IMG/VR virus record: IMGVR_UViG_3300025128_000046
Coordinates: 1-56,026 of that record
Reading direction: 5' to 3' (one strand)
Origin: a virus
Lineage: Duplodnaviria > Caudoviricetes
DNA: 56,026 nucleotides
Below are positions 1 to 56,026 of the stretch, in pieces. The notes under the pieces are model-generated. The model saw only the letters and a list, made by a program, of their open reading frames with translations, did no database searches and was not told the origin of the DNA. Position 1 is the first letter of the stretch. Every line of letters begins with the position of its first letter. Both the position numbers and the translations under genes were made by a program.

Positions 1-1
1 C

Positions 2-2899
2 ACAAGAATCTCCTACATAAGTGTTAGCAGTTCCTGTTGTTACAGCATCAGCACAATAAGCTCCCACCATAGTATTAGCAGTTCCACCATTATGGTTATT
101 ACCACAGTTATATCCTATGGCAGTTATAGCTGATGATTCATCTTCAGATATTAAAGCATTACCTCCTATCGCCGTATTATTATGTCCAGTTGTTATGGCA
201 GTTCCAGCATTGACACCAGCAAGAACATTATTGTTAGCTGAAGTAATTGCATCACCAGCAGCATATCCTATAGCAATATTACCTCCCCCAGCCACTACAC
301 TATGAAGAGCATTATCACCTACAGCGACATTTCGTATACCTGTAATAGCACCAGCAGCACCAGCGTTATCTCCTATAAGAATATTCTGTCCACCTGTAGT
401 AAGTGCGGCTCCTGCGTTATTTCCTATTATGACGTTTTCAGAAGCAGTGGTCATTGCACTACCAGCATTTTGACCAACAATAACTGATGTAGTACCAGTT
501 GTTATAGCATCACCAGCGAGATATCCAATACAAACATTATTACCCCCTGTCGTGATATACGCTCCAGCAGCATGACCGATAAGTGTATTTGCCGCTGCTC
601 CATTTTGAGTCATACCAGCTTGATGACCCATTGCTACGTTATAATTACCTGTGACCGTTGCACCTAAAGCAGTAGCACCAATAGCTACATTACTAATTGC
701 AGTAGTAATTGCATCGCCAGCAGCATAACCGACACAAACATTGTTATCGCCTGTCGTGATAGCCGTACCAGCCTCATCACCAATAGCTACGTTATAGTTA
801 CCACCTGATTCTATTGAGTTACCTGCATTGACACCTAATGTAAGGTTTGATGTTCCTGCAGAATTTGTTTTAATTGTAGAGTTTACACCAGATGCACCAA
901 TATCAACACCTGCTGCAGTAGTAGCTAATTTTAAAGCATTATCATAATATAAATCTGCTGAACCATCTATATTAAAATCAGCTAATGTTTCAGCACTAGC
1001 TCCTCCTAATAATTTAACTTCTGTACCTGTTGACCAAATTAAAAGAGAACCAGTTCCATCTTCTTTTATATATGAATTACTGCCATCATGATAAATTTCT
1101 AAGTCATCGTCTGTACCTAATAAAATTTTATCACCATCTTGCATACTAAGATTATTATTAAGAGTCATTACTCCTGCAACTGATACAGTGCTTTGTAAAT
1201 GTGTGGCTCCCACAATAGTTGTAGTTCCACCTACTATTAACGCTCCAGAGACTGACACATCATCTTCAAATTCAGCTTTACCTGTTGCTAAGAAAGTTCC
1301 ACCTACTGATGTATTACCAGCTATATTGACAGCCCCACTTACAGATACTGCATCTTCAAAGACTGCTGCACCTGCAACTGTTACCGTAGATGCAAAGTGT
1401 GATGCACCTCCTACACTCAATGTTGATGCTAGACTTACAGCACCAGCTATTGTTACAGTATCAGCAAAGTTTGCTACTCCACCTACACTCAATGTAGATG
1501 CTAGGCTAACTGCACCTGTTACACTTAGAGTCCCACCTATTGATACATTACCACCTACAGCTAAGTCACCTGATACAGATACATCACCATCGTAGGTAAT
1601 ACCACCTCCAGCAAAGAACGTACCACCTATTGATACATTACCAGCTACATCTAAATTACCACTTACTGATACACTATCTTCAAAGATTGCTGAACCAGCT
1701 ATTGTTACTGTAGAGTTAAGTTGTGTAGCTCCACCTACAACTAATGCACCAGAAACTGATACATCATCTTCAAACTCTGCTTTACCTGTAATATTACTTG
1801 TACCACCTATAGATGTATTACCTGTAACATCTAATGTACCACCTACTGTTACATTACTTTTTAAAGCTGCTGCACCTACTACCGTTACTGTAGAAGCAAA
1901 GTTAGCTGCTCCACCTACACTAAGAGTAGATGCTAGACTAACGGCTCCAGCTACTGTAACTGTACCACCTATATTAGTATTACCACTAACAGATACATTA
2001 GATTTAAATGTGCTATTACCTACAAAGTTAGATGTTCCACTAACAGATAATAAACCACCTATATGTATATATCCTGATACAGATACATTATCAACAATAC
2101 CAACAGAAGCCTCTACATTAGTTAAATTTGAACCATCACCATAATAGTAAGCTGCTGTTACATTACCACCAATACACGCATTACCACCTATAATAATATT
2201 ACCACTTACCGATACATCATCTTCAAAGGTAGCTTTACCTACAGCTTTAAGTAGACCACCAACACAAGCAGATGTTGCTACATCAAGTCTTCCACTTACT
2301 GATACATCATTTTTAAACTCTGTCTTGGAAGTAAATGTTCCTGCACCAGCAGCAGCAAAAGTACCACCTACTGATACATTATTTTTAAGTATAGCAGCAG
2401 CTTCTACTGTAACTGTAGATTTAAATGTAGCTGCACCAACAGCCGTTACAGTGCTTTGAAGTTGTGTTGCTCCTGATACTGTTACTGTAGAACCAAACTG
2501 TGCAGCACCACCAACTGATACAGCAGCCTGTAGATGAGTAGCTCCTACAATAGTTGTAGTACCACTTACATATAGATTACCACCTACTGTTGCATTACTA
2601 ACTGATATATTACCTGCAATCGTAGCAGTAACACCTGTAATGTTAGAACCATCTCCATAGAATGCAGATGCACATACTTTATCATCGACATGAAGATTAC
2701 CATCAAGAGATACGTTACCTGTTACAGCAAGAGTCCCTGTAAACTTAGCTGCGCCCGTAGCAAGCTGGAAAGAACTATCAGTTCCATCTCCAGTTTCAAT
2801 AGTTTGAAGACCAGCACTTACGCCAGTATTAGCAGTTACACCAACTTTTAGTAGCTGTTTATAACTATTTGATATTAATTTTCCTGTTAATTCTGTCAT
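2..2899 (-). CDS. Tail fibre / receptor-binding protein, truncated at window edge (at least 966 aa)
   Basis: Absent from the ORF track because there is no stop in the window. ATG at 2899 overlaps the upstream TGA. Translates MTELTGKLISNSYKQLLKVG..., then many beta-repeat units (STVTVxGAAxF, FEDDVSVSG), then YadA-head-like repeats (NxAIGxxAGxAITTGxNN). Frame stays open to position 2. Confidence 0.85.
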   Translation of the reverse strand, partial: MTELTGKLISNSYKQLLKVGVTANTGVSAGLQTIETGDGTDSSFQLATGAAKFTGTLAVTGNVSLDGNLHVDDKVCASAFYGDGSNITGVTATIAGNISVSNATVGGNLYVSGTTTIVGATHLQAAVSVGGAAQFGSTVTVSGATQLQSTVTAVGAATFKSTVTVEAAAILKNNVSVGGTFAAAGAGTFTSKTEFKNDVSVSGRLDVATSACVGGLLKAVGKATFEDDVSVSGNIIIGGNACIGGNVTAAYYYGDGSNLTNVEASVGIVDNVSVSGYIHIGGLLSVSGTSNFVGNSTFKSNVSVSGNTNIGGTVTVAGAVSLASTLSVGGAANFASTVTVVGAAALKSNVTVGGTLDVTGNTSIGGTSNITGKAEFEDDVSVSGALVVGGATQLNSTVTIAGSAIFEDSVSVSGNLDVAGNVSIGGTFFAGGGITYDGDVSVSGDLAVGGNVSIGGTLSVTGAVSLASTLSVGGVANFADTVTIAGAVSLASTLSVGGASHFASTVTVAGAAVFEDAVSVSGAVNIAGNTSVGGTFLATGKAEFEDDVSVSGALIVGGTTTIVGATHLQSTVSVAGVMTLNNNLSMQDGDKILLGTDDDLEIYHDGSNSYIKEDGTGSLLIWSTGTEVKLLGGASAETLADFNIDGSADLYYDNALKLATTAAGVDIGASGVNSTIKTNSAGTSNLTLGVNAGNSIESGGNYNVAIGDEAGTAITTGDNNVCVGYAAGDAITTAISNVAIGATALGATVTGNYNVAMGHQAGMTQNGAAANTLIGHAAGAYITTGGNNVCIGYLAGDAITTGTTSVIVGQNAGSAMTTASENVIIGNNAGAALTTGGQNILIGDNAGAAGAITGIRNVAVGDNALHSVVAGGGNIAIGYAAGDAITSANNNVLAGVNAGTAITTGHNNTAIGGNALISEDESSAITAIGYNCGNNHNGGTANTMVGAYCADAVTTGTANTYVGDSC

Positions 2900-3171
2900 A
2901 TTGTGTTCCACCAGTTATCTGTGTCTTCCCATTTGGTTGTTGCTTGTTGCCATGTAAGACCTCTACCACCATCATCAGGTCTTGGGTCACGTATAGCAGG
3001 GTTATCTCGTACATCGGGTACTTTATTTTGTGGGTGATTTTCTAAGTCATACTGTCCTTCAAAACAATCTGGACATGTTATCATGTGATAACTATTTAAA
3101 CGCATTACTCTATGTGGATATACAAACCCACATGTATCACACATTGCTAATGCATTTTTATTACTTGCCAT
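2896..3171 (-). CDS. Small Zn-ribbon protein (CxxC...CxxC) in morphogenesis module
   Basis: CDTC and CPDC motifs; translationally coupled to neighbours. Confidence 0.7.
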   Translation of the reverse strand: MASNKNALAMCDTCGFVYPHRVMRLNSYHMITCPDCFEGQYDLENHPQNKVPDVRDNPAIRDPRPDDGGRGLTWQQATTKWEDTDNWWNTI

Positions 3172-3845
3172 TAAACATACCTTAATCTTGGAACAACCTT
3201 CATAGTTGCTCTTTCTCTATCCTCCTGCATAGCTCTTGCAAGTGTTTCTTCATAGTTTGTTTTTAACATTGTTATTCTACCAGCTTCTACACCAGGTCTT
3301 TTCATTGACATATGATATGCTAGACCGCATGTAAGACAAGGTAAAAACCTTTTTGGTAAATCAGCATTCTGTCCTGCTGACTTATCTACGTCTTGTAGTT
3401 CACTAATAACTTCTATCTTTAAAACATCAGTAGAATTTTCAGGTATAGGCCACAAAGAAAGAACAGGATTAGCTCTTCCTCTACGTATTGAATATTGAGA
3501 AGGTCTTCCTGTTTGTGTTTTATTTGGTATTAATAAATATTCTTCAGGAGATATACGTTCTAGTTGTAAGTCTGTATCATCTCTATTGAGTACAACTTCA
3601 AGAGCATCTACTGTAGAAGAAGATAAATCATAGGCTGTTGTGCTTGCAGCAACAGTTACAGAAGAAACAGAAGTACTCCAGAGAAGAACACCTCTATTTT
3701 GCCAATCCTTTAACATAAGATTTATAGAACGTCTAGCAGAAGCAGGTTCATGACCAAGGGTTTGCTCTCCCCCAATCATTTCCATTGCTTCCTGTATTAC
3801 CTCATCTATGTCAAGATTAAAATTATATGTGCCTGATACTGCCAT
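3171..3845 (-). CDS. Putative head-tail connector / tail tubular-type structural protein
   Basis: 224 aa; TGRPSQY motif typical of podovirus adaptor proteins; lies between capsid and tail genes. Confidence 0.6.
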   Translation of the reverse strand: MAVSGTYNFNLDIDEVIQEAMEMIGGEQTLGHEPASARRSINLMLKDWQNRGVLLWSTSVSSVTVAASTTAYDLSSSTVDALEVVLNRDDTDLQLERISPEEYLLIPNKTQTGRPSQYSIRRGRANPVLSLWPIPENSTDVLKIEVISELQDVDKSAGQNADLPKRFLPCLTCGLAYHMSMKRPGVEAGRITMLKTNYEETLARAMQEDRERATMKVVPRLRYV

Positions 3846-4225
3846 TATTTCCTATACCTTGCTGTTTTCTTAGCTATTCTTTTTGGCTGCTTCACGAACT
3901 GCTTCCCTGCAGCAGTCCCTTTTCTCTTTGCTTTGGTGGTCGCTGCATATTCCTTTGATGACAATGCCTTTATTGCTTTCTCTGGAAGATACCGTTCTCC
4001 TGTCTTGCTGCTTGGTTTCCCTGACTTGGTTCTCCATTTTTGCTTACTCCATTTAGAAAGTTTATTACTTTTTTTCTTTTTACCTGAGTATGTACCACCA
4101 GCATCTTTATAATATTTAACTGCTAGTTGCATAGCTCTTGCTGAGTGTTTACCACCCATCTTACGCTTTGCTCTAGCTTTAGCAGCAGCCCATTTCTTTG
4201 GGTCACGCTTCTTGGCAACTGCCAT
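3845..4225 (-). CDS. Lys/Arg-rich basic hypothetical protein
   Basis: 126 aa, very K-rich; WSARxxQLA-like and WxKQKWRTKSGK..TGERYLP segments; coupled stop/start. Confidence 0.75.
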   Translation of the reverse strand: MAVAKKRDPKKWAAAKARAKRKMGGKHSARAMQLAVKYYKDAGGTYSGKKKKSNKLSKWSKQKWRTKSGKPSSKTGERYLPEKAIKALSSKEYAATTKAKRKGTAAGKQFVKQPKRIAKKTARYRK

Positions 4226-4437
4226 TATTTTCCTACTTTCTTCATTGCCTCTTTATGAGCAGCACCAAAAGTTTTTCCACTTCTCATAGCCTTTCTCATA
4301 CTAGCCATATGTTTAGCAGTATGGTGTTTAGCATGTCTTTGTAGAGTTTGCTTTTGTCTCATTGTAAGAGGTTTAGAAGTTGTCCTCTTTTTTGGTCTTC
4401 CTACTTTAGAACCATATGTACCTTTACCTTTTGGCAT
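4225..4437 (-). CDS. Small basic protein
   Basis: 70 aa; MPKGKGTYGSKVGRP N-terminus; K/R/H rich. Confidence 0.7.
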   Translation of the reverse strand: MPKGKGTYGSKVGRPKKRTTSKPLTMRQKQTLQRHAKHHTAKHMASMRKAMRSGKTFGAAHKEAMKKVGK

Positions 4438-4438
4438 T

Positions 4439-4732
4439 TTAACACCTCCATCTTTTTCTAGCTTGTCTTAATCTACTGTTAGGATTTTTAGCAGCCTTGG
4501 GAAACTTTTTCATCTGCCCTGCAGACCTAGCACAATATGATTTACGTCTTGCTGCACGTTTACCAGTAGGTTTCTTTTCAGTAACAGCAGTCTTTAATTT
4601 AGAACCAGGATTCTGTCTACGATACTTGGCTACACCTTTCTTGGTCATGCCAGCACCAGCCTTGGTAGGACGTTTCATGCCCCGACCAATGGTAATTCCC
4701 TTCATATTACTTTTTTTTCTTTTGACTGCCAT
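4439..4732 (-). CDS. Small basic protein
   Basis: 97 aa; GMTKKG..YRRQNPGSKLK, RRKSYCARS, C-terminal RWRC. Confidence 0.75.
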   Translation of the reverse strand: MAVKRKKSNMKGITIGRGMKRPTKAGAGMTKKGVAKYRRQNPGSKLKTAVTEKKPTGKRAARRKSYCARSAGQMKKFPKAAKNPNSRLRQARKRWRC

Positions 4733-4904
4733 ATGTATACTTATACTTTTCTTTTAAATATCTTACAAGGTCTTCCCAATAATCATCCCAATATGTATAA
4801 TCTTTTTTAATAGGTTTAACACAACTCTCATCTATTAAACTATAATTATCTTCACCTAAATCTACAGACTCTCTGTATCGTTTTAAAAAATCTTCATCAA
4901 CCAT
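4707..4904 (-). CDS. Small acidic/aromatic hypothetical protein
   Basis: 65 aa; start coupled to the upstream stop. Confidence 0.55.
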   Translation of the reverse strand: MVDEDFLKRYRESVDLGEDNYSLIDESCVKPIKKDYTYWDDYWEDLVRYLKEKYKYTYGSQKKKK

Positions 4905-5518
4905 TAGTACATTTTATCAGAATATTTAGCTTTACCAAAACCTTGTCTAGCTGCACCCACTCCACGAACAGGTCCACCCATATTACGTTTTACTTTACCA
5001 CCACCCATTCTAATTTCAAAACCACCCATTGCATCAAGCTCTGCTTCAGTAGGTAGTTTACCTTTTCCACCAAGACCCATTTCTTCTGCTATAACTTGTC
5101 TTGAAGGTGCATACTCACCTGTAGGAACTAATTTCTTTTTACCATTTTTATCAGTTCTTACTTTAGCTTTACCTTGCATAATAAGTCTACGAGCTTGAGC
5201 CTTAGACATTTTTTCAGGAAGCTGAACTTTGGAAAGCAATGGACCTTGTTCTACAGGTACAGCATCTTCTGGTCCTGTAGCTCTACGTCTTGGCAGAGGA
5301 TTTTTAGTATCAGCTACTTCATCCTTTTTCTGTTGCCTTATTAACTTATTAAGTTCAGATTGTTCAGCTTTTGTACGAACAACCTTCTCTTTCTTTTTAC
5401 GAGCAACAGGTTTCTTAGCTTCAACCTCTGGTTTTGGCTTTGGTCCTCTACGTCTTTTAGGACGCCCTCTTTTTGGTTTAGTTACTTTAGAAACAAGTTT
5501 AGTAGCAAATGATGCCAT
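4904..5518 (-). CDS. Basic protein with C-terminal xxGG motifs
   Basis: 204 aa; KRGRPKRRRGPK; RMGGGKVKRNMGGPV near the C-terminus. Confidence 0.75.
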   Translation of the reverse strand: MASFATKLVSKVTKPKRGRPKRRRGPKPKPEVEAKKPVARKKKEKVVRTKAEQSELNKLIRQQKKDEVADTKNPLPRRRATGPEDAVPVEQGPLLSKVQLPEKMSKAQARRLIMQGKAKVRTDKNGKKKLVPTGEYAPSRQVIAEEMGLGGKGKLPTEAELDAMGGFEIRMGGGKVKRNMGGPVRGVGAARQGFGKAKYSDKMY

Positions 5519-5520
5519 AA

Positions 5521-5697
5521 TTAATCCTCTACTTTAAAAGACTTACTTTCATCATAGTTTTCATCAACTACAACATCTTGGGGTGGACCTTTTACATCTG
5601 GTCCTTTTCGTGCTGCCCCATACCCTTGTCCTGTAGGTCTGCCTACAATCTCATCTAGGTTATGAGGACGTTTAATAAGAGTATGGGGTCCAGCCAT
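5521..5697 (-). CDS. Small hypothetical protein (58 aa)
   Basis: Below ORF-track cutoff. MAGPHTLIKRPHNLDEIVGRPTGQGYGAARKGP...; AGGAG RBS upstream. Confidence 0.65.
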   Translation of the reverse strand: MAGPHTLIKRPHNLDEIVGRPTGQGYGAARKGPDVKGPPQDVVVDENYDESKSFKVED

Positions 5698-5698
5698 T

Positions 5699-5854
5699 TT
5701 ATTTCTCCTTTATACATTTTTTATAGATAAACCATGCACCTATACAAATAGCTGCAATAATTACTATACCTATTCCAAGACTACTATCTTCTTGTACAGG
5801 TTTTGTTTCTACTTTAGTAGGTTGTTCTACAACTGCTACAGTTTTCTTATCCAT
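5699..5854 (-). CDS. Small single-TM membrane protein (51 aa)
   Basis: Below ORF-track cutoff. MDKKTVAVVEQP...LGIGIVIIAAICIGAWFIYKK; coupled to the upstream stop. Confidence 0.65.
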   Translation of the reverse strand: MDKKTVAVVEQPTKVETKPVQEDSSLGIGIVIIAAICIGAWFIYKKCIKEK

Positions 5855-6072
5855 TATGATTTCCTCTTTCTACCTTTCTTTGCCATTGCTGCCATTTTCT
5901 TAGGACCATATTTCTTACGACCTATATATGCAGCAAGAGCTTTAGGATTTTTTGCTCCACGTTTCTTTAATTTCGTTGTTAGAGCTTTGAATCTAGCTCC
6001 ACTCCCTAGTTTTGGTTTACGTTTCTTTGGTGACTTCATAATCTGTTGTCTAGCACTAGACCGATTAATCAT
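5854..6072 (-). CDS. Small basic protein
   Basis: 72 aa; KLGSGARF, ALAAYIGRKKYG. Confidence 0.7.
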   Translation of the reverse strand: MINRSSARQQIMKSPKKRKPKLGSGARFKALTTKLKKRGAKNPKALAAYIGRKKYGPKKMAAMAKKGRKRKS

Positions 6073-7258
6073 AACTATTATCGACTACCTGACCACCTGT
6101 CATGCGATAAGTAATGGGTCCACCTTTTTTGTAGCCTTTTATTTTACCACCACCTTTAAGGTCTATCATATCTCCTTCCATAGAAGGTTTTCTTTTTTTC
6201 TTAGATTTAAATGGTTCATAATCTCCAAAAAGCATTGAAGCTGCTGGAGCAAACGTCATTTTAAGTGCGTCTTTAGCTGCCTTTTTTTGACCTGGCCTAT
6301 CAACTTTAGATTCTCTTTTGTCTGCAGATTTACCTGCTGCTCTTAAACCAGAACGCATAGTACCTGTTTTTCCTCCAACACCAATTGCTCTAAGACGTTT
6401 ATTAAGTTCTTTTTCTTTTTCTATTTTACCACCCTTATTTTTCTTTACTACTTTACCACCACCTTTAGCAAATCCCATTTTATTACGAACTGGAGTAGGA
6501 AGCTTTGCTAAACCTGGATTCTTTTTAGTATTTACAGATTTTAAATTACCACCCATATTTTTCTTTACTACTTTGCCACCCATATTCTTTTTTTCTTTTT
6601 TATCACTTAAAAGCTTAATACCTCCTAAACCAGTAGCTCCTGCTCCTGCTCCTATTCCTATTTTTTGACCTGTTGTTAATTTTTTAGGCTTTACATTTTT
6701 TTTAGAAGTTTTTAATTTTTGTGTATTAGCTTTTGGTTTAGTTACTTTTTTAGCAAAAACTCTTTTTGATTTTCCACCAGGACCACCCCTAGATTTCATA
6801 TCAGCAATAGAATCTCTTAATGATTGAATACGAACTCTATTTTTATCTATATATTTAATTCTTTCTTTACCTCTTAAATTATCAGCTTTTTCTTTATATT
6901 CTTTTAAAGCCTTTTCTTTTTTTGCTAAAGCTTTATCAAAATCATTTGCCTTTTTAGCTGTCATTTGATATTCTTTTAAACCACTATCAGCATCTTCAGC
7001 GGTTTGTCCTAGACTTCCTCTTGCTGGTTGCTTTAAATCGCTTGCTGCTTTTCCTTCAGCTTTTCTTGATTTTCTAGCAGCAGGTGTTTTTTGTATCTTT
7101 GCTCCTTTACCTGAAGTAATTTCCCGCATAACACCTGGACCACTATCTTTAGACATGCGAACATTTTTGCCAGTTTCATCTTTACGTGTAGCACTTTTAC
7201 TTTTACCTCTTAAAGCTGAACCTGCTCTACGAACTACGCCTCTTGCTATTCCTAACAT
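6065..7258 (-). CDS. Large Lys-rich protein with seven xxGG motifs
   Basis: 397 aa; very basic and low complexity; repeats NMGGKV, AKGGGKV, NKGGKI, KKGGPI, MTGGQV. Confidence 0.8.
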   Translation of the reverse strand: MLGIARGVVRRAGSALRGKSKSATRKDETGKNVRMSKDSGPGVMREITSGKGAKIQKTPAARKSRKAEGKAASDLKQPARGSLGQTAEDADSGLKEYQMTAKKANDFDKALAKKEKALKEYKEKADNLRGKERIKYIDKNRVRIQSLRDSIADMKSRGGPGGKSKRVFAKKVTKPKANTQKLKTSKKNVKPKKLTTGQKIGIGAGAGATGLGGIKLLSDKKEKKNMGGKVVKKNMGGNLKSVNTKKNPGLAKLPTPVRNKMGFAKGGGKVVKKNKGGKIEKEKELNKRLRAIGVGGKTGTMRSGLRAAGKSADKRESKVDRPGQKKAAKDALKMTFAPAASMLFGDYEPFKSKKKRKPSMEGDMIDLKGGGKIKGYKKGGPITYRMTGGQVVDNSYD

Positions 7259-7260
7259 AA

Positions 7261-7938
7261 TTATGGACTCCCTACTTGTAATGTATCAGGACCACCAGCA
7301 GGTGATGCAGCAACTGCCATATCATCTTGGCGTGTCCTTCTAGCTTGGTTTCTAAGTGTAATTATTGCTGCTTCATATTGTTGTTGCCATGAAGCAATTG
7401 TATTCCAATCCTTCATGTACATTGTTGCTTCCATCATTGCAGCATAAAATAAAGCATCATAACAGTAGTTGCTAAAATAGTTTTGCGTTGTAACGCTTGT
7501 TCCTGTAGCTGAAGCAAGAGCTAAAGGTTGTGAAGCTGTTTGTATTTCTCCTGTTACAGTAGATGCAGGAGTTGGTACAATAAATATAGAAGTGTTATTC
7601 TTACGTGCGTAGTAACGAGGTGTACCTGTAGAAGCACTCACAGGCCAGTAGTCATTACAATATTCGATTGTTCTTTGTAACAGATTTGTTTTAATACTGG
7701 AGGCACTGGTTGTAAAGTTTACATTACGAACTATACGTACCCTATCTCCAAGACTTACAACTGCATTACCAGCCGTAAGCGTAATAGCAGTATACTCATC
7801 CAGACCAGCATCATCAATGTCTTTGGTCAGGCGTATTTCTGCCCTGCTAATGAAATTAGGTATCTCATTAGTAAATTCTGTGCCATCATTTTCAGTTGTA
7901 TTAATAATGGCTGATTTTAAATCTGCATAGGTTGCCAT
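7261..7938 (-). CDS. Putative head-tail adaptor protein
   Basis: Likely start ATG 7938 (MATYADLK); TGTPRYY motif; LFYAAMMEA helix; downstream of capsid. Confidence 0.65.
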   Translation of the reverse strand: MATYADLKSAIINTTENDGTEFTNEIPNFISRAEIRLTKDIDDAGLDEYTAITLTAGNAVVSLGDRVRIVRNVNFTTSASSIKTNLLQRTIEYCNDYWPVSASTGTPRYYARKNNTSIFIVPTPASTVTGEIQTASQPLALASATGTSVTTQNYFSNYCYDALFYAAMMEATMYMKDWNTIASWQQQYEAAIITLRNQARRTRQDDMAVAASPAGGPDTLQVGSP

Positions 7939-7940
7939 GA

Positions 7941-8282
7941 TTAGCCTACGAATGCAGTTAATACACATCCATCAGTAGGACCAGATACACTAACAACACC
8001 ATAGACAGGAACTCCAAGTTCCCCCATATAAATGTCAGTTGCTTCATTGGCAGCTACTTGAAATTTAATTGCAGTACCTTCTGCTGTTTTATTGGTAATC
8101 TGCTTTTGTCCCTTAATTGAATAAGAACCAGCAGCCGTAGCCAATGCGTGTATAGCCAAGATACGAGTTGTTGTAGGCTGTGGGCTATCACCAGCACCAT
8201 TACTTCCTACAGTTGTATCGTCTTCTACATATGTAAGAACTGCATCACCTGTTGCAATTCCAACTTTAATATTTGTTGTCAT
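7941..8282 (-). CDS. Putative virion structural/decoration protein
   Basis: 113 aa, beta-rich; strong AAGGAG RBS; immediately after capsid. Confidence 0.6.
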   Translation of the reverse strand: MTTNIKVGIATGDAVLTYVEDDTTVGSNGAGDSPQPTTTRILAIHALATAAGSYSIKGQKQITNKTAEGTAIKFQVAANEATDIYMGELGVPVYGVVSVSGPTDGCVLTAFVG

Positions 8283-8301
8283 GATATCTCCTTATAAGTA
8301 T

Positions 8302-8330
8302 GAGAGAGGTAGCATTATACTACCCCTCTC
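8302..8330 (-). terminator. Stem-loop after major capsid gene (terminator/attenuator)
   Basis: Minus strand GAGAGGGGTAG-TATAATG-CTACCTCTCTC, 11-bp stem with one G-U; weak U tail. Confidence 0.5.
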
Positions 8331-8343
8331 TACTATAGTTGCA

Positions 8344-9261
8344 TTAGCCAGCGGAACCGAACCACCCACGCCAATCAGAGACACCGAAGCTATAACGCTC
8401 ACGGGCTTTGAAACGAAGGTTTCCAGTATCGAAGTCAGGCTCCATCTTGGTCTGAAGCGGAGAACGAACAAACATTTTTGTTCCATTCGGTGCATCAGTT
8501 TTAACAAACCACGCATCAGTATCAGTGAAGCGACGGTTGATGAAGTAGCCTTCAGGCACCATACCCATGTGACGAACAGCATTGATAGCATTCGTGTTAG
8601 GGTTGGCATCGGCTGCACTGGTTCCTGTGTTACCAGGGCTGCTGAGTACTTTGTCAGCAACGGCCCAATAATCAACAGGGATGTGCAAAGAAACAGCACT
8701 GGCACCAATCAGAATACCACGGTCATCCTTGATTTTCTGAATAGACGTTAGTGCAGTTTCAAGAGTTGCTTCTGATAGGTCAGACGCAGCCAAAAGGTTT
8801 GACTGATTACCATCAGAAATAGTTGGGTGAGCCGCAGAGAAGAATGCAGCACCGTCACCAATGGTATCAGAGAAACCATTGTTGTAGATGTTTGCAGCTT
8901 TCACCTGTTTGGTATTTGCCATTGCTCGTGCAAGACCTTTCGCACGAAGTTTAGCAAACGTATCATACAGGTTATCTTCCATTGCTTCTTCTGTAACAGC
9001 AAAGGCAAGAGCTACAGTCTCAGCCGTATAACGGGCTGTGTAGCTTTCCTGTGCGTCATCATAAGAAACAGCAGCACCTTCACCTTTAGTAGGTGCAGTA
9101 CCGAAACCAGTGAAGAGGACTTCTTCTTCAAAAGCTCGGTCTGAGTTTTCAATTTCAAAGAGAGGCTCATGCTCATTGTTCACCTCTCCATACTCCATTC
9201 CAAATACGGCGTTAAGACCAGGAAGGAGTTCTTTGCTAATACTAGCTCTATTAATAGCCAT
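8344..9261 (-). CDS. Major capsid protein
   Basis: 305 aa; MAINRASISKELLPGLNAVFG start and FKARERYSFGVSDWR end are characteristic of this marine phage capsid family; AGGAGG RBS; codon usage of a highly expressed gene. Confidence 0.85.
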   Translation of the reverse strand: MAINRASISKELLPGLNAVFGMEYGEVNNEHEPLFEIENSDRAFEEEVLFTGFGTAPTKGEGAAVSYDDAQESYTARYTAETVALAFAVTEEAMEDNLYDTFAKLRAKGLARAMANTKQVKAANIYNNGFSDTIGDGAAFFSAAHPTISDGNQSNLLAASDLSEATLETALTSIQKIKDDRGILIGASAVSLHIPVDYWAVADKVLSSPGNTGTSAADANPNTNAINAVRHMGMVPEGYFINRRFTDTDAWFVKTDAPNGTKMFVRSPLQTKMEPDFDTGNLRFKARERYSFGVSDWRGWFGSAG

Positions 9262-9276
9262 GATTATCCCTCCTTA

Positions 9277-9891
9277 TTAAGCCGAAGAAGCCGTAGCTGT
9301 CACGTAGCGGTCACGGTGCATATTTAACCAGACTTCTACGATTGGATAAGCATCGGAATCCTTTTCATCAGGATACTTAGCTTTACCAACAACTCGTACT
9401 TGCTTTTCGGATTCAGCACCACTTGCGCCATCTAGGTAATAACTGGATTGACCAGTTACCGTACTACCAGATGAAGCAGTAGAACTGACGGTTACGTTAT
9501 AGTTCTTGACAATCGCCAACTCTGCAGCCGACAATGACAAGGACGCTTGAATGTAATAGGTCTGATTTGGGTCAGTTATTACAAAGAATTTAATATCCGT
9601 GGCACTCGTTCCACCGTTCCAATAACGTGCGAACTTTTGCTCTCCATTTTCAACATATTGACATCCCATGAAAACACCAGAAGGTTTAAGAGTACCTGCA
9701 ACATATGGTGAAATAGTTGCAAAGTTAGCTCCTGGCATTACCACTGGGTCGCCAGTGAAAATGTTATTGGTGGGTGACTGAGCCTGACCCGTTGAAGTCA
9801 ACGTAATCATGTCGGTCACAGCCTCATTATTATAGGCACCACCCTTTTTACGAGCAGGAATGAAACCACGAAATGCTTTAGTAGTAGACAT
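9277..9891 (-). CDS. Putative capsid-associated (decoration/cement) protein
   Basis: 204 aa directly upstream of capsid; NIFTGDPV and GVFMGCQY motifs. Confidence 0.6.
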   Translation of the reverse strand: MSTTKAFRGFIPARKKGGAYNNEAVTDMITLTSTGQAQSPTNNIFTGDPVVMPGANFATISPYVAGTLKPSGVFMGCQYVENGEQKFARYWNGGTSATDIKFFVITDPNQTYYIQASLSLSAAELAIVKNYNVTVSSTASSGSTVTGQSSYYLDGASGAESEKQVRVVGKAKYPDEKDSDAYPIVEVWLNMHRDRYVTATASSA

Positions 9892-9919
9892 TGTTTCATC
9901 TCCTTAATTATGAAGAAGA

Positions 9920-10414
9920 CTAATTCTGAAAAGAAGGTCGCCTTCCTCTTGTTGTTACTGATTTACTTGTGTTGGAGATAGGCATACGAGAGTCAGAGTT
10001 TTTCATGAGTTGTGCATTAACTGCATCCATCATGTCATTCGCTTTATTCTCATAGAACTTTCTCCTAGCCTTTACCTTACCTGCTGGCATTTTAGCCAAA
10101 GCTAAGTCTCCACGACAGACTGTACCAAGGTATCGGCCTTCGTCCCTCACGAAGGACGTAACAGCCATTTCAGGAACTTCATCAGGAGTTACAAAGACCC
10201 AACCTGCTTGTTGTTTCTTACCAACATTAGCAATGTCATCTTGACCTTTTAACGATATACGTATCCAACGAAGGGCCATGCCTTCATTATCAAAACGTGC
10301 TTGTACCACATCTGGTATGGTGAGGGCATCGGGTTCCTCAAAGGTCCATTCTTCTTCTCTTAAATTCTGTTCTCTCAAACTGTCACTACGTGTTTCATTT
10401 CGTGTTGTATTCAT
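9920..10414 (-). CDS. Conserved head-module hypothetical protein
   Basis: 164 aa; RWIR, GW.FV, GDLALAKMP; between scaffold and capsid. Confidence 0.7.
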   Translation of the reverse strand: MNTTRNETRSDSLREQNLREEEWTFEEPDALTIPDVVQARFDNEGMALRWIRISLKGQDDIANVGKKQQAGWVFVTPDEVPEMAVTSFVRDEGRYLGTVCRGDLALAKMPAGKVKARRKFYENKANDMMDAVNAQLMKNSDSRMPISNTSKSVTTRGRRPSFQN

Positions 10415-10431
10415 TTTGTTCTCCCACGCTA

Positions 10432-11382
10432 CTATTTATAAACATCTGTATACTCACCATCAGCTTTTGATACTTTAAGCTTTTGGGCCGCATACGTTTC
10501 AATTGGTATATTCCATTTCTCAGCTAATCTCATATCTTCTTGCGTGAGCTTAACTTTGTTTTTAGAACTCGGAGAGGAGCGAGAACTCCCCGATACCACT
10601 TGAGCAGGACTTGACGTAGTTTCCTGCACACGTTCTTGAGCTTCTCCAAACTTTTGTGGAAAAGCATTTTTGATTCTGTTATCAATTTCTTGATAAAATT
10701 CATTATCATTTGGACTAAAACCTTCTTCTTTTAATTCTGCATCTATTGCAAGAGCAGCGGCAGTCATAACATTATCTTTACCAAACCAATCATTATTAGA
10801 AGCCCACTCTTCTGCTTTAGGGTCTGTAACTGATTGCTGTGGAATTGGCTGTTGTTGTACTGGTCTTCGTTGTTGTTGTTGCGCTACTCTTTTTTCATAA
10901 TTTATTTTTGCTGATGTAACAGCTTTTAAATCATTTTGTGCTTCATTTAACATTTCCTGTGCTGTAAGAAGTTTTTCTTTTTCACCTTCTTCAAACGCAT
11001 CAAGATATGCGGCTCTGGCTAATTGAATTTTATCTTCCAATTGTTTTTCTGAAGCATTAAGACTAACTTTATTAATCTCATTTACTTCAGTATTTTTTAC
11101 ATTTACAGCTAATTTTAATTGTTCATTCTGACGTACAAGTTCTTGAATTTGTTCTTCACGTTCTTTACGTTGTCTAACAAGCTGCTTAATTCTTTTTTGC
11201 GCTCCTGAAGTTTCTATTCCTTCAAGTTCTTTGATTTCAGTTTCTTCTTTAACTTCAGTCTTTTCTTTAACTTCAGGTTCTGCTTTTAATTCTTGTTGCT
11301 CTTCTTCAACTTCATATTCTACTTTATCTTCATTAGTATTGTTTGGGATTTCTACAGTTCCCCAACTGTCATCTTTTTCCAT
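10432..11382 (-). CDS. Putative capsid scaffolding protein
   Basis: 316 aa; acidic coiled coil; DPKAEEWASNNDWFG; GGAG RBS; upstream of capsid genes. Confidence 0.7.
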   Translation of the reverse strand: MEKDDSWGTVEIPNNTNEDKVEYEVEEEQQELKAEPEVKEKTEVKEETEIKELEGIETSGAQKRIKQLVRQRKEREEQIQELVRQNEQLKLAVNVKNTEVNEINKVSLNASEKQLEDKIQLARAAYLDAFEEGEKEKLLTAQEMLNEAQNDLKAVTSAKINYEKRVAQQQQRRPVQQQPIPQQSVTDPKAEEWASNNDWFGKDNVMTAAALAIDAELKEEGFSPNDNEFYQEIDNRIKNAFPQKFGEAQERVQETTSSPAQVVSGSSRSSPSSKNKVKLTQEDMRLAEKWNIPIETYAAQKLKVSKADGEYTDVYK

Positions 11383-11437
11383 TATTTTCTCCGTTGTTTA
11401 CGAAACAAACGATTTACGTAAAATTAATTGCTATACT

Positions 11438-11466
11438 ATTATACCATATTTTTAATGCTTTTGCAA
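11438..11466 (-). promoter_or_regulatory. Sigma70-type late promoter for scaffold/capsid operon
   Basis: Minus strand TTGCAA-N17-TATAAT(AGTA) with extended TGn. Confidence 0.75.
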
Positions 11467-11467
11467 A

Positions 11468-11890
11468 TTAATCTGACCCTTTTCCTAAATTAAATGTAGG
11501 GTCAAGGTCTTTAGGGTCATCAACCCTCATAATTATCTGGTCATCAAAAAGTAGTATTAATCTAATACCTTGATAAAAAAGTTTTGTACCAGCATGTTTA
11601 CCATAACATACATAGTCTCCTACATTACACCAAGCACCATTAGGAAATTTGTTTTCATCTTTATATGCTAACTCTCCTAATCCAATTACCTCACCTACTG
11701 TTGTAAGATAACTAATATCATCCTTGGTAGAATCTGGTATAAATATACCACCTTTTGTTTTACTCTTTACCGATACTGGTTTTATTAGAACGTGAAAACC
11801 AGGCAATTCTGGTAAACTCTTTAACTCTATATCATCGGCGTCAATCCACTCATCGTTTTTCAACGCATTACCCATCTGCACCTGTCTCAT
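11468..11890 (-). CDS. GroES/Cpn10-like co-chaperonin
   Basis: VLIKP...KTKGGIFIPD mobile loop, GEVIGLG, VGDYV.YGKHAG. Confidence 0.85.
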   Translation of the reverse strand: MRQVQMGNALKNDEWIDADDIELKSLPELPGFHVLIKPVSVKSKTKGGIFIPDSTKDDISYLTTVGEVIGLGELAYKDENKFPNGAWCNVGDYVCYGKHAGTKLFYQGIRLILLFDDQIIMRVDDPKDLDPTFNLGKGSD

Positions 11891-12079
11891 TTAATCCTCG
11901 CTATACATCCTTTTCTTAATAATATCTGTTAAATTATTTCTTGCCCATTCCAAACCTTGTATTGAACCTACAACTTGTCTGTAATGTGCATAGTCTTCAG
12001 CAGAACCATCTCCTAGTGAAGTCTTTAATCTTTCAATTTCACCATTGAAGTCCTGCACGACTTCATCCCAAATATCCAT
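11891..12079 (-). CDS. Small hypothetical protein between portal and GroES
   Basis: 62 aa; G.AEDYAHYRQVVGSIQGL. Confidence 0.7.
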   Translation of the reverse strand: MDIWDEVVQDFNGEIERLKTSLGDGSAEDYAHYRQVVGSIQGLEWARNNLTDIIKKRMYSED

Positions 12080-12084
12080 TGGAA

Positions 12085-12264
12085 TTAAGAGGTAGCCCTC
12101 TTAGTACTTTTTAGAGGTTTAGGCATTTCATAAGAAAAATCATCCCACTCATTGAGTGCGCTTCTCATGCTACGTGGACCCCAAACATCTTTTTTAAATG
12201 GATTACCAAAAGTTTTTGATGTATCCTTTACATGCTCTGGATAACCCTTACCTTTTTTCATCAT
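12085..12264 (-). CDS. Small hypothetical protein (59 aa)
   Basis: Below ORF-track cutoff. MMKKGKGYPEHVKD...; ATG overlaps the portal stop; GGAG RBS. Confidence 0.6.
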   Translation of the reverse strand: MMKKGKGYPEHVKDTSKTFGNPFKKDVWGPRSMRSALNEWDDFSYEMPKPLKSTKRATS

Positions 12265-14738
12265 TAGTCTTCTCCTTTTTTCATTTCTTCAACAGCTAAA
12301 CGTGACAATGTATTTAGCTTTGTTTCTTCTACATCTTTATCATCTTTCATTTCTTCAATCTTAATCTTAGCAAGATTATTCATTGCAGTAATTTCTTTCT
12401 TGGATTCTCTATCAGCTTCAGCTTTCTCACGTTTAAACTTATCAGTAGCACCAGACTCAAGCATATCCAATATTTGTTCATTCTCTTCAAGTTCAAGTTT
12501 CTTTGTCTTGAGTTCAAGTTCAGCAGCCGTAACAGCCGTATCAGATTGTAGTTTCTGTTGTTGTAACTTAACCTTCTCTTGCTCAAGCATAACAAGCTGT
12601 TGTTCTGGTGTTGGAGGTGGTGGCTGTTGATTGGCTTGCATAACTTTTTGTGCAGCCTCTGCCATAGCCATTTCAATAACAGAAGGTTGACCTTGTTGTT
12701 CTGCTGGAACTTGTTGCATCATTTGTTCTGTAACACCACTCATTTGTTCTTGATACTTCAGTACAGAATGTTCTTGTATATTAGATTCAAGTACAGGTTT
12801 AATCCTAGCCATAATAGGATTAGCACCATTGGCAGGGTCTTGTAAATAAGCCATCTTAACTTGTATATGAGCATCGTGGTTCTGTGCAGGAAAAGCTGCA
12901 ATAGGTAAACCTTTTGTAACAGCCATGATATCAGATACAGGGTCAAGCGGTTGTGGCTCAATCTTGGGTGGCAATATTTGCTCTAGGTTAGGCATGTTGG
13001 CTGCATTGAGAATAGTCCTGTTAAGTTCCTCAATGTTAAACATACCTGGTGGCGACTGCTGTGCCATTTGCAGAGCCATGTTTGCCAACATCATACGATG
13101 GGCATTAGAAGGAATATTAGGGTCAGAAACAGGTACAATATCCACTCGTCCATCAAAGTCAGCTTTAAATATATTTCTATCTTCAAACGGTACTTCATAA
13201 GGATATTCATTAGGTAAATAATCATGGTCTATCTGCGCCAGTATTCTAAACTCATCCCTTTGTGACTTATGTAATCTTTTATGAATTGCAGAGAAAAACT
13301 TACTTGAAGCTTCTAGCAATGCCATTGTTGTTCCAACGGGTCCATAGGAGGCAGCATCAGAGATAACTTGCTCAGTACTGTCTGCAAACTTCTGACCAGC
13401 AGCAGTTACAAACCCAAGCATCTGGAAGAGCGTTGAGGAAGGCTCTTTATAGGGCAGGGGAACTATAGCCCTAGATAAATCAATACCAGTTGCTTCGACC
13501 TCCTTGAACTCGCCAGGAGCGATTGGTTCATTATCACCAACCATCCTTACTCCCTTTGCCTTAAAACCGCCTGGTAAATTGGCGAACTGTCCAGCGTCTA
13601 TGAGGGAGCGCATCGCAGCAGTTGCCGACATGGTGAGATTACCAAGGAAATGGATAAGGCCCAATCCATAGAATCCAAAACCAGGTACAAACCTATAGTG
13701 AACGAAATGGCTTCGCTTCTCTTTATTCGGGTCATCCTGCTCGTAGTTTCTACGAATACTTAAAACTTGTCTTGACTGTTCCTCTACAGTTACAATGTAT
13801 GGACAAGCAACACCTTCTTCTTCTAACTCAAGATAACAGTGTTGCTCCAGTAATACATATTGTGGGTCACTATCATATGATGGAGATATACCCAAAATAT
13901 TATCTATCTTAGTTGCAAAACCACTAGAAGAAAGCTGTGATGGAGAAGGTAGGTCTACATCTTTGTAAACACCTGCTCTAATATCCTGTTGTAATTCTAC
14001 AGGACTTTTATATATCACATGTGTATAGCGGTCTGCATTTCTTAAATCAGTAGCATAGTAAGATACATAGAACTGGTCTATAGGTATAAACTCTGATACT
14101 GGTCTTTTAAAAGTTGAGCTATAATAAATCTTTTTAAATGCCGAACCTATAAGAGGGAGATGAAAAAGCATTCTTTCAAATTCATCAAAGTACTCTGGCA
14201 TCTGTTCTGTAAGCTGATAGTTCATAAAATTCTGAACCCTGTTGGCTTGCATTTCTTTCTCTGGTGTTGCGGCACCAAGAATGTTTGCCTTTACAGGGCC
14301 ACCAGAAGGAAATAATTCCTGTGTAGCTTTTGATTGAAACTTAACAGCCGATTCAATTAATAGCGGATGTACAGCCGTACAAGCTCCCTGAAATGGTTCT
14401 GAACCTTCTTCCAGCTTTAGACCAAGTAGGTCAAAGCCTCTTTCAAACATAGACTCCCACTCACCTCTGCTATCTTTATCTGCATTATAATTTTCAATAA
14501 CATCTGTAGATATACCTTGCAGGTCTTCTTCATCTAGGTCTTCACTGAGGTCACCATACCATTCAGATACTTCTTCTGAAGCTTCCATCTCTACAGACTC
14601 TGAAGAAAAGTCTACAATAACACCACCATCAGAAGGGTCAATCTCAATAGACACATTGGACTGTTCTTCAGGGACCATTGCAATAATATTAGTCTCCGCT
14701 TCAGGAATTATATCAAAAGGATTACGTTCTGTTGCCAT
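12264..14738 (-). CDS. Portal protein
   Basis: 824 aa; HPLLIESAVKFQ, GSAFKKIYY, PGFGFYGLGL, NLPGGFKAKG; long Q-rich/coiled-coil C-terminus; position in packaging module. Confidence 0.85.
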   Translation of the reverse strand: MATERNPFDIIPEAETNIIAMVPEEQSNVSIEIDPSDGGVIVDFSSESVEMEASEEVSEWYGDLSEDLDEEDLQGISTDVIENYNADKDSRGEWESMFERGFDLLGLKLEEGSEPFQGACTAVHPLLIESAVKFQSKATQELFPSGGPVKANILGAATPEKEMQANRVQNFMNYQLTEQMPEYFDEFERMLFHLPLIGSAFKKIYYSSTFKRPVSEFIPIDQFYVSYYATDLRNADRYTHVIYKSPVELQQDIRAGVYKDVDLPSPSQLSSSGFATKIDNILGISPSYDSDPQYVLLEQHCYLELEEEGVACPYIVTVEEQSRQVLSIRRNYEQDDPNKEKRSHFVHYRFVPGFGFYGLGLIHFLGNLTMSATAAMRSLIDAGQFANLPGGFKAKGVRMVGDNEPIAPGEFKEVEATGIDLSRAIVPLPYKEPSSTLFQMLGFVTAAGQKFADSTEQVISDAASYGPVGTTMALLEASSKFFSAIHKRLHKSQRDEFRILAQIDHDYLPNEYPYEVPFEDRNIFKADFDGRVDIVPVSDPNIPSNAHRMMLANMALQMAQQSPPGMFNIEELNRTILNAANMPNLEQILPPKIEPQPLDPVSDIMAVTKGLPIAAFPAQNHDAHIQVKMAYLQDPANGANPIMARIKPVLESNIQEHSVLKYQEQMSGVTEQMMQQVPAEQQGQPSVIEMAMAEAAQKVMQANQQPPPPTPEQQLVMLEQEKVKLQQQKLQSDTAVTAAELELKTKKLELEENEQILDMLESGATDKFKREKAEADRESKKEITAMNNLAKIKIEEMKDDKDVEETKLNTLSRLAVEEMKKGED

Positions 14739-17458
14739 TATTTAATTCCCATAGCAGGATTGTATTGAAGCCCAAAGCCACTACTAAATGGTTGTTGAGT
14801 GCCAAAGGGTGCAGGACTTTGCATACCAAACCCTTGAAGATTTTGACCCATGCTTTGTTGTTGCATTGCTGGTCTTCCATAAAGTTGAGAAGTATATGCT
14901 TGGTCCATATTTTGTTGTAAACCTTGTAGACCTGTAGGTTGTGGTTGTTGTTCTATCATAGGTCCATTAGTAACTTCTAGAACTTGTGGTTGAAGTATAG
15001 TAGGTATTTGAGGCATCATTTCGTCATCTATTGAAGTCTTTGGCTCATCACCTATTGGAAGTGGTTCATAAAGTGGGTCACCTGGTTCTTGAACATTAAT
15101 AGGCAGTACTGGTTTATCAACTGTTGTAATTGGAAATCCTTTAGGAAGTCCAAAATCTTCTACCACATTACCTTGTGCATCTCTGACCATGCCTTCATCA
15201 TCTCTATAAAAACTTTTTTGTTTTTGAAGTGCTTGACGTTCTGCTGCGGTTTGTGGTGTTGTTCCTAATTGTGCTATTCTAAGTTTTTGTAATTCTCTTG
15301 CTGTTTGTTCAGGGTCAAAAGTAGGTCCACCAGTTTGTCTACGTATTAGATTGCGTAGTCCACCACCACCATAAGCTTCTGTGGTTTCATCTTCATCATC
15401 TTCATCGGGTAAACCAATTGTTTGTTTTAATTTAGGCAGTGCAGGTATTCTTAGTCTTGCTTCTTCTGGAGATATACCATAAGCTGCAGCATATAGATTA
15501 GGACTAAATGGTGCAAATCCAGTATAATTAAACTTGGGTGTTTTTAAAGCTTCTTGTCTACGTATCCTAGCCATCTTTGCAAACAAATCTTCAGGCGCAC
15601 CTGCTGGTTGTGCTGCTACTGCAGCTTGGTAGGGTGAAGCAGATTGTGTTGTAGAAGGCGCATATGGAGAAGGTACACCCAATCTTTCAAAGTACTGAGC
15701 CATTGCTGACTTAGGTTCTTCTTTTTCTTCTTCTTTCTTTTTAGGTATGATTATTGGGTCATCACCTTGTATTTCTTCAAAAGCAATGTCAGGGGTAATA
15801 CCTAGATTAGCAAAGTCTCTTGCTTCTTGAGCATATCCTTCTCTAAGTGCTTCGTCAGTCATAAAACCAACATCTAAGGCTGCTCCACCATAACCAGGTG
15901 AGGCAGGACCAGTACTCATAGTGTATTCTTCAGGGCCTAAAGGTCTACCTGTCATCGTGTATTCTTCAGGGCCTCTAGGTCTAGCTGTCATAGTATACTC
16001 TTCTGGACCTCTAGGTCTTCCTGTCATCGTGTATTCTTCTGGACCTCTAGGTCTTCCTGTCATCGTGTATTCTTCAGGGCCTCTAGGTCTAGCTGTCATA
16101 GTATACTCTTCAGGGCCTAAAGGTCTATCAGAATCACTTTTAGCTGCTTTAGCTGCTTTAGCTGCTTTAGCTGTGCTTTTTTGAAGTGCCTCAAAATCTA
16201 TATCTTTTAAACTTCTTGCTGCATCTCTAAGGTCATATCCTAATCCTCCTAGCTGCGCTCTTTGAGAAACCTGTGCTGTAGGTCCATAAGCATCTAAAGC
16301 TGCACCACCATATTGACCCATTGATGGTGATACTTCCATAGTATATTCTTCTGGTCCTAAAGGTCTATCTTCCATAGTGCCTGTCATGGTATACTCTTCT
16401 GGACCTCTAGGTCTACCTTCCATAGTATACTCTTCAGGGCCTAAAGGTCTTCCTGTCATAGTATACTCTTCAGGGCCTAAAGGTCTTCCTGTCATCGTGT
16501 ATTCTTCAGGGCCTAAAGGTCTACCTTCCATAGTATATTCTTCAGGGCCTAAAGGTCTACCTTCCATAGTATATTCTTCAGGGCCTCTAGGTCTTCCTGT
16601 CATAGTATACTCTTCAGGGCCTAAAGGTCTATCTGTTGGGGTAAATTCACCAATACCTACATCACGACCAATATCTGAAGTTACAGCATTAACTTGTTCT
16701 TGCGTTACTTCACTTGGGCTTACACCAAATCTATCTGCAACTTCATTTCTTAAATCTGTGCCAATATCAGCTACAACACCAGGCAAACCCGTTAGCATAT
16801 CATAAAAGCCTCTTCCTGCATCTATTGCTATACTAGCTGGGCTAAACTGACTATAGAAATCACCTGCTGCTCCCAATACTGCACCAACTGCGTCAGCACC
16901 TGAATAGGTATAGTTACCATCTTTATCTACTGTAACATTAAGGTCGAGTCCTAAAGCAGATGCGTCTTCAACCATATTATCAGCTACTTGCTGGTCACGG
17001 GCTTGTATACCTTTATCTACTGTCTCAGCATATCCTAAATCAGACAGTTCATTATAGCCTAATCCAATATCAAAAGAACCATCACCAGCATAACCACCAC
17101 CAAAGCCAGTACCTTCAACATCTTCATAATCATCCATACCTTTTTGAGAACGCTCTGCTGCTTCTTCTTGTTCTTTATCTCCTTCTAAACCAGGCGCACC
17201 ATAATCTGCTTCTAAACCTGCTTCCATTGAAGCATGAGAACCTTTACCACCTATACCTTCATAATTTTCAAAATCAGCGGCTGTTAGTCCTGTTGATTTA
17301 TCTTTACCTGTATCAGTTCCAGTACCACCACCACTATCACTGTCACCACCATCACCACCAAAGCAACAATGCTGAAGTTCATACTCATTAAAGTAGTTTA
17401 ACCACGGCTGTTTAGCAGGGCCATCATTCCACATTTGTTTTTTAAATTCTTTCAACAT
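14738..17458 (-). CDS. 906-aa acidic low-complexity protein with 12-aa tandem repeats; putative internal virion protein and acylation substrate
   Basis: N-terminal leader ending HCCFGG, then a Gly/Asp-rich tract, 14 copies of (G/D/A)RP(L/R)GPEEYTM(T/E/S), and a Q-rich tail; overlaps the upstream HlyC-like gene. Confidence 0.8.
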   Translation of the reverse strand: MLKEFKKQMWNDGPAKQPWLNYFNEYELQHCCFGGDGGDSDSGGGTGTDTGKDKSTGLTAADFENYEGIGGKGSHASMEAGLEADYGAPGLEGDKEQEEAAERSQKGMDDYEDVEGTGFGGGYAGDGSFDIGLGYNELSDLGYAETVDKGIQARDQQVADNMVEDASALGLDLNVTVDKDGNYTYSGADAVGAVLGAAGDFYSQFSPASIAIDAGRGFYDMLTGLPGVVADIGTDLRNEVADRFGVSPSEVTQEQVNAVTSDIGRDVGIGEFTPTDRPLGPEEYTMTGRPRGPEEYTMEGRPLGPEEYTMEGRPLGPEEYTMTGRPLGPEEYTMTGRPLGPEEYTMEGRPRGPEEYTMTGTMEDRPLGPEEYTMEVSPSMGQYGGAALDAYGPTAQVSQRAQLGGLGYDLRDAARSLKDIDFEALQKSTAKAAKAAKAAKSDSDRPLGPEEYTMTARPRGPEEYTMTGRPRGPEEYTMTGRPRGPEEYTMTARPRGPEEYTMTGRPLGPEEYTMSTGPASPGYGGAALDVGFMTDEALREGYAQEARDFANLGITPDIAFEEIQGDDPIIIPKKKEEEKEEPKSAMAQYFERLGVPSPYAPSTTQSASPYQAAVAAQPAGAPEDLFAKMARIRRQEALKTPKFNYTGFAPFSPNLYAAAYGISPEEARLRIPALPKLKQTIGLPDEDDEDETTEAYGGGGLRNLIRRQTGGPTFDPEQTARELQKLRIAQLGTTPQTAAERQALQKQKSFYRDDEGMVRDAQGNVVEDFGLPKGFPITTVDKPVLPINVQEPGDPLYEPLPIGDEPKTSIDDEMMPQIPTILQPQVLEVTNGPMIEQQPQPTGLQGLQQNMDQAYTSQLYGRPAMQQQSMGQNLQGFGMQSPAPFGTQQPFSSGFGLQYNPAMGIK
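15914..16129 (-). repeat. Six 36-bp coding tandem repeats
   Basis: Units such as gtcatcgtgtattcttcagggcctctaggtct; in frame; no spacers. Confidence 0.9.
16139..16171 (-). repeat. 9-bp coding tandem repeat (Ala-Ala-Lys)
   Basis: (tttagctgc)x3 plus a partial copy. Confidence 0.85.
16334..16633 (-). repeat. Eight 36-bp coding tandem repeats with one 12-bp insertion
   Basis: Same unit as 15914-16129; 8x36+12=300 bp. Confidence 0.9.
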
Positions 17459-17849
17459 TGTTCACCCTATTGCTCCCCAACCGTTTAAAATTAACTTTAT
17501 TTGGTAATCCTAATTCTTTTCTTAGGTTATCCAATCTCTTAATTGCAATACGTGTACCACCAAAAGGACATATCACATCTATCAACCAAAGGTTATCTCC
17601 ACTGTTCCAATCGTGTGGTTGAATCTTTCTTGTTCGATTTTTATAACCTTCTTCAGCTTCTTCTGGTAACATTGCCCAACTTGCATAACAGAGTGGAACT
17701 TCTTCATCTACATATATTCTATATTGATTTAACCTTAGTGGTGGTATAACCAATCGTTGTATATCTCTTATAGTCCAATTCTCATGTTTAACAGACAATG
17801 ATAATATAAATAATACCTTTTCTAAATCACTTCGATAATCGTGTTGCAA
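17442..17849 (-). CDS. RTX toxin-activating lysine acyltransferase (HlyC/TAAT family)
   Basis: SxxH (SVKH), PP..LNQY, PLCYASWA and DWNSGDNLWLIDVICPFGG match HlyC-family signatures. Probable TTG start at 17849 overlapping the upstream gene (ORF track starts at 17894). Confidence 0.88.
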   Translation of the reverse strand: MQHDYRSDLEKVLFILSLSVKHENWTIRDIQRLVIPPLRLNQYRIYVDEEVPLCYASWAMLPEEAEEGYKNRTRKIQPHDWNSGDNLWLIDVICPFGGTRIAIKRLDNLRKELGLPNKVNFKRLGSNRVNNVERI

Positions 17850-18120
17850 TAATCTCTTCTGCCTTTGGTAGTAATCTAATACCACAGTACCCAATCATGA
17901 ATGCTATGGCTGGACCCCAAGTCATATCCAAGGCCCAATGTTTCATTATGGGTGGTATAAACCACTCTGCAGCTATCCACCCCACTATAATTGCAAGACC
18001 AACATCTTTTATAGCGGTCCAATTAAAATTCTTTTTTGTTAATACATTGGTTGCACCGCCTACTCCACTGGAAAGAATACAACATGTTTTAGCTCCAAGC
18101 GTTTGAATTAACCACTCCAT
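17827..18120 (-). CDS. Small membrane protein with 2-3 TM segments (holin-like)
   Basis: 97 aa; hydrophobic segments VGLAIIVGWIAAEWFI and WGPAIAFMIGYCG; AAGGAG RBS. Confidence 0.7.
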   Translation of the reverse strand: MEWLIQTLGAKTCCILSSGVGGATNVLTKKNFNWTAIKDVGLAIIVGWIAAEWFIPPIMKHWALDMTWGPAIAFMIGYCGIRLLPKAEEIIATRLSK

Positions 18121-18173
18121 TGTTTGTCTCCTTATTAGATTGTTACCATATAAAACCTATTTTTGTTTATACT

Positions 18174-18202
18174 ATTATATCACATTTTTACTCTGAATGC
18201 AA
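18174..18202 (-). promoter_or_regulatory. Sigma70-type late promoter ahead of the holin-like/HlyC/906-aa cassette
   Basis: Minus strand TTGCAT-N17-TATAAT(AGTA) with extended TGn, immediately after the terL stop. Confidence 0.75.
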
Positions 18203-18203
18203 A

Positions 18204-19748
18204 TCAGAAGGTCCAATAAGTTTTTTTCTTCTCTGTTACTTCATCATCATAATGTGGGTCATCGGGGTGTACCATATGCCAAGACTCCTTCATATAGTGT
18301 ATAGCCATTGTCATGGCATCCACTTGGTCATCGTGAGCCGCATTGGGAAATCTTAGTAATTCTTCAATCAGTTCATCTGACCACTTCTTGTTATTGGGTA
18401 TCCACATTCTACCAGCTTCTATGATAGGTGAGGCCGCATATACTCTTGACACCTTATCTCTATCTGGATTGTACTCCAGTACAGGTAGTCCACCTCTACG
18501 CATATCCTGTATAAGTGATTGCCCACTGGCCTTCTTCTCCACCATACATACATCTGGCTGGTGTTCATTGTAGAGTTTCTGTGCCAGCTTTCTCAGTTCT
18601 GGATATTCAAACCTACCTCTAATGTTTCCCAACAATATCATGTGCGGTACAAAATCCTCATATCCAATCTCATCCTGATTGTACATGGAGAATATACCCC
18701 ATGTCTGTATGACACTGTAATCAGCCGTGGTCTTGGTAGAGAATGCCGTATCATAGGTTTGAACTATGAAATCACATGTTGGCGGCTCCTCATATTCCCA
18801 ATACTTGAGCCATTTCTTTTTGATGATACCACCCTCTTCTGGAGTGGGGTCTTGCATGTAGAGAGCATTCCAGTATCGGCTACCATTACTTGCTTTAATC
18901 TCGCTCTCGTCCATTCTCAGGATATCATCGCTCTTCCACTCTGGAAAATAGCTGGAGCCTACAGGGAGTCCCAAGAGTTCTGACGCATCATCGTCCACCC
19001 ACGCAGGTATTCTAATAACTTCCCACGGGATTGTTTCAAACTCTCCCATATTCTCCTGTTGTTTTAGCAACCAGCCACATAGGTCATCATAGTGGTAGCG
19101 TGTATTGATAATAACTATAGAGCCGTTGGGCATAATACGGGTTCTTAGTCCAGCAGGGTACCACTCCTTGATATATCTCCTACCTGATGCACTGATTGCG
19201 TCCTCTTCAGACATCACATCATCCAATATAGCAATATGTGCGCCCCTACCAGCTATTTGAGAGCGTACACCAGCAGCATAGTACGTCCCATTCTGGTTTG
19301 TCTTCCACTTACCAGCGGCTCTTACGTCGCTCCTTAAAGAGACTCCTTTAAATATCTTTTGAAATTCTTCTGTATTCACCACATCTCTAACAGACCGTCC
19401 AAAGTCACTGGATAACTGGTCACTATGGGATACAGTCAGTATCTCATGTTCAGGGTTCCTTCCAATATACCAAGCAGGAAAGAGTTTAGAACAGATAACA
19501 GACTTAGAAGACCGTGGTGGAAGAAATACCATCAGCCGTTTTATCTTACCAGACTCTAAATCCTTTAGTTTATCTGATATAACTTCGATATGTCTACCCA
19601 TCCTCCAATCAGATACCAGCATTGGAGCCATCATCCTAACAAATGTAATGAAATCTGTTTTAGATTGTTGATTTACTTTTTGGTCTAACAATCCTTTTAG
19701 ATTAATAAAGGGTTGTAGATACTCATTAGTGCTTTCTAGTATATTCAT
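18204..19748 (-). CDS. terL: Terminase large subunit
   Basis: Walker A PPRSSKS, Walker B AILDD, INTRYH, nuclease YDTA...DYS and HDDQVD. Probable start ATG 19748 (MNILES). Confidence 0.93.
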   Translation of the reverse strand: MNILESTNEYLQPFINLKGLLDQKVNQQSKTDFITFVRMMAPMLVSDWRMGRHIEVISDKLKDLESGKIKRLMVFLPPRSSKSVICSKLFPAWYIGRNPEHEILTVSHSDQLSSDFGRSVRDVVNTEEFQKIFKGVSLRSDVRAAGKWKTNQNGTYYAAGVRSQIAGRGAHIAILDDVMSEEDAISASGRRYIKEWYPAGLRTRIMPNGSIVIINTRYHYDDLCGWLLKQQENMGEFETIPWEVIRIPAWVDDDASELLGLPVGSSYFPEWKSDDILRMDESEIKASNGSRYWNALYMQDPTPEEGGIIKKKWLKYWEYEEPPTCDFIVQTYDTAFSTKTTADYSVIQTWGIFSMYNQDEIGYEDFVPHMILLGNIRGRFEYPELRKLAQKLYNEHQPDVCMVEKKASGQSLIQDMRRGGLPVLEYNPDRDKVSRVYAASPIIEAGRMWIPNNKKWSDELIEELLRFPNAAHDDQVDAMTMAIHYMKESWHMVHPDDPHYDDEVTEKKKTYWTF

Positions 19749-19754
19749 AGTACT

Positions 19755-19783
19755 ATTATACACTAAAAAATACTAATATGCAA
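19755..19783 (-). promoter_or_regulatory. Sigma70-type promoter of terL (probably leaderless transcript)
   Basis: Minus strand TTGCAT-N17-TATAAT(AGTA); predicted +1 coincides with ATG 19748. Confidence 0.7.
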
Positions 19784-19819
19784 ATATAATATTAATAAAA
19801 ATAATAATAATATAAATTA

Positions 19820-19839
19820 AAGTTACTTTAAAGTAACTT
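19820..19839. repeat. Perfect 20-bp palindrome in AT-rich divergence region
   Basis: AAGTTACTTT|AAAGTAACTT. Confidence 0.8.
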
Positions 19840-19959
19840 AATAGCCGCTTCTAAAAATATTTTGATTATAGACCCTTGATTTTTTGAGAATATCTGTCAG
19901 TGGTATTATATATATATAGCATGCGTGTGTGTTTTTTCCCCCTACCCCCAATGTTCTTG

Positions 19960-20270
19960 TTCTGTTCTGCCCCAAATGACTCCGTAGGAGTCCCATCTAA
20001 CTCTGTAGAAAACCCTGAAGTTCTTACGAAGGGTTTTCAAAGAGTTAGTAGGAACTTTTCAGCCAATTCTGTTGCAAATTTGTCACAGTTCCTGTGGAAA
20101 TCATCCGAAGGATGGGCAGAATGGCACAATGTCTACTCTGTAGAAACTTGGCAGAATATGTTAAGCCCTTGAGATTGTTATACAATCTAACACATTGCCT
20201 CACATTGAGCAACTACGTTGCCATGACGAGATGCAAAGCATCTTGACGAGGCTTGACAAAGCCAAGACGA
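19960..20270. other. Hairpin-dense non-coding region; probable genome terminus/origin region
   Basis: At least six short perfect inverted repeats plus one long one; lies where transcription switches strand. Confidence 0.55.
19997..20048 (+). repeat. Tandem-GA hairpin element, degenerate copy 0
   Basis: CTAACTCT..GAAAACCCT GA AGT TCTT AC GA AGGGTTTTC..AGAGTTAG. Confidence 0.6.
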
Positions 20271-20274
20271 TATA

Positions 20275-20325
20275 CTAATTAATATCTTTAGTAGAGTATC
20301 TTACGATACTAAAGAGATTAATTAG
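20275..20325 (+). repeat. Tandem-GA hairpin element, copy 1
   Basis: CTAATTAAT A TCTTTAGTA GA GTA TCT TAC GA TACTAAAGA G ATTAATTAG. Confidence 0.85.
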
Positions 20326-20360
20326 ATTATAACTTCAACCAACCAACTGGAGAACTTGTT

Positions 20361-20525
20361 ATGGATATTACCCAATTACAATTTGAAATTGACCAATTTC
20401 TAAACGGTGAGTTTGATGTATTCACAAGCTTGTGTGGCAACGGTATCGACCTTCATAACCGCTTTGGTTATGTTGCAACATACGACGACGCGGAAGATGT
20501 TTGCCACGAGCTTTTCAAAAATTAA
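20361..20525 (+). CDS. Small acidic early protein (54 aa)
   Basis: Below ORF-track cutoff. GGAG RBS; MDITQLQFEIDQFLNGEFDVF... Confidence 0.65.
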   Translation: MDITQLQFEIDQFLNGEFDVFTSLCGNGIDLHNRFGYVATYDDAEDVCHELFKN

Positions 20526-20574
20526 TTAAAAGCCCTGTAGTAGAGTTCTTACGATACTACAGGGCGTTAATTAA
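20522..20574 (+). repeat. Tandem-GA hairpin element, copy 2
   Basis: TTAATTAA AA GCCCTGTAGTA GA GT TCTT AC GA TACTACAGGGC G TTAATTAA, followed by AGGAGA. Confidence 0.85.
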
Positions 20575-20586
20575 AGGAGAAGACTA

Positions 20587-20751
20587 ATGAGTGATTTATA
20601 TAACGATTATCTCTTTGCAAAAGAGGAAGCTAAAGCTTGTGGACAAGAATTTGTTAGCTATGAAGAATGGATAGGTGAAGAAAGTCCAAAAGAAAAAGCA
20701 CAACATAAACAACAGCTTATCTATGATAATGATGAGTATGATTTATATTAA
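20587..20751 (+). CDS. Small acidic early protein (54 aa)
   Basis: Below ORF-track cutoff. AGGAGA RBS; MSDLYNDYLFAKEEAK...YDNDEYDLY. Confidence 0.65.
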   Translation: MSDLYNDYLFAKEEAKACGQEFVSYEEWIGEESPKEKAQHKQQLIYDNDEYDLY

Positions 20752-20772
20752 TTAAATATAGGAGAATTTGTT

Positions 20773-20997
20773 ATGATAGACATGGCCCCAGAAGTTTACA
20801 ACTTCAGAGCAGCAGCTACACGGTCAGCCCTGAAACTTTGGACAAAGCATGGCATAAAGCCAAATCGCTGGACTAAAATGAGAGACTTGCTAGATATAGC
20901 AACAGTTTACACTGGAGTTACTTATAAGATAAGTAAGAAAGACCAGCTTAGAGCTTTGGAAGATTTAACAAAATGGATTGAGGAATGCAAAGCATGA
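20773..20997 (+). CDS. Early hypothetical protein
   Basis: 74 aa; AGGAGA RBS. Confidence 0.7.
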   Translation: MIDMAPEVYNFRAAATRSALKLWTKHGIKPNRWTKMRDLLDIATVYTGVTYKISKKDQLRALEDLTKWIEECKA

Positions 20998-21182
20998 TTG
21001 AAAAAATAGCAGTAACATTAGGAATATTAATTGGGATATTCCTTATATTGAGTGGAACATTGCTACCCTTTGACCTCACTTTACAAGTGTTATTGAGCTT
21101 GATGGGAATGGTAATTATAGTAACTTGCACAGTCTACTTAGACTATGTGATATGTAACAACAAATACTTTGGAGATGGCTAA
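20985..21182 (+). CDS. Early two-TM membrane protein
   Basis: 65 aa; two hydrophobic helices; GAGG RBS. Confidence 0.65.
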   Translation: MQSMIEKIAVTLGILIGIFLILSGTLLPFDLTLQVLLSLMGMVIIVTCTVYLDYVICNNKYFGDG

Positions 21183-21228
21183 TTGATGCCCATAGTAGAA
21201 CTTTAGTGATACTATGGGTATCTATTAG
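21179..21228 (+). repeat. Tandem-GA hairpin element, copy 3
   Basis: CTAAT T GATGCCCATAGTA GA ACT TT AGT GA TACTATGGGTATC T ATTAG (one G-U pair). Confidence 0.85.
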
Positions 21229-21288
21229 GTATTAACAGCCTAACCCAAGCCAGTGGGGTTTGACATTGGCAACTAATCGGAGATTAAA

Positions 21289-21501
21289 ATGGAAAAAGTA
21301 TTTGATGTTTACCAAGGTAAAAAGTGGATAGAGCTAAAGCAAAAGGAAAAGGGTGACAGGTCACTTTTTGATAAAGCTGTTGAAGCTGGCAAAGCCATTC
21401 GTATTCGTGGACTAGCCAATAATGGCAAGGAGTTCTTCAAAGTCATTAAGAATGCTGACGTATTACCAGAAGGTGAGCCACTGTCGCAACGGGCAGTGTA
21501 G
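21289..21501 (+). CDS. Early hypothetical protein
   Basis: 70 aa; GGAG RBS. Confidence 0.7.
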   Translation: MEKVFDVYQGKKWIELKQKEKGDRSLFDKAVEAGKAIRIRGLANNGKEFFKVIKNADVLPEGEPLSQRAV

Positions 21502-21511
21502 TTGCTATATA

Positions 21512-21564
21512 TTAATTAAATGCCCTGTAGTAGAACTATAGTGATACTACAGGGTATTAATTAA
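21512..21564 (+). repeat. Tandem-GA hairpin element, copy 4
   Basis: TTAATTAA A TGCCCTGTAGTA GA ACT AT AGT GA TACTACAGGGTA TTAATTAA, followed by AGGAGA. Confidence 0.85.
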
Positions 21565-21576
21565 AGGAGATGAATA

Positions 21577-21735
21577 ATGGACAGCACAGTATTAGAAGTT
21601 TATGTGAGAACCTTTTTTACAACACTTAAAAGTGATGAGCCAGAATTGTACAACAAAACCATGCGTTTATTCAAAGCTGGTAAAGGTGACGTAGTACGAG
21701 ACATCATGTGGGAAGTTTTCAGCAAAGGAAAATAA
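21577..21735 (+). CDS. Early hypothetical protein (52 aa)
   Basis: Below ORF-track cutoff. AGGAGA RBS; MDSTVLEVYVRTFF... Confidence 0.6.
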   Translation: MDSTVLEVYVRTFFTTLKSDEPELYNKTMRLFKAGKGDVVRDIMWEVFSKGK

Positions 21736-21736
21736 A

Positions 21737-22330
21737 ATGTTTGCAGAACATCAACCTCTTATTAGAGAATATGCCATGCAATCAGCAGATAATACCGCTG
21801 ACGTTGGCTATTTTGTATTGGCAACAATACAACAACAGTTTAGCGTAGTGCGCGATAGCTATTGGGATATGAAAGACAAAGGGCTTGATAGTAAGTTTGC
21901 ATGGGGTAGTAAAGCCGCTGGTATGAAACGTATACAGGCAACAAAAGAAAGTATATATAAAGACATGTTTGGATATTCTCAATCCAATGCAGAACTTTTA
22001 CTAGCCATCGCGTCTATACCTGGACTGGGATTAGTAAAAGCTGGTTTTTATATTCAGCTATGCACTGGATACATGGGTTGCCTAGATGTACACAACCTAA
22101 AAAGATTTGGACTAGACAGAAAAACCTTTCTAGTACCAGAAAGTTTGAGTTGGGAGACAGCTTTAGGAAAAGCTAATATGTATTTGGAAACTATAGAAAA
22201 ATGTGGTGGCAGTGAGTACCTATGGGATAGCTGGTGCGACTACATAGCCGCGCTGTATCCAAAGAAGTTTAAAAATGGTGAGCATGTATCGCAATGCCAC
22301 GTTGATTATTTAATTAATAGGAAGGATTAA
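21737..22330 (+). CDS. HhH-GPD superfamily DNA glycosylase-like protein
   Basis: Helix-hairpin-helix IPGLGLVKAGF followed by CLDVHNL (conserved Lys and Asp in glycosylase spacing). Confidence 0.6.
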   Translation: MFAEHQPLIREYAMQSADNTADVGYFVLATIQQQFSVVRDSYWDMKDKGLDSKFAWGSKAAGMKRIQATKESIYKDMFGYSQSNAELLLAIASIPGLGLVKAGFYIQLCTGYMGCLDVHNLKRFGLDRKTFLVPESLSWETALGKANMYLETIEKCGGSEYLWDSWCDYIAALYPKKFKNGEHVSQCHVDYLINRKD

Positions 22331-22333
22331 ACA

Positions 22334-22549
22334 ATGAGCAACAAAATAACTTTTATGGAAAAAGAAATTAAAAATAAAATGGTAAGAATAAAATGGAATA
22401 GTACCACTTTAAAAAGCGTAGGTACATACATAGACGATGAAGAGAGGCCATTTTTATTTACTACATCAAGAGTTGAAATTGGCCCCAATACCGCGTATGA
22501 TATAGCAGAAGCACACTTGAAAGCAGTAGAAGACCTACTGTTAATTTAA
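22334..22549 (+). CDS. Early hypothetical protein
   Basis: 71 aa; AAGGA RBS. Confidence 0.6.
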   Translation: MSNKITFMEKEIKNKMVRIKWNSTTLKSVGTYIDDEERPFLFTTSRVEIGPNTAYDIAEAHLKAVEDLLLI

Positions 22550-22593
22550 GTAACTTAGTAGAGTATCTTACGATACTAAGTTACGTTAATTAA
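22541..22593 (+). repeat. Tandem-GA hairpin element, copy 5
   Basis: TTAATTTAA GTAACTTAGTA GA GTA TCT TAC GA TACTAAGTTAC G TTAATTAA, followed by GGAGA. Confidence 0.85.
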
Positions 22594-22603
22594 GGAGATG
22601 CCG

Positions 22604-22753
22604 ATGAGCAACCAACACAATGACGCTATCAAGGAAATGTTATTTGAAGTAGCCATGACTACATTAGTGAGCAACGGTGAGCCAGATAATGAAAAGACAG
22701 AGTTAAAAGCTATTAAAATTGTAGCCCAAGAATGGGAAAATTATGGAGACTAA
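22604..22753 (+). CDS. Early hypothetical protein (49 aa)
   Basis: Below ORF-track cutoff. AAGGAG RBS; MSNQHNDAIKEMLFE... Confidence 0.6.
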   Translation: MSNQHNDAIKEMLFEVAMTTLVSNGEPDNEKTELKAIKIVAQEWENYGD

Positions 22754-22757
22754 TAGT

Positions 22758-22910
22758 ATGTTAACACAAATAACATTGAATGACTTTGAAACTGATGAAC
22801 GCCTGATAATAAGTGAGATAGTAGTTAATAAATTAAAAGGTGTAGAAGATTTTTGGGTGGACACAAATTTTTTAACATGGCATATTGTTGTAGAAAGAGA
22901 AGGAGAATAG
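22758..22910 (+). CDS. Early hypothetical protein (50 aa)
   Basis: Below ORF-track cutoff. GGAG RBS; MLTQITLNDFETDER... Confidence 0.55.
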   Translation: MLTQITLNDFETDERLIISEIVVNKLKGVEDFWVDTNFLTWHIVVEREGE

Positions 22911-22911
22911 T

Positions 22912-23187
22912 ATGAGAAAGAAAAATCCATTTGGCAGGAGCCAATCACATGACAAACCATACGCTATTTATAAAAATAACTATGGTTGGGAGTGGCGTGT
23001 ATTAAAAACATACCAGCATCCCGATAATGAAAAGTCTAATGAGTACGCGAGGTGGTTTGTATCAGCTACCTCACCTCTAATGCACGACGGAGGTTATGAA
23101 ATGGGTGACAATTATTCTAATGAGATATTAGAAAATGCTTATCTTGAATCCTCATCACCAGAATGGAAAGAACATTATAAAAGTTAA
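22912..23187 (+). CDS. Early hypothetical protein
   Basis: 91 aa; NPFGRS..PYAIY..WEWRVLKTYQ..YARWF; AGGAG RBS. Confidence 0.75.
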   Translation: MRKKNPFGRSQSHDKPYAIYKNNYGWEWRVLKTYQHPDNEKSNEYARWFVSATSPLMHDGGYEMGDNYSNEILENAYLESSSPEWKEHYKS

Positions 23188-23309
23188 GGTGTAAGGGGGT
23201 TTCTTTAGAGTAATGGTCCTTACACCTACCTCCTATGCTACCATTACTCTTGGTTGGGTGTTTGTTAAACTACTCACTACGTTATGGCCTTGTGCTGTAG
23301 CGTAGTGAG
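23187..23309 (+). ncRNA. Putative structured RNA: H-type pseudoknot plus 16-bp hairpin
   Basis: P1 23187-23196/23218-23227 (10 bp) interleaved with P2 23207-23217/23240-23250 (11 bp); hairpin 23273-23288/23294-23309 with three G-U pairs. Confidence 0.6.
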
Positions 23310-23328
23310 GCTTTTAAAAGGGAGAGAC

Positions 23329-23652
23329 ATGTACGGTTACGGACAAAGTTCACATACGAAAAGAACAAAAGAAACTGTTACTAATTTATTTAACAAAGGT
23401 TTAAGTGCAAGAGAAGTAGCTAAACAAGCTAACAAATTATGCAAGGATGATATTTTAAATCCACTTACTAAAAATGCTGTGATAGGTATAAGAAATAGGG
23501 CTGGACAATGTGTCATAAGAAATATAGTATATGGTACATACACCCCGCGAAATAAAACTGGGGGTTACGATAAGTCTCTAGCTTTTAATGAGCATAAACA
23601 AAGACTTACCTTAGTTGAAAGACAAAAGCAAAGATTGATGAGTGTATTATGA
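23329..23652 (+). CDS. GcrA-like helix-turn-helix transcriptional regulator
   Basis: GLSAREVAKQ...TKNAVIGIRNRAG resembles the GcrA N-terminal GLSASQIA...TRNAVIGKVHRLG. Start ATG 23329 after GGGAGAG RBS. Confidence 0.65.
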   Translation: MYGYGQSSHTKRTKETVTNLFNKGLSAREVAKQANKLCKDDILNPLTKNAVIGIRNRAGQCVIRNIVYGTYTPRNKTGGYDKSLAFNEHKQRLTLVERQKQRLMSVL

Positions 23653-23822
23653 AAGCAAAAGAAAGAGACAGATGGGTGCGACACTATGACCTACATAAGT
23701 TAGCCAATAATCCTGTCAATATAGCAACAGATTGGCTGAAAGAGTGGACATGGTATCAGCATCCTGCGGAGTTTCAGAAGCTGGCTATTAAATTATTATT
23801 AAGAATTGAAGGAGATAACTAA
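23649..23822 (+). CDS. Hypothetical protein (57 aa)
   Basis: Below ORF-track cutoff. ATGA overlap; MKAKERDRWVRHYDLH... Confidence 0.55.
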   Translation: MKAKERDRWVRHYDLHKLANNPVNIATDWLKEWTWYQHPAEFQKLAIKLLLRIEGDN

Positions 23823-23923
23823 TGTTTAACAACCCTTTAACTGGATATATAGTATGTCTTGGTATTGTAGTAGCTGTTTTAGTATTGGTATATTTAAAAG
23901 TAACTGGATTTACTATCGGATAA
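23822..23923 (+). CDS. Small single-TM protein (33 aa)
   Basis: AGGAG RBS; MFNNPLTGYIVCLGIVVAVLVLVYLKVTGFTIG. Confidence 0.5.
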   Translation: MFNNPLTGYIVCLGIVVAVLVLVYLKVTGFTIG

Positions 23924-23924
23924 T

Positions 23925-24119
23925 ATGGAGATAGTGATGAGTATTTTAAACTCTAAAGGTGAACGAGTAGAAGCAGACGGATTAACAATTGAAGAACTAA
24001 AAACTTATCTTACTGAAGATATGATGATTGGTTGGGGTTCAGGATATCCAACTGCTTTTCAACAGACACATATAAATATGATTGAAGCATTATATAAAAA
24101 AGCACTACGTAAAGATTAG
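23925..24119 (+). CDS. Hypothetical protein
   Basis: 64 aa ORF; true start may be the second Met after GGAG. Confidence 0.6.
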   Translation: MEIVMSILNSKGERVEADGLTIEELKTYLTEDMMIGWGSGYPTAFQQTHINMIEALYKKALRKD

Positions 24120-24129
24120 GAGAAGACCA

Positions 24130-24378
24130 ATGAGTGATAAAACGTGGGTTATTACATGCGAATGTAGGTGGTGTAATGGCGAAGGCTATACTACTAGCAA
24201 CAACCCTAGCGAAAGAGAGGAGACATGTATAGATTGTCATGGCGAGGGCTTAGAAGTTTTTTGTGAAGAAGATTGGCGGTATGAAGATGAGCAGGGTGTG
24301 AAAGAAGATTATCAAAATATAATAACTGTAACACTTGTAGATAATACATGGGGCAGTCCAACACTAAGCATGGAGTAA
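24130..24378 (+). CDS. DnaJ-type Zn-finger small protein
   Basis: CRWCNGEG and CIDCHGEG (CxxCxGxG twice); start ATG 24130 after AGGAG. Confidence 0.7.
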   Translation: MSDKTWVITCECRWCNGEGYTTSNNPSEREETCIDCHGEGLEVFCEEDWRYEDEQGVKEDYQNIITVTLVDNTWGSPTLSME

Positions 24379-24382
24379 AGAA

Positions 24383-25105
24383 ATGTGGGCTATACATAAC
24401 GAAGATTGTTTACAAACAATGAACAATATGTTTGGTGGTCAAGTCAAAGCTACCATCACATCACCACCATACAACATGAACCTACGTATTCGTAATGGTA
24501 AGTATTGTTCAAGACAAATAGTAGAAGAAGAATTTTCTACAAAGTATTCAGACTTCCCTGATAACTTACCAATAGAGGAATACAATAAACTACATACAGA
24601 AATACTAAGAGAATTACTAAGAGTAAGTGAATTAGTATTCTATAATGTACAAGTAGTTACAGGGTCAAAGAGGTCTATCTTTAAAATGATTGGTGAGTTT
24701 GCCAATAACCTCAAGGAGATTATCGTATGGGATAAGGGATATGCACCACCAGCTATGATGACGCAGGTCATGAATAGTGTCACAGAATTTATATTAGTAT
24801 TCGATAATGATTATCCTATTAGTAGAAAGTATAGAACAGGTAGGTTTGATAGAGGTACACTGGATAATATCTGGAGAGTTAAAAGGTCTAGTAAAAGTTT
24901 CGATGGTAACAAGGCTACGTTTCCAGAGGAGCTAGTAGAAAAAATAATTTTAAACTTTACAGATGAAGGTGATGTAGTGTATGACCCTTTCAGTGGCACA
25001 GGTACTACAGGAGTAGTAGCAAATAGATTAGGAAGAGAGTTTATAGGGAGTGAAATAAATAAAGAGCTTGTAAAAATTTCAAAGAAAAGGATTGAAGATG
25101 ACTGA
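24383..25105 (+). CDS. DNA amino-methyltransferase (beta class, N4-C/N6-A), orphan
   Basis: Motif IV TSPPYN precedes motif I DPFSGTGTT; ATFPEEL; no adjacent restriction nuclease. Confidence 0.88.
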   Translation: MWAIHNEDCLQTMNNMFGGQVKATITSPPYNMNLRIRNGKYCSRQIVEEEFSTKYSDFPDNLPIEEYNKLHTEILRELLRVSELVFYNVQVVTGSKRSIFKMIGEFANNLKEIIVWDKGYAPPAMMTQVMNSVTEFILVFDNDYPISRKYRTGRFDRGTLDNIWRVKRSSKSFDGNKATFPEELVEKIILNFTDEGDVVYDPFSGTGTTGVVANRLGREFIGSEINKELVKISKKRIEDD

Positions 25106-25304
25106 GAATCTCACCTACAGAAAACTAATTCGTAACTTATTGTTTGAACATTACGATGCAGATGGCAAGACATTAGATAAAAATGTTAAAATAGAGTTGC
25201 CAAATGGTAAAGTATATGATATCATATATATGTACTCACTTGGAGAAGCAGATAATAAAGATATTATTTTAAAAGTAGATGAGGGTGTGGAAGATGAATA
25301 CTAA
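25092..25304 (+). CDS. Hypothetical protein
   Basis: 70 aa ORF overlapping neighbours. Confidence 0.6.
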   Translation: MKMTENLTYRKLIRNLLFEHYDADGKTLDKNVKIELPNGKVYDIIYMYSLGEADNKDIILKVDEGVEDEY

Positions 25305-25461
25305 TTACAAGAGGTATGAAGATATACCTGATACAGATAAAGATTATATCTTAACAGTATCTAATGTAAGTTCTATAACTGAAGTTAGTCTTTCAGATAT
25401 AAATGGTTTTTTAGATATGGTAAATAGTTCTAATGGCAAAGAAGCAAATAAAAGTTTATGA
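25279..25461 (+). CDS. Hypothetical protein
   Basis: 60 aa ORF; probable start at MNTNYK. Confidence 0.5.
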   Translation: MRVWKMNTNYKRYEDIPDTDKDYILTVSNVSSITEVSLSDINGFLDMVNSSNGKEANKSL

Positions 25462-25576
25462 ACATAAAGAAGTTGTCAAGAAAAAAACTTCTATTGGCAA
25501 CTCTGTTAGGTCACGCCCAACCAATAAGCATAAGCGAAGGAGTTGGAAAAAGTATCAAGGACAAGGGAGAAACTAA
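25433..25576 (+). CDS. Small basic protein with KKTSIG...KKYxGQG motif (47 aa)
   Basis: Below ORF-track cutoff. MAKKQIKVYEHKEVVKKKTSIGNSVRSRPTNKHKRRSWKKYQGQGRN. Confidence 0.65.
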   Translation: MAKKQIKVYEHKEVVKKKTSIGNSVRSRPTNKHKRRSWKKYQGQGRN

Positions 25577-25764
25577 TGTCTATTTTAATGGAAGTGAATA
25601 AGATTAGTGGGAGTCCTACTTTAATTATGAAGGATGGATATAAATTATTAGATTATTCTGAAAAGTTACAGTGTCTTGTCTCTATAAAAACTGTGATTGA
25701 AAAAGAAATAGCTTTTACTGAGAGAGAATTAGGTGACTTTGTTGAGAAACGTAAAATTGTATAA
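25576..25764 (+). CDS. Hypothetical protein
   Basis: Start ATG 25576 (MSILMEV) after GGGAG; coupled TAATG. Confidence 0.6.
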   Translation: MSILMEVNKISGSPTLIMKDGYKLLDYSEKLQCLVSIKTVIEKEIAFTERELGDFVEKRKIV

Positions 25765-25775
25765 GGATTAGTATA

Positions 25776-26030
25776 ATGGATAAAGATTTTTTTGAGTGGC
25801 TATTTAAAGCATTGAAAATTGATGTCAATGGTAGGGCAATGTACTCAAACATTTATAAAAATGGATTTAAAAATGTCAATCGCTATACAAGGGCTGGTAA
25901 AAATGGTAAAGTTATTATCTGTCCTGTATGTGGTGAGCCAGAGTTAGTACACCACTTTTCATGGTCAGCTATGGCGTGTCCATCATGTGATACAAACTCT
26001 CATAAAAATGATTGGTTGATAGGCCAGTGA
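25776..26030 (+). CDS. Zn-ribbon hypothetical protein
   Basis: VNRYTRAG..GKVIICPVC...HFSWSAMACPSC. Confidence 0.7.
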   Translation: MDKDFFEWLFKALKIDVNGRAMYSNIYKNGFKNVNRYTRAGKNGKVIICPVCGEPELVHHFSWSAMACPSCDTNSHKNDWLIGQ

Positions 26031-26269
26031 ATAAATTTAAATTTATACAGGGGAGAAAGTCTCCCGAAGACCGCATTATGTTATATAATAATGTTGCAGT
26101 TTCATTTGAGGATGTAGCAAAGATGTGTATTTTCTTTATGAAGAATGAAGATATTCTTTATCCCCCACCTACATTCAAAGGTGCGGAATTATTTAAAGAA
26201 TATATTAAAGAAGTTTTGAATACCAGAAAAATTCCTTCAAACTTAAAATATAAAATTGCAAAGAATTAA
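26012..26269 (+). CDS. Hypothetical protein
   Basis: 85 aa ORF; NED.LYPPP motif. Confidence 0.6.
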   Translation: MVDRPVNKFKFIQGRKSPEDRIMLYNNVAVSFEDVAKMCIFFMKNEDILYPPPTFKGAELFKEYIKEVLNTRKIPSNLKYKIAKN

Positions 26270-26277
26270 GGTCTATC

Positions 26278-26484
26278 ATGTTTGTAATTGTTCATGATAT
26301 AATAAGAGAAGCACCAGACCATGCAAATAATTTCGACTGCTTTGATATCATGACAAATCCAGTAGGTTTTCCTATGAAGTTTGAAACAATAAAAGATGCT
26401 TTAAAATTTTTAAATTCAATGGGCATTGACACCGAAGTAATGGCTAACAGTGAAGGGGAGATTAGAATTGACAGACTCCATTAG
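26278..26484 (+). CDS. Hypothetical protein
   Basis: 68 aa ORF; AAGG RBS. Confidence 0.6.
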   Translation: MFVIVHDIIREAPDHANNFDCFDIMTNPVGFPMKFETIKDALKFLNSMGIDTEVMANSEGEIRIDRLH

Positions 26485-26662
26485 TCAATACAATGCTATA
26501 GTTTCTCAGTTACATAAGAATGTAAGTACACTTAAAGTACAAGCAAAAAAACAGGAGGAAACAATTAAGAAACTTAGAGAAGAACTATCAAAAGCAAAGC
26601 AAGAGAGTGGCATTGTGAATGGTAGTGCATGGGTAGAATTAGATGACAGCAAAGATAATTAA
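26450..26662 (+). CDS. Coiled-coil hypothetical protein
   Basis: 70 aa ORF; start uncertain. Confidence 0.55.
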   Translation: MKGRLELTDSISQYNAIVSQLHKNVSTLKVQAKKQEETIKKLREELSKAKQESGIVNGSAWVELDDSKDN

Positions 26663-26828
26663 TTTTTATTCATATTGGAAAAAAAGACAAGAGACTTTAC
26701 GAAAGTCTTTAGGGTATCCCGCTGACCTCTGGTATATGATGCTTGATAATGGGTATGACCCTTTAGACAGTGATGATGTACTTCAATTTATAGAAGACTA
26801 TGAAAAGGATGTCATTAGAAATGATTAA
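26643..26828 (+). CDS. Hypothetical protein
   Basis: 61 aa ORF. Confidence 0.6.
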   Translation: MTAKIINFYSYWKKRQETLRKSLGYPADLWYMMLDNGYDPLDSDDVLQFIEDYEKDVIRND

Positions 26829-27006
26829 AAATTTCTGGCAGAGAGATAGGCAATCTCTTTTTCGTAATCTTCTGAAGCAGTACAAAGAAGAAGGCTATGA
26901 TATTAAAGAAGCAAGGTATCTTGCAAAGATAGAACTCAATGAGATGATGGAGGATAAGGAAGAATTTGTAGACAACTTATGGAAAGAAACTTTTGAAGAT
27001 GTATAA
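26800..27006 (+). CDS. Hypothetical protein
   Basis: 68 aa; Y.EEGY..KEA..LA motif. Confidence 0.65.
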   Translation: MKRMSLEMIKNFWQRDRQSLFRNLLKQYKEEGYDIKEARYLAKIELNEMMEDKEEFVDNLWKETFEDV

Positions 27007-27187
27007 TATTTATTATAAAGATATACTCATTAAAAGTTTTAAAACTAAACGTGAAGCGAAGATGGAGCTTGACGATAGAGGAAGCCTATGTTATATGTTA
27101 GGAGTTAAACCCTCTACCGCATATTCTATAAAGAAAGGGGAACACAGTGCAACCAGAAGAAAAGGGATACAAAGGCCCATGTCCTGA
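26993..27187 (+). CDS. Hypothetical protein
   Basis: 64 aa; FKTKREAK motif; overlaps the primase start. Confidence 0.5.
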   Translation: MKMYNIYYKDILIKSFKTKREAKMELDDRGSLCYMLGVKPSTAYSIKKGEHSATRRKGIQRPMS

Positions 27188-28790
27188 GTGTGGTTCATCA
27201 GACGCAAAACATTTTTATCCTGATGGGCAGACTCATTGTTTTAGTTGTGACCATCATACTTTCTCAGACGGTAGAGAAAGTTTTTCTTATGAAGTTTGGA
27301 AAAAAGGATTAGATAATATGTCTACAGCACCACTTAAAAATAATGTTAATGCAGAATATGGAGATATTCCTGACCGAAAGATTGTCAAGAATACCGCTAT
27401 GATATATAAAACATTAACAAAAAAACAAGGCTCTATGACTACCCATCATATCTACCAATACTTTGATAAGAATGGTAATCACATTTCCAATAAAGTTCGT
27501 GATACATTAAACAAAAAATTCTGGTCTGAAGGACCAATGACCTCTGCTGGTTTGTTTGGTGAACACATCTTCACGCAAAAGGGCAAGTACATTACTGTAT
27601 GTGAGGGTGAAGTTGATGCCATGAGTGCCTATCAAATGATGGGTTCTAAATGGCCTGTCGTATCTCTCAAAAATGGTGCGGCATCAGCGGCATCAAACTG
27701 TAAGCAATCCTTTGAATATCTTAATCAGTTTGATAATATTGTCTTATGTTTTGATAATGATAAAGCTGGTAGGCAAGCCGCTGATGATGTAGCGGCAATC
27801 TTTGAACCCAATAAATGTAAGATAATGTCTTTGGATTTAAAGGATGCCAATGAATATCTCAAGATTGGTAAGTCAGAAGACTTTATGACTCTGTGGTGGG
27901 CGGCTAAACCATTTACTCCTGCTGGTATTATTAATCTACATGACTTAGGAGATAGTTTATATGAGGAAAATTATTGTGATACTTGTCTTTATCCTTGGTC
28001 TGGCCTTAATGAAAAAACTTATGGGATGAGAACGGGTGAGCTTGTCACGTTCACCAGTGGTGCTGGTATGGGTAAGTCCAGCATCATGCGTGAACTCATG
28101 CACCACCTCATGATGAACACTAAAGATAATATTGGTGTCTTGGCAATGGAAGAAAGTGTACGCAACACAGCTTTCAACATCATGAGTGTCGAGGCCAACG
28201 CTAGGCTTTACATTAAAGAAGTGCGTGACCAGTTCTCATCCGAACAACTACGTGAATGGCAAGATAAAACCATAGGAACTAAAAGGTTCTTTGCCTTTGA
28301 CCATTTTGGTTCAATCTCCAATGAAGAAATATTATCCCGTGTTAGGTATATGTCCAAAGCTTTAGGATGTAAGTGGGTAATACTTGACCATCTATCTATT
28401 CTTGTGTCAGGTCAGGAAGATATGGGTGATGAGCGTAAGTCCATTGATATTCTTATGACCAAGCTACGTTCTCTTGTGGAAGAAACAGGTATATCTTTAT
28501 TACTTGTTAGCCACCTACGTAGGCCAGCAGGTGATAGGGGGCATGAAGATGGGCGTGAGGTATCTCTCTCACATCTGCGCGGCTCTGCCAGCATTGCACA
28601 TCTTTCTGATGGAGTCATAGCCTTGGAAAGGAACCAGCAAGCAGACGATGAGACAGAAGCCAATACTACAACCATACGTATTCTAAAGAATAGGTACACT
28701 GGTGAGACAGGTGTTGCTTGCTACTTGCATTACAATAAAGAAACTGGTAGAATGACTGAGATTAATAACCCCTTTGTGGAGAATGAATGA
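27147..28790 (+). CDS. T7 gp4-like DNA primase-helicase
   Basis: Zn finger CPECGSSD...CFSC, TOPRIM EGEVD and FDND, Walker A SGAGMGKS, ILDHL, LRGSASI, KNRYTG. Confidence 0.95.
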   Translation: MQPEEKGYKGPCPECGSSDAKHFYPDGQTHCFSCDHHTFSDGRESFSYEVWKKGLDNMSTAPLKNNVNAEYGDIPDRKIVKNTAMIYKTLTKKQGSMTTHHIYQYFDKNGNHISNKVRDTLNKKFWSEGPMTSAGLFGEHIFTQKGKYITVCEGEVDAMSAYQMMGSKWPVVSLKNGAASAASNCKQSFEYLNQFDNIVLCFDNDKAGRQAADDVAAIFEPNKCKIMSLDLKDANEYLKIGKSEDFMTLWWAAKPFTPAGIINLHDLGDSLYEENYCDTCLYPWSGLNEKTYGMRTGELVTFTSGAGMGKSSIMRELMHHLMMNTKDNIGVLAMEESVRNTAFNIMSVEANARLYIKEVRDQFSSEQLREWQDKTIGTKRFFAFDHFGSISNEEILSRVRYMSKALGCKWVILDHLSILVSGQEDMGDERKSIDILMTKLRSLVEETGISLLLVSHLRRPAGDRGHEDGREVSLSHLRGSASIAHLSDGVIALERNQQADDETEANTTTIRILKNRYTGETGVACYLHYNKETGRMTEINNPFVENE

Positions 28791-29293
28791 TGAATGGCTG
28801 GATTACAGAAAATAACTTTCGTAAAGAAGCTGAGAGTAAAAATTATTTAGTTACTAAGTCTACGCGAAACGACGATATGTTTAAGCATATAGACTTTCAT
28901 CTTGAAAAAAATGGTCAGTCGTTTTCAGTAGATGTTAAGAGTCGTAAGAAAGCATCACGCTCTAATGCAAAGTTTGATGATGAGTATACGTGGGTAGAGT
29001 TTGAAAACGTCAGGGGAAATAGGGGATGGCTCTATGGTGATGCAGATTATATTGTGTTTGAGCAAGAAGATGAATATATTTTTATTGATAGGGACAAGCT
29101 ACTAAAGTTTTGTTTAAATGCTGTATCTGATAAATATGTCAACAATTCAACACAAGCTATCTACAAGAAGTATCAACGATTTGGCAGGAAGGATGTGATT
29201 AGCAGGATTAAATTAAGTCACGCATTAGAAAGTGAGTATTTTAATAAGCCTCCAATGATATGGAAAAAGTCTCATGACCAAAGCAATAGTTGA
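28787..29293 (+). CDS. PD-(D/E)xK nuclease-like protein
   Basis: HIDF...SVDVKSRK...WVEF..GWLYGDAD. Confidence 0.6.
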   Translation: MMNGWITENNFRKEAESKNYLVTKSTRNDDMFKHIDFHLEKNGQSFSVDVKSRKKASRSNAKFDDEYTWVEFENVRGNRGWLYGDADYIVFEQEDEYIFIDRDKLLKFCLNAVSDKYVNNSTQAIYKKYQRFGRKDVISRIKLSHALESEYFNKPPMIWKKSHDQSNS

Positions 29294-30908
29294 TATTGAA
29301 ACAGATAGTCTTAATGCAACAAAGATACATTGTATTGTAGCGAGGTGTTATAAAACAAATAAAGTTAAAACATGGGTGGGACAGGAGTGTAAAGACTTTG
29401 GGGTGTGGTCTAATCAAATTAATACCTTTATTATGCACAATGGTATTAGCTTTGATGCTCCTGTCCTAAACCGTTTAACAGGTTCAAATATAAAATTAAA
29501 TCAGGTTCGTGATACACTAATTGAATCTCAATTATATAACCCTATTAGAGATGATGGTCATTCGCTTGAAGCATGGGGTAAAAGACTTGGTTATGAGAAA
29601 GGTGACTTCAATGACTTCTCAGAATATACACCAGAGATGTTGGAGTATTGTAAACGTGATACAGAAGTAACAAGATTATTGGCTCAGAAACTTGAAGAAG
29701 AAGGTGGTGGTTTTAGTTCCAAGTCTTATAAATTAGAGCGTGATGTACGTGCTATTATAGATAAGCAGGAAAAGAATGGGTTTGCTTTTAATCTAAAAGA
29801 TGGTATGATATTACTGGCTCAATTACAGGATGAATTATCTGAGCTACAGCGTAAAGCAGAAGAAGAGTTTGAACCAACTATAGTAGAGTTAAAAACAAAG
29901 ACAAAGAAGATACCATTCAACATTGGCAGTCGGCAACAGATAGCTGACAGATTGCAGAAACGTGGATGGACACCAAAGAAGTTTACTGATAAGGGTAATG
30001 TTATTATTAACGAAGCAGTCTTATCAAAAATTAAAATGCCAGAGGCAGAAATGTTTAACAGGTATTTCCTATTGCAGAAACGCACTGGCTTATTAAAGTC
30101 TTGGATATCAGAATGCCAAGAAGACAACCGTGTACGTGGCAAAGTAATGACACTGCGTACCATAACAGGAAGGATGGCACATGCAGTACCTAATATGGCA
30201 CAAGTTCCCGCTATCTATAGTCCTTACGGCAGAGAATGTCGAGGACTCTGGACGGTTGATGATGTTTCTAAATATCGCTTGGTAGGTGTGGATGCCAGTG
30301 GTCTTGAACTGAGATGCTTGGCTCACTACATGAATGACCCTGAGTATACGAACATCGTATTGACGGGCGATGTACACACAGCTAATCAGCAAGCCGCTGG
30401 ATTAAGAACCAGAGACCAAGCTAAGACTTTTATCTATGCTTTTCTCTATGGTGCAGGGCCAGCTAAGATTGGTAATGTAGTTGGTAAGGGTCCAGCCGCA
30501 GGGCAAATGCTTATTAAAAAGTTTTTAGAACGTACACCAGCATTGAAAAGATTAAGAGAGAATGTAGTGAGATGGTCTAAGGGTGGTACTATCCCTGCAT
30601 TGGATGGTAGGTTATTACATATTAGGTCAGAACATGCGGCATTAAACACTTTACTTCAAGGTGCTGGTGCTATAATATGTAAGCAATGGCTTGTTCATAT
30701 CATGGAACGGGTCATAAAGGCTGGCCTAGATGTAAGGTTGGTTGCTTCAATTCATGATGAATATCAATTTGAAGTGGCTATACCAGATGTAAATAGGTTT
30801 TGTAAATTAACAAAGGAGGCAATGACACAGACACAGAAAACACTTGAAGTTAAATGTGAGCTTGACTGTGATTACAAAGTTGGTAAGACATGGGCAGAGA
30901 CACATTAA
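29274..30908 (+). CDS. DNA polymerase family A (T7-like, with 3'-5' exonuclease)
   Basis: DIETD, HNGISFD, YCKRD exo motifs; DASGLELR, RDQAKTFIYAFLYG (Tyr at the Pol I 762-equivalent site), IHDE. Confidence 0.95.
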   Translation: MTKAIVDIETDSLNATKIHCIVARCYKTNKVKTWVGQECKDFGVWSNQINTFIMHNGISFDAPVLNRLTGSNIKLNQVRDTLIESQLYNPIRDDGHSLEAWGKRLGYEKGDFNDFSEYTPEMLEYCKRDTEVTRLLAQKLEEEGGGFSSKSYKLERDVRAIIDKQEKNGFAFNLKDGMILLAQLQDELSELQRKAEEEFEPTIVELKTKTKKIPFNIGSRQQIADRLQKRGWTPKKFTDKGNVIINEAVLSKIKMPEAEMFNRYFLLQKRTGLLKSWISECQEDNRVRGKVMTLRTITGRMAHAVPNMAQVPAIYSPYGRECRGLWTVDDVSKYRLVGVDASGLELRCLAHYMNDPEYTNIVLTGDVHTANQQAAGLRTRDQAKTFIYAFLYGAGPAKIGNVVGKGPAAGQMLIKKFLERTPALKRLRENVVRWSKGGTIPALDGRLLHIRSEHAALNTLLQGAGAIICKQWLVHIMERVIKAGLDVRLVASIHDEYQFEVAIPDVNRFCKLTKEAMTQTQKTLEVKCELDCDYKVGKTWAETH

Positions 30909-30911
30909 CAC

Positions 30912-30940
30912 TTGACAACATAAATCAGTTCGTGTATACT
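30912..30940 (+). promoter_or_regulatory. Sigma70-type promoter
   Basis: TTGACA-N17-TATACT upstream of the SSB gene. Confidence 0.8.
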
Positions 30941-31016
30941 GATTGCGTTTGAGTAGTTATAAACTTTTTATCAACAGCTACGATAGTGTAGCAATAAACA
31001 CAAGGAGAAAATAGTA

Positions 31017-31490
31017 ATGGCTATTACACCATTATATCTTACTGGTAAATGTTATTGGGCTTCAGTAGTGGAGCCTAACAGCACCTTTGAACCTACTTGG
31101 CAACTTGACCTTTGCCTTGATTCTGATACTAAAGCTTTGGTTGAAGAAGCTGGTTTGAATGTGCGAAACAAGGATGATGAACGAGGTGAGTTCGTTACCT
31201 TGAAGCGTAAGGTGCAGGGCAAGAATGGTCCTCGTAAAGCACCAGTTGTAGTCGATTCCCGAAACAATTCTTGGGACGATAAGCTCATTGGAAATGGCAG
31301 CGTAGTAACTGTTAAAGCCCTTCCCTATGAGTGGAACTATGCAGGTAAGTCAGGTAAGTCGGCTGACCTTGCGGCAGTTCAAGTGGTAGAGTTGATTGAG
31401 TATGGTGATAAAGATTTTGATGTTGTAGAAGGTGGGTACGTTAATAATTCTTCTACTGAAATGTCAGATGATATCCCGTTTGGTAACTAA
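31017..31490 (+). CDS. Single-stranded DNA-binding protein (T7 gp2.5-like)
   Basis: IGNGS, LAAVQVVEL, acidic C-terminus DDIPF; AAGGAG RBS. Confidence 0.85.
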   Translation: MAITPLYLTGKCYWASVVEPNSTFEPTWQLDLCLDSDTKALVEEAGLNVRNKDDERGEFVTLKRKVQGKNGPRKAPVVVDSRNNSWDDKLIGNGSVVTVKALPYEWNYAGKSGKSADLAAVQVVELIEYGDKDFDVVEGGYVNNSSTEMSDDIPFGN

Positions 31491-31498
31491 GTGAGGAT

Positions 31499-31539
31499 GG
31501 GGTGTCGCATTAGGGTTAGTGCGGCACCCTATTTTTATT
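31499..31539 (+). terminator. Rho-independent terminator after SSB
   Basis: GGGGTGTCGCATTA-GGGT-TAGTGCGGCACCCT followed by ATTTTTATT. Confidence 0.75.
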
Positions 31540-32394
31540 ATGAAAAATATTGAAACATTAGTAGAAGATATATATGAACTCTTTAATCTTACTCCTATAG
31601 AAAGGAATGAAAAAGAAGTAGATGAACTCATAGATAAGTTTGGCGATATGCTTAAAGTTCATATCAAAGAATTTATGTATAGCAAACCAAGAGAAGGTCA
31701 TCTAAGGTTGTCTGGTATTGGTAAACCAAACAGGCAGTTGTGGTATGATGTTAATACAAAAACAACTGAAGAAAGTTTACCACCAAGCACAAGGATTAAA
31801 TTTCTCTATGGTTATATACTGGAAGAATTACTTTTACTCTGCGCTGAAGTTGCTGGTCACACAGTAGAAGCACAGCAGAAAGAAGTATCAGTGGAAGGAG
31901 TGCTAGGACATCAGGATGCAATTATTGATGGGGTTTTGGTTGATTGTAAGTCTGCTTCTGGTAGAAGCTTTGACAAGTTTGCTTCTCATAACATAGCAGA
32001 GGATGACCCCTTTGGTTACATAGCACAGATATCTGCGTATGCTCAAGCCAATGGCATAGATAAAGCAGCTTTCCTTGCTATAGATAAATCTACAGGTAAG
32101 ATTTGCTTAACACCTGTTCATTCAATGGAGATGATAAATGCTGGTGACAGGGTTAAGAAAATTAAAAAAATTGTGGCAGGAGACAACGTACCTAATAGGT
32201 GTTATGATGCTATACCTGATGGGAAGTCTGGTAATTATAAGCTTCCTGTTGGTTGTGTTTATTGTAGACACAAGGAGTTGTGTTGGTCTGATGCTAATCA
32301 AGGGCAAGGTGTTCGTACATTCAAGTATGCAAATGGCAAAAGGTATCTGGTGCAGATTGCTAAGATGCCTGAAGTTGAAGAACTAACTCATTAG
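31540..32394 (+). CDS. PD-(D/E)xK (Cas4/RecB-like) exonuclease
   Basis: LRLS.IGKP.RQLWY, GHQD...VDCKS, Q...Y, C-terminal CVYC.....C; start ATG 31540. Confidence 0.85.
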   Translation: MKNIETLVEDIYELFNLTPIERNEKEVDELIDKFGDMLKVHIKEFMYSKPREGHLRLSGIGKPNRQLWYDVNTKTTEESLPPSTRIKFLYGYILEELLLLCAEVAGHTVEAQQKEVSVEGVLGHQDAIIDGVLVDCKSASGRSFDKFASHNIAEDDPFGYIAQISAYAQANGIDKAAFLAIDKSTGKICLTPVHSMEMINAGDRVKKIKKIVAGDNVPNRCYDAIPDGKSGNYKLPVGCVYCRHKELCWSDANQGQGVRTFKYANGKRYLVQIAKMPEVEELTH

Positions 32395-32823
32395 ATGCAC
32401 TGGAAATATCGTAAGAAGCCAGACCCTAATGATAACTTTGGGTTCGTATATCTTATAACCAATAAGAAAACAGGTAAAGCATATGTAGGTTGTAAACAAT
32501 ATTGGCATCAAGTTAAAAGAAAGAAAGGAAGTTTCAAAGCAAGGAAGAGAGAATCAAACTGGAAAATATATATGGGTTCTTCAAAATTGCTATTGGATGA
32601 TATTAAGAAGTTAGGTAAAAGAAATTTTAAGTTTGAAATAATAGCAGAGTTTAAAAATAAAAGGAGCATAAAGTACTACGAACTTTACTATCAGATGAAG
32701 TATAATGTTTTATCCTCTACCTTAGAAGGTACAGATGAACCAGCTTTCTATAACAACTATGTCGGTGGTAAGTTCTATAGACCTGTTCAAGAATTTGATA
32801 ATGAACCAAAAAGATTTAGATAA
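32395..32823 (+). CDS. GIY-YIG endonuclease
   Basis: GFVYLITN..TGKAYVG, YMGSS, FYN. Confidence 0.85.
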   Translation: MHWKYRKKPDPNDNFGFVYLITNKKTGKAYVGCKQYWHQVKRKKGSFKARKRESNWKIYMGSSKLLLDDIKKLGKRNFKFEIIAEFKNKRSIKYYELYYQMKYNVLSSTLEGTDEPAFYNNYVGGKFYRPVQEFDNEPKRFR

Positions 32824-33136
32824 TATATTAGATATACATAATGATACTAAAAAATATTCTGACAGAGTTTTATTTTTATCAGTTGTATTCCAAGCCATCC
32901 TAGATGCTACAAAGCCAAAGACTAATGAAGAATCTACCAGTATAACAATGTTGAGAGATGAAGCTACGTCATGGTTCTTTGCATCTATTGGTGTTACGAG
33001 TCAGAACTTTCAATTTATATGTGACTATGCTGGATTAAAACCTAAAAAAGTTAGGGAGTTTGTATCTTATGTTATTAACTCTAAAAATCCACAAGAGATT
33101 AGAAGCAAGTTAAACAGTATTCTCAAGAGAAAATAG
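32804..33136 (+). CDS. Hypothetical protein
   Basis: LFLSVVFQAILDA..A.SWF..F.FICDYAG; probable start MNQKDL. Confidence 0.65.
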   Translation, partial: NQKDLDNILDIHNDTKKYSDRVLFLSVVFQAILDATKPKTNEESTSITMLRDEATSWFFASIGVTSQNFQFICDYAGLKPKKVREFVSYVINSKNPQEIRSKLNSILKRK

Positions 33137-33146
33137 GAGATTTAAT

Positions 33147-33434
33147 ATGCAATCTAGGGATGACTACATACTTGAAAGATTAAAAGAAGATAGGGAACAA
33201 GTTGAGAGAGTTAAGAAAGAAGCTCTTGACAAACAGATTGGCGGCAATCATTATAAAGATTGTGGAATACAACCTGTTGAGTATATCTATGCTAACCAGC
33301 TTGACTTTCTGGAAGGTAATGTAATTAAGTATATCACACGCCATAGAACAAAGGGAGATGGTGAGAAGGATATACGAAAAGTAATTCACTATGCAGAGAT
33401 GATATTAGAAATGGTATATGACAAAGGAAAATAA
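33147..33434 (+). CDS. DUF3310 / T7 gp1.7-like putative nucleotide kinase
   Basis: QIGGNHY, IQP.EYI, GNVIKYITR, DIRK..HY. Confidence 0.85.
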   Translation: MQSRDDYILERLKEDREQVERVKKEALDKQIGGNHYKDCGIQPVEYIYANQLDFLEGNVIKYITRHRTKGDGEKDIRKVIHYAEMILEMVYDKGK

Positions 33435-33437
33435 TAC

Positions 33438-35237
33438 ATGTCTCAAATAACCCACCTTGGTATTACAATTAATCCTGAGAGAGATAATCTTTTTGATAAG
33501 CTTGGAATAGCAAGACTTAAAGAATCCTATATGATGGATAACGAACTCTCTCCGCAAGAGAGGTTTGCTTTTGTATCTAAAACTTTTTCTTCTAATAACG
33601 AACACGCACAAAGGTTATATGAATATGCCTCACGACATTGGTTATCTTATTCTACTCCAATACTTTCTTATGGAAGGTCAAAACGTGGCCTACCTATTTC
33701 ATGTTATCTAAACTACATTGAAGATACAGCCGAAGGGCTGGTTAATAATCTATCAGAGACTAACTGGCTATCTATGTATGGTGGTGGAGTTGGTATTGGG
33801 TTTGGTATTCGCTCTGCAGATGAGAAGTCTACAGGTATGATGCCACACCTCAAGATGTATGATGCTTCCAGCTTGGCATACAGACAAGGTAAAACCCGTA
33901 GGGGTAGCTATGCTGCTTATCTTGATATTGACCATCCTGATATTCTTTTGTTTTTGGAGATGCGTAAACCTACAGGCGACCAAAACTTTAGGTGCCTTAA
34001 CCTACATCATGGTATTAATATCAGTCATAAGTTTATGAAACTTATTGAAGAGTGTATGACTGACCCCAACATAGATGATACATGGCATCTCAAAGACCCA
34101 CATACAAAAGAAGTTAAAGAGACTATATCAGCAAGAGATATGTGGCAGCGTATCTTGGAGATGCGTATGCAAACAGGAGAGCCTTACCTACACTTCATTG
34201 ATACATCCAATGAGAAGCTACCTGTATGGCTCAAGCAACAAGGCTTGGAGATTAATCAATCTAATCTATGTTCAGAGATTATACTGCCAACAAATAAAGA
34301 GCGTACTGCTGTATGTTGTCTCTCATCTCTTAATCTTGAGTACTTTGATAAGTGGTCAAAAGAAAAAGGTTTCCTCAAAGATGTATTGGAGATGCTAGAC
34401 AATGTATTAACAATGTTTATTAATGAAGCACCTGATAGTATTGAACGTGCAAGATATTCTGCCATGCGTGAGCGTAGCGTTGGTGTTGGTGCATTAGGGT
34501 TTCACGCCTACCTGCAAAAGAAAGGAGTCCCTTTTGAAACTGCAGTAGCCAAGTCCAGTAACATAAGAATGTTTAAACATATTAAAGCAGGTCTTGATTT
34601 AGCTAATCGTGAGCTTGGTTCTGAAAGAGGTGAAGCACCTGATGCTCATGGTACTGGACTTAGGTGTAGTCATGTCATGGCTATTGCACCCAATGCTTCT
34701 TCTTCTATTATCATGGGTAATACCTCTCCATCTATTGAACCTTGGAGAGCCAATGCCTACAGGCAAGATACCCTAAGTGGTGCCTTTCTAAACAAGAATA
34801 AGTTCTTGGATAAACTTATAGAAAAGAAATGCCAAGACAATGAGAACCTTAACTATGACCGTATCTGGTCTTCTATTATAGCTAATGATGGTTCAGTACA
34901 ACATCTACGTTGTCTAACAGATGAAGAAAAAGATTTATACAAAACAGCTATGGAGATTGACCAGAGGTGGGTCATTGAACATGCTGCTGACAGGCAAGAA
35001 TATATTGACCAATCACAATCACTCAATGTATTCTTCAGGCCAGATGCAAACATAACTTATCTACATGCAGTTCATTTCCTAGCATGGAAGAAAGGAGTAA
35101 AGACTATGTATTACTGTCGCTCTGAAAAGATTGGCAAGGCTGATAAGGTATCACGTAAGATTGAACGTGAGATTATCAAAGAGATTGATATTGAATCTCT
35201 TGCCTCTGGTGAAGAGTGTTTAGCTTGTGAAGGTTAA
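33438..35237 (+). CDS. nrdA: Ribonucleotide reductase class I alpha subunit (no ATP cone)
   Basis: PISC, GGGVG, RRGSYA, SNLCSEI, APNASSS, YYCRS, C-terminal CLAC. Confidence 0.95.
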   Translation: MSQITHLGITINPERDNLFDKLGIARLKESYMMDNELSPQERFAFVSKTFSSNNEHAQRLYEYASRHWLSYSTPILSYGRSKRGLPISCYLNYIEDTAEGLVNNLSETNWLSMYGGGVGIGFGIRSADEKSTGMMPHLKMYDASSLAYRQGKTRRGSYAAYLDIDHPDILLFLEMRKPTGDQNFRCLNLHHGINISHKFMKLIEECMTDPNIDDTWHLKDPHTKEVKETISARDMWQRILEMRMQTGEPYLHFIDTSNEKLPVWLKQQGLEINQSNLCSEIILPTNKERTAVCCLSSLNLEYFDKWSKEKGFLKDVLEMLDNVLTMFINEAPDSIERARYSAMRERSVGVGALGFHAYLQKKGVPFETAVAKSSNIRMFKHIKAGLDLANRELGSERGEAPDAHGTGLRCSHVMAIAPNASSSIIMGNTSPSIEPWRANAYRQDTLSGAFLNKNKFLDKLIEKKCQDNENLNYDRIWSSIIANDGSVQHLRCLTDEEKDLYKTAMEIDQRWVIEHAADRQEYIDQSQSLNVFFRPDANITYLHAVHFLAWKKGVKTMYYCRSEKIGKADKVSRKIEREIIKEIDIESLASGEECLACEG

Positions 35238-35254
35238 TTGAAAGGATATTAATT

Positions 35255-35821
35255 ATGGAACTTACTGCTGAGATAGCTAGAGAATTATTAACTTACAATC
35301 CTGATACTGGTAAACTTTACTGGAAAGAAAGACCAGCAAAATATTTTAAAAATCCTAAATGGCATATGAAGTCTTGGAATAATAAATTTGCTGGTAAAGA
35401 AGCACTTACAGCCATTACTCGTAGAAAGTCTGGACAGATAGCTAGATTAGATGGTTTTGTGTTAAGAAAAAGGTATTCTACACATCGTATAGTATGGTTA
35501 ATATATTATGGTGAGTGGCCTAAAAATCAAATAGACCATATCAATCAAGACCCTACAGATAATAGAATTAAAAATCTTAGGGATGTGACTTGTAGTGAAA
35601 ATAATAAAAATAGAACATTACAAAATAATAGTACAACTGGTTATGCAGGTGTGAGTTTTTATAAACGACATAAAAAATATCGTGCAGAAATATATATTAA
35701 TAAAATTAAAAAACATTTAGGATATTATGACACTGTTGAAGAAGCAGCATCAGCTAGAGCAGTAGCAAATATTAATTACAACTTTCATCCTAATCATGGC
35801 AATCATAAAGTAACTGAATGA
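35255..35821 (+). CDS. Free-standing HNH homing endonuclease with AP2-like domain
   Basis: HRIVW...IDHINQDPTDNRIKNL; GYAGVS...HLGYY...A. Confidence 0.9.
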   Translation: MELTAEIARELLTYNPDTGKLYWKERPAKYFKNPKWHMKSWNNKFAGKEALTAITRRKSGQIARLDGFVLRKRYSTHRIVWLIYYGEWPKNQIDHINQDPTDNRIKNLRDVTCSENNKNRTLQNNSTTGYAGVSFYKRHKKYRAEIYINKIKKHLGYYDTVEEAASARAVANINYNFHPNHGNHKVTE

Positions 35822-35988
35822 GAACCAGTATGATTTATAAATGGTATTGCCATCTAAGGAGTAAAGGCTATGGAATTTTTACTAGCATAACTTGTGCTAT
35901 GTGGAACAGCCACTATACTTTTGACCACCAAGAAGACATCCCTCACAAATGGATTGATAACAGAGGAGAAAGACCCTATGACGGATAA
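35818..35988 (+). CDS. Small hypothetical protein (56 aa)
   Basis: Below ORF-track cutoff. ATGA overlap with the HNH stop; fills the gap to nrdB. Confidence 0.4.
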   Translation: MRTSMIYKWYCHLRSKGYGIFTSITCAMWNSHYTFDHQEDIPHKWIDNRGERPYDG

Positions 35989-36958
35989 GTTAAAGCTACA
36001 AGATAAACGTAATTACTTTAAACCTTTTCATTATCCTTGGGCCTATGACCTATGGTTAAAGCATGAGCAATCACACTGGTTACATACTGAAGTACCTATG
36101 ATTGAAGATATCAAGGATTGGAAGAACAACCTATCTACAGAGGAGAAATATTTTCTTACCAACATCTTCAGGTTCTTTACGCAGTCTGACATTGATGTAG
36201 CTGGTGGATATATAGATAACTACCTTCCTAACTTTCCACAGCCTGAAGTACGCATGATGCTGTCAGGCTTTGCGGCTAGGGAAGCACTACACATTGCAGC
36301 TTACTCGCACCTCATAGAATCTTTAGGTATGCCTGACACTACATACAATGAGTTCTTGGAATACGATGCCATGCGTGAGAAGCATGAATACTTCATGTCC
36401 AACGTAGATAACAAGAAGATATCTTTGCCAATAAAGATTGCTGCTATCTCTGCATTTACAGAAGGACTCGCTCTTTTCTCTAGCTTCATTATGCTTCTTA
36501 ACTTTCCTCGACATGGTAAGATGAAGGGCATGGGGCAGATTGTTACATGGTCTATAGTAGATGAAACACAACACGCAGAAGGTATGATTAAGTTATTTAG
36601 AACCTATATCGAAGAGAACATGAAAGAATGGAATGATGAAACTAAGTCAGCTATCTATAGCATAGCAGAAACTATGGTTGACCTAGAAGATAAGTTTGTT
36701 GACCTGTCATTCCGAATGGGTAAGGTTGAAGGACTACGTGATACTGAAGTGAAAGAATACATAAGATATATCGCAGACCGTAGGCTTATCTCTATGGGAA
36801 TGAAGGGAATCTTCAAAGTTAAACGTAATCCCTTACCTTGGGTAGAGACTATGATTAATGCACCTACACATACTAACTTCTTTGAAAACCATTCCACTGA
36901 CTATGCCAAGGGTGCATTGACAGGTAGCTGGTCAGAAGTATGGGCAGAAAGTGCTTGA
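35978..36958 (+). CDS. nrdB: Ribonucleotide reductase class Ia beta subunit
   Basis: FFTQSD, EALHIAAY, EG..LFSSF, DETQH, NFFE..DY; start ATG 35978 after GAGGAG. Confidence 0.95.
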   Translation: MTDKLKLQDKRNYFKPFHYPWAYDLWLKHEQSHWLHTEVPMIEDIKDWKNNLSTEEKYFLTNIFRFFTQSDIDVAGGYIDNYLPNFPQPEVRMMLSGFAAREALHIAAYSHLIESLGMPDTTYNEFLEYDAMREKHEYFMSNVDNKKISLPIKIAAISAFTEGLALFSSFIMLLNFPRHGKMKGMGQIVTWSIVDETQHAEGMIKLFRTYIEENMKEWNDETKSAIYSIAETMVDLEDKFVDLSFRMGKVEGLRDTEVKEYIRYIADRRLISMGMKGIFKVKRNPLPWVETMINAPTHTNFFENHSTDYAKGALTGSWSEVWAESA

Positions 36959-36983
36959 CAAAAAATTAAATATATAGTAGAAT
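36955..36983 (+). promoter_or_regulatory. Sigma70-type promoter for glycosylation/holin/terS operon
   Basis: TTGACA-N17-TAGAAT. Confidence 0.8.
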
Positions 36984-36989
36984 AGAAAA

Positions 36990-37190
36990 ATGACAAACCT
37001 TTATTTAAATAGTAGCCTAGATACGTTTGAAAGTAAGTTAAATCATATGAACTTTCTTTTACGTGAAATAAAAATACTACGTGAAAGAATTGAAGAATAT
37101 GATACAGGATACATTGTAACAACAATTAATACTTTAGAACAAAGAGTGCATGAAATACAAAACGAAATGATATCAGAGAGAGATAAATGA
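36990..37190 (+). CDS. Small coiled-coil hypothetical protein
   Basis: 66 aa; DTG.I.T.I..LE.R motif; ATG sits at about the predicted +1 (possibly leaderless). Confidence 0.6.
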   Translation: MTNLYLNSSLDTFESKLNHMNFLLREIKILRERIEEYDTGYIVTTINTLEQRVHEIQNEMISERDK

Positions 37191-37963
37191 GAAAGTCGCC
37201 AAATACAGTATACATAGGCTACGACCCAAAGGAAGACGTAGCTTACGAAGTTTTAAAGTTTACGATTGAGAGAATAGCCGTAGATAATGTACGTATTGTC
37301 CCTATCAAACGTGATGTTGTAGAGCGTATGGGTATGTATACACGGACATATGATACAGTTGATGGTCAGAACATTGACACTATTGATGGCAAGCCTTTCT
37401 CCAGTGAGTTTAGTTTCACGAGGTTCTTAGTACCAGCTATGAATATGTATGAAGGCTGGGCATTATACATGGACTGTGATATGTATCTACGTACTGATAT
37501 CAATGAACTGTTTGAAGAGTACAATACAGATTACTATCCATTATATTGCGTCAAGCATGACTATGCTCCAGGTGACGGTTATAAAATGGATGGACGTAAG
37601 CAAGAAAACTACCGTCGAAAGAACTGGTCTAGCCTTATGTTGTTCAACTGTAGCCATGAGCTTAATAAGAAGCTTACTCCTGAAGTTATTAATACAATGC
37701 CAGGTGGTTGGCTACATGGCTTTGAATGGTTGCCTGATAAAGACGGTGATATTGGAACTATACATCAAGAATGGAACTGGTTGGACAATCATTCACCAGA
37801 AGATATTAAAGCCAAGAACGTACACTTTACTACAGGTGGTCCTTGGTTTAAAGATTGGAAATGTGGCAGGGATATTGATGGTATGTATGCTTCAGAGTGG
37901 AATGGAGATTATACTTACCTTGCTGGTCATGGTAAGATAGAGCCTTTAGAATGGGAAAAATGA
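37187..37963 (+). CDS. Glycosyltransferase (GT-A fold, GT8-like)
   Basis: IGYDP.E, FSFTRFLVP, DCD (DxD), RKNWSS, WNWL, HFT.GGPWF. Confidence 0.85.
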   Translation: MRKSPNTVYIGYDPKEDVAYEVLKFTIERIAVDNVRIVPIKRDVVERMGMYTRTYDTVDGQNIDTIDGKPFSSEFSFTRFLVPAMNMYEGWALYMDCDMYLRTDINELFEEYNTDYYPLYCVKHDYAPGDGYKMDGRKQENYRRKNWSSLMLFNCSHELNKKLTPEVINTMPGGWLHGFEWLPDKDGDIGTIHQEWNWLDNHSPEDIKAKNVHFTTGGPWFKDWKCGRDIDGMYASEWNGDYTYLAGHGKIEPLEWEK

Positions 37964-40383
37964 GATATAAATTTGTAACATGTTTTAATGAGGAGTATCT
38001 ACAGAAGATGACTTCTCAGCTACTCAATCTTATGAGTAGTTCTTGGCAATCTTCTATTGATATTCATTGCTATTACTATGATATTGATATAAAAAATTAT
38101 TCTTTACCCAAAGCTAAGAACATTCATTATCATAATCTTGAAGAGATAGAAGACTTCAAAGCTTGCAGAGAGATTTGCAAGAAGCACGATGGTACAGAAG
38201 GTGGAGCAGTACAATACAATACTGCAATAGATGCCTATAACTTTGTACCAAAGGTCATAGCTCTGACAGAGACTGCATTTAATAATGGTAACTCTTGGTT
38301 GTTCTGGATAGATGCAGACACGATGTCCAAGAAGCTTATTAAAATAGCAGACCTTGATAAACTTCTACCAGAAAAACAAGAGAAGTGTGATATAGTAACC
38401 TTGACTAATGAAGAAGGTGGCTATGAATTTTTCTTACAGGGTTTTAATCTGTCACGCCAAACACCAGTAGATATGCTTGGTGATTTAAGAGGTGCTTATT
38501 TATCTAAAGAGTTTTTAAACTATCGTGAATGGCATGATGGTTTTCTCATGAATAGGTTGATGACTATCTACATGGCTCATGGTATGAGAGTGCATGAGGT
38601 CAGCTATGAAAACTCTATAGCAGGTGATATGTTTATTCATCTGCAGGGTAGTACTAATGTAGCTCTGCGTGACATGGATGGCAATCGTATGTTTGAATTA
38701 TCTGATGAAGAGGTATCACCTGATATACTTCCCAACAGATACAAGCAGCTTGCTGATGTCATACGGCTCTATAAACCAAAGACTATTCTTGAGACAGGCA
38801 CATGGAATGGAGGACGAGCTATTGAAATGTCTTTGGCTGCATTGGAGAACAGCGACTCAGTACATTACATAGGCTATGACCTGTTTGAAGATGCGACTAT
38901 GGAGACAGATGAAGAAGAGTTCAATGTTAAACCACACAATACATTAGCAGCCGTTGAGAAAAGGTTTGAAGAATTTGCTAATGTAATAAAAGAAAGAGAT
39001 GGTAAAACATTTACTTGGGAGTTATTTAAGGGTAATGTTCGTGATACATTGGATAGTGATTATGTAGGATTTAAATACAGAAGTGGAATAGATTATCCTT
39101 ATCTTGATATAAATGATAGAGTTGATTTTGCTATGATTGGTAGTGGTAATAGTATTAAAACTGTTGAACATGAATACAGTATGTTGAAAGACATACCAGT
39201 AGTAGTCATGGACCATTACTTCACAGAAGATGATGAAAGAATACCACCAGAACAATATCACGGAGTTAAACATGTATTTGATAAGATACCCACGAAGAAG
39301 GTCAATGCTGAAGAAACTACGAAGGATGGGTGGACTGTATTTGATGAGTCCGTTATCACTCGTAAGCATGTCTTGCCTTCTGGTGATACTGTTATTGGTG
39401 GTGGCCACACTCACCTGTGTTTGATTCTTAATAAAGAAGACCTTGTTGACTGTCCTGATGAACTAAAGAGAGTTCCTATTGTTGTACATCCAAGAGATTG
39501 TGTACCTCAAGACTTTATACAAGATAATATTAAAGCCAACATGGAACTTATTGATAAAGATAAGTGGATACATAAGCATCCTATTCATAAGGAATCAGCA
39601 ATACTTGTTTCTGCTGGTCCTTATCTTAATATCAAACAATTAAAACAGACCATTAAAGATTTAGGTAATCCAAAGGTAGTCTGTGTTAAACATTCTTATC
39701 CTACTCTTATTAAGAATGGTATCAAGCCTTGGTGTTGCGTTATCCTAGACCCTCGACCAATTACAGGTACGAGTACACATGGTATTATACGTAAAGATTT
39801 ATTTAAGAAGATAGATAAGAGTACCAAGTTTATGTTGGCATCCATGACAGACCCTTCTGTTACAGAGTTCTTGATTGAAAAAGACTGTGAGATATGGGGA
39901 TGGCATGCTTTTACTGATGGCCTTAGACAAGAAGATGAACAAGGCAAGTCAATAAAGAACCAACAGGTCAAGATAATGGAAGAGCTAAACATACCCAAGG
40001 GTGCTACTCTCATTACTGGTGGTACATGTGCTGCCATGAGAAGCATTGGTATGCTACATACAATGGGCTTCAGGGATGTACATCTCTTTGGTTTTGATTG
40101 CTGTATGGAAGAACCTACCAAAGAACAGAAGACAGAAACTACAGGAGATTTAGAAGGTGGTGAAACACCTAGACCCAAGTACTTCCAAGTAACAGTAGGT
40201 GACAACACATACTGGACTACAGGAGAGTTACTGGCTATGGCTCAAGACTGTGAGAAGATATTCTCTGATGAAGGTCTTGAAGGTGTCTTGACATATCATG
40301 GAGAAGATACTATGGTAGCTGACCTGTGGGAAATAAAAGAATCTCAAGAGAAACGTCCACAATTTAAGGGTTATTATGATTGA
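37951..40383 (+). CDS. Three-domain fusion: GT-A glycosyltransferase-like + SAM methyltransferase + MAF/DUF115-like domain
   Basis: FWIDAD (DxD) and EWHDG in the N-terminal part; ILETGTWNG..GYDLF in the middle; AILVSAGP, ILDPR, GGTCAA, GFRDVHLFGFD at the C-terminus. Confidence 0.75.
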   Translation: MGKMRYKFVTCFNEEYLQKMTSQLLNLMSSSWQSSIDIHCYYYDIDIKNYSLPKAKNIHYHNLEEIEDFKACREICKKHDGTEGGAVQYNTAIDAYNFVPKVIALTETAFNNGNSWLFWIDADTMSKKLIKIADLDKLLPEKQEKCDIVTLTNEEGGYEFFLQGFNLSRQTPVDMLGDLRGAYLSKEFLNYREWHDGFLMNRLMTIYMAHGMRVHEVSYENSIAGDMFIHLQGSTNVALRDMDGNRMFELSDEEVSPDILPNRYKQLADVIRLYKPKTILETGTWNGGRAIEMSLAALENSDSVHYIGYDLFEDATMETDEEEFNVKPHNTLAAVEKRFEEFANVIKERDGKTFTWELFKGNVRDTLDSDYVGFKYRSGIDYPYLDINDRVDFAMIGSGNSIKTVEHEYSMLKDIPVVVMDHYFTEDDERIPPEQYHGVKHVFDKIPTKKVNAEETTKDGWTVFDESVITRKHVLPSGDTVIGGGHTHLCLILNKEDLVDCPDELKRVPIVVHPRDCVPQDFIQDNIKANMELIDKDKWIHKHPIHKESAILVSAGPYLNIKQLKQTIKDLGNPKVVCVKHSYPTLIKNGIKPWCCVILDPRPITGTSTHGIIRKDLFKKIDKSTKFMLASMTDPSVTEFLIEKDCEIWGWHAFTDGLRQEDEQGKSIKNQQVKIMEELNIPKGATLITGGTCAAMRSIGMLHTMGFRDVHLFGFDCCMEEPTKEQKTETTGDLEGGETPRPKYFQVTVGDNTYWTTGELLAMAQDCEKIFSDEGLEGVLTYHGEDTMVADLWEIKESQEKRPQFKGYYD

Positions 40384-41095
40384 ATCAAATAAATTTTTTA
40401 GTAGGTATTCTCCTTCACCTAGATATACTAAGCTTCTTGAAGAGTATAAGGAGATGCACAAGAGTTCAAAGGGTATGTTCAATGGGCGTAGTCTTGTAAA
40501 GTATATTGATATAATTAAGAATTACCTAGAGAAGAATGAATGTAAAACACTTATTGATTATGGGTGTGGTAAAGGACTCCTCTATACAGATGATTATGAA
40601 CTGGTAACTGAGAAGAAACCTTTATATAAAAATCTTGATAAACCTTTACATGAGTATTGGAATTTAACAAAACATCGTTTATATGACCCTGCACATGAAG
40701 AGCATAGCGAACTTCCTATGGGTCTATATGATGCAGCTATATGTACTGATGTATTAGAACACGTACCTACTGATGACCTTCATTGGGTTATCAGAGAGAT
40801 ATGTAGCTTTGCACAGAAGATGGTCTTTCTTAACATAGCTTGTATGCCAGCCTTAAAGAAGCTCAAGGATGGTAGTAATGTACATATATCATTACATAGC
40901 CCTGAAGATTGGCTACAGTTTATTGCTGAGATTATAGATAAGAGTAACAAAGATATAATAGTTTACGTTTTCTTTGATGTCTTTGATGATAAAGAAAAAT
41001 TAGTTACACAAGGATTTAAAATACATAGACGAATTAATATTGTACCCCTGACTCAGGAAGATGAGAAGGGTACAGCTTTAATGGGAGAAGAATAA
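40376..41095 (+). CDS. Class I SAM-dependent methyltransferase
   Basis: LIDYGCGKG, YDP, CTDVLEHVP. Confidence 0.85.
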   Translation: MIESNKFFSRYSPSPRYTKLLEEYKEMHKSSKGMFNGRSLVKYIDIIKNYLEKNECKTLIDYGCGKGLLYTDDYELVTEKKPLYKNLDKPLHEYWNLTKHRLYDPAHEEHSELPMGLYDAAICTDVLEHVPTDDLHWVIREICSFAQKMVFLNIACMPALKKLKDGSNVHISLHSPEDWLQFIAEIIDKSNKDIIVYVFFDVFDDKEKLVTQGFKIHRRINIVPLTQEDEKGTALMGEE

Positions 41096-41505
41096 TGGTA
41101 CTAGGAATAGCAGATTCAATAGTAGGAGTAGCAGGTAAGGTACTTGATAAGTTTGTAGCAGACAAAGACCTGAAAGCTAAGTTAGACTTTGAGCTACGTA
41201 AGGCATATGCTGATGCCAACCTTGCTCAGATAGATGTCAATAAAGAACAAGCAAAACATCCCAGCCTTTTTGTTGCGGGAGCTAGGCCCAGCATCATGTG
41301 GATATGTGCCTTTGGTTTAGGGTGGCAGTTTGTATTTCTACCTATAGCTGCATGGTATATAGCCGTGACAGGACAGGCAATACCACTACCAGATATTGAG
41401 ACTGAAGGCTTGATGTCCCTGACACTTGCATTATTAGGACTTGGTGGTATGCGTACCTTTGAGAAAAGAAACGGTACACATAGAAATAATTTGAAGCATA
41501 GATAA
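41095..41505 (+). CDS. Holin, 3TM (GTA-holin-like)
   Basis: LDKFV.DKD, FVAGARP.I.W.C, LLGLGGMRTFEK. Confidence 0.8.
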   Translation: MVLGIADSIVGVAGKVLDKFVADKDLKAKLDFELRKAYADANLAQIDVNKEQAKHPSLFVAGARPSIMWICAFGLGWQFVFLPIAAWYIAVTGQAIPLPDIETEGLMSLTLALLGLGGMRTFEKRNGTHRNNLKHR

Positions 41506-41514
41506 CTGTTAAAA

Positions 41515-41868
41515 ATGAAAGCAGGTAAAATCTGGGGTGAAACAAATTCTATATTTAAAAATGGTGTGTTTGAATTTCATCATATAAAATTTACTAAAGG
41601 TAGTAAATGTAGTAAACATAAACACAAATATAAGTGGAATGGTTTTTATGTTACTAAAGGACAATTAATTATTAGAGTTTGGAAAAATAATTATAATCTT
41701 ATAGATGAAACACTTCTTAAAGAAGGTGAATGGACTACAGTAGGACCAAGAGAGTATCACCAGTTTGAGGCTGTATCAAATGGAGAAGCTCTTGAACTCT
41801 ATTGGGCTGAATTTGACCATGATGATATAGAACGTGAAACAGTAGGAGAGGCTAATGGGACTCAATGA
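41515..41868 (+). CDS. Cupin-domain protein (sugar isomerase/epimerase-like)
   Basis: K.WG, CS.H.H..K.N.FYV..G, YHQF. Confidence 0.8.
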   Translation: MKAGKIWGETNSIFKNGVFEFHHIKFTKGSKCSKHKHKYKWNGFYVTKGQLIIRVWKNNYNLIDETLLKEGEWTTVGPREYHQFEAVSNGEALELYWAEFDHDDIERETVGEANGTQ

Positions 41869-42307
41869 GAAACAGGAGAAGTTTGCACAGTCCTATATCT
41901 TACATAGGAATGCAACTGAAGCTGCCAAGTCTGCAGGGTATGCAGCAGCATCAGCAGCCAATCAAGGCTATAGACTTATTAACAATGATGAAGTAGCTGA
42001 ACGTGTCAGAGAACTAGAGAATGAACTTGAAACTAATGTAGATGTTATTGAAGAAATAGAAAGTCAATATACATTTGCCAGAGCCAATGGTCATACCAAT
42101 AGTGCATTGAAAGCTCTTGAATTATTATCTAGGGTACGAGGTAACAACTCAGAGCTAGATACAAACCTAGATGAGAAGTCTTTAGAGGATGGAATAGTAC
42201 AGTGTCTTAATATTTTAGGTGAGGATAAAGTCTATTCACTACTGGAAAAGTGTGATTTTGTAGAGGATATAGAAGAAGAGGGAGAAGATAGTACTGAAAT
42301 AGAGTAA
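41855..42307 (+). CDS. terS: Terminase small subunit
   Basis: LNEKQEKFAQSY...NATEAAKSAGY HTH motif; ALKALELL. Confidence 0.8.
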   Translation: MGLNEKQEKFAQSYILHRNATEAAKSAGYAAASAANQGYRLINNDEVAERVRELENELETNVDVIEEIESQYTFARANGHTNSALKALELLSRVRGNNSELDTNLDEKSLEDGIVQCLNILGEDKVYSLLEKCDFVEDIEEEGEDSTEIE

Positions 42308-42328
42308 ATCCACAGTAGCTAGGGTAGG

Positions 42329-42421
42329 AGGCCCGTACAGCAACATTGGTAGTCTTCGGGTGGGGTAGGTGCAGCGACCCCTTAGAAGGCTACTCAGTGA
42401 GGCTCTACGGGCCTGTTTTTT
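42329..42421 (+). terminator. Long imperfect GC-rich hairpin between convergent operons
   Basis: AGGCCCGTA/TACGGGCCT outer stem; inner CATTG/CAGTG, GTAGTCTTC/GAAGGCTAC and GGGGT/ACCCC; followed by a T run. Confidence 0.55.
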
Positions 42422-42436
42422 CAGCCTTCCTCAACT

Positions 42437-42763
42437 TTAGTACCCATATTGTCTAGAAGATTGACTCCCTTTCTTGTTTCTTAGCATTTTAAATATTCTG
42501 TTATGTTGTTTTATTATTGTCTTGGATTTGTTTTTATTCTTAGCCAAATCCTTTTTAATATCTTTCATATCTTGCATGACACGTTCCAAATCAAATTGCA
42601 TCTTGGCTTGGGTAACAACGACAGACTTTTGTGATTCCTGTTCATAGAACTTATATACTGTTTCTACTTTGCTATCCAACTTAGAGACATACCATATCAA
42701 TCCTATAGCTTGTAGAACCATAGCAAATATCAGCGCATAATTTAATTTAATATTATCCATCAT
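42437..42763 (-). CDS. Membrane-anchored coiled-coil protein (lysis module)
   Basis: N-terminal TM (ALIFAMVLQAIGLIWYVS), then coiled coil. Confidence 0.65.
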   Translation of the reverse strand: MMDNIKLNYALIFAMVLQAIGLIWYVSKLDSKVETVYKFYEQESQKSVVVTQAKMQFDLERVMQDMKDIKKDLAKNKNKSKTIIKQHNRIFKMLRNKKGSQSSRQYGY

Positions 42764-42840
42764 TCATCCTTTGCTAAATAATAACCAAACCAACAAACAA
42801 CCGCAAGTCCTACTGCACATAATAAAAATTCTACTAACAT
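42760..42840 (-). CDS. Tiny single-TM protein (26 aa)
   Basis: MLVEFLLCAVGLAVVCWFGYYLAKDE; overlaps both neighbours by stop/start coupling. Confidence 0.45.
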   Translation of the reverse strand: MLVEFLLCAVGLAVVCWFGYYLAKDE

Positions 42841-43226
42841 CACTTATAGCTCCATATTAAAGGTCTAGGATTTTCATCGCTGTCTTCTAGGTCATCAATG
42901 TGTATAAATCTTTTTATAACTGGTCCTCTTTGTGCTATACCTATACCTGTCATACCAGCATCAAAAGCTAAACGCACTAATCTAAATGCTTCCTTACCTG
43001 TAATAGATACATCCACAGCCCTACCTTTAATATGCGCTGAGTATCTAACCCCACCTATTACCATGTTATGTGCAGGGTGTCGATAACCTGAAGTAATAAT
43101 CATTGGTTGATTGAACTTTTTTCTTAACTGTATAAGTTTTGACATGAAAGCTTCATTCATATCACATACTCCAGTACCTTTACATTGCATCTCCTGCTCT
43201 GTAAAGAACTCCCAATTTCTAGACAT
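42840..43226 (-). CDS. Endolysin, peptidase M15A family
   Basis: ITSGYR...HN...SAHIKGRAVD...FIHID. Confidence 0.88.
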   Translation of the reverse strand: MSRNWEFFTEQEMQCKGTGVCDMNEAFMSKLIQLRKKFNQPMIITSGYRHPAHNMVIGGVRYSAHIKGRAVDVSITGKEAFRLVRLAFDAGMTGIGIAQRGPVIKRFIHIDDLEDSDENPRPLIWSYK

Positions 43227-43474
43227 TACTTTATTATTCTCTCCATTAAATTATCCAGCTTACTTTCTACGCGGTCAAAGCGGCTCATGATTTTATCAAG
43301 GTCTTTATCAACCTCATCTTTACGTGCGTACTCTCTCGCAATTTCCTCTCTGGTTCTGCTTACCAGTTTTCTATTCTCTTCTATCTTCACATTAATACCT
43401 CGCATCCACCATATAAACGAGCCACACGCAAGACTCAGTATAGCATTCCATATCATGTGGCTTGAACCATCCAT
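43226..43474 (-). CDS. Small membrane-anchored protein (lysis-associated)
   Basis: N-terminal TM; TREEIAREY; coiled coil. Confidence 0.7.
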   Translation of the reverse strand: MDGSSHMIWNAILSLACGSFIWWMRGINVKIEENRKLVSRTREEIAREYARKDEVDKDLDKIMSRFDRVESKLDNLMERIIK

Positions 43475-46400
43475 TACTTATTTCCTTTTAAAAATTTTGT
43501 TATTGCATTTCTATATGCTTCTTCAGGGAGTTCACCTATATGATGTCCTTCTTTATACAAATCAAACATAGCTTTTTTATTACCTTTAATAATTTTTTTA
43601 AGATATTTATCTCCTATACCCTTTTTTCCCCCTACTTCTTTATCTAAAATATCTCCATAAAAAAGAAGGTCTTGTTGTTTAGGAGTTAATTTAAAAATAT
43701 CTTTATGTTCTCTTGCTCGTGCCATCCAATCTTTTTCACCAATATATTTTTTCAATCTATTTAATGCTGGTACTATTGAACCCTCAACAAATTGATAAGC
43801 ACCTTTTGCTGTTGTTGCTTCTTCATCTCCAACAGGTTGATTAACCGCTGTATAACCACCAAAACCTCCACTCTCTGTATCTCTAGTTCTTTTAGCAAAC
43901 TCAGCTAAATTTTTTCTAGCTTCAGTGCGGTCTTCTTGTGTAGAATCTTTTTCCATTAGTCTATCTAAATGTTCGCCTATTAAATAATCTAAGTCAGAAT
44001 CATCTGAAGAAACTAATTTATTATTATCTTCAAGTTTAGGTTTTACTTTAGGTAATGGAGCAGTAGGTATCTGTCCCTGTTCCAGTGCAATCTTTAATTG
44101 CTCTTCTTCACCTACATTTAATGGACTAACGCCTAGCAAGTTCTTAAAGAAGTCTCCAATATACCCACCTATATTCATGTTAACAAGACCTTCATCTACC
44201 CTACTATAAAACTCTTGATTAATATTAGCAAGGTCATTAAAGATACTAAGTGGTACACCTTTATCAGTAAGCATCTTAATAAAGTCACGACTTGTATTTA
44301 GTTTATCAGGTAAGAAAACACCACGCCTGTAGTTATCTAATTCTGCATTGGCAAGTGCAATAGCCTCTACATCTTTACCTCTCTCATAATACCCATCATC
44401 AGTTGCAGCCATGATAACTTGTTCAAGACCAAACTTTCTTCTCTTGCCCTCACTATCTGTATAAGATATATTTTTATATAGACCTATTTTGTCAGCCAAT
44501 TTTTTACTAGCCAATAATTTTTGCCCTTGGTATCTTCTATATATATCAAGTAATTCTTGTTTATTCTCAGGTCTACTATAGTCTTTGACAGGCATAGTAC
44601 GAATAAAGTTTTTAAATTCTTTTTGGCTTTGAGACATGCTACGTATATCTTTAGATAGGGCAAAGCGCATTGAGCGTTTAACATCTATAGTAGATGGACG
44701 AATACCACTGGAAGCCCATACTGCAATGTCATTAGCTCTAAGAGGAAAACCAGAACTGCTTACACCCAATCCATCTTTAGTAGCTTTAGCAGCTTCAGAA
44801 GACTCCATATATTTAATTAAAGGTTCTATAGTACCTGGTACAATACTTTCAGCTAACTCAAGAATACCTCTCTTAACATTCTCTGTTGACAATCCTTCAT
44901 CACCTGGCATATTAGAATAGATACGCCTACCTGTTTCTAAATCTACACCAGTAACTACATTTAATAAGGCTTCATGCAAGAACTTCATATTAGTGTAAGG
45001 ACCAAGAATAGAGTTTGTCATACCTTTAAAAGCATCACTTATCTCAGTATCTGTTACATTTTCACCTGCTAATATTTTTGCAGTCATTAATCTCAGAGGT
45101 ACTTTAAGATAGTCTTGAGCATCAAAGTTAGCAGACCTAACATTTCTTGTTATAATTCTTCCTTGGTCATCTTCAACCAAACCATCCAAGAAATATGGAT
45201 TACCACCCTTACCCCAATCAGGAGCAAAAGCTTCAATACCTCTTTGAGTATCTTTATCGACACCAAGAACCTCATTATTAGTTCTAACATAAGCATCAAT
45301 ACCAGCACCCATTGCACCAAGACCAGCTAACTTACGCATACCGTGAATAGCTTGTGCTTTATTACCAGTTGATATTCCTTGATAAGTATCTTTAACAGCA
45401 AGAGAGACAATATTCTTTGTTGTTCTTAACATCTCAGAAGGAAATAAAGCATATGTACCAATAGGCATTCTACCTAGATATCTAGCTGCTGGTGACGCAA
45501 CACCATATGTAGGCATTGTGTTTATAACTCTATCAGATGCCATATCAAATATCTCATCTGCAGTTTTTTTAGGGAATATTTTTTTAAGTGCTGCAGTTTC
45601 AGCTTCATGAGCTATGAGTTTAGCATAGGTATCAGGAGAACCATACCAACGTGATGCTGCTTCCATTCCTTTTTTATATCCACGTATTACAAAGGGACCA
45701 GTTTTATCTCCATCATTTAAATTAATATTTCTAATAATCATTTCTGATGTAAGGTCACTATCAATAACACCATCTCTTTTTAACCTAGCAACTTTTTCCA
45801 TTACTTCAGGGTCTTCACTTCTAACACCCTTTCTCATTGCTCTAAGAGACTTTCTCATTGCTCCCCATGCCGCAGGATTTAATAAATATCCTGATGCTAT
45901 TAAGTTTTGTACAGCACCATAAGCGTTAATAGCATAGGCAGGTAAGTCTAAAACAGTTTGCGTAGATTGTCCAAAGGCTGCTGCTTGCTGTATACCTCTC
46001 CATATAGCACTACCACCTCCTTGTGGAAATATATTATCAACACCATCTTCAATAAGTTTTGACATCTCAGGGCTAACCCAAATATCTTTTAAAACATTAT
46101 CAGAATCTTTTGTTAGTGTTTTATATTGAGTATCACTTAATATTTTTTTATAAAATTCTCTTAGATTAACACCTTTTGGAAATGCTGTCCTTTGTATTCT
46201 TGCTGTATGTGTAGGTATAGCATTAACTAATCCACCTAATTCTAAATTAACATCTGAGTTTTTTGCAAGAATAGTTTCAAAAAATTTATTTACATCACTA
46301 AGATATTCTACTTCTCCAAGTATTTTGTTTTGTTTGGTAAGGGTCTTGGTTAACTTTTCAAATGGGTCTGTTACCTCACCTAATAAATTAAGAATAGAAT

Positions 46401-48498
46401 CATCTAGTTCTTTCCTCTTTCCTATTTTTGCACTATTAGTTTTTACAGCATCTCCAAATATTTCTTTTATAAGTAAAGAAGGTTCATCAAAAATAGTCGT
46501 ATCATCTTTTGATAATCTTTGCACAAGAGTATGAATATGAGAATCTAGTTCTTCTGAAGACATATTTTTAAAAGCATCTTGTTTAGTTATAAAACTTCTA
46601 AAGTCATCTACTTTTGTAATAAAGTCTGCTTTAGCAACACCTCTATCACTAAGAGCTTTTTCTATTTCTTTTAAATACTTTGGATTATGTGATGCTTCAA
46701 AAGTTCTAAAATAATATCCACCATCTTCATTAAAAGCTACACCTATTTTATTTTCTTTTCTACGTAAATCTTTAAATACTTTATCAAGTTGACCTATATC
46801 TAATCCTGTTACGCCTCTAAATCTAGGGTCTTCTAAACGATTTCTAGCTTCTTCTAGTAATTCATCATCTGTTTTTTTACCAAGATTAGTATTAATAGCT
46901 TCTTGATTTTCAAAAATAGATTTTTTAATTTCTTGTAGTTTAGTTAAAGTTTCAGTTTTACCTGACTCAGTACGTAATAAAGAGTCATCATTTTCATTTA
47001 TAAATTTAGTAATAGCATTTATAGAAATATTTTCTTTTTGTTGTATATCTTTTAAACTTTTTATAGCAGCTTCTATTTTAACATCAGCAGCCCGTACAAC
47101 ATTACTTCTACGTCTAGCAGACCTAGCAAGAAAAGAAGGTAATGCAGCAGTAGATGTAATAGCTCTACCAAGTTGGGTATTTATTTTACCAAGTCTTTTA
47201 GCACCAGTTTCTCCTAAAACTTCAGTTATCTTTCTTCTTAGTGTTTGTGCAACGCGACCACCTGGCGTAACACGTTCAAGAATTTGTTCACTATCTATAT
47301 TTATATTATTACGAGAAGAAGGTGGAATAATTTCTTTTACATTTTTAAACTGTATTACTTCAATATCTCCAGTTTCATACAAAGCATTTAACTTAGCTCT
47401 TGGCATTGTTTCTCTAATACTTAAATGAGGTGAATCTTTAGGACTATATTGAATATCAACTAAATCTTCAGCACCTTCTTTACTTTTACCTAAAGCTTTA
47501 GCCATACCAAGTTTACCACCTACATAGTTAGGTAAACTACCTAAAGCAAAACCAGTAACACCACCAAGTCCTGCCATTAATGCTAGACGTTTTAAATCAT
47601 AGCCCTCATCTTTTATTTCTTGTAATTTTTGTTCAGCTTCTTCAAGAGATATACCATACTGTTCAGCAATAGTTTCTGGAGTTTGTGCGTTAATCTCCAT
47701 CTCTTGCATTGCTATATCTGTAGCACTCATATATGCAGCACCTGTAGGTACAGCAGGTATAGCTTTATATCCCATTGTTTTAGCTGCAGCCCTATTTCTA
47801 GCAGTCTTTAAAGTCTCTGCCAATATATCTTTAGAGCCTTTAGTTTTTAAGACCTCTTCAATAGTCTCTTTACTTACCTTACCTTTTAATTCTTTTCTAA
47901 GATTTTCTTTGAAAGAAACTTTAGCAGCTACAGCAGCCGCTCTTCCACCTAGTTTAGTAGCAATACTCCCTCCAAGAGAAGGTATTGATGCAATAATAGA
48001 AGCAATAGTTGTTGGGTCTAATGCAAGATTTTTTACTGCTCTAAAAAAATCACCTGCATCACCATCTGCTTGGTCATATAAATCCATAGATTCAAGCCAA
48101 GCTTTTTTTACTTCATCACTTTTGTCTCCAACACTAAAACCTGTCTGAATCAAATTAACCATATTATAGTCATATTTAGAGTGCCTATTCTTAAACCATT
48201 CTGAAATATTATCATAGCCAGCTTCATCAGGGTCAAATGTTTTACCTGTCTCATCTTCATAGATTTTCTTGGCAGAATCAAGCCATACTTCATTCTTATC
48301 TAACGAGTCTGTCGTTAGAGTTTCATCTACTTTAACTTCTGTAGGTTCTTTAGTTGAACTTCCATATATTTCTTCAACAGGATTGCCTACTTCTAAAGTT
48401 GATTTTTTTGAACTATTTAAAGAAGAATTATTTTCAGTATTTTGATATACTTCTTCAAAAGGATTACCTACTTCAGGTATGCCTACATTAGTTACCAT
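43474..48498 (-). CDS. Large internal virion/ejection protein with C-terminal lysozyme-like domain
   Basis: 1674 aa, mostly helical; C-terminal TESGG..YTAVN...TAKGAYQF resembles lytic transglycosylase motifs; last and largest gene of the tail module. Confidence 0.7.
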   Translation of the reverse strand: MVTNVGIPEVGNPFEEVYQNTENNSSLNSSKKSTLEVGNPVEEIYGSSTKEPTEVKVDETLTTDSLDKNEVWLDSAKKIYEDETGKTFDPDEAGYDNISEWFKNRHSKYDYNMVNLIQTGFSVGDKSDEVKKAWLESMDLYDQADGDAGDFFRAVKNLALDPTTIASIIASIPSLGGSIATKLGGRAAAVAAKVSFKENLRKELKGKVSKETIEEVLKTKGSKDILAETLKTARNRAAAKTMGYKAIPAVPTGAAYMSATDIAMQEMEINAQTPETIAEQYGISLEEAEQKLQEIKDEGYDLKRLALMAGLGGVTGFALGSLPNYVGGKLGMAKALGKSKEGAEDLVDIQYSPKDSPHLSIRETMPRAKLNALYETGDIEVIQFKNVKEIIPPSSRNNINIDSEQILERVTPGGRVAQTLRRKITEVLGETGAKRLGKINTQLGRAITSTAALPSFLARSARRRSNVVRAADVKIEAAIKSLKDIQQKENISINAITKFINENDDSLLRTESGKTETLTKLQEIKKSIFENQEAINTNLGKKTDDELLEEARNRLEDPRFRGVTGLDIGQLDKVFKDLRRKENKIGVAFNEDGGYYFRTFEASHNPKYLKEIEKALSDRGVAKADFITKVDDFRSFITKQDAFKNMSSEELDSHIHTLVQRLSKDDTTIFDEPSLLIKEIFGDAVKTNSAKIGKRKELDDSILNLLGEVTDPFEKLTKTLTKQNKILGEVEYLSDVNKFFETILAKNSDVNLELGGLVNAIPTHTARIQRTAFPKGVNLREFYKKILSDTQYKTLTKDSDNVLKDIWVSPEMSKLIEDGVDNIFPQGGGSAIWRGIQQAAAFGQSTQTVLDLPAYAINAYGAVQNLIASGYLLNPAAWGAMRKSLRAMRKGVRSEDPEVMEKVARLKRDGVIDSDLTSEMIIRNINLNDGDKTGPFVIRGYKKGMEAASRWYGSPDTYAKLIAHEAETAALKKIFPKKTADEIFDMASDRVINTMPTYGVASPAARYLGRMPIGTYALFPSEMLRTTKNIVSLAVKDTYQGISTGNKAQAIHGMRKLAGLGAMGAGIDAYVRTNNEVLGVDKDTQRGIEAFAPDWGKGGNPYFLDGLVEDDQGRIITRNVRSANFDAQDYLKVPLRLMTAKILAGENVTDTEISDAFKGMTNSILGPYTNMKFLHEALLNVVTGVDLETGRRIYSNMPGDEGLSTENVKRGILELAESIVPGTIEPLIKYMESSEAAKATKDGLGVSSSGFPLRANDIAVWASSGIRPSTIDVKRSMRFALSKDIRSMSQSQKEFKNFIRTMPVKDYSRPENKQELLDIYRRYQGQKLLASKKLADKIGLYKNISYTDSEGKRRKFGLEQVIMAATDDGYYERGKDVEAIALANAELDNYRRGVFLPDKLNTSRDFIKMLTDKGVPLSIFNDLANINQEFYSRVDEGLVNMNIGGYIGDFFKNLLGVSPLNVGEEEQLKIALEQGQIPTAPLPKVKPKLEDNNKLVSSDDSDLDYLIGEHLDRLMEKDSTQEDRTEARKNLAEFAKRTRDTESGGFGGYTAVNQPVGDEEATTAKGAYQFVEGSIVPALNRLKKYIGEKDWMARAREHKDIFKLTPKQQDLLFYGDILDKEVGGKKGIGDKYLKKIIKGNKKAMFDLYKEGHHIGELPEEAYRNAITKFLKGNK

Positions 48499-48516
48499 TT
48501 TAATTCCTAATTATTT

Positions 48517-50859
48517 TTATTTTTTTCTAGCCAAGAGACTAGCTTGATATTGCATAAAAGCATTAGCTGCCGCTGCTCCTGTTTGCCCACGATATTCTTT
48601 AGTACCATTTAAAATATCACCAGCATCAGTCATTACTTTTGATTTAAATTGTAAGTCTTTTTTACCCATAGGTGAACCATCTATACCAAATACAGGTTTA
48701 ACACTTGAAAAAGCATTTACAAACATAGTATCTAAATTTTTAAAGTCACTTGTTTCAGGACTATCAGGTATACCTGCTTTTATTTTTGCTGCTTCTGCTC
48801 TTATAACCGCTGCTTCTGCAGTTTTAAAAGTAGCTCCTGCTTTCATAAGGTCTAGCATTGCTTTTTGTTCAGCCGCAGTTTTCCCAGCTAAAAGTTTTTT
48901 CTGTTTTGTAGTAATGCCAAGAACTTTTAAATCACTAGCAAGTTTAGTTTTATCAAGTTCATTTTCAGTATCTACTCTATTTGTATCTAGTTCATTTAGT
49001 AGTTTATCTTTTTCTTTTCTATCTACATCTAACTCATTAACAGCTATTCGTAATCCATCTGCAAGATTAGCAAAGGCATTACCTTTTTTCATAATGTTTG
49101 CACCAACTGTAAACCAAAACTTTTGTAATTTATATGGATTATCGCCAATACGTTTTTCAATTTTATCAAAAAGACTTTGATTTCTTTTTCGTGCTTTATC
49201 TACAACAGCTTTAGAAAGCGCACCTGATTTTACAGCTTGTTCGCCAAGTGCTTTTGCTTTACCCTCAATATTTTCTCTTGCTCCTTTGGCTACATCTTTT
49301 TGAGTTAAACCTCCAATAGTACTTTCTTTTTTAGTAGTAGTCTCAGCAGGTATTGGAGTACGGTCAATTTTTAAATTTTCCAATATTCTCTTAGTATTAG
49401 CTGTATCATCACCACCTTCAGAACCATATAATTCTATAGATTTTCTTTTTTCAGCATCAGTTGGTAACATTCCTTGCAAAGCATCAAGTTCTTTTTTTCT
49501 AATTTTTTTACTTTCTTCTAACATAGGTCTAGCTGGATTTAACTGCGCTGCTCTAATTGCTTTTTTTCTTTGAAGGTCAGATAAACCTTTACTGGATGCA
49601 AATCCTTCATCTCCATATGCTTCAACCATAGGGTCTTTTCTAAGGGGTGCAAGTCTTCCTAGACCTCCTCTTTCTGCTTCTCTTATTCTTTTTCTATAGT
49701 CTATAAATTCTCCTTCTTGTTTTCCTTTTTCTGGTATTGGTCCTAACTCTATATCTTTATAAGTATCTTGTGGAAGATTTGGAATTACACTACCAGTTTG
49801 CCTATATACTACAGGTGGTACAATTTGTCCACCCATATTTCTACGCATGTAGTTTACATAGGGACGAGCTTGCATGGTTGCAGTAAGTCCTTCAGTTACT
49901 CTACCACCACCTGCTTTTCCAAACATATTTCCAAATAAAGTTCCACCAATAGTATTTCCTCCACCAGTTCCAAAACCTAATGCAGTTGTACCAAGTCCTA
50001 ATAAAGTTTTACCAAGGCCAGGTCCACCACCTGCTTGTGTTCCAGTAACTGTACCACTTTTTTGCTTTAATAATGGATTACCATATATAGCTGATTGATA
50101 ACGAGCAAGTTGTGTTTCAGGAAATTGTTGTTGTTCAATGTATCTAGCATATGCTTCATCCAATGCAGATTGTCCTAACTTACGTTTATCCTCTCCAATA
50201 GTTTGTAATAAACCTTGCTCTGCTACACCAGATTTAAATATCTGAGGTGCAGCCGTAGAGATTTGTGAAGCCGCTTGACGCTCTCTAGCTTGTTGATTTT
50301 CAAATTGTTGCTGTGCTGCTTCAAAAGCTTTTTGTTGTCCTTTAGCTTCAATATCAGCCAGTAATCTTTGTTGTCCTGTAGCTCTCTCAGCAGCTTCTAC
50401 AGCAGCCCTTGTTCCAAGACCAGACATACCACCTGCTCTAACAGCTTCTGCTTCAAATTGAGGAACCTTATTTCTTTCATATTGCCTTTGTGCTTCAGCT
50501 TTCTGTGCATCAAGAGAAGCTCTAAGATAAGGTGACATATATTTTTTTGCAGTATCAGCAGTAAATTCTTCAGTAGCACCTCTAGCAAGATTAAGAGCTT
50601 CTTGTTGTAATGGGGCTTGAGTACCAACAAGAGACTTCAATCCTTCTTGAGCAGCTATTTGTTCAGGCGTAAGAGGAGCAATAGTCTCACCTGTATAAGG
50701 ATTATAACCTTCATCCATCCTTTGTTGATAAAGAATTTTCTGGTCTTCTAAAATTTCTTTAACATAAGGCTTTAATTCTTCTGGAATTGTTGGCCTATAT
50801 GTTGTTGTTGAAGTTGTTGGTTTATCTCCAAAACTAAACAGTGATGATAAAATACTCAT
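48517..50859 (-). CDS. Internal virion / DNA ejection protein
   Basis: 780 aa; YMSPY, Q/A-rich helices, Gly-rich hydrophobic LLGLGTTALGFG segment. Confidence 0.7.
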   Translation of the reverse strand: MSILSSLFSFGDKPTTSTTTYRPTIPEELKPYVKEILEDQKILYQQRMDEGYNPYTGETIAPLTPEQIAAQEGLKSLVGTQAPLQQEALNLARGATEEFTADTAKKYMSPYLRASLDAQKAEAQRQYERNKVPQFEAEAVRAGGMSGLGTRAAVEAAERATGQQRLLADIEAKGQQKAFEAAQQQFENQQARERQAASQISTAAPQIFKSGVAEQGLLQTIGEDKRKLGQSALDEAYARYIEQQQFPETQLARYQSAIYGNPLLKQKSGTVTGTQAGGGPGLGKTLLGLGTTALGFGTGGGNTIGGTLFGNMFGKAGGGRVTEGLTATMQARPYVNYMRRNMGGQIVPPVVYRQTGSVIPNLPQDTYKDIELGPIPEKGKQEGEFIDYRKRIREAERGGLGRLAPLRKDPMVEAYGDEGFASSKGLSDLQRKKAIRAAQLNPARPMLEESKKIRKKELDALQGMLPTDAEKRKSIELYGSEGGDDTANTKRILENLKIDRTPIPAETTTKKESTIGGLTQKDVAKGARENIEGKAKALGEQAVKSGALSKAVVDKARKRNQSLFDKIEKRIGDNPYKLQKFWFTVGANIMKKGNAFANLADGLRIAVNELDVDRKEKDKLLNELDTNRVDTENELDKTKLASDLKVLGITTKQKKLLAGKTAAEQKAMLDLMKAGATFKTAEAAVIRAEAAKIKAGIPDSPETSDFKNLDTMFVNAFSSVKPVFGIDGSPMGKKDLQFKSKVMTDAGDILNGTKEYRGQTGAAAANAFMQYQASLLARKK

Positions 50860-50861
50860 TA

Positions 50862-51587
50862 TTATACCCTTTCCATCATTGGTCTAAGTGCTGCCAATCC
50901 ATTAATTTGATTCGGTTGTTGGTCTGTACCAAATGCTTTTTCTCGTACACTATCTACTACTTTATCCATAACATCTGCTCCTGCATCTGCGCTACCATTA
51001 CCAAGTGCTGACATGGTATGAGCATCAACTACATATTCATCAGGACTGACAGCTAGTGTACCTATCTGACTTCCTGCTTGTCTTTCTACTATTGGCATAT
51101 ATACATTATCTTGCATACCATGACCTTTACCTTGTACCTGTCCAGAAAATCCATCATCTACTGCAAGTCTCATTAAACCACCACCTTGCGCTGCTTTAAC
51201 TTTGTTTTGCATTGCATTCATTAATTCTGGTGCTGCAGCCATTGATAAACCTTGTGATGGCATATCAGAAGCTGTATTAATCTTTGCTCTTTCAAGCAAG
51301 TCTCCTAAAATTTTAGTTTCTAATGTATCACCATCTGGAAGAGGCGTTTTAAAAACTTTATTAAGATTTTGTTCTGGTAGTACTTGCTGTGGCATAGGTG
51401 GTTGTTGTGGCATTACAGGAGGTTGTTCAGGCATCATAGGAGGTTGTTCAGGCATCATAGGAGGTTGTTCAGGCATTGCAGGAGGCATACCACCACCTTG
51501 AGGTGAAGGTACACCCATAGCTTGTCTTTGCATTGCTATATTTCTCATAGCTGATAAATCTCCAAGAGGACTATTTTGTACTGCCAT
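50862..51587 (-). CDS. Putative internal virion protein
   Basis: 241 aa; P/Q/M-rich N-terminus; G.G.GMQD...SPDEYVV.A...ALGNGS.DAG domain. Confidence 0.7.
   Translation of the reverse strand: MAVQNSPLGDLSAMRNIAMQRQAMGVPSPQGGGMPPAMPEQPPMMPEQPPMMPEQPPVMPQQPPMPQQVLPEQNLNKVFKTPLPDGDTLETKILGDLLERAKINTASDMPSQGLSMAAAPELMNAMQNKVKAAQGGGLMRLAVDDGFSGQVQGKGHGMQDNVYMPIVERQAGSQIGTLAVSPDEYVVDAHTMSALGNGSADAGADVMDKVVDSVREKAFGTDQQPNQINGLAALRPMMERV
51417..51476 (-). repeat. 21-bp coding tandem repeat (MPEQPPM)
   Basis: aggaggttgttcaggcatcat x2 plus a partial copy. Confidence 0.85.
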
Positions 51588-51810
51588 TATTCATTCTTCC
51601 ATAGTTCGATTGTATTTGTGTTTGCTCTGCCATAAAGTTAGGGTCTTCAGTAGGTTTTAATTTTTTAAATGTTTCCATCTTCTGTGTTAATAAATATCTA
51701 GTAGGGTCAATAACATTACCTTGATTAAGATTACTAACATAGGTGCTATTATTAATTAAATCATAATATTCTTCTGGTGACATTTTTTTCATTAGTTTAA
51801 ATTCTGCCAA
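51571..51810 (-). CDS. Hypothetical protein
   Basis: 79 aa; overlaps neighbours. Confidence 0.55.
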   Translation of the reverse strand: MAEFKLMKKMSPEEYYDLINNSTYVSNLNQGNVIDPTRYLLTQKMETFKKLKPTEDPNFMAEQTQIQSNYGRMNNGSTK

Positions 51811-52076
51811 GATGTTTCTGCTCCAAGACTAACATATCCTTTATATTTACCGCTACTTGCCGAATATGCTATATCTCCCTTACGTGGTCTTCCTATACTT
51901 GTTACTGTAACTACCGTATAAATATTTGTAGACGGGGCTGCATCAACATCTACATCTCTACTATCTAACTCAGATACTAATAATGCTGACCAACTCTCTA
52001 TTGTATTGTACAACTCTCTTAATTCATCAGTACTTATACCATTAAAGTTTGTTGGAAATGTTGGGTATCTTGCCAT
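51792..52076 (-). CDS. Small tail-associated protein
   Basis: 94 aa immediately after the tail tube gene; GDIAYS..GKYKGY..W. Confidence 0.65.
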   Translation of the reverse strand: MARYPTFPTNFNGISTDELRELYNTIESWSALLVSELDSRDVDVDAAPSTNIYTVVTVTSIGRPRKGDIAYSASSGKYKGYVSLGAETSWQNLN

Positions 52077-54247
52077 TATCTTTCCCCATCAGGCTGAAAC
52101 CCAATTCTAACTGCTCCCCATTGCCAACTTGCATTCTGTGAACTACAAGATACCCTAATCTTTGCTTGCCTTCCTCTTGCTCTAAAATTAACTTTATCTG
52201 TTAGCTGTGTTACATCAAAATCTTTTGTAATTTTTTCACTACTTTCAGGATATTTTTGAGTTATAATTTTAACTCGTAATTTACCTGTACTTAAATCAAA
52301 GTCAGGTATTAATTTATTCATATATAATATTTGATTACCATCATCTACATCAAAGTTAGCAGATTCTATATAGGATACAATTGGATTATTATTAGCAGTA
52401 AAATAATCTGGTGGTTCATTATTATATAATCTACTTTCGCTTGAAGAAACACCTGTAGTAATTGTATTACCAAATACTTGTTGGTCTGCATATGTTGTAA
52501 AGATACCTGTACCATAAGTCCAGTAATTATTCTCAGGTGAAAATATTACATAACTATCACAATCTGTAACGCCCGACTCATCTGAAGCATAGAGCCATAT
52601 AATTTCTTTAAACTCTGAATTAATACCTGTAAATACTTTATCTTTATATTTTACATTAAGTCTATCAAATATATATTTTTTAACTGTACAATCCAATGCT
52701 CTTACAGAACCATCATATCTATAAAAATTATCATACCCCATCCAATATGTGATACCATTATAATCTACTGCTGCATGTGGTGCAATCATACCACAGTTTG
52801 TACCAGCCTGTGTAAACTTAAATGTAAATGGCGGTCCTGCAAACTGCATTAACCAAAGAGCATTATCTGTCCATATATTAATAGCAGTTCTTGAACGTAC
52901 ACCCCCTACAATCCTAGTACCATCAGTCAGGACTACCTCACCAGATGTAGAGCTAACTGAAGGAACCCAATTAGTACGGTCATCTTGGTCTGACCAACGT
53001 ACCAGCATTGGATTAAATGTACCACTTACAGTAGCAGTAGGAGAATACTCATTGGCTCCCAAGGCTATTAGGTGTCTATCGTTAGGTGATACAACAATTG
53101 AGTTGACACTAATAGGAGAAGTTGTTATAGATGTAGCTCTAACAGGTACAGTAGAAGCATCACTTTCAAAATAATATATATTACTTCCATTTCTATTTGC
53201 TACAACATCATCGCCCCAATTGTCAAGACTCCATTGTGTTATATCAAAAACAATATCAGTAGCATCTGCACTTGCTGCTTCATTCCATGCTCTTTGTGTG
53301 GCTGCTGCTCCTCCAGCTTCTTGTGGATAAATACGAGCAGTCATATTAATATTAGATGTAACATCTCCTGATGCAGATGCTGCTGTTTCAACATTAAAAA
53401 TAAGTTGCGTACCATTTATAGATACAATAGTAAACTCTGGTCCTCCAACAGCAACACCATTTAAAGAAGATTTTGTTAAAATTAAATTACCACCTACTGT
53501 TGCAGGAACAACAGAATTATTACTTGGTATAAAAAATACAGTATCATTAGCCGCTCCTCCATGTGCTGCTGCACAAGATACTGTTACCAGAGTATTACTT
53601 CCTGTTGCAGTAATTTTACTAATACCAACCGAAGTAGGCTCTGCTGCATTATATTCTGCTGCACCAAAACCTGTACCACCAACGGCTATTGAATTACCTG
53701 TAGGTATTAAATAATTAAATGTAGCTGACCCTGTATCACTTGCTGTAGCATTAGCAGCATCTGTTACAGAAATTGTAAATACAGCGGCACTATCTACTGA
53801 TACAACTTCATAGGTATTACCCTGTAGACTAACATTATTAAATGCTGCTGATGAAGTAAAATAAACATAATCTCCAACAACTCTACCATGTGCAGCATCT
53901 GAGCAACATACTCTAGTGCTACCAGAAGAAGTACCAAAAACATTTGCTAAAGTAACGGCTGTTGTAATTGGTGTTATATCTACAACTCTATCACCATCAT
54001 GTTCATAAAGCCTATCAGGTGTACCAAAGACAGCCCTCTTTTTATTATTTCCGCTTTGGTACGTAATTAAATCTCTAGCACTTCCCTCAAATGCAGTACT
54101 TACTTTAGTTTCATATCCACGCATATTCTCAGGTTTACCTGAACGAAAGCGCACATGGTTTCCATCATACCATTTGCCTTCTTCTTCATATTGAGTAGAC
54201 TCTCTATGAAGACCTTGCTTCAGTTTAATTTTAGATAGCGTAGTCAT
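52076..54247 (-). CDS. Tail tubular B / stabilization (P22 gp10-like) protein
   Basis: 723 aa; EGKWYDG..VRFR.G.PE, WSLDNWG, VRWSDQ, IWTDNAL, RARGRQ. Confidence 0.75.
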   Translation of the reverse strand: MTTLSKIKLKQGLHRESTQYEEEGKWYDGNHVRFRSGKPENMRGYETKVSTAFEGSARDLITYQSGNNKKRAVFGTPDRLYEHDGDRVVDITPITTAVTLANVFGTSSGSTRVCCSDAAHGRVVGDYVYFTSSAAFNNVSLQGNTYEVVSVDSAAVFTISVTDAANATASDTGSATFNYLIPTGNSIAVGGTGFGAAEYNAAEPTSVGISKITATGSNTLVTVSCAAAHGGAANDTVFFIPSNNSVVPATVGGNLILTKSSLNGVAVGGPEFTIVSINGTQLIFNVETAASASGDVTSNINMTARIYPQEAGGAAATQRAWNEAASADATDIVFDITQWSLDNWGDDVVANRNGSNIYYFESDASTVPVRATSITTSPISVNSIVVSPNDRHLIALGANEYSPTATVSGTFNPMLVRWSDQDDRTNWVPSVSSTSGEVVLTDGTRIVGGVRSRTAINIWTDNALWLMQFAGPPFTFKFTQAGTNCGMIAPHAAVDYNGITYWMGYDNFYRYDGSVRALDCTVKKYIFDRLNVKYKDKVFTGINSEFKEIIWLYASDESGVTDCDSYVIFSPENNYWTYGTGIFTTYADQQVFGNTITTGVSSSESRLYNNEPPDYFTANNNPIVSYIESANFDVDDGNQILYMNKLIPDFDLSTGKLRVKIITQKYPESSEKITKDFDVTQLTDKVNFRARGRQAKIRVSCSSQNASWQWGAVRIGFQPDGER

Positions 54248-54257
54248 TAATACTTAC

Positions 54258-55253
54258 CTATTTAAGATCGTTTACCATTACTGCATCAACTTTATCAGTA
54301 GCTCTTACAGAGAATACTAATAAGTTTACTGCTCCTCCCGCAGGTGTTACAACTGGATCAGAACCTCCTGCAAATTGAAATACAGAATTATAGCCTAGAG
54401 TATGACCTCCTCCAGAATTTTGAATACAATAGATATGTCCTGTCTGTCCTACTGTTAAATTAGTAGGGGCTGCTAATGTTCTATCACCACCTAGAGTTAC
54501 TAAGAATTGATTGTTGGTTGCCATATTCATTACAATACTTGCTGCATCTGCAATCGTTGTTATTGTTTGGTGTACAGGTGCATCATCAAGTGATACGGCT
54601 CCTTCAAGAAGTATTGTACTTTTATTAACTTGTGCGCCTTCTACTGTCACAGTACTTTTAAAATTAGCTGCTCCTGATACAGTAACCGTTGAAGCAAACT
54701 TAGCCGCACCTTCTACAGATACAGCAGCTTTAAAAGTACCTGCTCCTGCCACTGTTACAGTACCTGCTATTTGAGCATTATTACCTACAAATAAATTATC
54801 AGCTATACAAACATTATTAGGTAAAAGATTAGCACTTCTTACTGAAGTTCCATCACAGACTACATGTTGAAATGTAGTAGAAGACCTTCCTAAAGTAACA
54901 CCAGTATTACCTGCTACTCGCATCATGACTACATTGCTATCAGCATTAGCAGATACTTTATTTAATATAGAATATGATTTAGTATTGCTAGGTACAACAA
55001 GAAAGATTGAAGTTGCTACTCCTCCTACTGATCCTTTGATTTCTAAGAAAGCAGATCGTGATTGATCATCAGCACCATCGTTAGCTGTTAAATTTACTGT
55101 TGCAGCACTACCAATAGATACAGTAGTATAACCTGCTATTGCTTCATCAGCAAGACTAATGACACCATCATTTAGAACCTGACCCCAACTATTAGGGTTG
55201 TCTCCATCACCCTGCTTAGTCAGCCTTAAATTAGTTGTGTATGTACTTGCCAT
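54258..55253 (-). CDS. Tail fibre / tail-associated protein
   Basis: 331 aa; MASTYTTNLRL..QGDG.N..WG N-terminus; STVTV.GA..F repeats shared with the fibre at 2-2899. Confidence 0.75.
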   Translation of the reverse strand: MASTYTTNLRLTKQGDGDNPNSWGQVLNDGVISLADEAIAGYTTVSIGSAATVNLTANDGADDQSRSAFLEIKGSVGGVATSIFLVVPSNTKSYSILNKVSANADSNVVMMRVAGNTGVTLGRSSTTFQHVVCDGTSVRSANLLPNNVCIADNLFVGNNAQIAGTVTVAGAGTFKAAVSVEGAAKFASTVTVSGAANFKSTVTVEGAQVNKSTILLEGAVSLDDAPVHQTITTIADAASIVMNMATNNQFLVTLGGDRTLAAPTNLTVGQTGHIYCIQNSGGGHTLGYNSVFQFAGGSDPVVTPAGGAVNLLVFSVRATDKVDAVMVNDLK

Positions 55254-55289
55254 TTAACATCTCCTGATATAATATCCATAACATTTTAA

Positions 55290-56018
55290 TTATCCTTGTG
55301 TACCTGTAATTGTACCATTGTCTGTAGTTGTTACTGTATTAGAATTTTTTCTAACTGCATATCCTGCAGCACCACCAGTACCACCATTACCTCTTGTCTC
55401 TCCTTGTGACGCATTAGCACCATTACTTCCTGCTGCACCATAATCACCACCATTACCACCAGCACCTGAAGTTGCAACTACAGCACCTCCGTCATCAGTT
55501 ACTGCAGGACCACCATTTGTAGCAGCATTAGTACCAGCACCATTACCACCAAGACCGCCAAAAGCCGCTGCTGTTTCATTATCATCTTCATCATTAGCAC
55601 CACCTCCACCGCCGCCACCACCGCCACCTGCGAGGACAGAGCCACCAGAGTTTACGATAAGAGTAGCATTACAAGCAAATGACATAGCATCACCACCAGC
55701 ACCACCATTACCACCATGATTAGCACTTGCTTGATTACTAGCATCTCCCCTAGCACCACCAGTACCACCATAACCTTTAATAGCACCACTAATATAAATT
55801 AGTACTGTATGTATACTTCCAATAGTACCTGTCTGCCATGCAGGAGTTGCTGTTCCTGTAGAAGCAGCAGATGTTACAGTAACACCAGAGTTTAACCTAT
55901 AGTTAATAATTGTTGGTGTGTCATTATCAAAACCTGCTGCATCCAACAAAGTTCTGAGATTAACATTCTCAGCATCAGATGATGTAGTGATATCAATACC
56001 ACCACCCATAGCCATCAT
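55290..56018 (-). CDS. Gly-rich tail tip / receptor-binding adhesin-like protein (5' end possibly outside window)
   Basis: Multiple GGxGG tracts, reminiscent of T-even gp38-type adhesins; frame is open to the window edge. Confidence 0.65.
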   Translation of the reverse strand: MMAMGGGIDITTSSDAENVNLRTLLDAAGFDNDTPTIINYRLNSGVTVTSAASTGTATPAWQTGTIGSIHTVLIYISGAIKGYGGTGGARGDASNQASANHGGNGGAGGDAMSFACNATLIVNSGGSVLAGGGGGGGGGGANDEDDNETAAAFGGLGGNGAGTNAATNGGPAVTDDGGAVVATSGAGGNGGDYGAAGSNGANASQGETRGNGGTGGAAGYAVRKNSNTVTTTDNGTITGTQG

Positions 56019-56026
56019 AACACTTC

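Follow-up and report, generated by a model that had tools for sequence, protein, structure and literature searches.

A toxin-activating-type acyltransferase gene overlapping the gene of a leader-bearing hypervariable protein in a marine podophage: a candidate lipidation cassette

The established clients of toxin-activating acyltransferases (TAATs) are, to our knowledge, RTX toxins, which they arm, and, since 2021, a single effector of contact inhibition; the enzymes are not known to acylate residues other than lysine. In the HlyC/HlyA, CyaC/CyaA and ApxC/ApxIA systems, the enzyme gene is located directly upstream of the gene of its large acidic client. A non-RTX client is found in class IV contact-dependent inhibition, where, as described in PMC8510554, the TAAT CdiC is associated with CdiA, a secreted bacterial filament that contacts the envelope of the target cell. 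According to the same text, the client region of CdiA is largely unstructured, the mapped Lys1467 carries 3-hydroxydecanoate, the acceptor Lys is not strictly invariant, and loci with broken or missing enzyme genes occur. The paper also gives the TAAT dyad as H37/D107 of CdiC and describes ApxC and CdiC as still partly active when only the His is lost.

The phage locus described here shares with the three RTX systems the protein family, the fold and the His/Asp dyad of the enzyme, as well as the placement of the enzyme gene directly upstream of a large acidic protein, hereafter X. It differs from them in its phage setting, in the lack of RTX repeats, of a pore domain and of a conserved Gly-Lys site in X, in the lack of type I secretion genes in the window, and in the fact that many phage relatives of the enzyme have no dyad. 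By analogy with CdiC/CdiA, the TAAT could have been recruited to a client outside the RTX toxins, one that engages the envelope of another cell. Unlike CdiC/CdiA, the phage cassette sits in a virion gene module, and its best-conserved candidate acceptor is a Cys.

The window, that is the whole stretch of 56,026 nucleotides that was analysed, comes from a ~56-kb HTVC023P-type marine podophage genome with a CheckV completeness of about 95%. On the minus strand, the order of the elements is terL, promoter, membrane gene, TAAT gene, X gene and portal. In particular, the large terminase gene terL (18204-19763; phrog_38, E 3.7e-112; Terminase_6C, E 5.6e-15), which forms the upstream flank, is followed by the gene of a 97-aa small membrane protein (17827-18120), an optional cassette member preceded by a good Shine-Dalgarno sequence (AAGGAG), by the TAAT/HlyC-family gene (17442-17894), which encodes 150 aa from a TTG start, by the X gene (14738-17458), whose product is an acidic, mostly disordered protein of 906 aa, and by the portal gene (12264-14738; phrog_1216, E 3.4e-41; 41% identity to the HTVC023P portal region). 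Neighbouring genes overlap by 68 nt (membrane gene and TAAT), 17 nt (TAAT and X) and 1 nt (X and portal, the portal ATG lying on the X stop codon). All the features listed by a first-pass annotation of this DNA are present in the sequence where it had placed them, and a megablast of the cassette against phage records gave no match. Two metatranscriptome runs share a small fraction with the locus. In addition, a 766-nt metatranscriptome contig, 90-95% alike, reaches in a relative from the end of terL across the membrane gene into the TAAT gene, most of which it covers, an RNA-library contig not being proof of transcription.

Straight after the terL stop codon lies a sigma-70-like promoter, TTTGCA-N18-TG.TATAAT (18174-18203, minus strand), with 10/12 consensus matches and the TG present. 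In a generic promoter scan such a match is unremarkable, as 17 sites were found versus 18.9 expected. The arrangement TTGCA-N16-19-TATAAT occurs four times in the window versus 0.58 expected, a number reached by 0/100 shuffles; three of the four matches precede structural gene blocks, and the cassette promoter shares its type with the promoters ahead of terL and of the scaffold/capsid block. This excess, together with the position before structural blocks, argues that the cassette promoter is of the phage's own type. Moreover, the -10 TATAAT and the upstream TG are identical in 16/16 related intergenic regions, including those of loci devoid of the membrane gene. The promoter had been taken as dedicated to the cassette: a conserved phage-type promoter is indeed there, and its exclusivity has to be dropped, as the portal is fed by it as well.

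The 97-aa protein shows hydrophobic segments at about residues 37-59 and 63-85 and a weaker one at 4-22, in agreement with its previous description as a membrane protein with two to three transmembrane segments (two clear, one weak). It has no match in Pfam, NCBIfam or by tblastn against phage records, and among holin families it matches only phrog_2359, weakly (E 1.6e-3). Elsewhere in the window (41095-43226), a strong holin match (phrog_3427, E 5.2e-26) is found with an endolysin.

The window enzyme is a genuine member of the TAAT family, with the GNAT-like fold of ApxC and an intact dyad. Specifically, its match to PF02794 (HlyC; E 2.7e-27) scores 95.6 bits where the curated threshold is 25, in agreement with the scan of its own genome, and contains the motifs SVKH (residues 34-37) and DWNSGDNLWLIDVICPFG (residues 95-112). 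In a phmmer comparison with ApxC (4WHN; E 7.6e-13), His37 and Asp106 are aligned to the His and Asp of ApxC, and they correspond to H37/D107 of CdiC. The AF2 model (pLDDT 88.6, pTM 0.80) retrieves 4WHN chains at ranks 1-3 in Foldseek (E 1.4e-7, probability 1.00, TMq 0.67); below them, the E value rises to 0.11. The assignment as an HlyC-type acyltransferase with intact motifs is thus borne out by family match, alignment and fold.

The locus brings hlyCA to mind by its gene order, with an acyltransferase ahead of a large acidic protein rich in Gly and Asp, and the closest bacterial relatives of the window enzyme adjoin type I secretion genes. Accordingly, X could be imagined as a secreted toxin of the RTX type that has diverged and that its own HlyC activates. 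We regard this as extremely improbable, since X contains 0 matches to the full RTX nonapeptide GGxGxDxUx and no RTX family in Pfam at E up to 0.1, and since it has no hydrophobic pore-forming segment (peak Kyte-Doolittle hydropathy 0.88 as a 19-residue mean). Furthermore, a PHROGs scan of the 51 window ORFs returned neither type I secretion (ABC/MFP) genes nor an RTX toxin, as already noted in the first-pass annotation. The heptads GGDGGDS and GGTGTDT, previously read as RTX-like, do occur in X, as do HCCF (residues 30-33), TGK and GGK; the G/D stretch, however, differs in every relative, and the resemblance is not above chance. The Gly-Lys pairs formerly put forward as acylation sites are not conserved: in the recurring GIGG-K-GSHA module, the Lys position is occupied by K, P, A or L in relatives, with P beside a dyad-intact enzyme, and TGK is not kept either.

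X is a protein with a pI of 4.39, 147 D+E versus 80 K+R and two Cys only, which, as judged by sequence comparison, consists of a constant N-terminal leader and a hypervariable disordered body. The leader (codons 1-33, 17360-17458, minus strand) ends in HCCF and follows the pattern MW.D…H.CFG, in which M1, W10, D12 and F33 are invariant and E27 and C32 near-invariant among 18-24 aligned relatives. A leader profile matched 70 cluster representatives at the 50% identity level, and in 69 of them the match begins within residue 8 of the protein. The leader Cys is kept in 66/67 and replaced once by Ser. No Lys of the leader is universal, and one apparently complete leader (P0147) has none at all. 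The residue after CF can be G, E, D or A (pairs GG, GS, EG, DG, AG, GD and GE), so that the 'xxGG' motif attributed to X does not stand. For the same reason, a double-glycine leader was rejected, GG/GA not being invariant after CF. A bacterial lipoprotein (lipobox) reading was also discarded, the leader being polar and aromatic and the peak 19-residue hydropathy 0.88. Finally, in a MAFFT alignment the M, D, F and G of the X leader fell in register with small poly-Gly peptides, which in MAGs of Hyphomicrobiales accompany TAAT genes and type I secretion genes; this kinship was rejected as unsupported, since the leader HMM finds nothing there and its best match lies elsewhere (E 280).

Between phages that share 81-95% identity in terL, portal and TAAT, the identity of X falls to 28-39%. 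The ESM Atlas model of X has a pLDDT of 0.38, and an Atlas search with X reached a feature score of 0.76 at best and a structure TM of at most 0.28. AF2 modelling of residues 1-330 with 43 sequences gave low confidence for the leader (47-62) and a confident block (pLDDT 72-95 at 131-200, 75-93 at 231-260), outlining a small domain at residues about 135-265 (16664-17056, minus strand), for which no fold match was found (best VIA Z 5.2 in a wide search, best BFVD E 0.053). The domain is followed by two arrays of a 36-bp repeat encoding GRP[LR]GPEEYTM[TE], one of 7.1 copies (16380-16635, minus strand) and one of 5.9 copies (15916-16127, minus strand), with 14 GPEEYTM units in all. X belongs to no family of Pfam, PHROG or NCBIfam, and tblastn against 50,697 phage records gave nothing; none of its 42 homologues is named or contains a Pfam domain. 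The cultured HTVC023P and HTVC027P have no X, which is therefore not a core part of the virion. This organization is reminiscent of T4-type phages, whose hypervariable internal (packaged) proteins are tagged by short leaders. X resembles them in the short constant N-terminal leader, the fast-diverging body, the accessory status and the location in a variable island, and differs in that no sequence relation exists, no acyltransferase is involved in T4, and cleavage and packaging of X are hypothetical.

The association of the two genes was examined in 80 IMG/VR loci out of 176 relatives, 78 of which were assessable. In 78/78 the partner gene starts between -45 and +40 nt from the TAAT stop codon, and in 42/42 assessable class-1 loci, a count that includes two (L045, L046) seen outside the script scan, the partner directly after the TAAT is of the X type, usually with a 17-nt overlap. 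Three loci (L073-L075) have the pair elsewhere in the genome, where it follows a virion protein of phrog_3287 and then one of 94 aa, and precedes homologues of the ejection-protein block of the window. The linkage to a 'CF-type' protein, whose absence the first-pass annotation would have counted against its reading, is therefore conserved at two genome positions, in favour of that reading, and sequence comparison indicates that the TAAT-X pair moves as a unit. The locus L029 points to the swapping of the module as a whole, as terL and portal are 98% identical to those of the window, while the TAAT is 63% and X 48% identical. A search for fused (Rosetta-stone) TAAT forms gave 0 among 1636 longer candidates, which is weak evidence.

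A possibility is that X is not the substrate at all, the acyltransferase acting instead on a protein of the host envelope, on a different phage protein or on the 97-aa protein, and X being an independent accessory gene that shares the same variable island. The terL-portal gap is in fact a cargo hot spot, holding a basic 201-aa protein in HTVC023P, a PcfJ-like 825-aa protein in DSL-LC04 and nothing in CRP-901; moreover, HTVC103P and HTVC104P keep both genes of their pair unlinked, with the TAAT in the early region beside a 107-aa protein. The invariable X-type pairing, its usual overlap and its recurrence at a second position make this quite unlikely, and the membrane gene is missing from many loci that keep the pair (L016-L019, L029, L049-L063), which speaks against the 97-aa protein as the target.

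The dyad is not a constant of the family. Among 55 close relatives, 23 have H+D, 27 have F/Y+N, 2 have F+D, 1 has H+T, and 2 without an N-terminus carry N; the enzymes of L073-L075 have H+N. The dyad-less clade is under purifying selection (dN/dS 0.16-0.30 against 0.11-0.22) and its members adjoin an unchanged leader (L029/L056, L022/L054), so that the conserved job may not be catalysis. That is, the TAAT-like protein might be mainly a non-catalytic pseudoenzyme, binding the X leader as a chaperone, assembly adaptor or targeting factor, with acyl transfer dispensable or lost in much of the family. This is compatible with the sipho lineage, where the TAAT slot between the L-like and J-like tail genes holds a DUF6950 gene in CRP-821 and nothing in HTVC202P. 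On the other hand, both residues of the dyad, with the motifs around them, are intact in the window protein and in 22 close relatives; the enzymes of two other lineages, described below, have I or Y at the His position, and the Asp is kept in those of their representatives that were aligned to ApxC, a state to be read against the partial activity left by His loss alone in PMC8510554. In DSL-LC06, moreover, the same slot is occupied by a GNAT acetyltransferase (PF00583, E 2.2e-9), another N-acyltransferase fold, which argues that the chemistry matters. We consider a mainly non-catalytic role unlikely, if still to be taken seriously.

The reading that we favour, tentatively and with slightly less than even confidence, is that the enzyme acts on the X leader and lipidates an accessory, virion-delivered protein. 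The cassette would be a two-gene module of enzyme and client, with an optional small membrane protein, embedded in the late structural operon. The 150-aa protein would be an active toxin-activating-type acyltransferase, taking a fatty acyl chain from host acyl-ACP, and we infer that it acts on X, which the next gene encodes, as its client. Recognition would occur through the constant N-terminal leader of 33-45 residues, and acylation within or beside it. Candidate acceptors are the near-invariant Cys32, the best conserved, and Lys6 and Lys16, which are typical of the family; since TAATs are known to us for Lys only, acylation of the Cys would be a new chemistry. The lipid would convert soluble, acidic, disordered and hypervariable X into a membrane-seeking protein, most likely an accessory one carried in the virion and acting at the host envelope during genome delivery. 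Of the interpretation given by the first-pass annotation, this retains the enzyme and its linkage to X and leaves aside the RTX resemblance, the Gly-Lys sites and the glycine motif.

That annotation had also considered a Cys or Gly exposed by leader removal. In this variant, the leader would primarily be a capsid-targeting or processing signal cut at or near CF, comparable to the short leaders of T4 internal proteins, and the enzyme would acylate whichever residue the cut leaves at the N-terminus. The combination of a constant leader with hypervariable bodies would fit, as would a conserved residue that is Cys and once Ser, typical nucleophiles. In addition, the partners of the other lineages start with MG, so that those enzymes would be presented with an unblocked Gly at the N-terminus, and partners of the MGSVVDAVV type have no Lys within their first 40 residues. 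Nevertheless, neither a protease nor a protease site was identified, the residue after CF is variable, and the AF2 confidence of the leader is low; we hold this variant to be very unlikely.

As for these other lineages, the TAAT gene precedes a J-like tail-tip gene, whose product starts with MG[SG][VIF]V, in 25 loci, and the gene of a Lys-rich membrane-active protein starting with MG[SA] in 11. Six cultured pelagiphages (HTVC112P, HTVC111P, HTVC026P, HTVC115P, HTVC103P and HTVC104P) carry a TAAT gene, and HTVC202P, a close relative, is without it. It is conceivable, if doubtful, that marine tailed phages have a lipidation system of their own, in which TAAT-type enzymes, gene-overlapped with their clients, acylate the extreme N-terminal region of virion proteins entering the envelope: the J-like tail tip and the Lys-rich internal protein, both with a start of the form MG[SG][IV]V, at the N-terminal glycine or a nearby Lys, and X perhaps at its conserved Cys. 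Eukaryotic viruses offer an analogy, as they employ lipid-modified entry proteins, for example N-myristoylated capsid penetration peptides, modified by host N-myristoyltransferase with acyl-CoA. The likeness would lie in a lipid-bearing protein of the particle that meets the host membrane and in the Met-Gly start of the partners of these two lineages; the difference, in that the phage would bring its own putative acyl-ACP-type enzyme.

Taken together, these data hint that some phages lipidate their own particle proteins. If true, the two kinds of TAAT client known so far would be joined by a third, the virion-module proteins with which the phage branch is always paired, and TAAT chemistry would be extended past internal lysines. 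We found no discussion in the literature of phage-encoded lipidation of own proteins, and pelagiphage supplementary gene lists may already include the gene family; as far as our literature search shows, this would be the first case of a phage supplying its own enzyme to lipidate its own proteins, and a prokaryotic-virus counterpart, with a virus-encoded enzyme, of the lipid-modified penetration proteins of animal viruses. The loss of the dyad in half of one clade would, in turn, provide a natural experiment on transitions from enzyme to pseudoenzyme. Finally, the literature counts pelagiphages of the HTVC023P, HTVC103P and HTVC111P types, together with their relatives, among the most abundant viruses of the sea, so that the mechanism could bear on entry into SAR11-type cells.

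The protein of 150 residues encoded at 17442-17894 (minus strand), between terL (18204-19763) and the portal gene (12264-14738), is an established member of the toxin-activating acyltransferase (TAAT) family. In particular, it matches PF02794 with an E of 2.7e-27 and the solved TAAT ApxC (PDB 4WHN) with an E of 7.6e-13, and its His37 and Asp106 align to the catalytic dyad that PMC8510554 assigns to His37/Asp107 in CdiC. An AlphaFold model, built with 24 relatives in the alignment, reaches a pLDDT of 88.6, and its sole significant matches in the PDB are ApxC chains (E 1.4e-7, TMq 0.67). The closest bacterial relatives, at eight loci, occupy classical settings, with either type I secretion genes or the gene for a large repeat protein as neighbours. 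On two Hyphomicrobiales MAG contigs (L125:382-4387 and L127:114-4408) such a relative lies behind an ABC transporter, with a membrane-fusion gene also ahead of it on L125, and small upstream ORFs of 81-97 aa join a short polar head to 12-13 consecutive glycines. These ORFs may be small exported TAAT clients; they give no match to an HMM of the phage leader described below.

All the cassette features listed in the first-pass annotation are present in the sequence. Following the terL stop codon, a TTTGCA-N18-TGaTATAAT element and a strong ribosome-binding site precede the genes for a 97-aa protein (17827-18120) in which two hydrophobic segments are clear, for the enzyme and for an acidic protein of 906 aa, here called X (14738-17458), whose stop codon runs into the ATG of portal. 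The enzyme ORF begins inside the end of the membrane gene, the two sharing 68 nt (17827-17894) in different frames, both kept in relatives possessing the membrane gene; in relatives devoid of it, the enzyme gene starts at an ATG about 20 codons further downstream. A generic promoter scan of the window gives no excess (17 sites versus 18.9 in shuffled sequence). The more specific pattern TTGCA-N16-19-TATAAT has four matches versus 0.58 expected, a number reached in none of 100 shuffles. All are on the minus strand (11438-11466, 18174-18202, 19755-19783 and 52757-52785); three are intergenic, ahead of terL, the X cassette and the scaffold/capsid block, and the fourth falls inside the phrog_3287 gene. 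The -10 box and its upstream TG are, in addition, unchanged in 16 of 16 related intergenic regions compared, including loci without the membrane gene. Because of this conservation and of the pattern excess, the cassette promoter looks real and of the phage's own structural-gene type. It had been described as dedicated to the cassette, and it is this exclusivity that has to be given up: since X overlaps portal, with no terminator between the two, the promoter would also serve the portal.

X belongs to no family in Pfam, PHROG or NCBIfam. It has a pI of 4.39, is largely disordered by prediction and carries 14 GPEEYTM units, encoded in two arrays of 36-bp repeats; the sole small domain modelled with confidence (residues ~135-265) matches no known fold. 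Its only two cysteines lie within the HCCF motif that closes a leader of 33 residues. RTX-like heptads and Gly-Lys pairs had been pointed out in X, and neither withstands comparison. Specifically, the stretch after HCCF is not conserved, its G/D sequence being unlike in every relative, there are no nonapeptide matches and no RTX Pfam hit, and the lysine of GIGG-K-GSHA is K, P, A or L in relatives. That X is an RTX toxin is thus essentially excluded. The leader, M[LF].E[FY]K[KR].MW.D ... YE..H.CFG, is shared by X-type partners and followed in them by 305-945 residues of G/D-rich acidic sequence. Out of 1.84 billion cluster representatives, a leader profile of 40 positions retrieves 70 (E ≤ 1e-3), with the match starting at most eight residues from the protein N-terminus in 69. 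The CF core is recognized by pattern in 67 of the 70, with the cysteine in 66 of these 67 and HCCFG as the commonest form (n=37). Cys32 is the best-conserved side chain of the leader. No leader lysine is conserved throughout, one apparently complete leader having none, and a family-typical acceptor is therefore not evident. A course in which the leader is removed and the new N-terminus then acylated is a lesser rival to the reading favored below, and appears quite improbable. Where terL, portal and enzyme reach 81-95% identity to their window counterparts, identity in X is only 28-39%, over part of the protein. Metagenome DNA contigs break, or diverge from the window, at several points inside X (at ~14741, 14963, 16679-16711, 16913 and 17086), consistent with the coexistence of many variants of X in nature.

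An enzyme scan of IMG/VR gave 23 loci. A profile scan gave 176 relatives, and the analysis continued with the best 80; two of these run off the contig, leaving 78 assessable. At every one of the 78, the start of a partner gene falls between -45 and +40 nt relative to the enzyme stop. X-type partners occur at 42 of them (40 by script, plus L045 and L046, seen on the same contigs in the first scan), all with the same leader, and the anticipated linkage to a CF-type downstream protein is thereby borne out. At three loci (L073-L075) the pair is relocated. The preceding genes there encode a virion protein of phrog_3287 and one of 94 aa, both with counterparts at 51792-54247 of the window, and homologues of the window's ejection-protein block follow. 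Since the pair occupies a second genome place, enzyme and leader-tagged gene travel together, and this is the strongest argument for a joint function.

The window portal is 40-43% identical to those of HTVC023P and HTVC027P (Pelagibacter phages), CRP-901/902 (Roseobacter phages) and DSL-LC04, and the phage is therefore an HTVC023P-type marine podophage. CheckV puts the completeness of the window, which is a whole virus record of 56,026 bases, at about 95%; replication genes form one arm, on the plus strand, and structural genes two arms, on the minus strand. Near-identical DNA occurs in marine metagenome runs, 24 being listed from 19 studies, with at least half of the sampled words present in six of them. 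Homing-endonuclease-like genes (32395-32823 and 35255-35821) lie either side of the nucleotide-metabolism block, and an HNH endonuclease (phrog_99, E 7e-60) sits between the genes for the large and small ribonucleotide reductase subunits. A 1674-aa ORF (43474-48498), following a 'DNA ejection protein' homologue and matching no PHROG at E up to 1e-4, is probably the giant internal or ejection protein of phages of this kind. In this group the interval between terL and portal serves as a cargo slot. It is occupied in HTVC023P by gp30, very basic, Lys/Gly-rich and of 201 aa (L036:5228-5833), and in DSL-LC04 by a protein of 825 aa that has a PcfJ-like domain (L038:3289-5766); in CRP-901 it contains no gene. 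The related locus L029 is 98% identical to the window in terL and portal, only 63% in the enzyme and 48% in X, and lacks the membrane gene. Backbones that are nearly identical thus exchange the module as a whole, so that X and the enzyme are accessory, not core.

Two further partner kinds, unrelated to X, appear in the same survey of the best 80 of 176 relatives. At 25 loci related to siphovirus HTVC112P, the enzyme gene is flanked by two tail genes, one L-like and the other a J-like tail-tip gene (the two representatives scanned match phrog_31, central tail fiber J, at E 2.8e-60 and 1.6e-83). The product of the J-like gene begins MGSVVDAVVNVV.., MGG[IV][IV].. or MGGFV.. and continues with a hydrophobic or amphipathic extension. 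At 11 loci related to HTVC115P, the enzyme gene lies upstream of that for a 417-453-aa protein in which an initial MGS[IV]VKK.. gives way to Lys-rich sequence and a hydrophobic segment. In HTVC103P and HTVC104P the enzyme gene belongs to the early region, yet the MGSVFKR.. protein is retained in the structural module; the latter is found in only three records of the phage collection, all with the enzyme. MG is the start of 17 of the 189 distinct ORFs (100 aa or longer) from these loci and the window, and 14 of the 17 are partners; as partners are homologous within each lineage, no more than two or three independent events are represented. Within the HTVC111P group the enzyme is present in 112P, 111P and 026P and absent from 202P, whose J-like protein starts MGIGSAFKK. 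The freshwater relative DSL-LC06 has a GNAT acetyltransferase (L119:1304-1789; PF00583, E 2.2e-9) in the enzyme slot, the hub (L-like)/J-like interval, ahead of a J-like protein starting MSKVLGKIFK.., and CRP-821 a DUF6950 protein. Action of the enzyme on another target is a further lesser rival, and improbable.

The dyad varies within the family: of 55 close relatives, 23 have His and Asp, 27 Phe/Tyr and Asn, two Phe and Asp, one His and Thr, and two, with the N-terminus missing, Asn at the Asp position; the relocated L073-L075 enzymes have His and Asn. In HTVC112P- and HTVC115P-type enzymes, spacing places Ile or Tyr where the His would be; the Asp is kept in the one representative per lineage aligned to ApxC. 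The Phe/Tyr and Asn enzymes mostly carry a correlated Ser34-to-Cys change. In the dyad-less clade (for example L029:4677-5069 and L055:1962-2354), His37 to Phe and Asp106 to Asn accompany Ser34 to Cys and Asn39 to Asp, a residue set that could mark decay or a different active site. Both clades are under purifying selection (dN/dS 0.11-0.22, and 0.16-0.30 in the dyad-less one), and the leader next to a dyad-less enzyme is unchanged. The dyad-less proteins would be either pseudoenzymes still binding the leader or users of another mechanism. His-to-Ala variants of CdiC and ApxC retain partial activity, according to PMC8510554; a missing Asp base is less easily reconciled with activity than a missing His. 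These losses are a serious warning for the acylation chemistry proposed here, and a non-catalytic, leader-binding role of the enzyme is the main rival, though an unlikely one.

No description of a phage TAAT-client system was found in the literature, subscription journals aside. A phage 'HlyC' occurs in the full-text literature only as a figure-legend label in a pelagiphage preprint (10.1101/2019.12.14.876532), whose accessible text does not discuss the gene, and the main text of the mSystems paper on HTVC023P-type genomes contains no acyltransferase, RTX, HlyC or toxin. For phage TAATs and lipidation the literature yields only the CdiC paper, in which the word 'phage' appears six times, never in connection with a phage acyltransferase. 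Titles and abstracts gave no myristoylated N-terminal-glycine phage tail protein, and the literature nothing on phage-encoded acyl-ACP lysine acylation of a virion protein.

The finding is real and more general than in the first-pass annotation, the chemistry of the enzyme-client pair being put forward as a proposal. Gene arrangement, enzyme family, fold and dyad, conservation of the pair and the promoter are directly supported, and acyl transfer, its site, the donor and the place of X in the virion are inferred. We tentatively favor, at somewhat short of an even chance, a reading in which the enzyme acylates the leader of X. The phage structural-gene promoter would transcribe the cassette together with the portal, and the enzyme would take an acyl chain from host acyl-ACP, dock on the constant leader of X and acylate it. 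The lipid would then direct the otherwise soluble, acidic and disordered X to a membrane, and X would probably be an accessory protein, in or with the particle, acting at the host envelope during entry.
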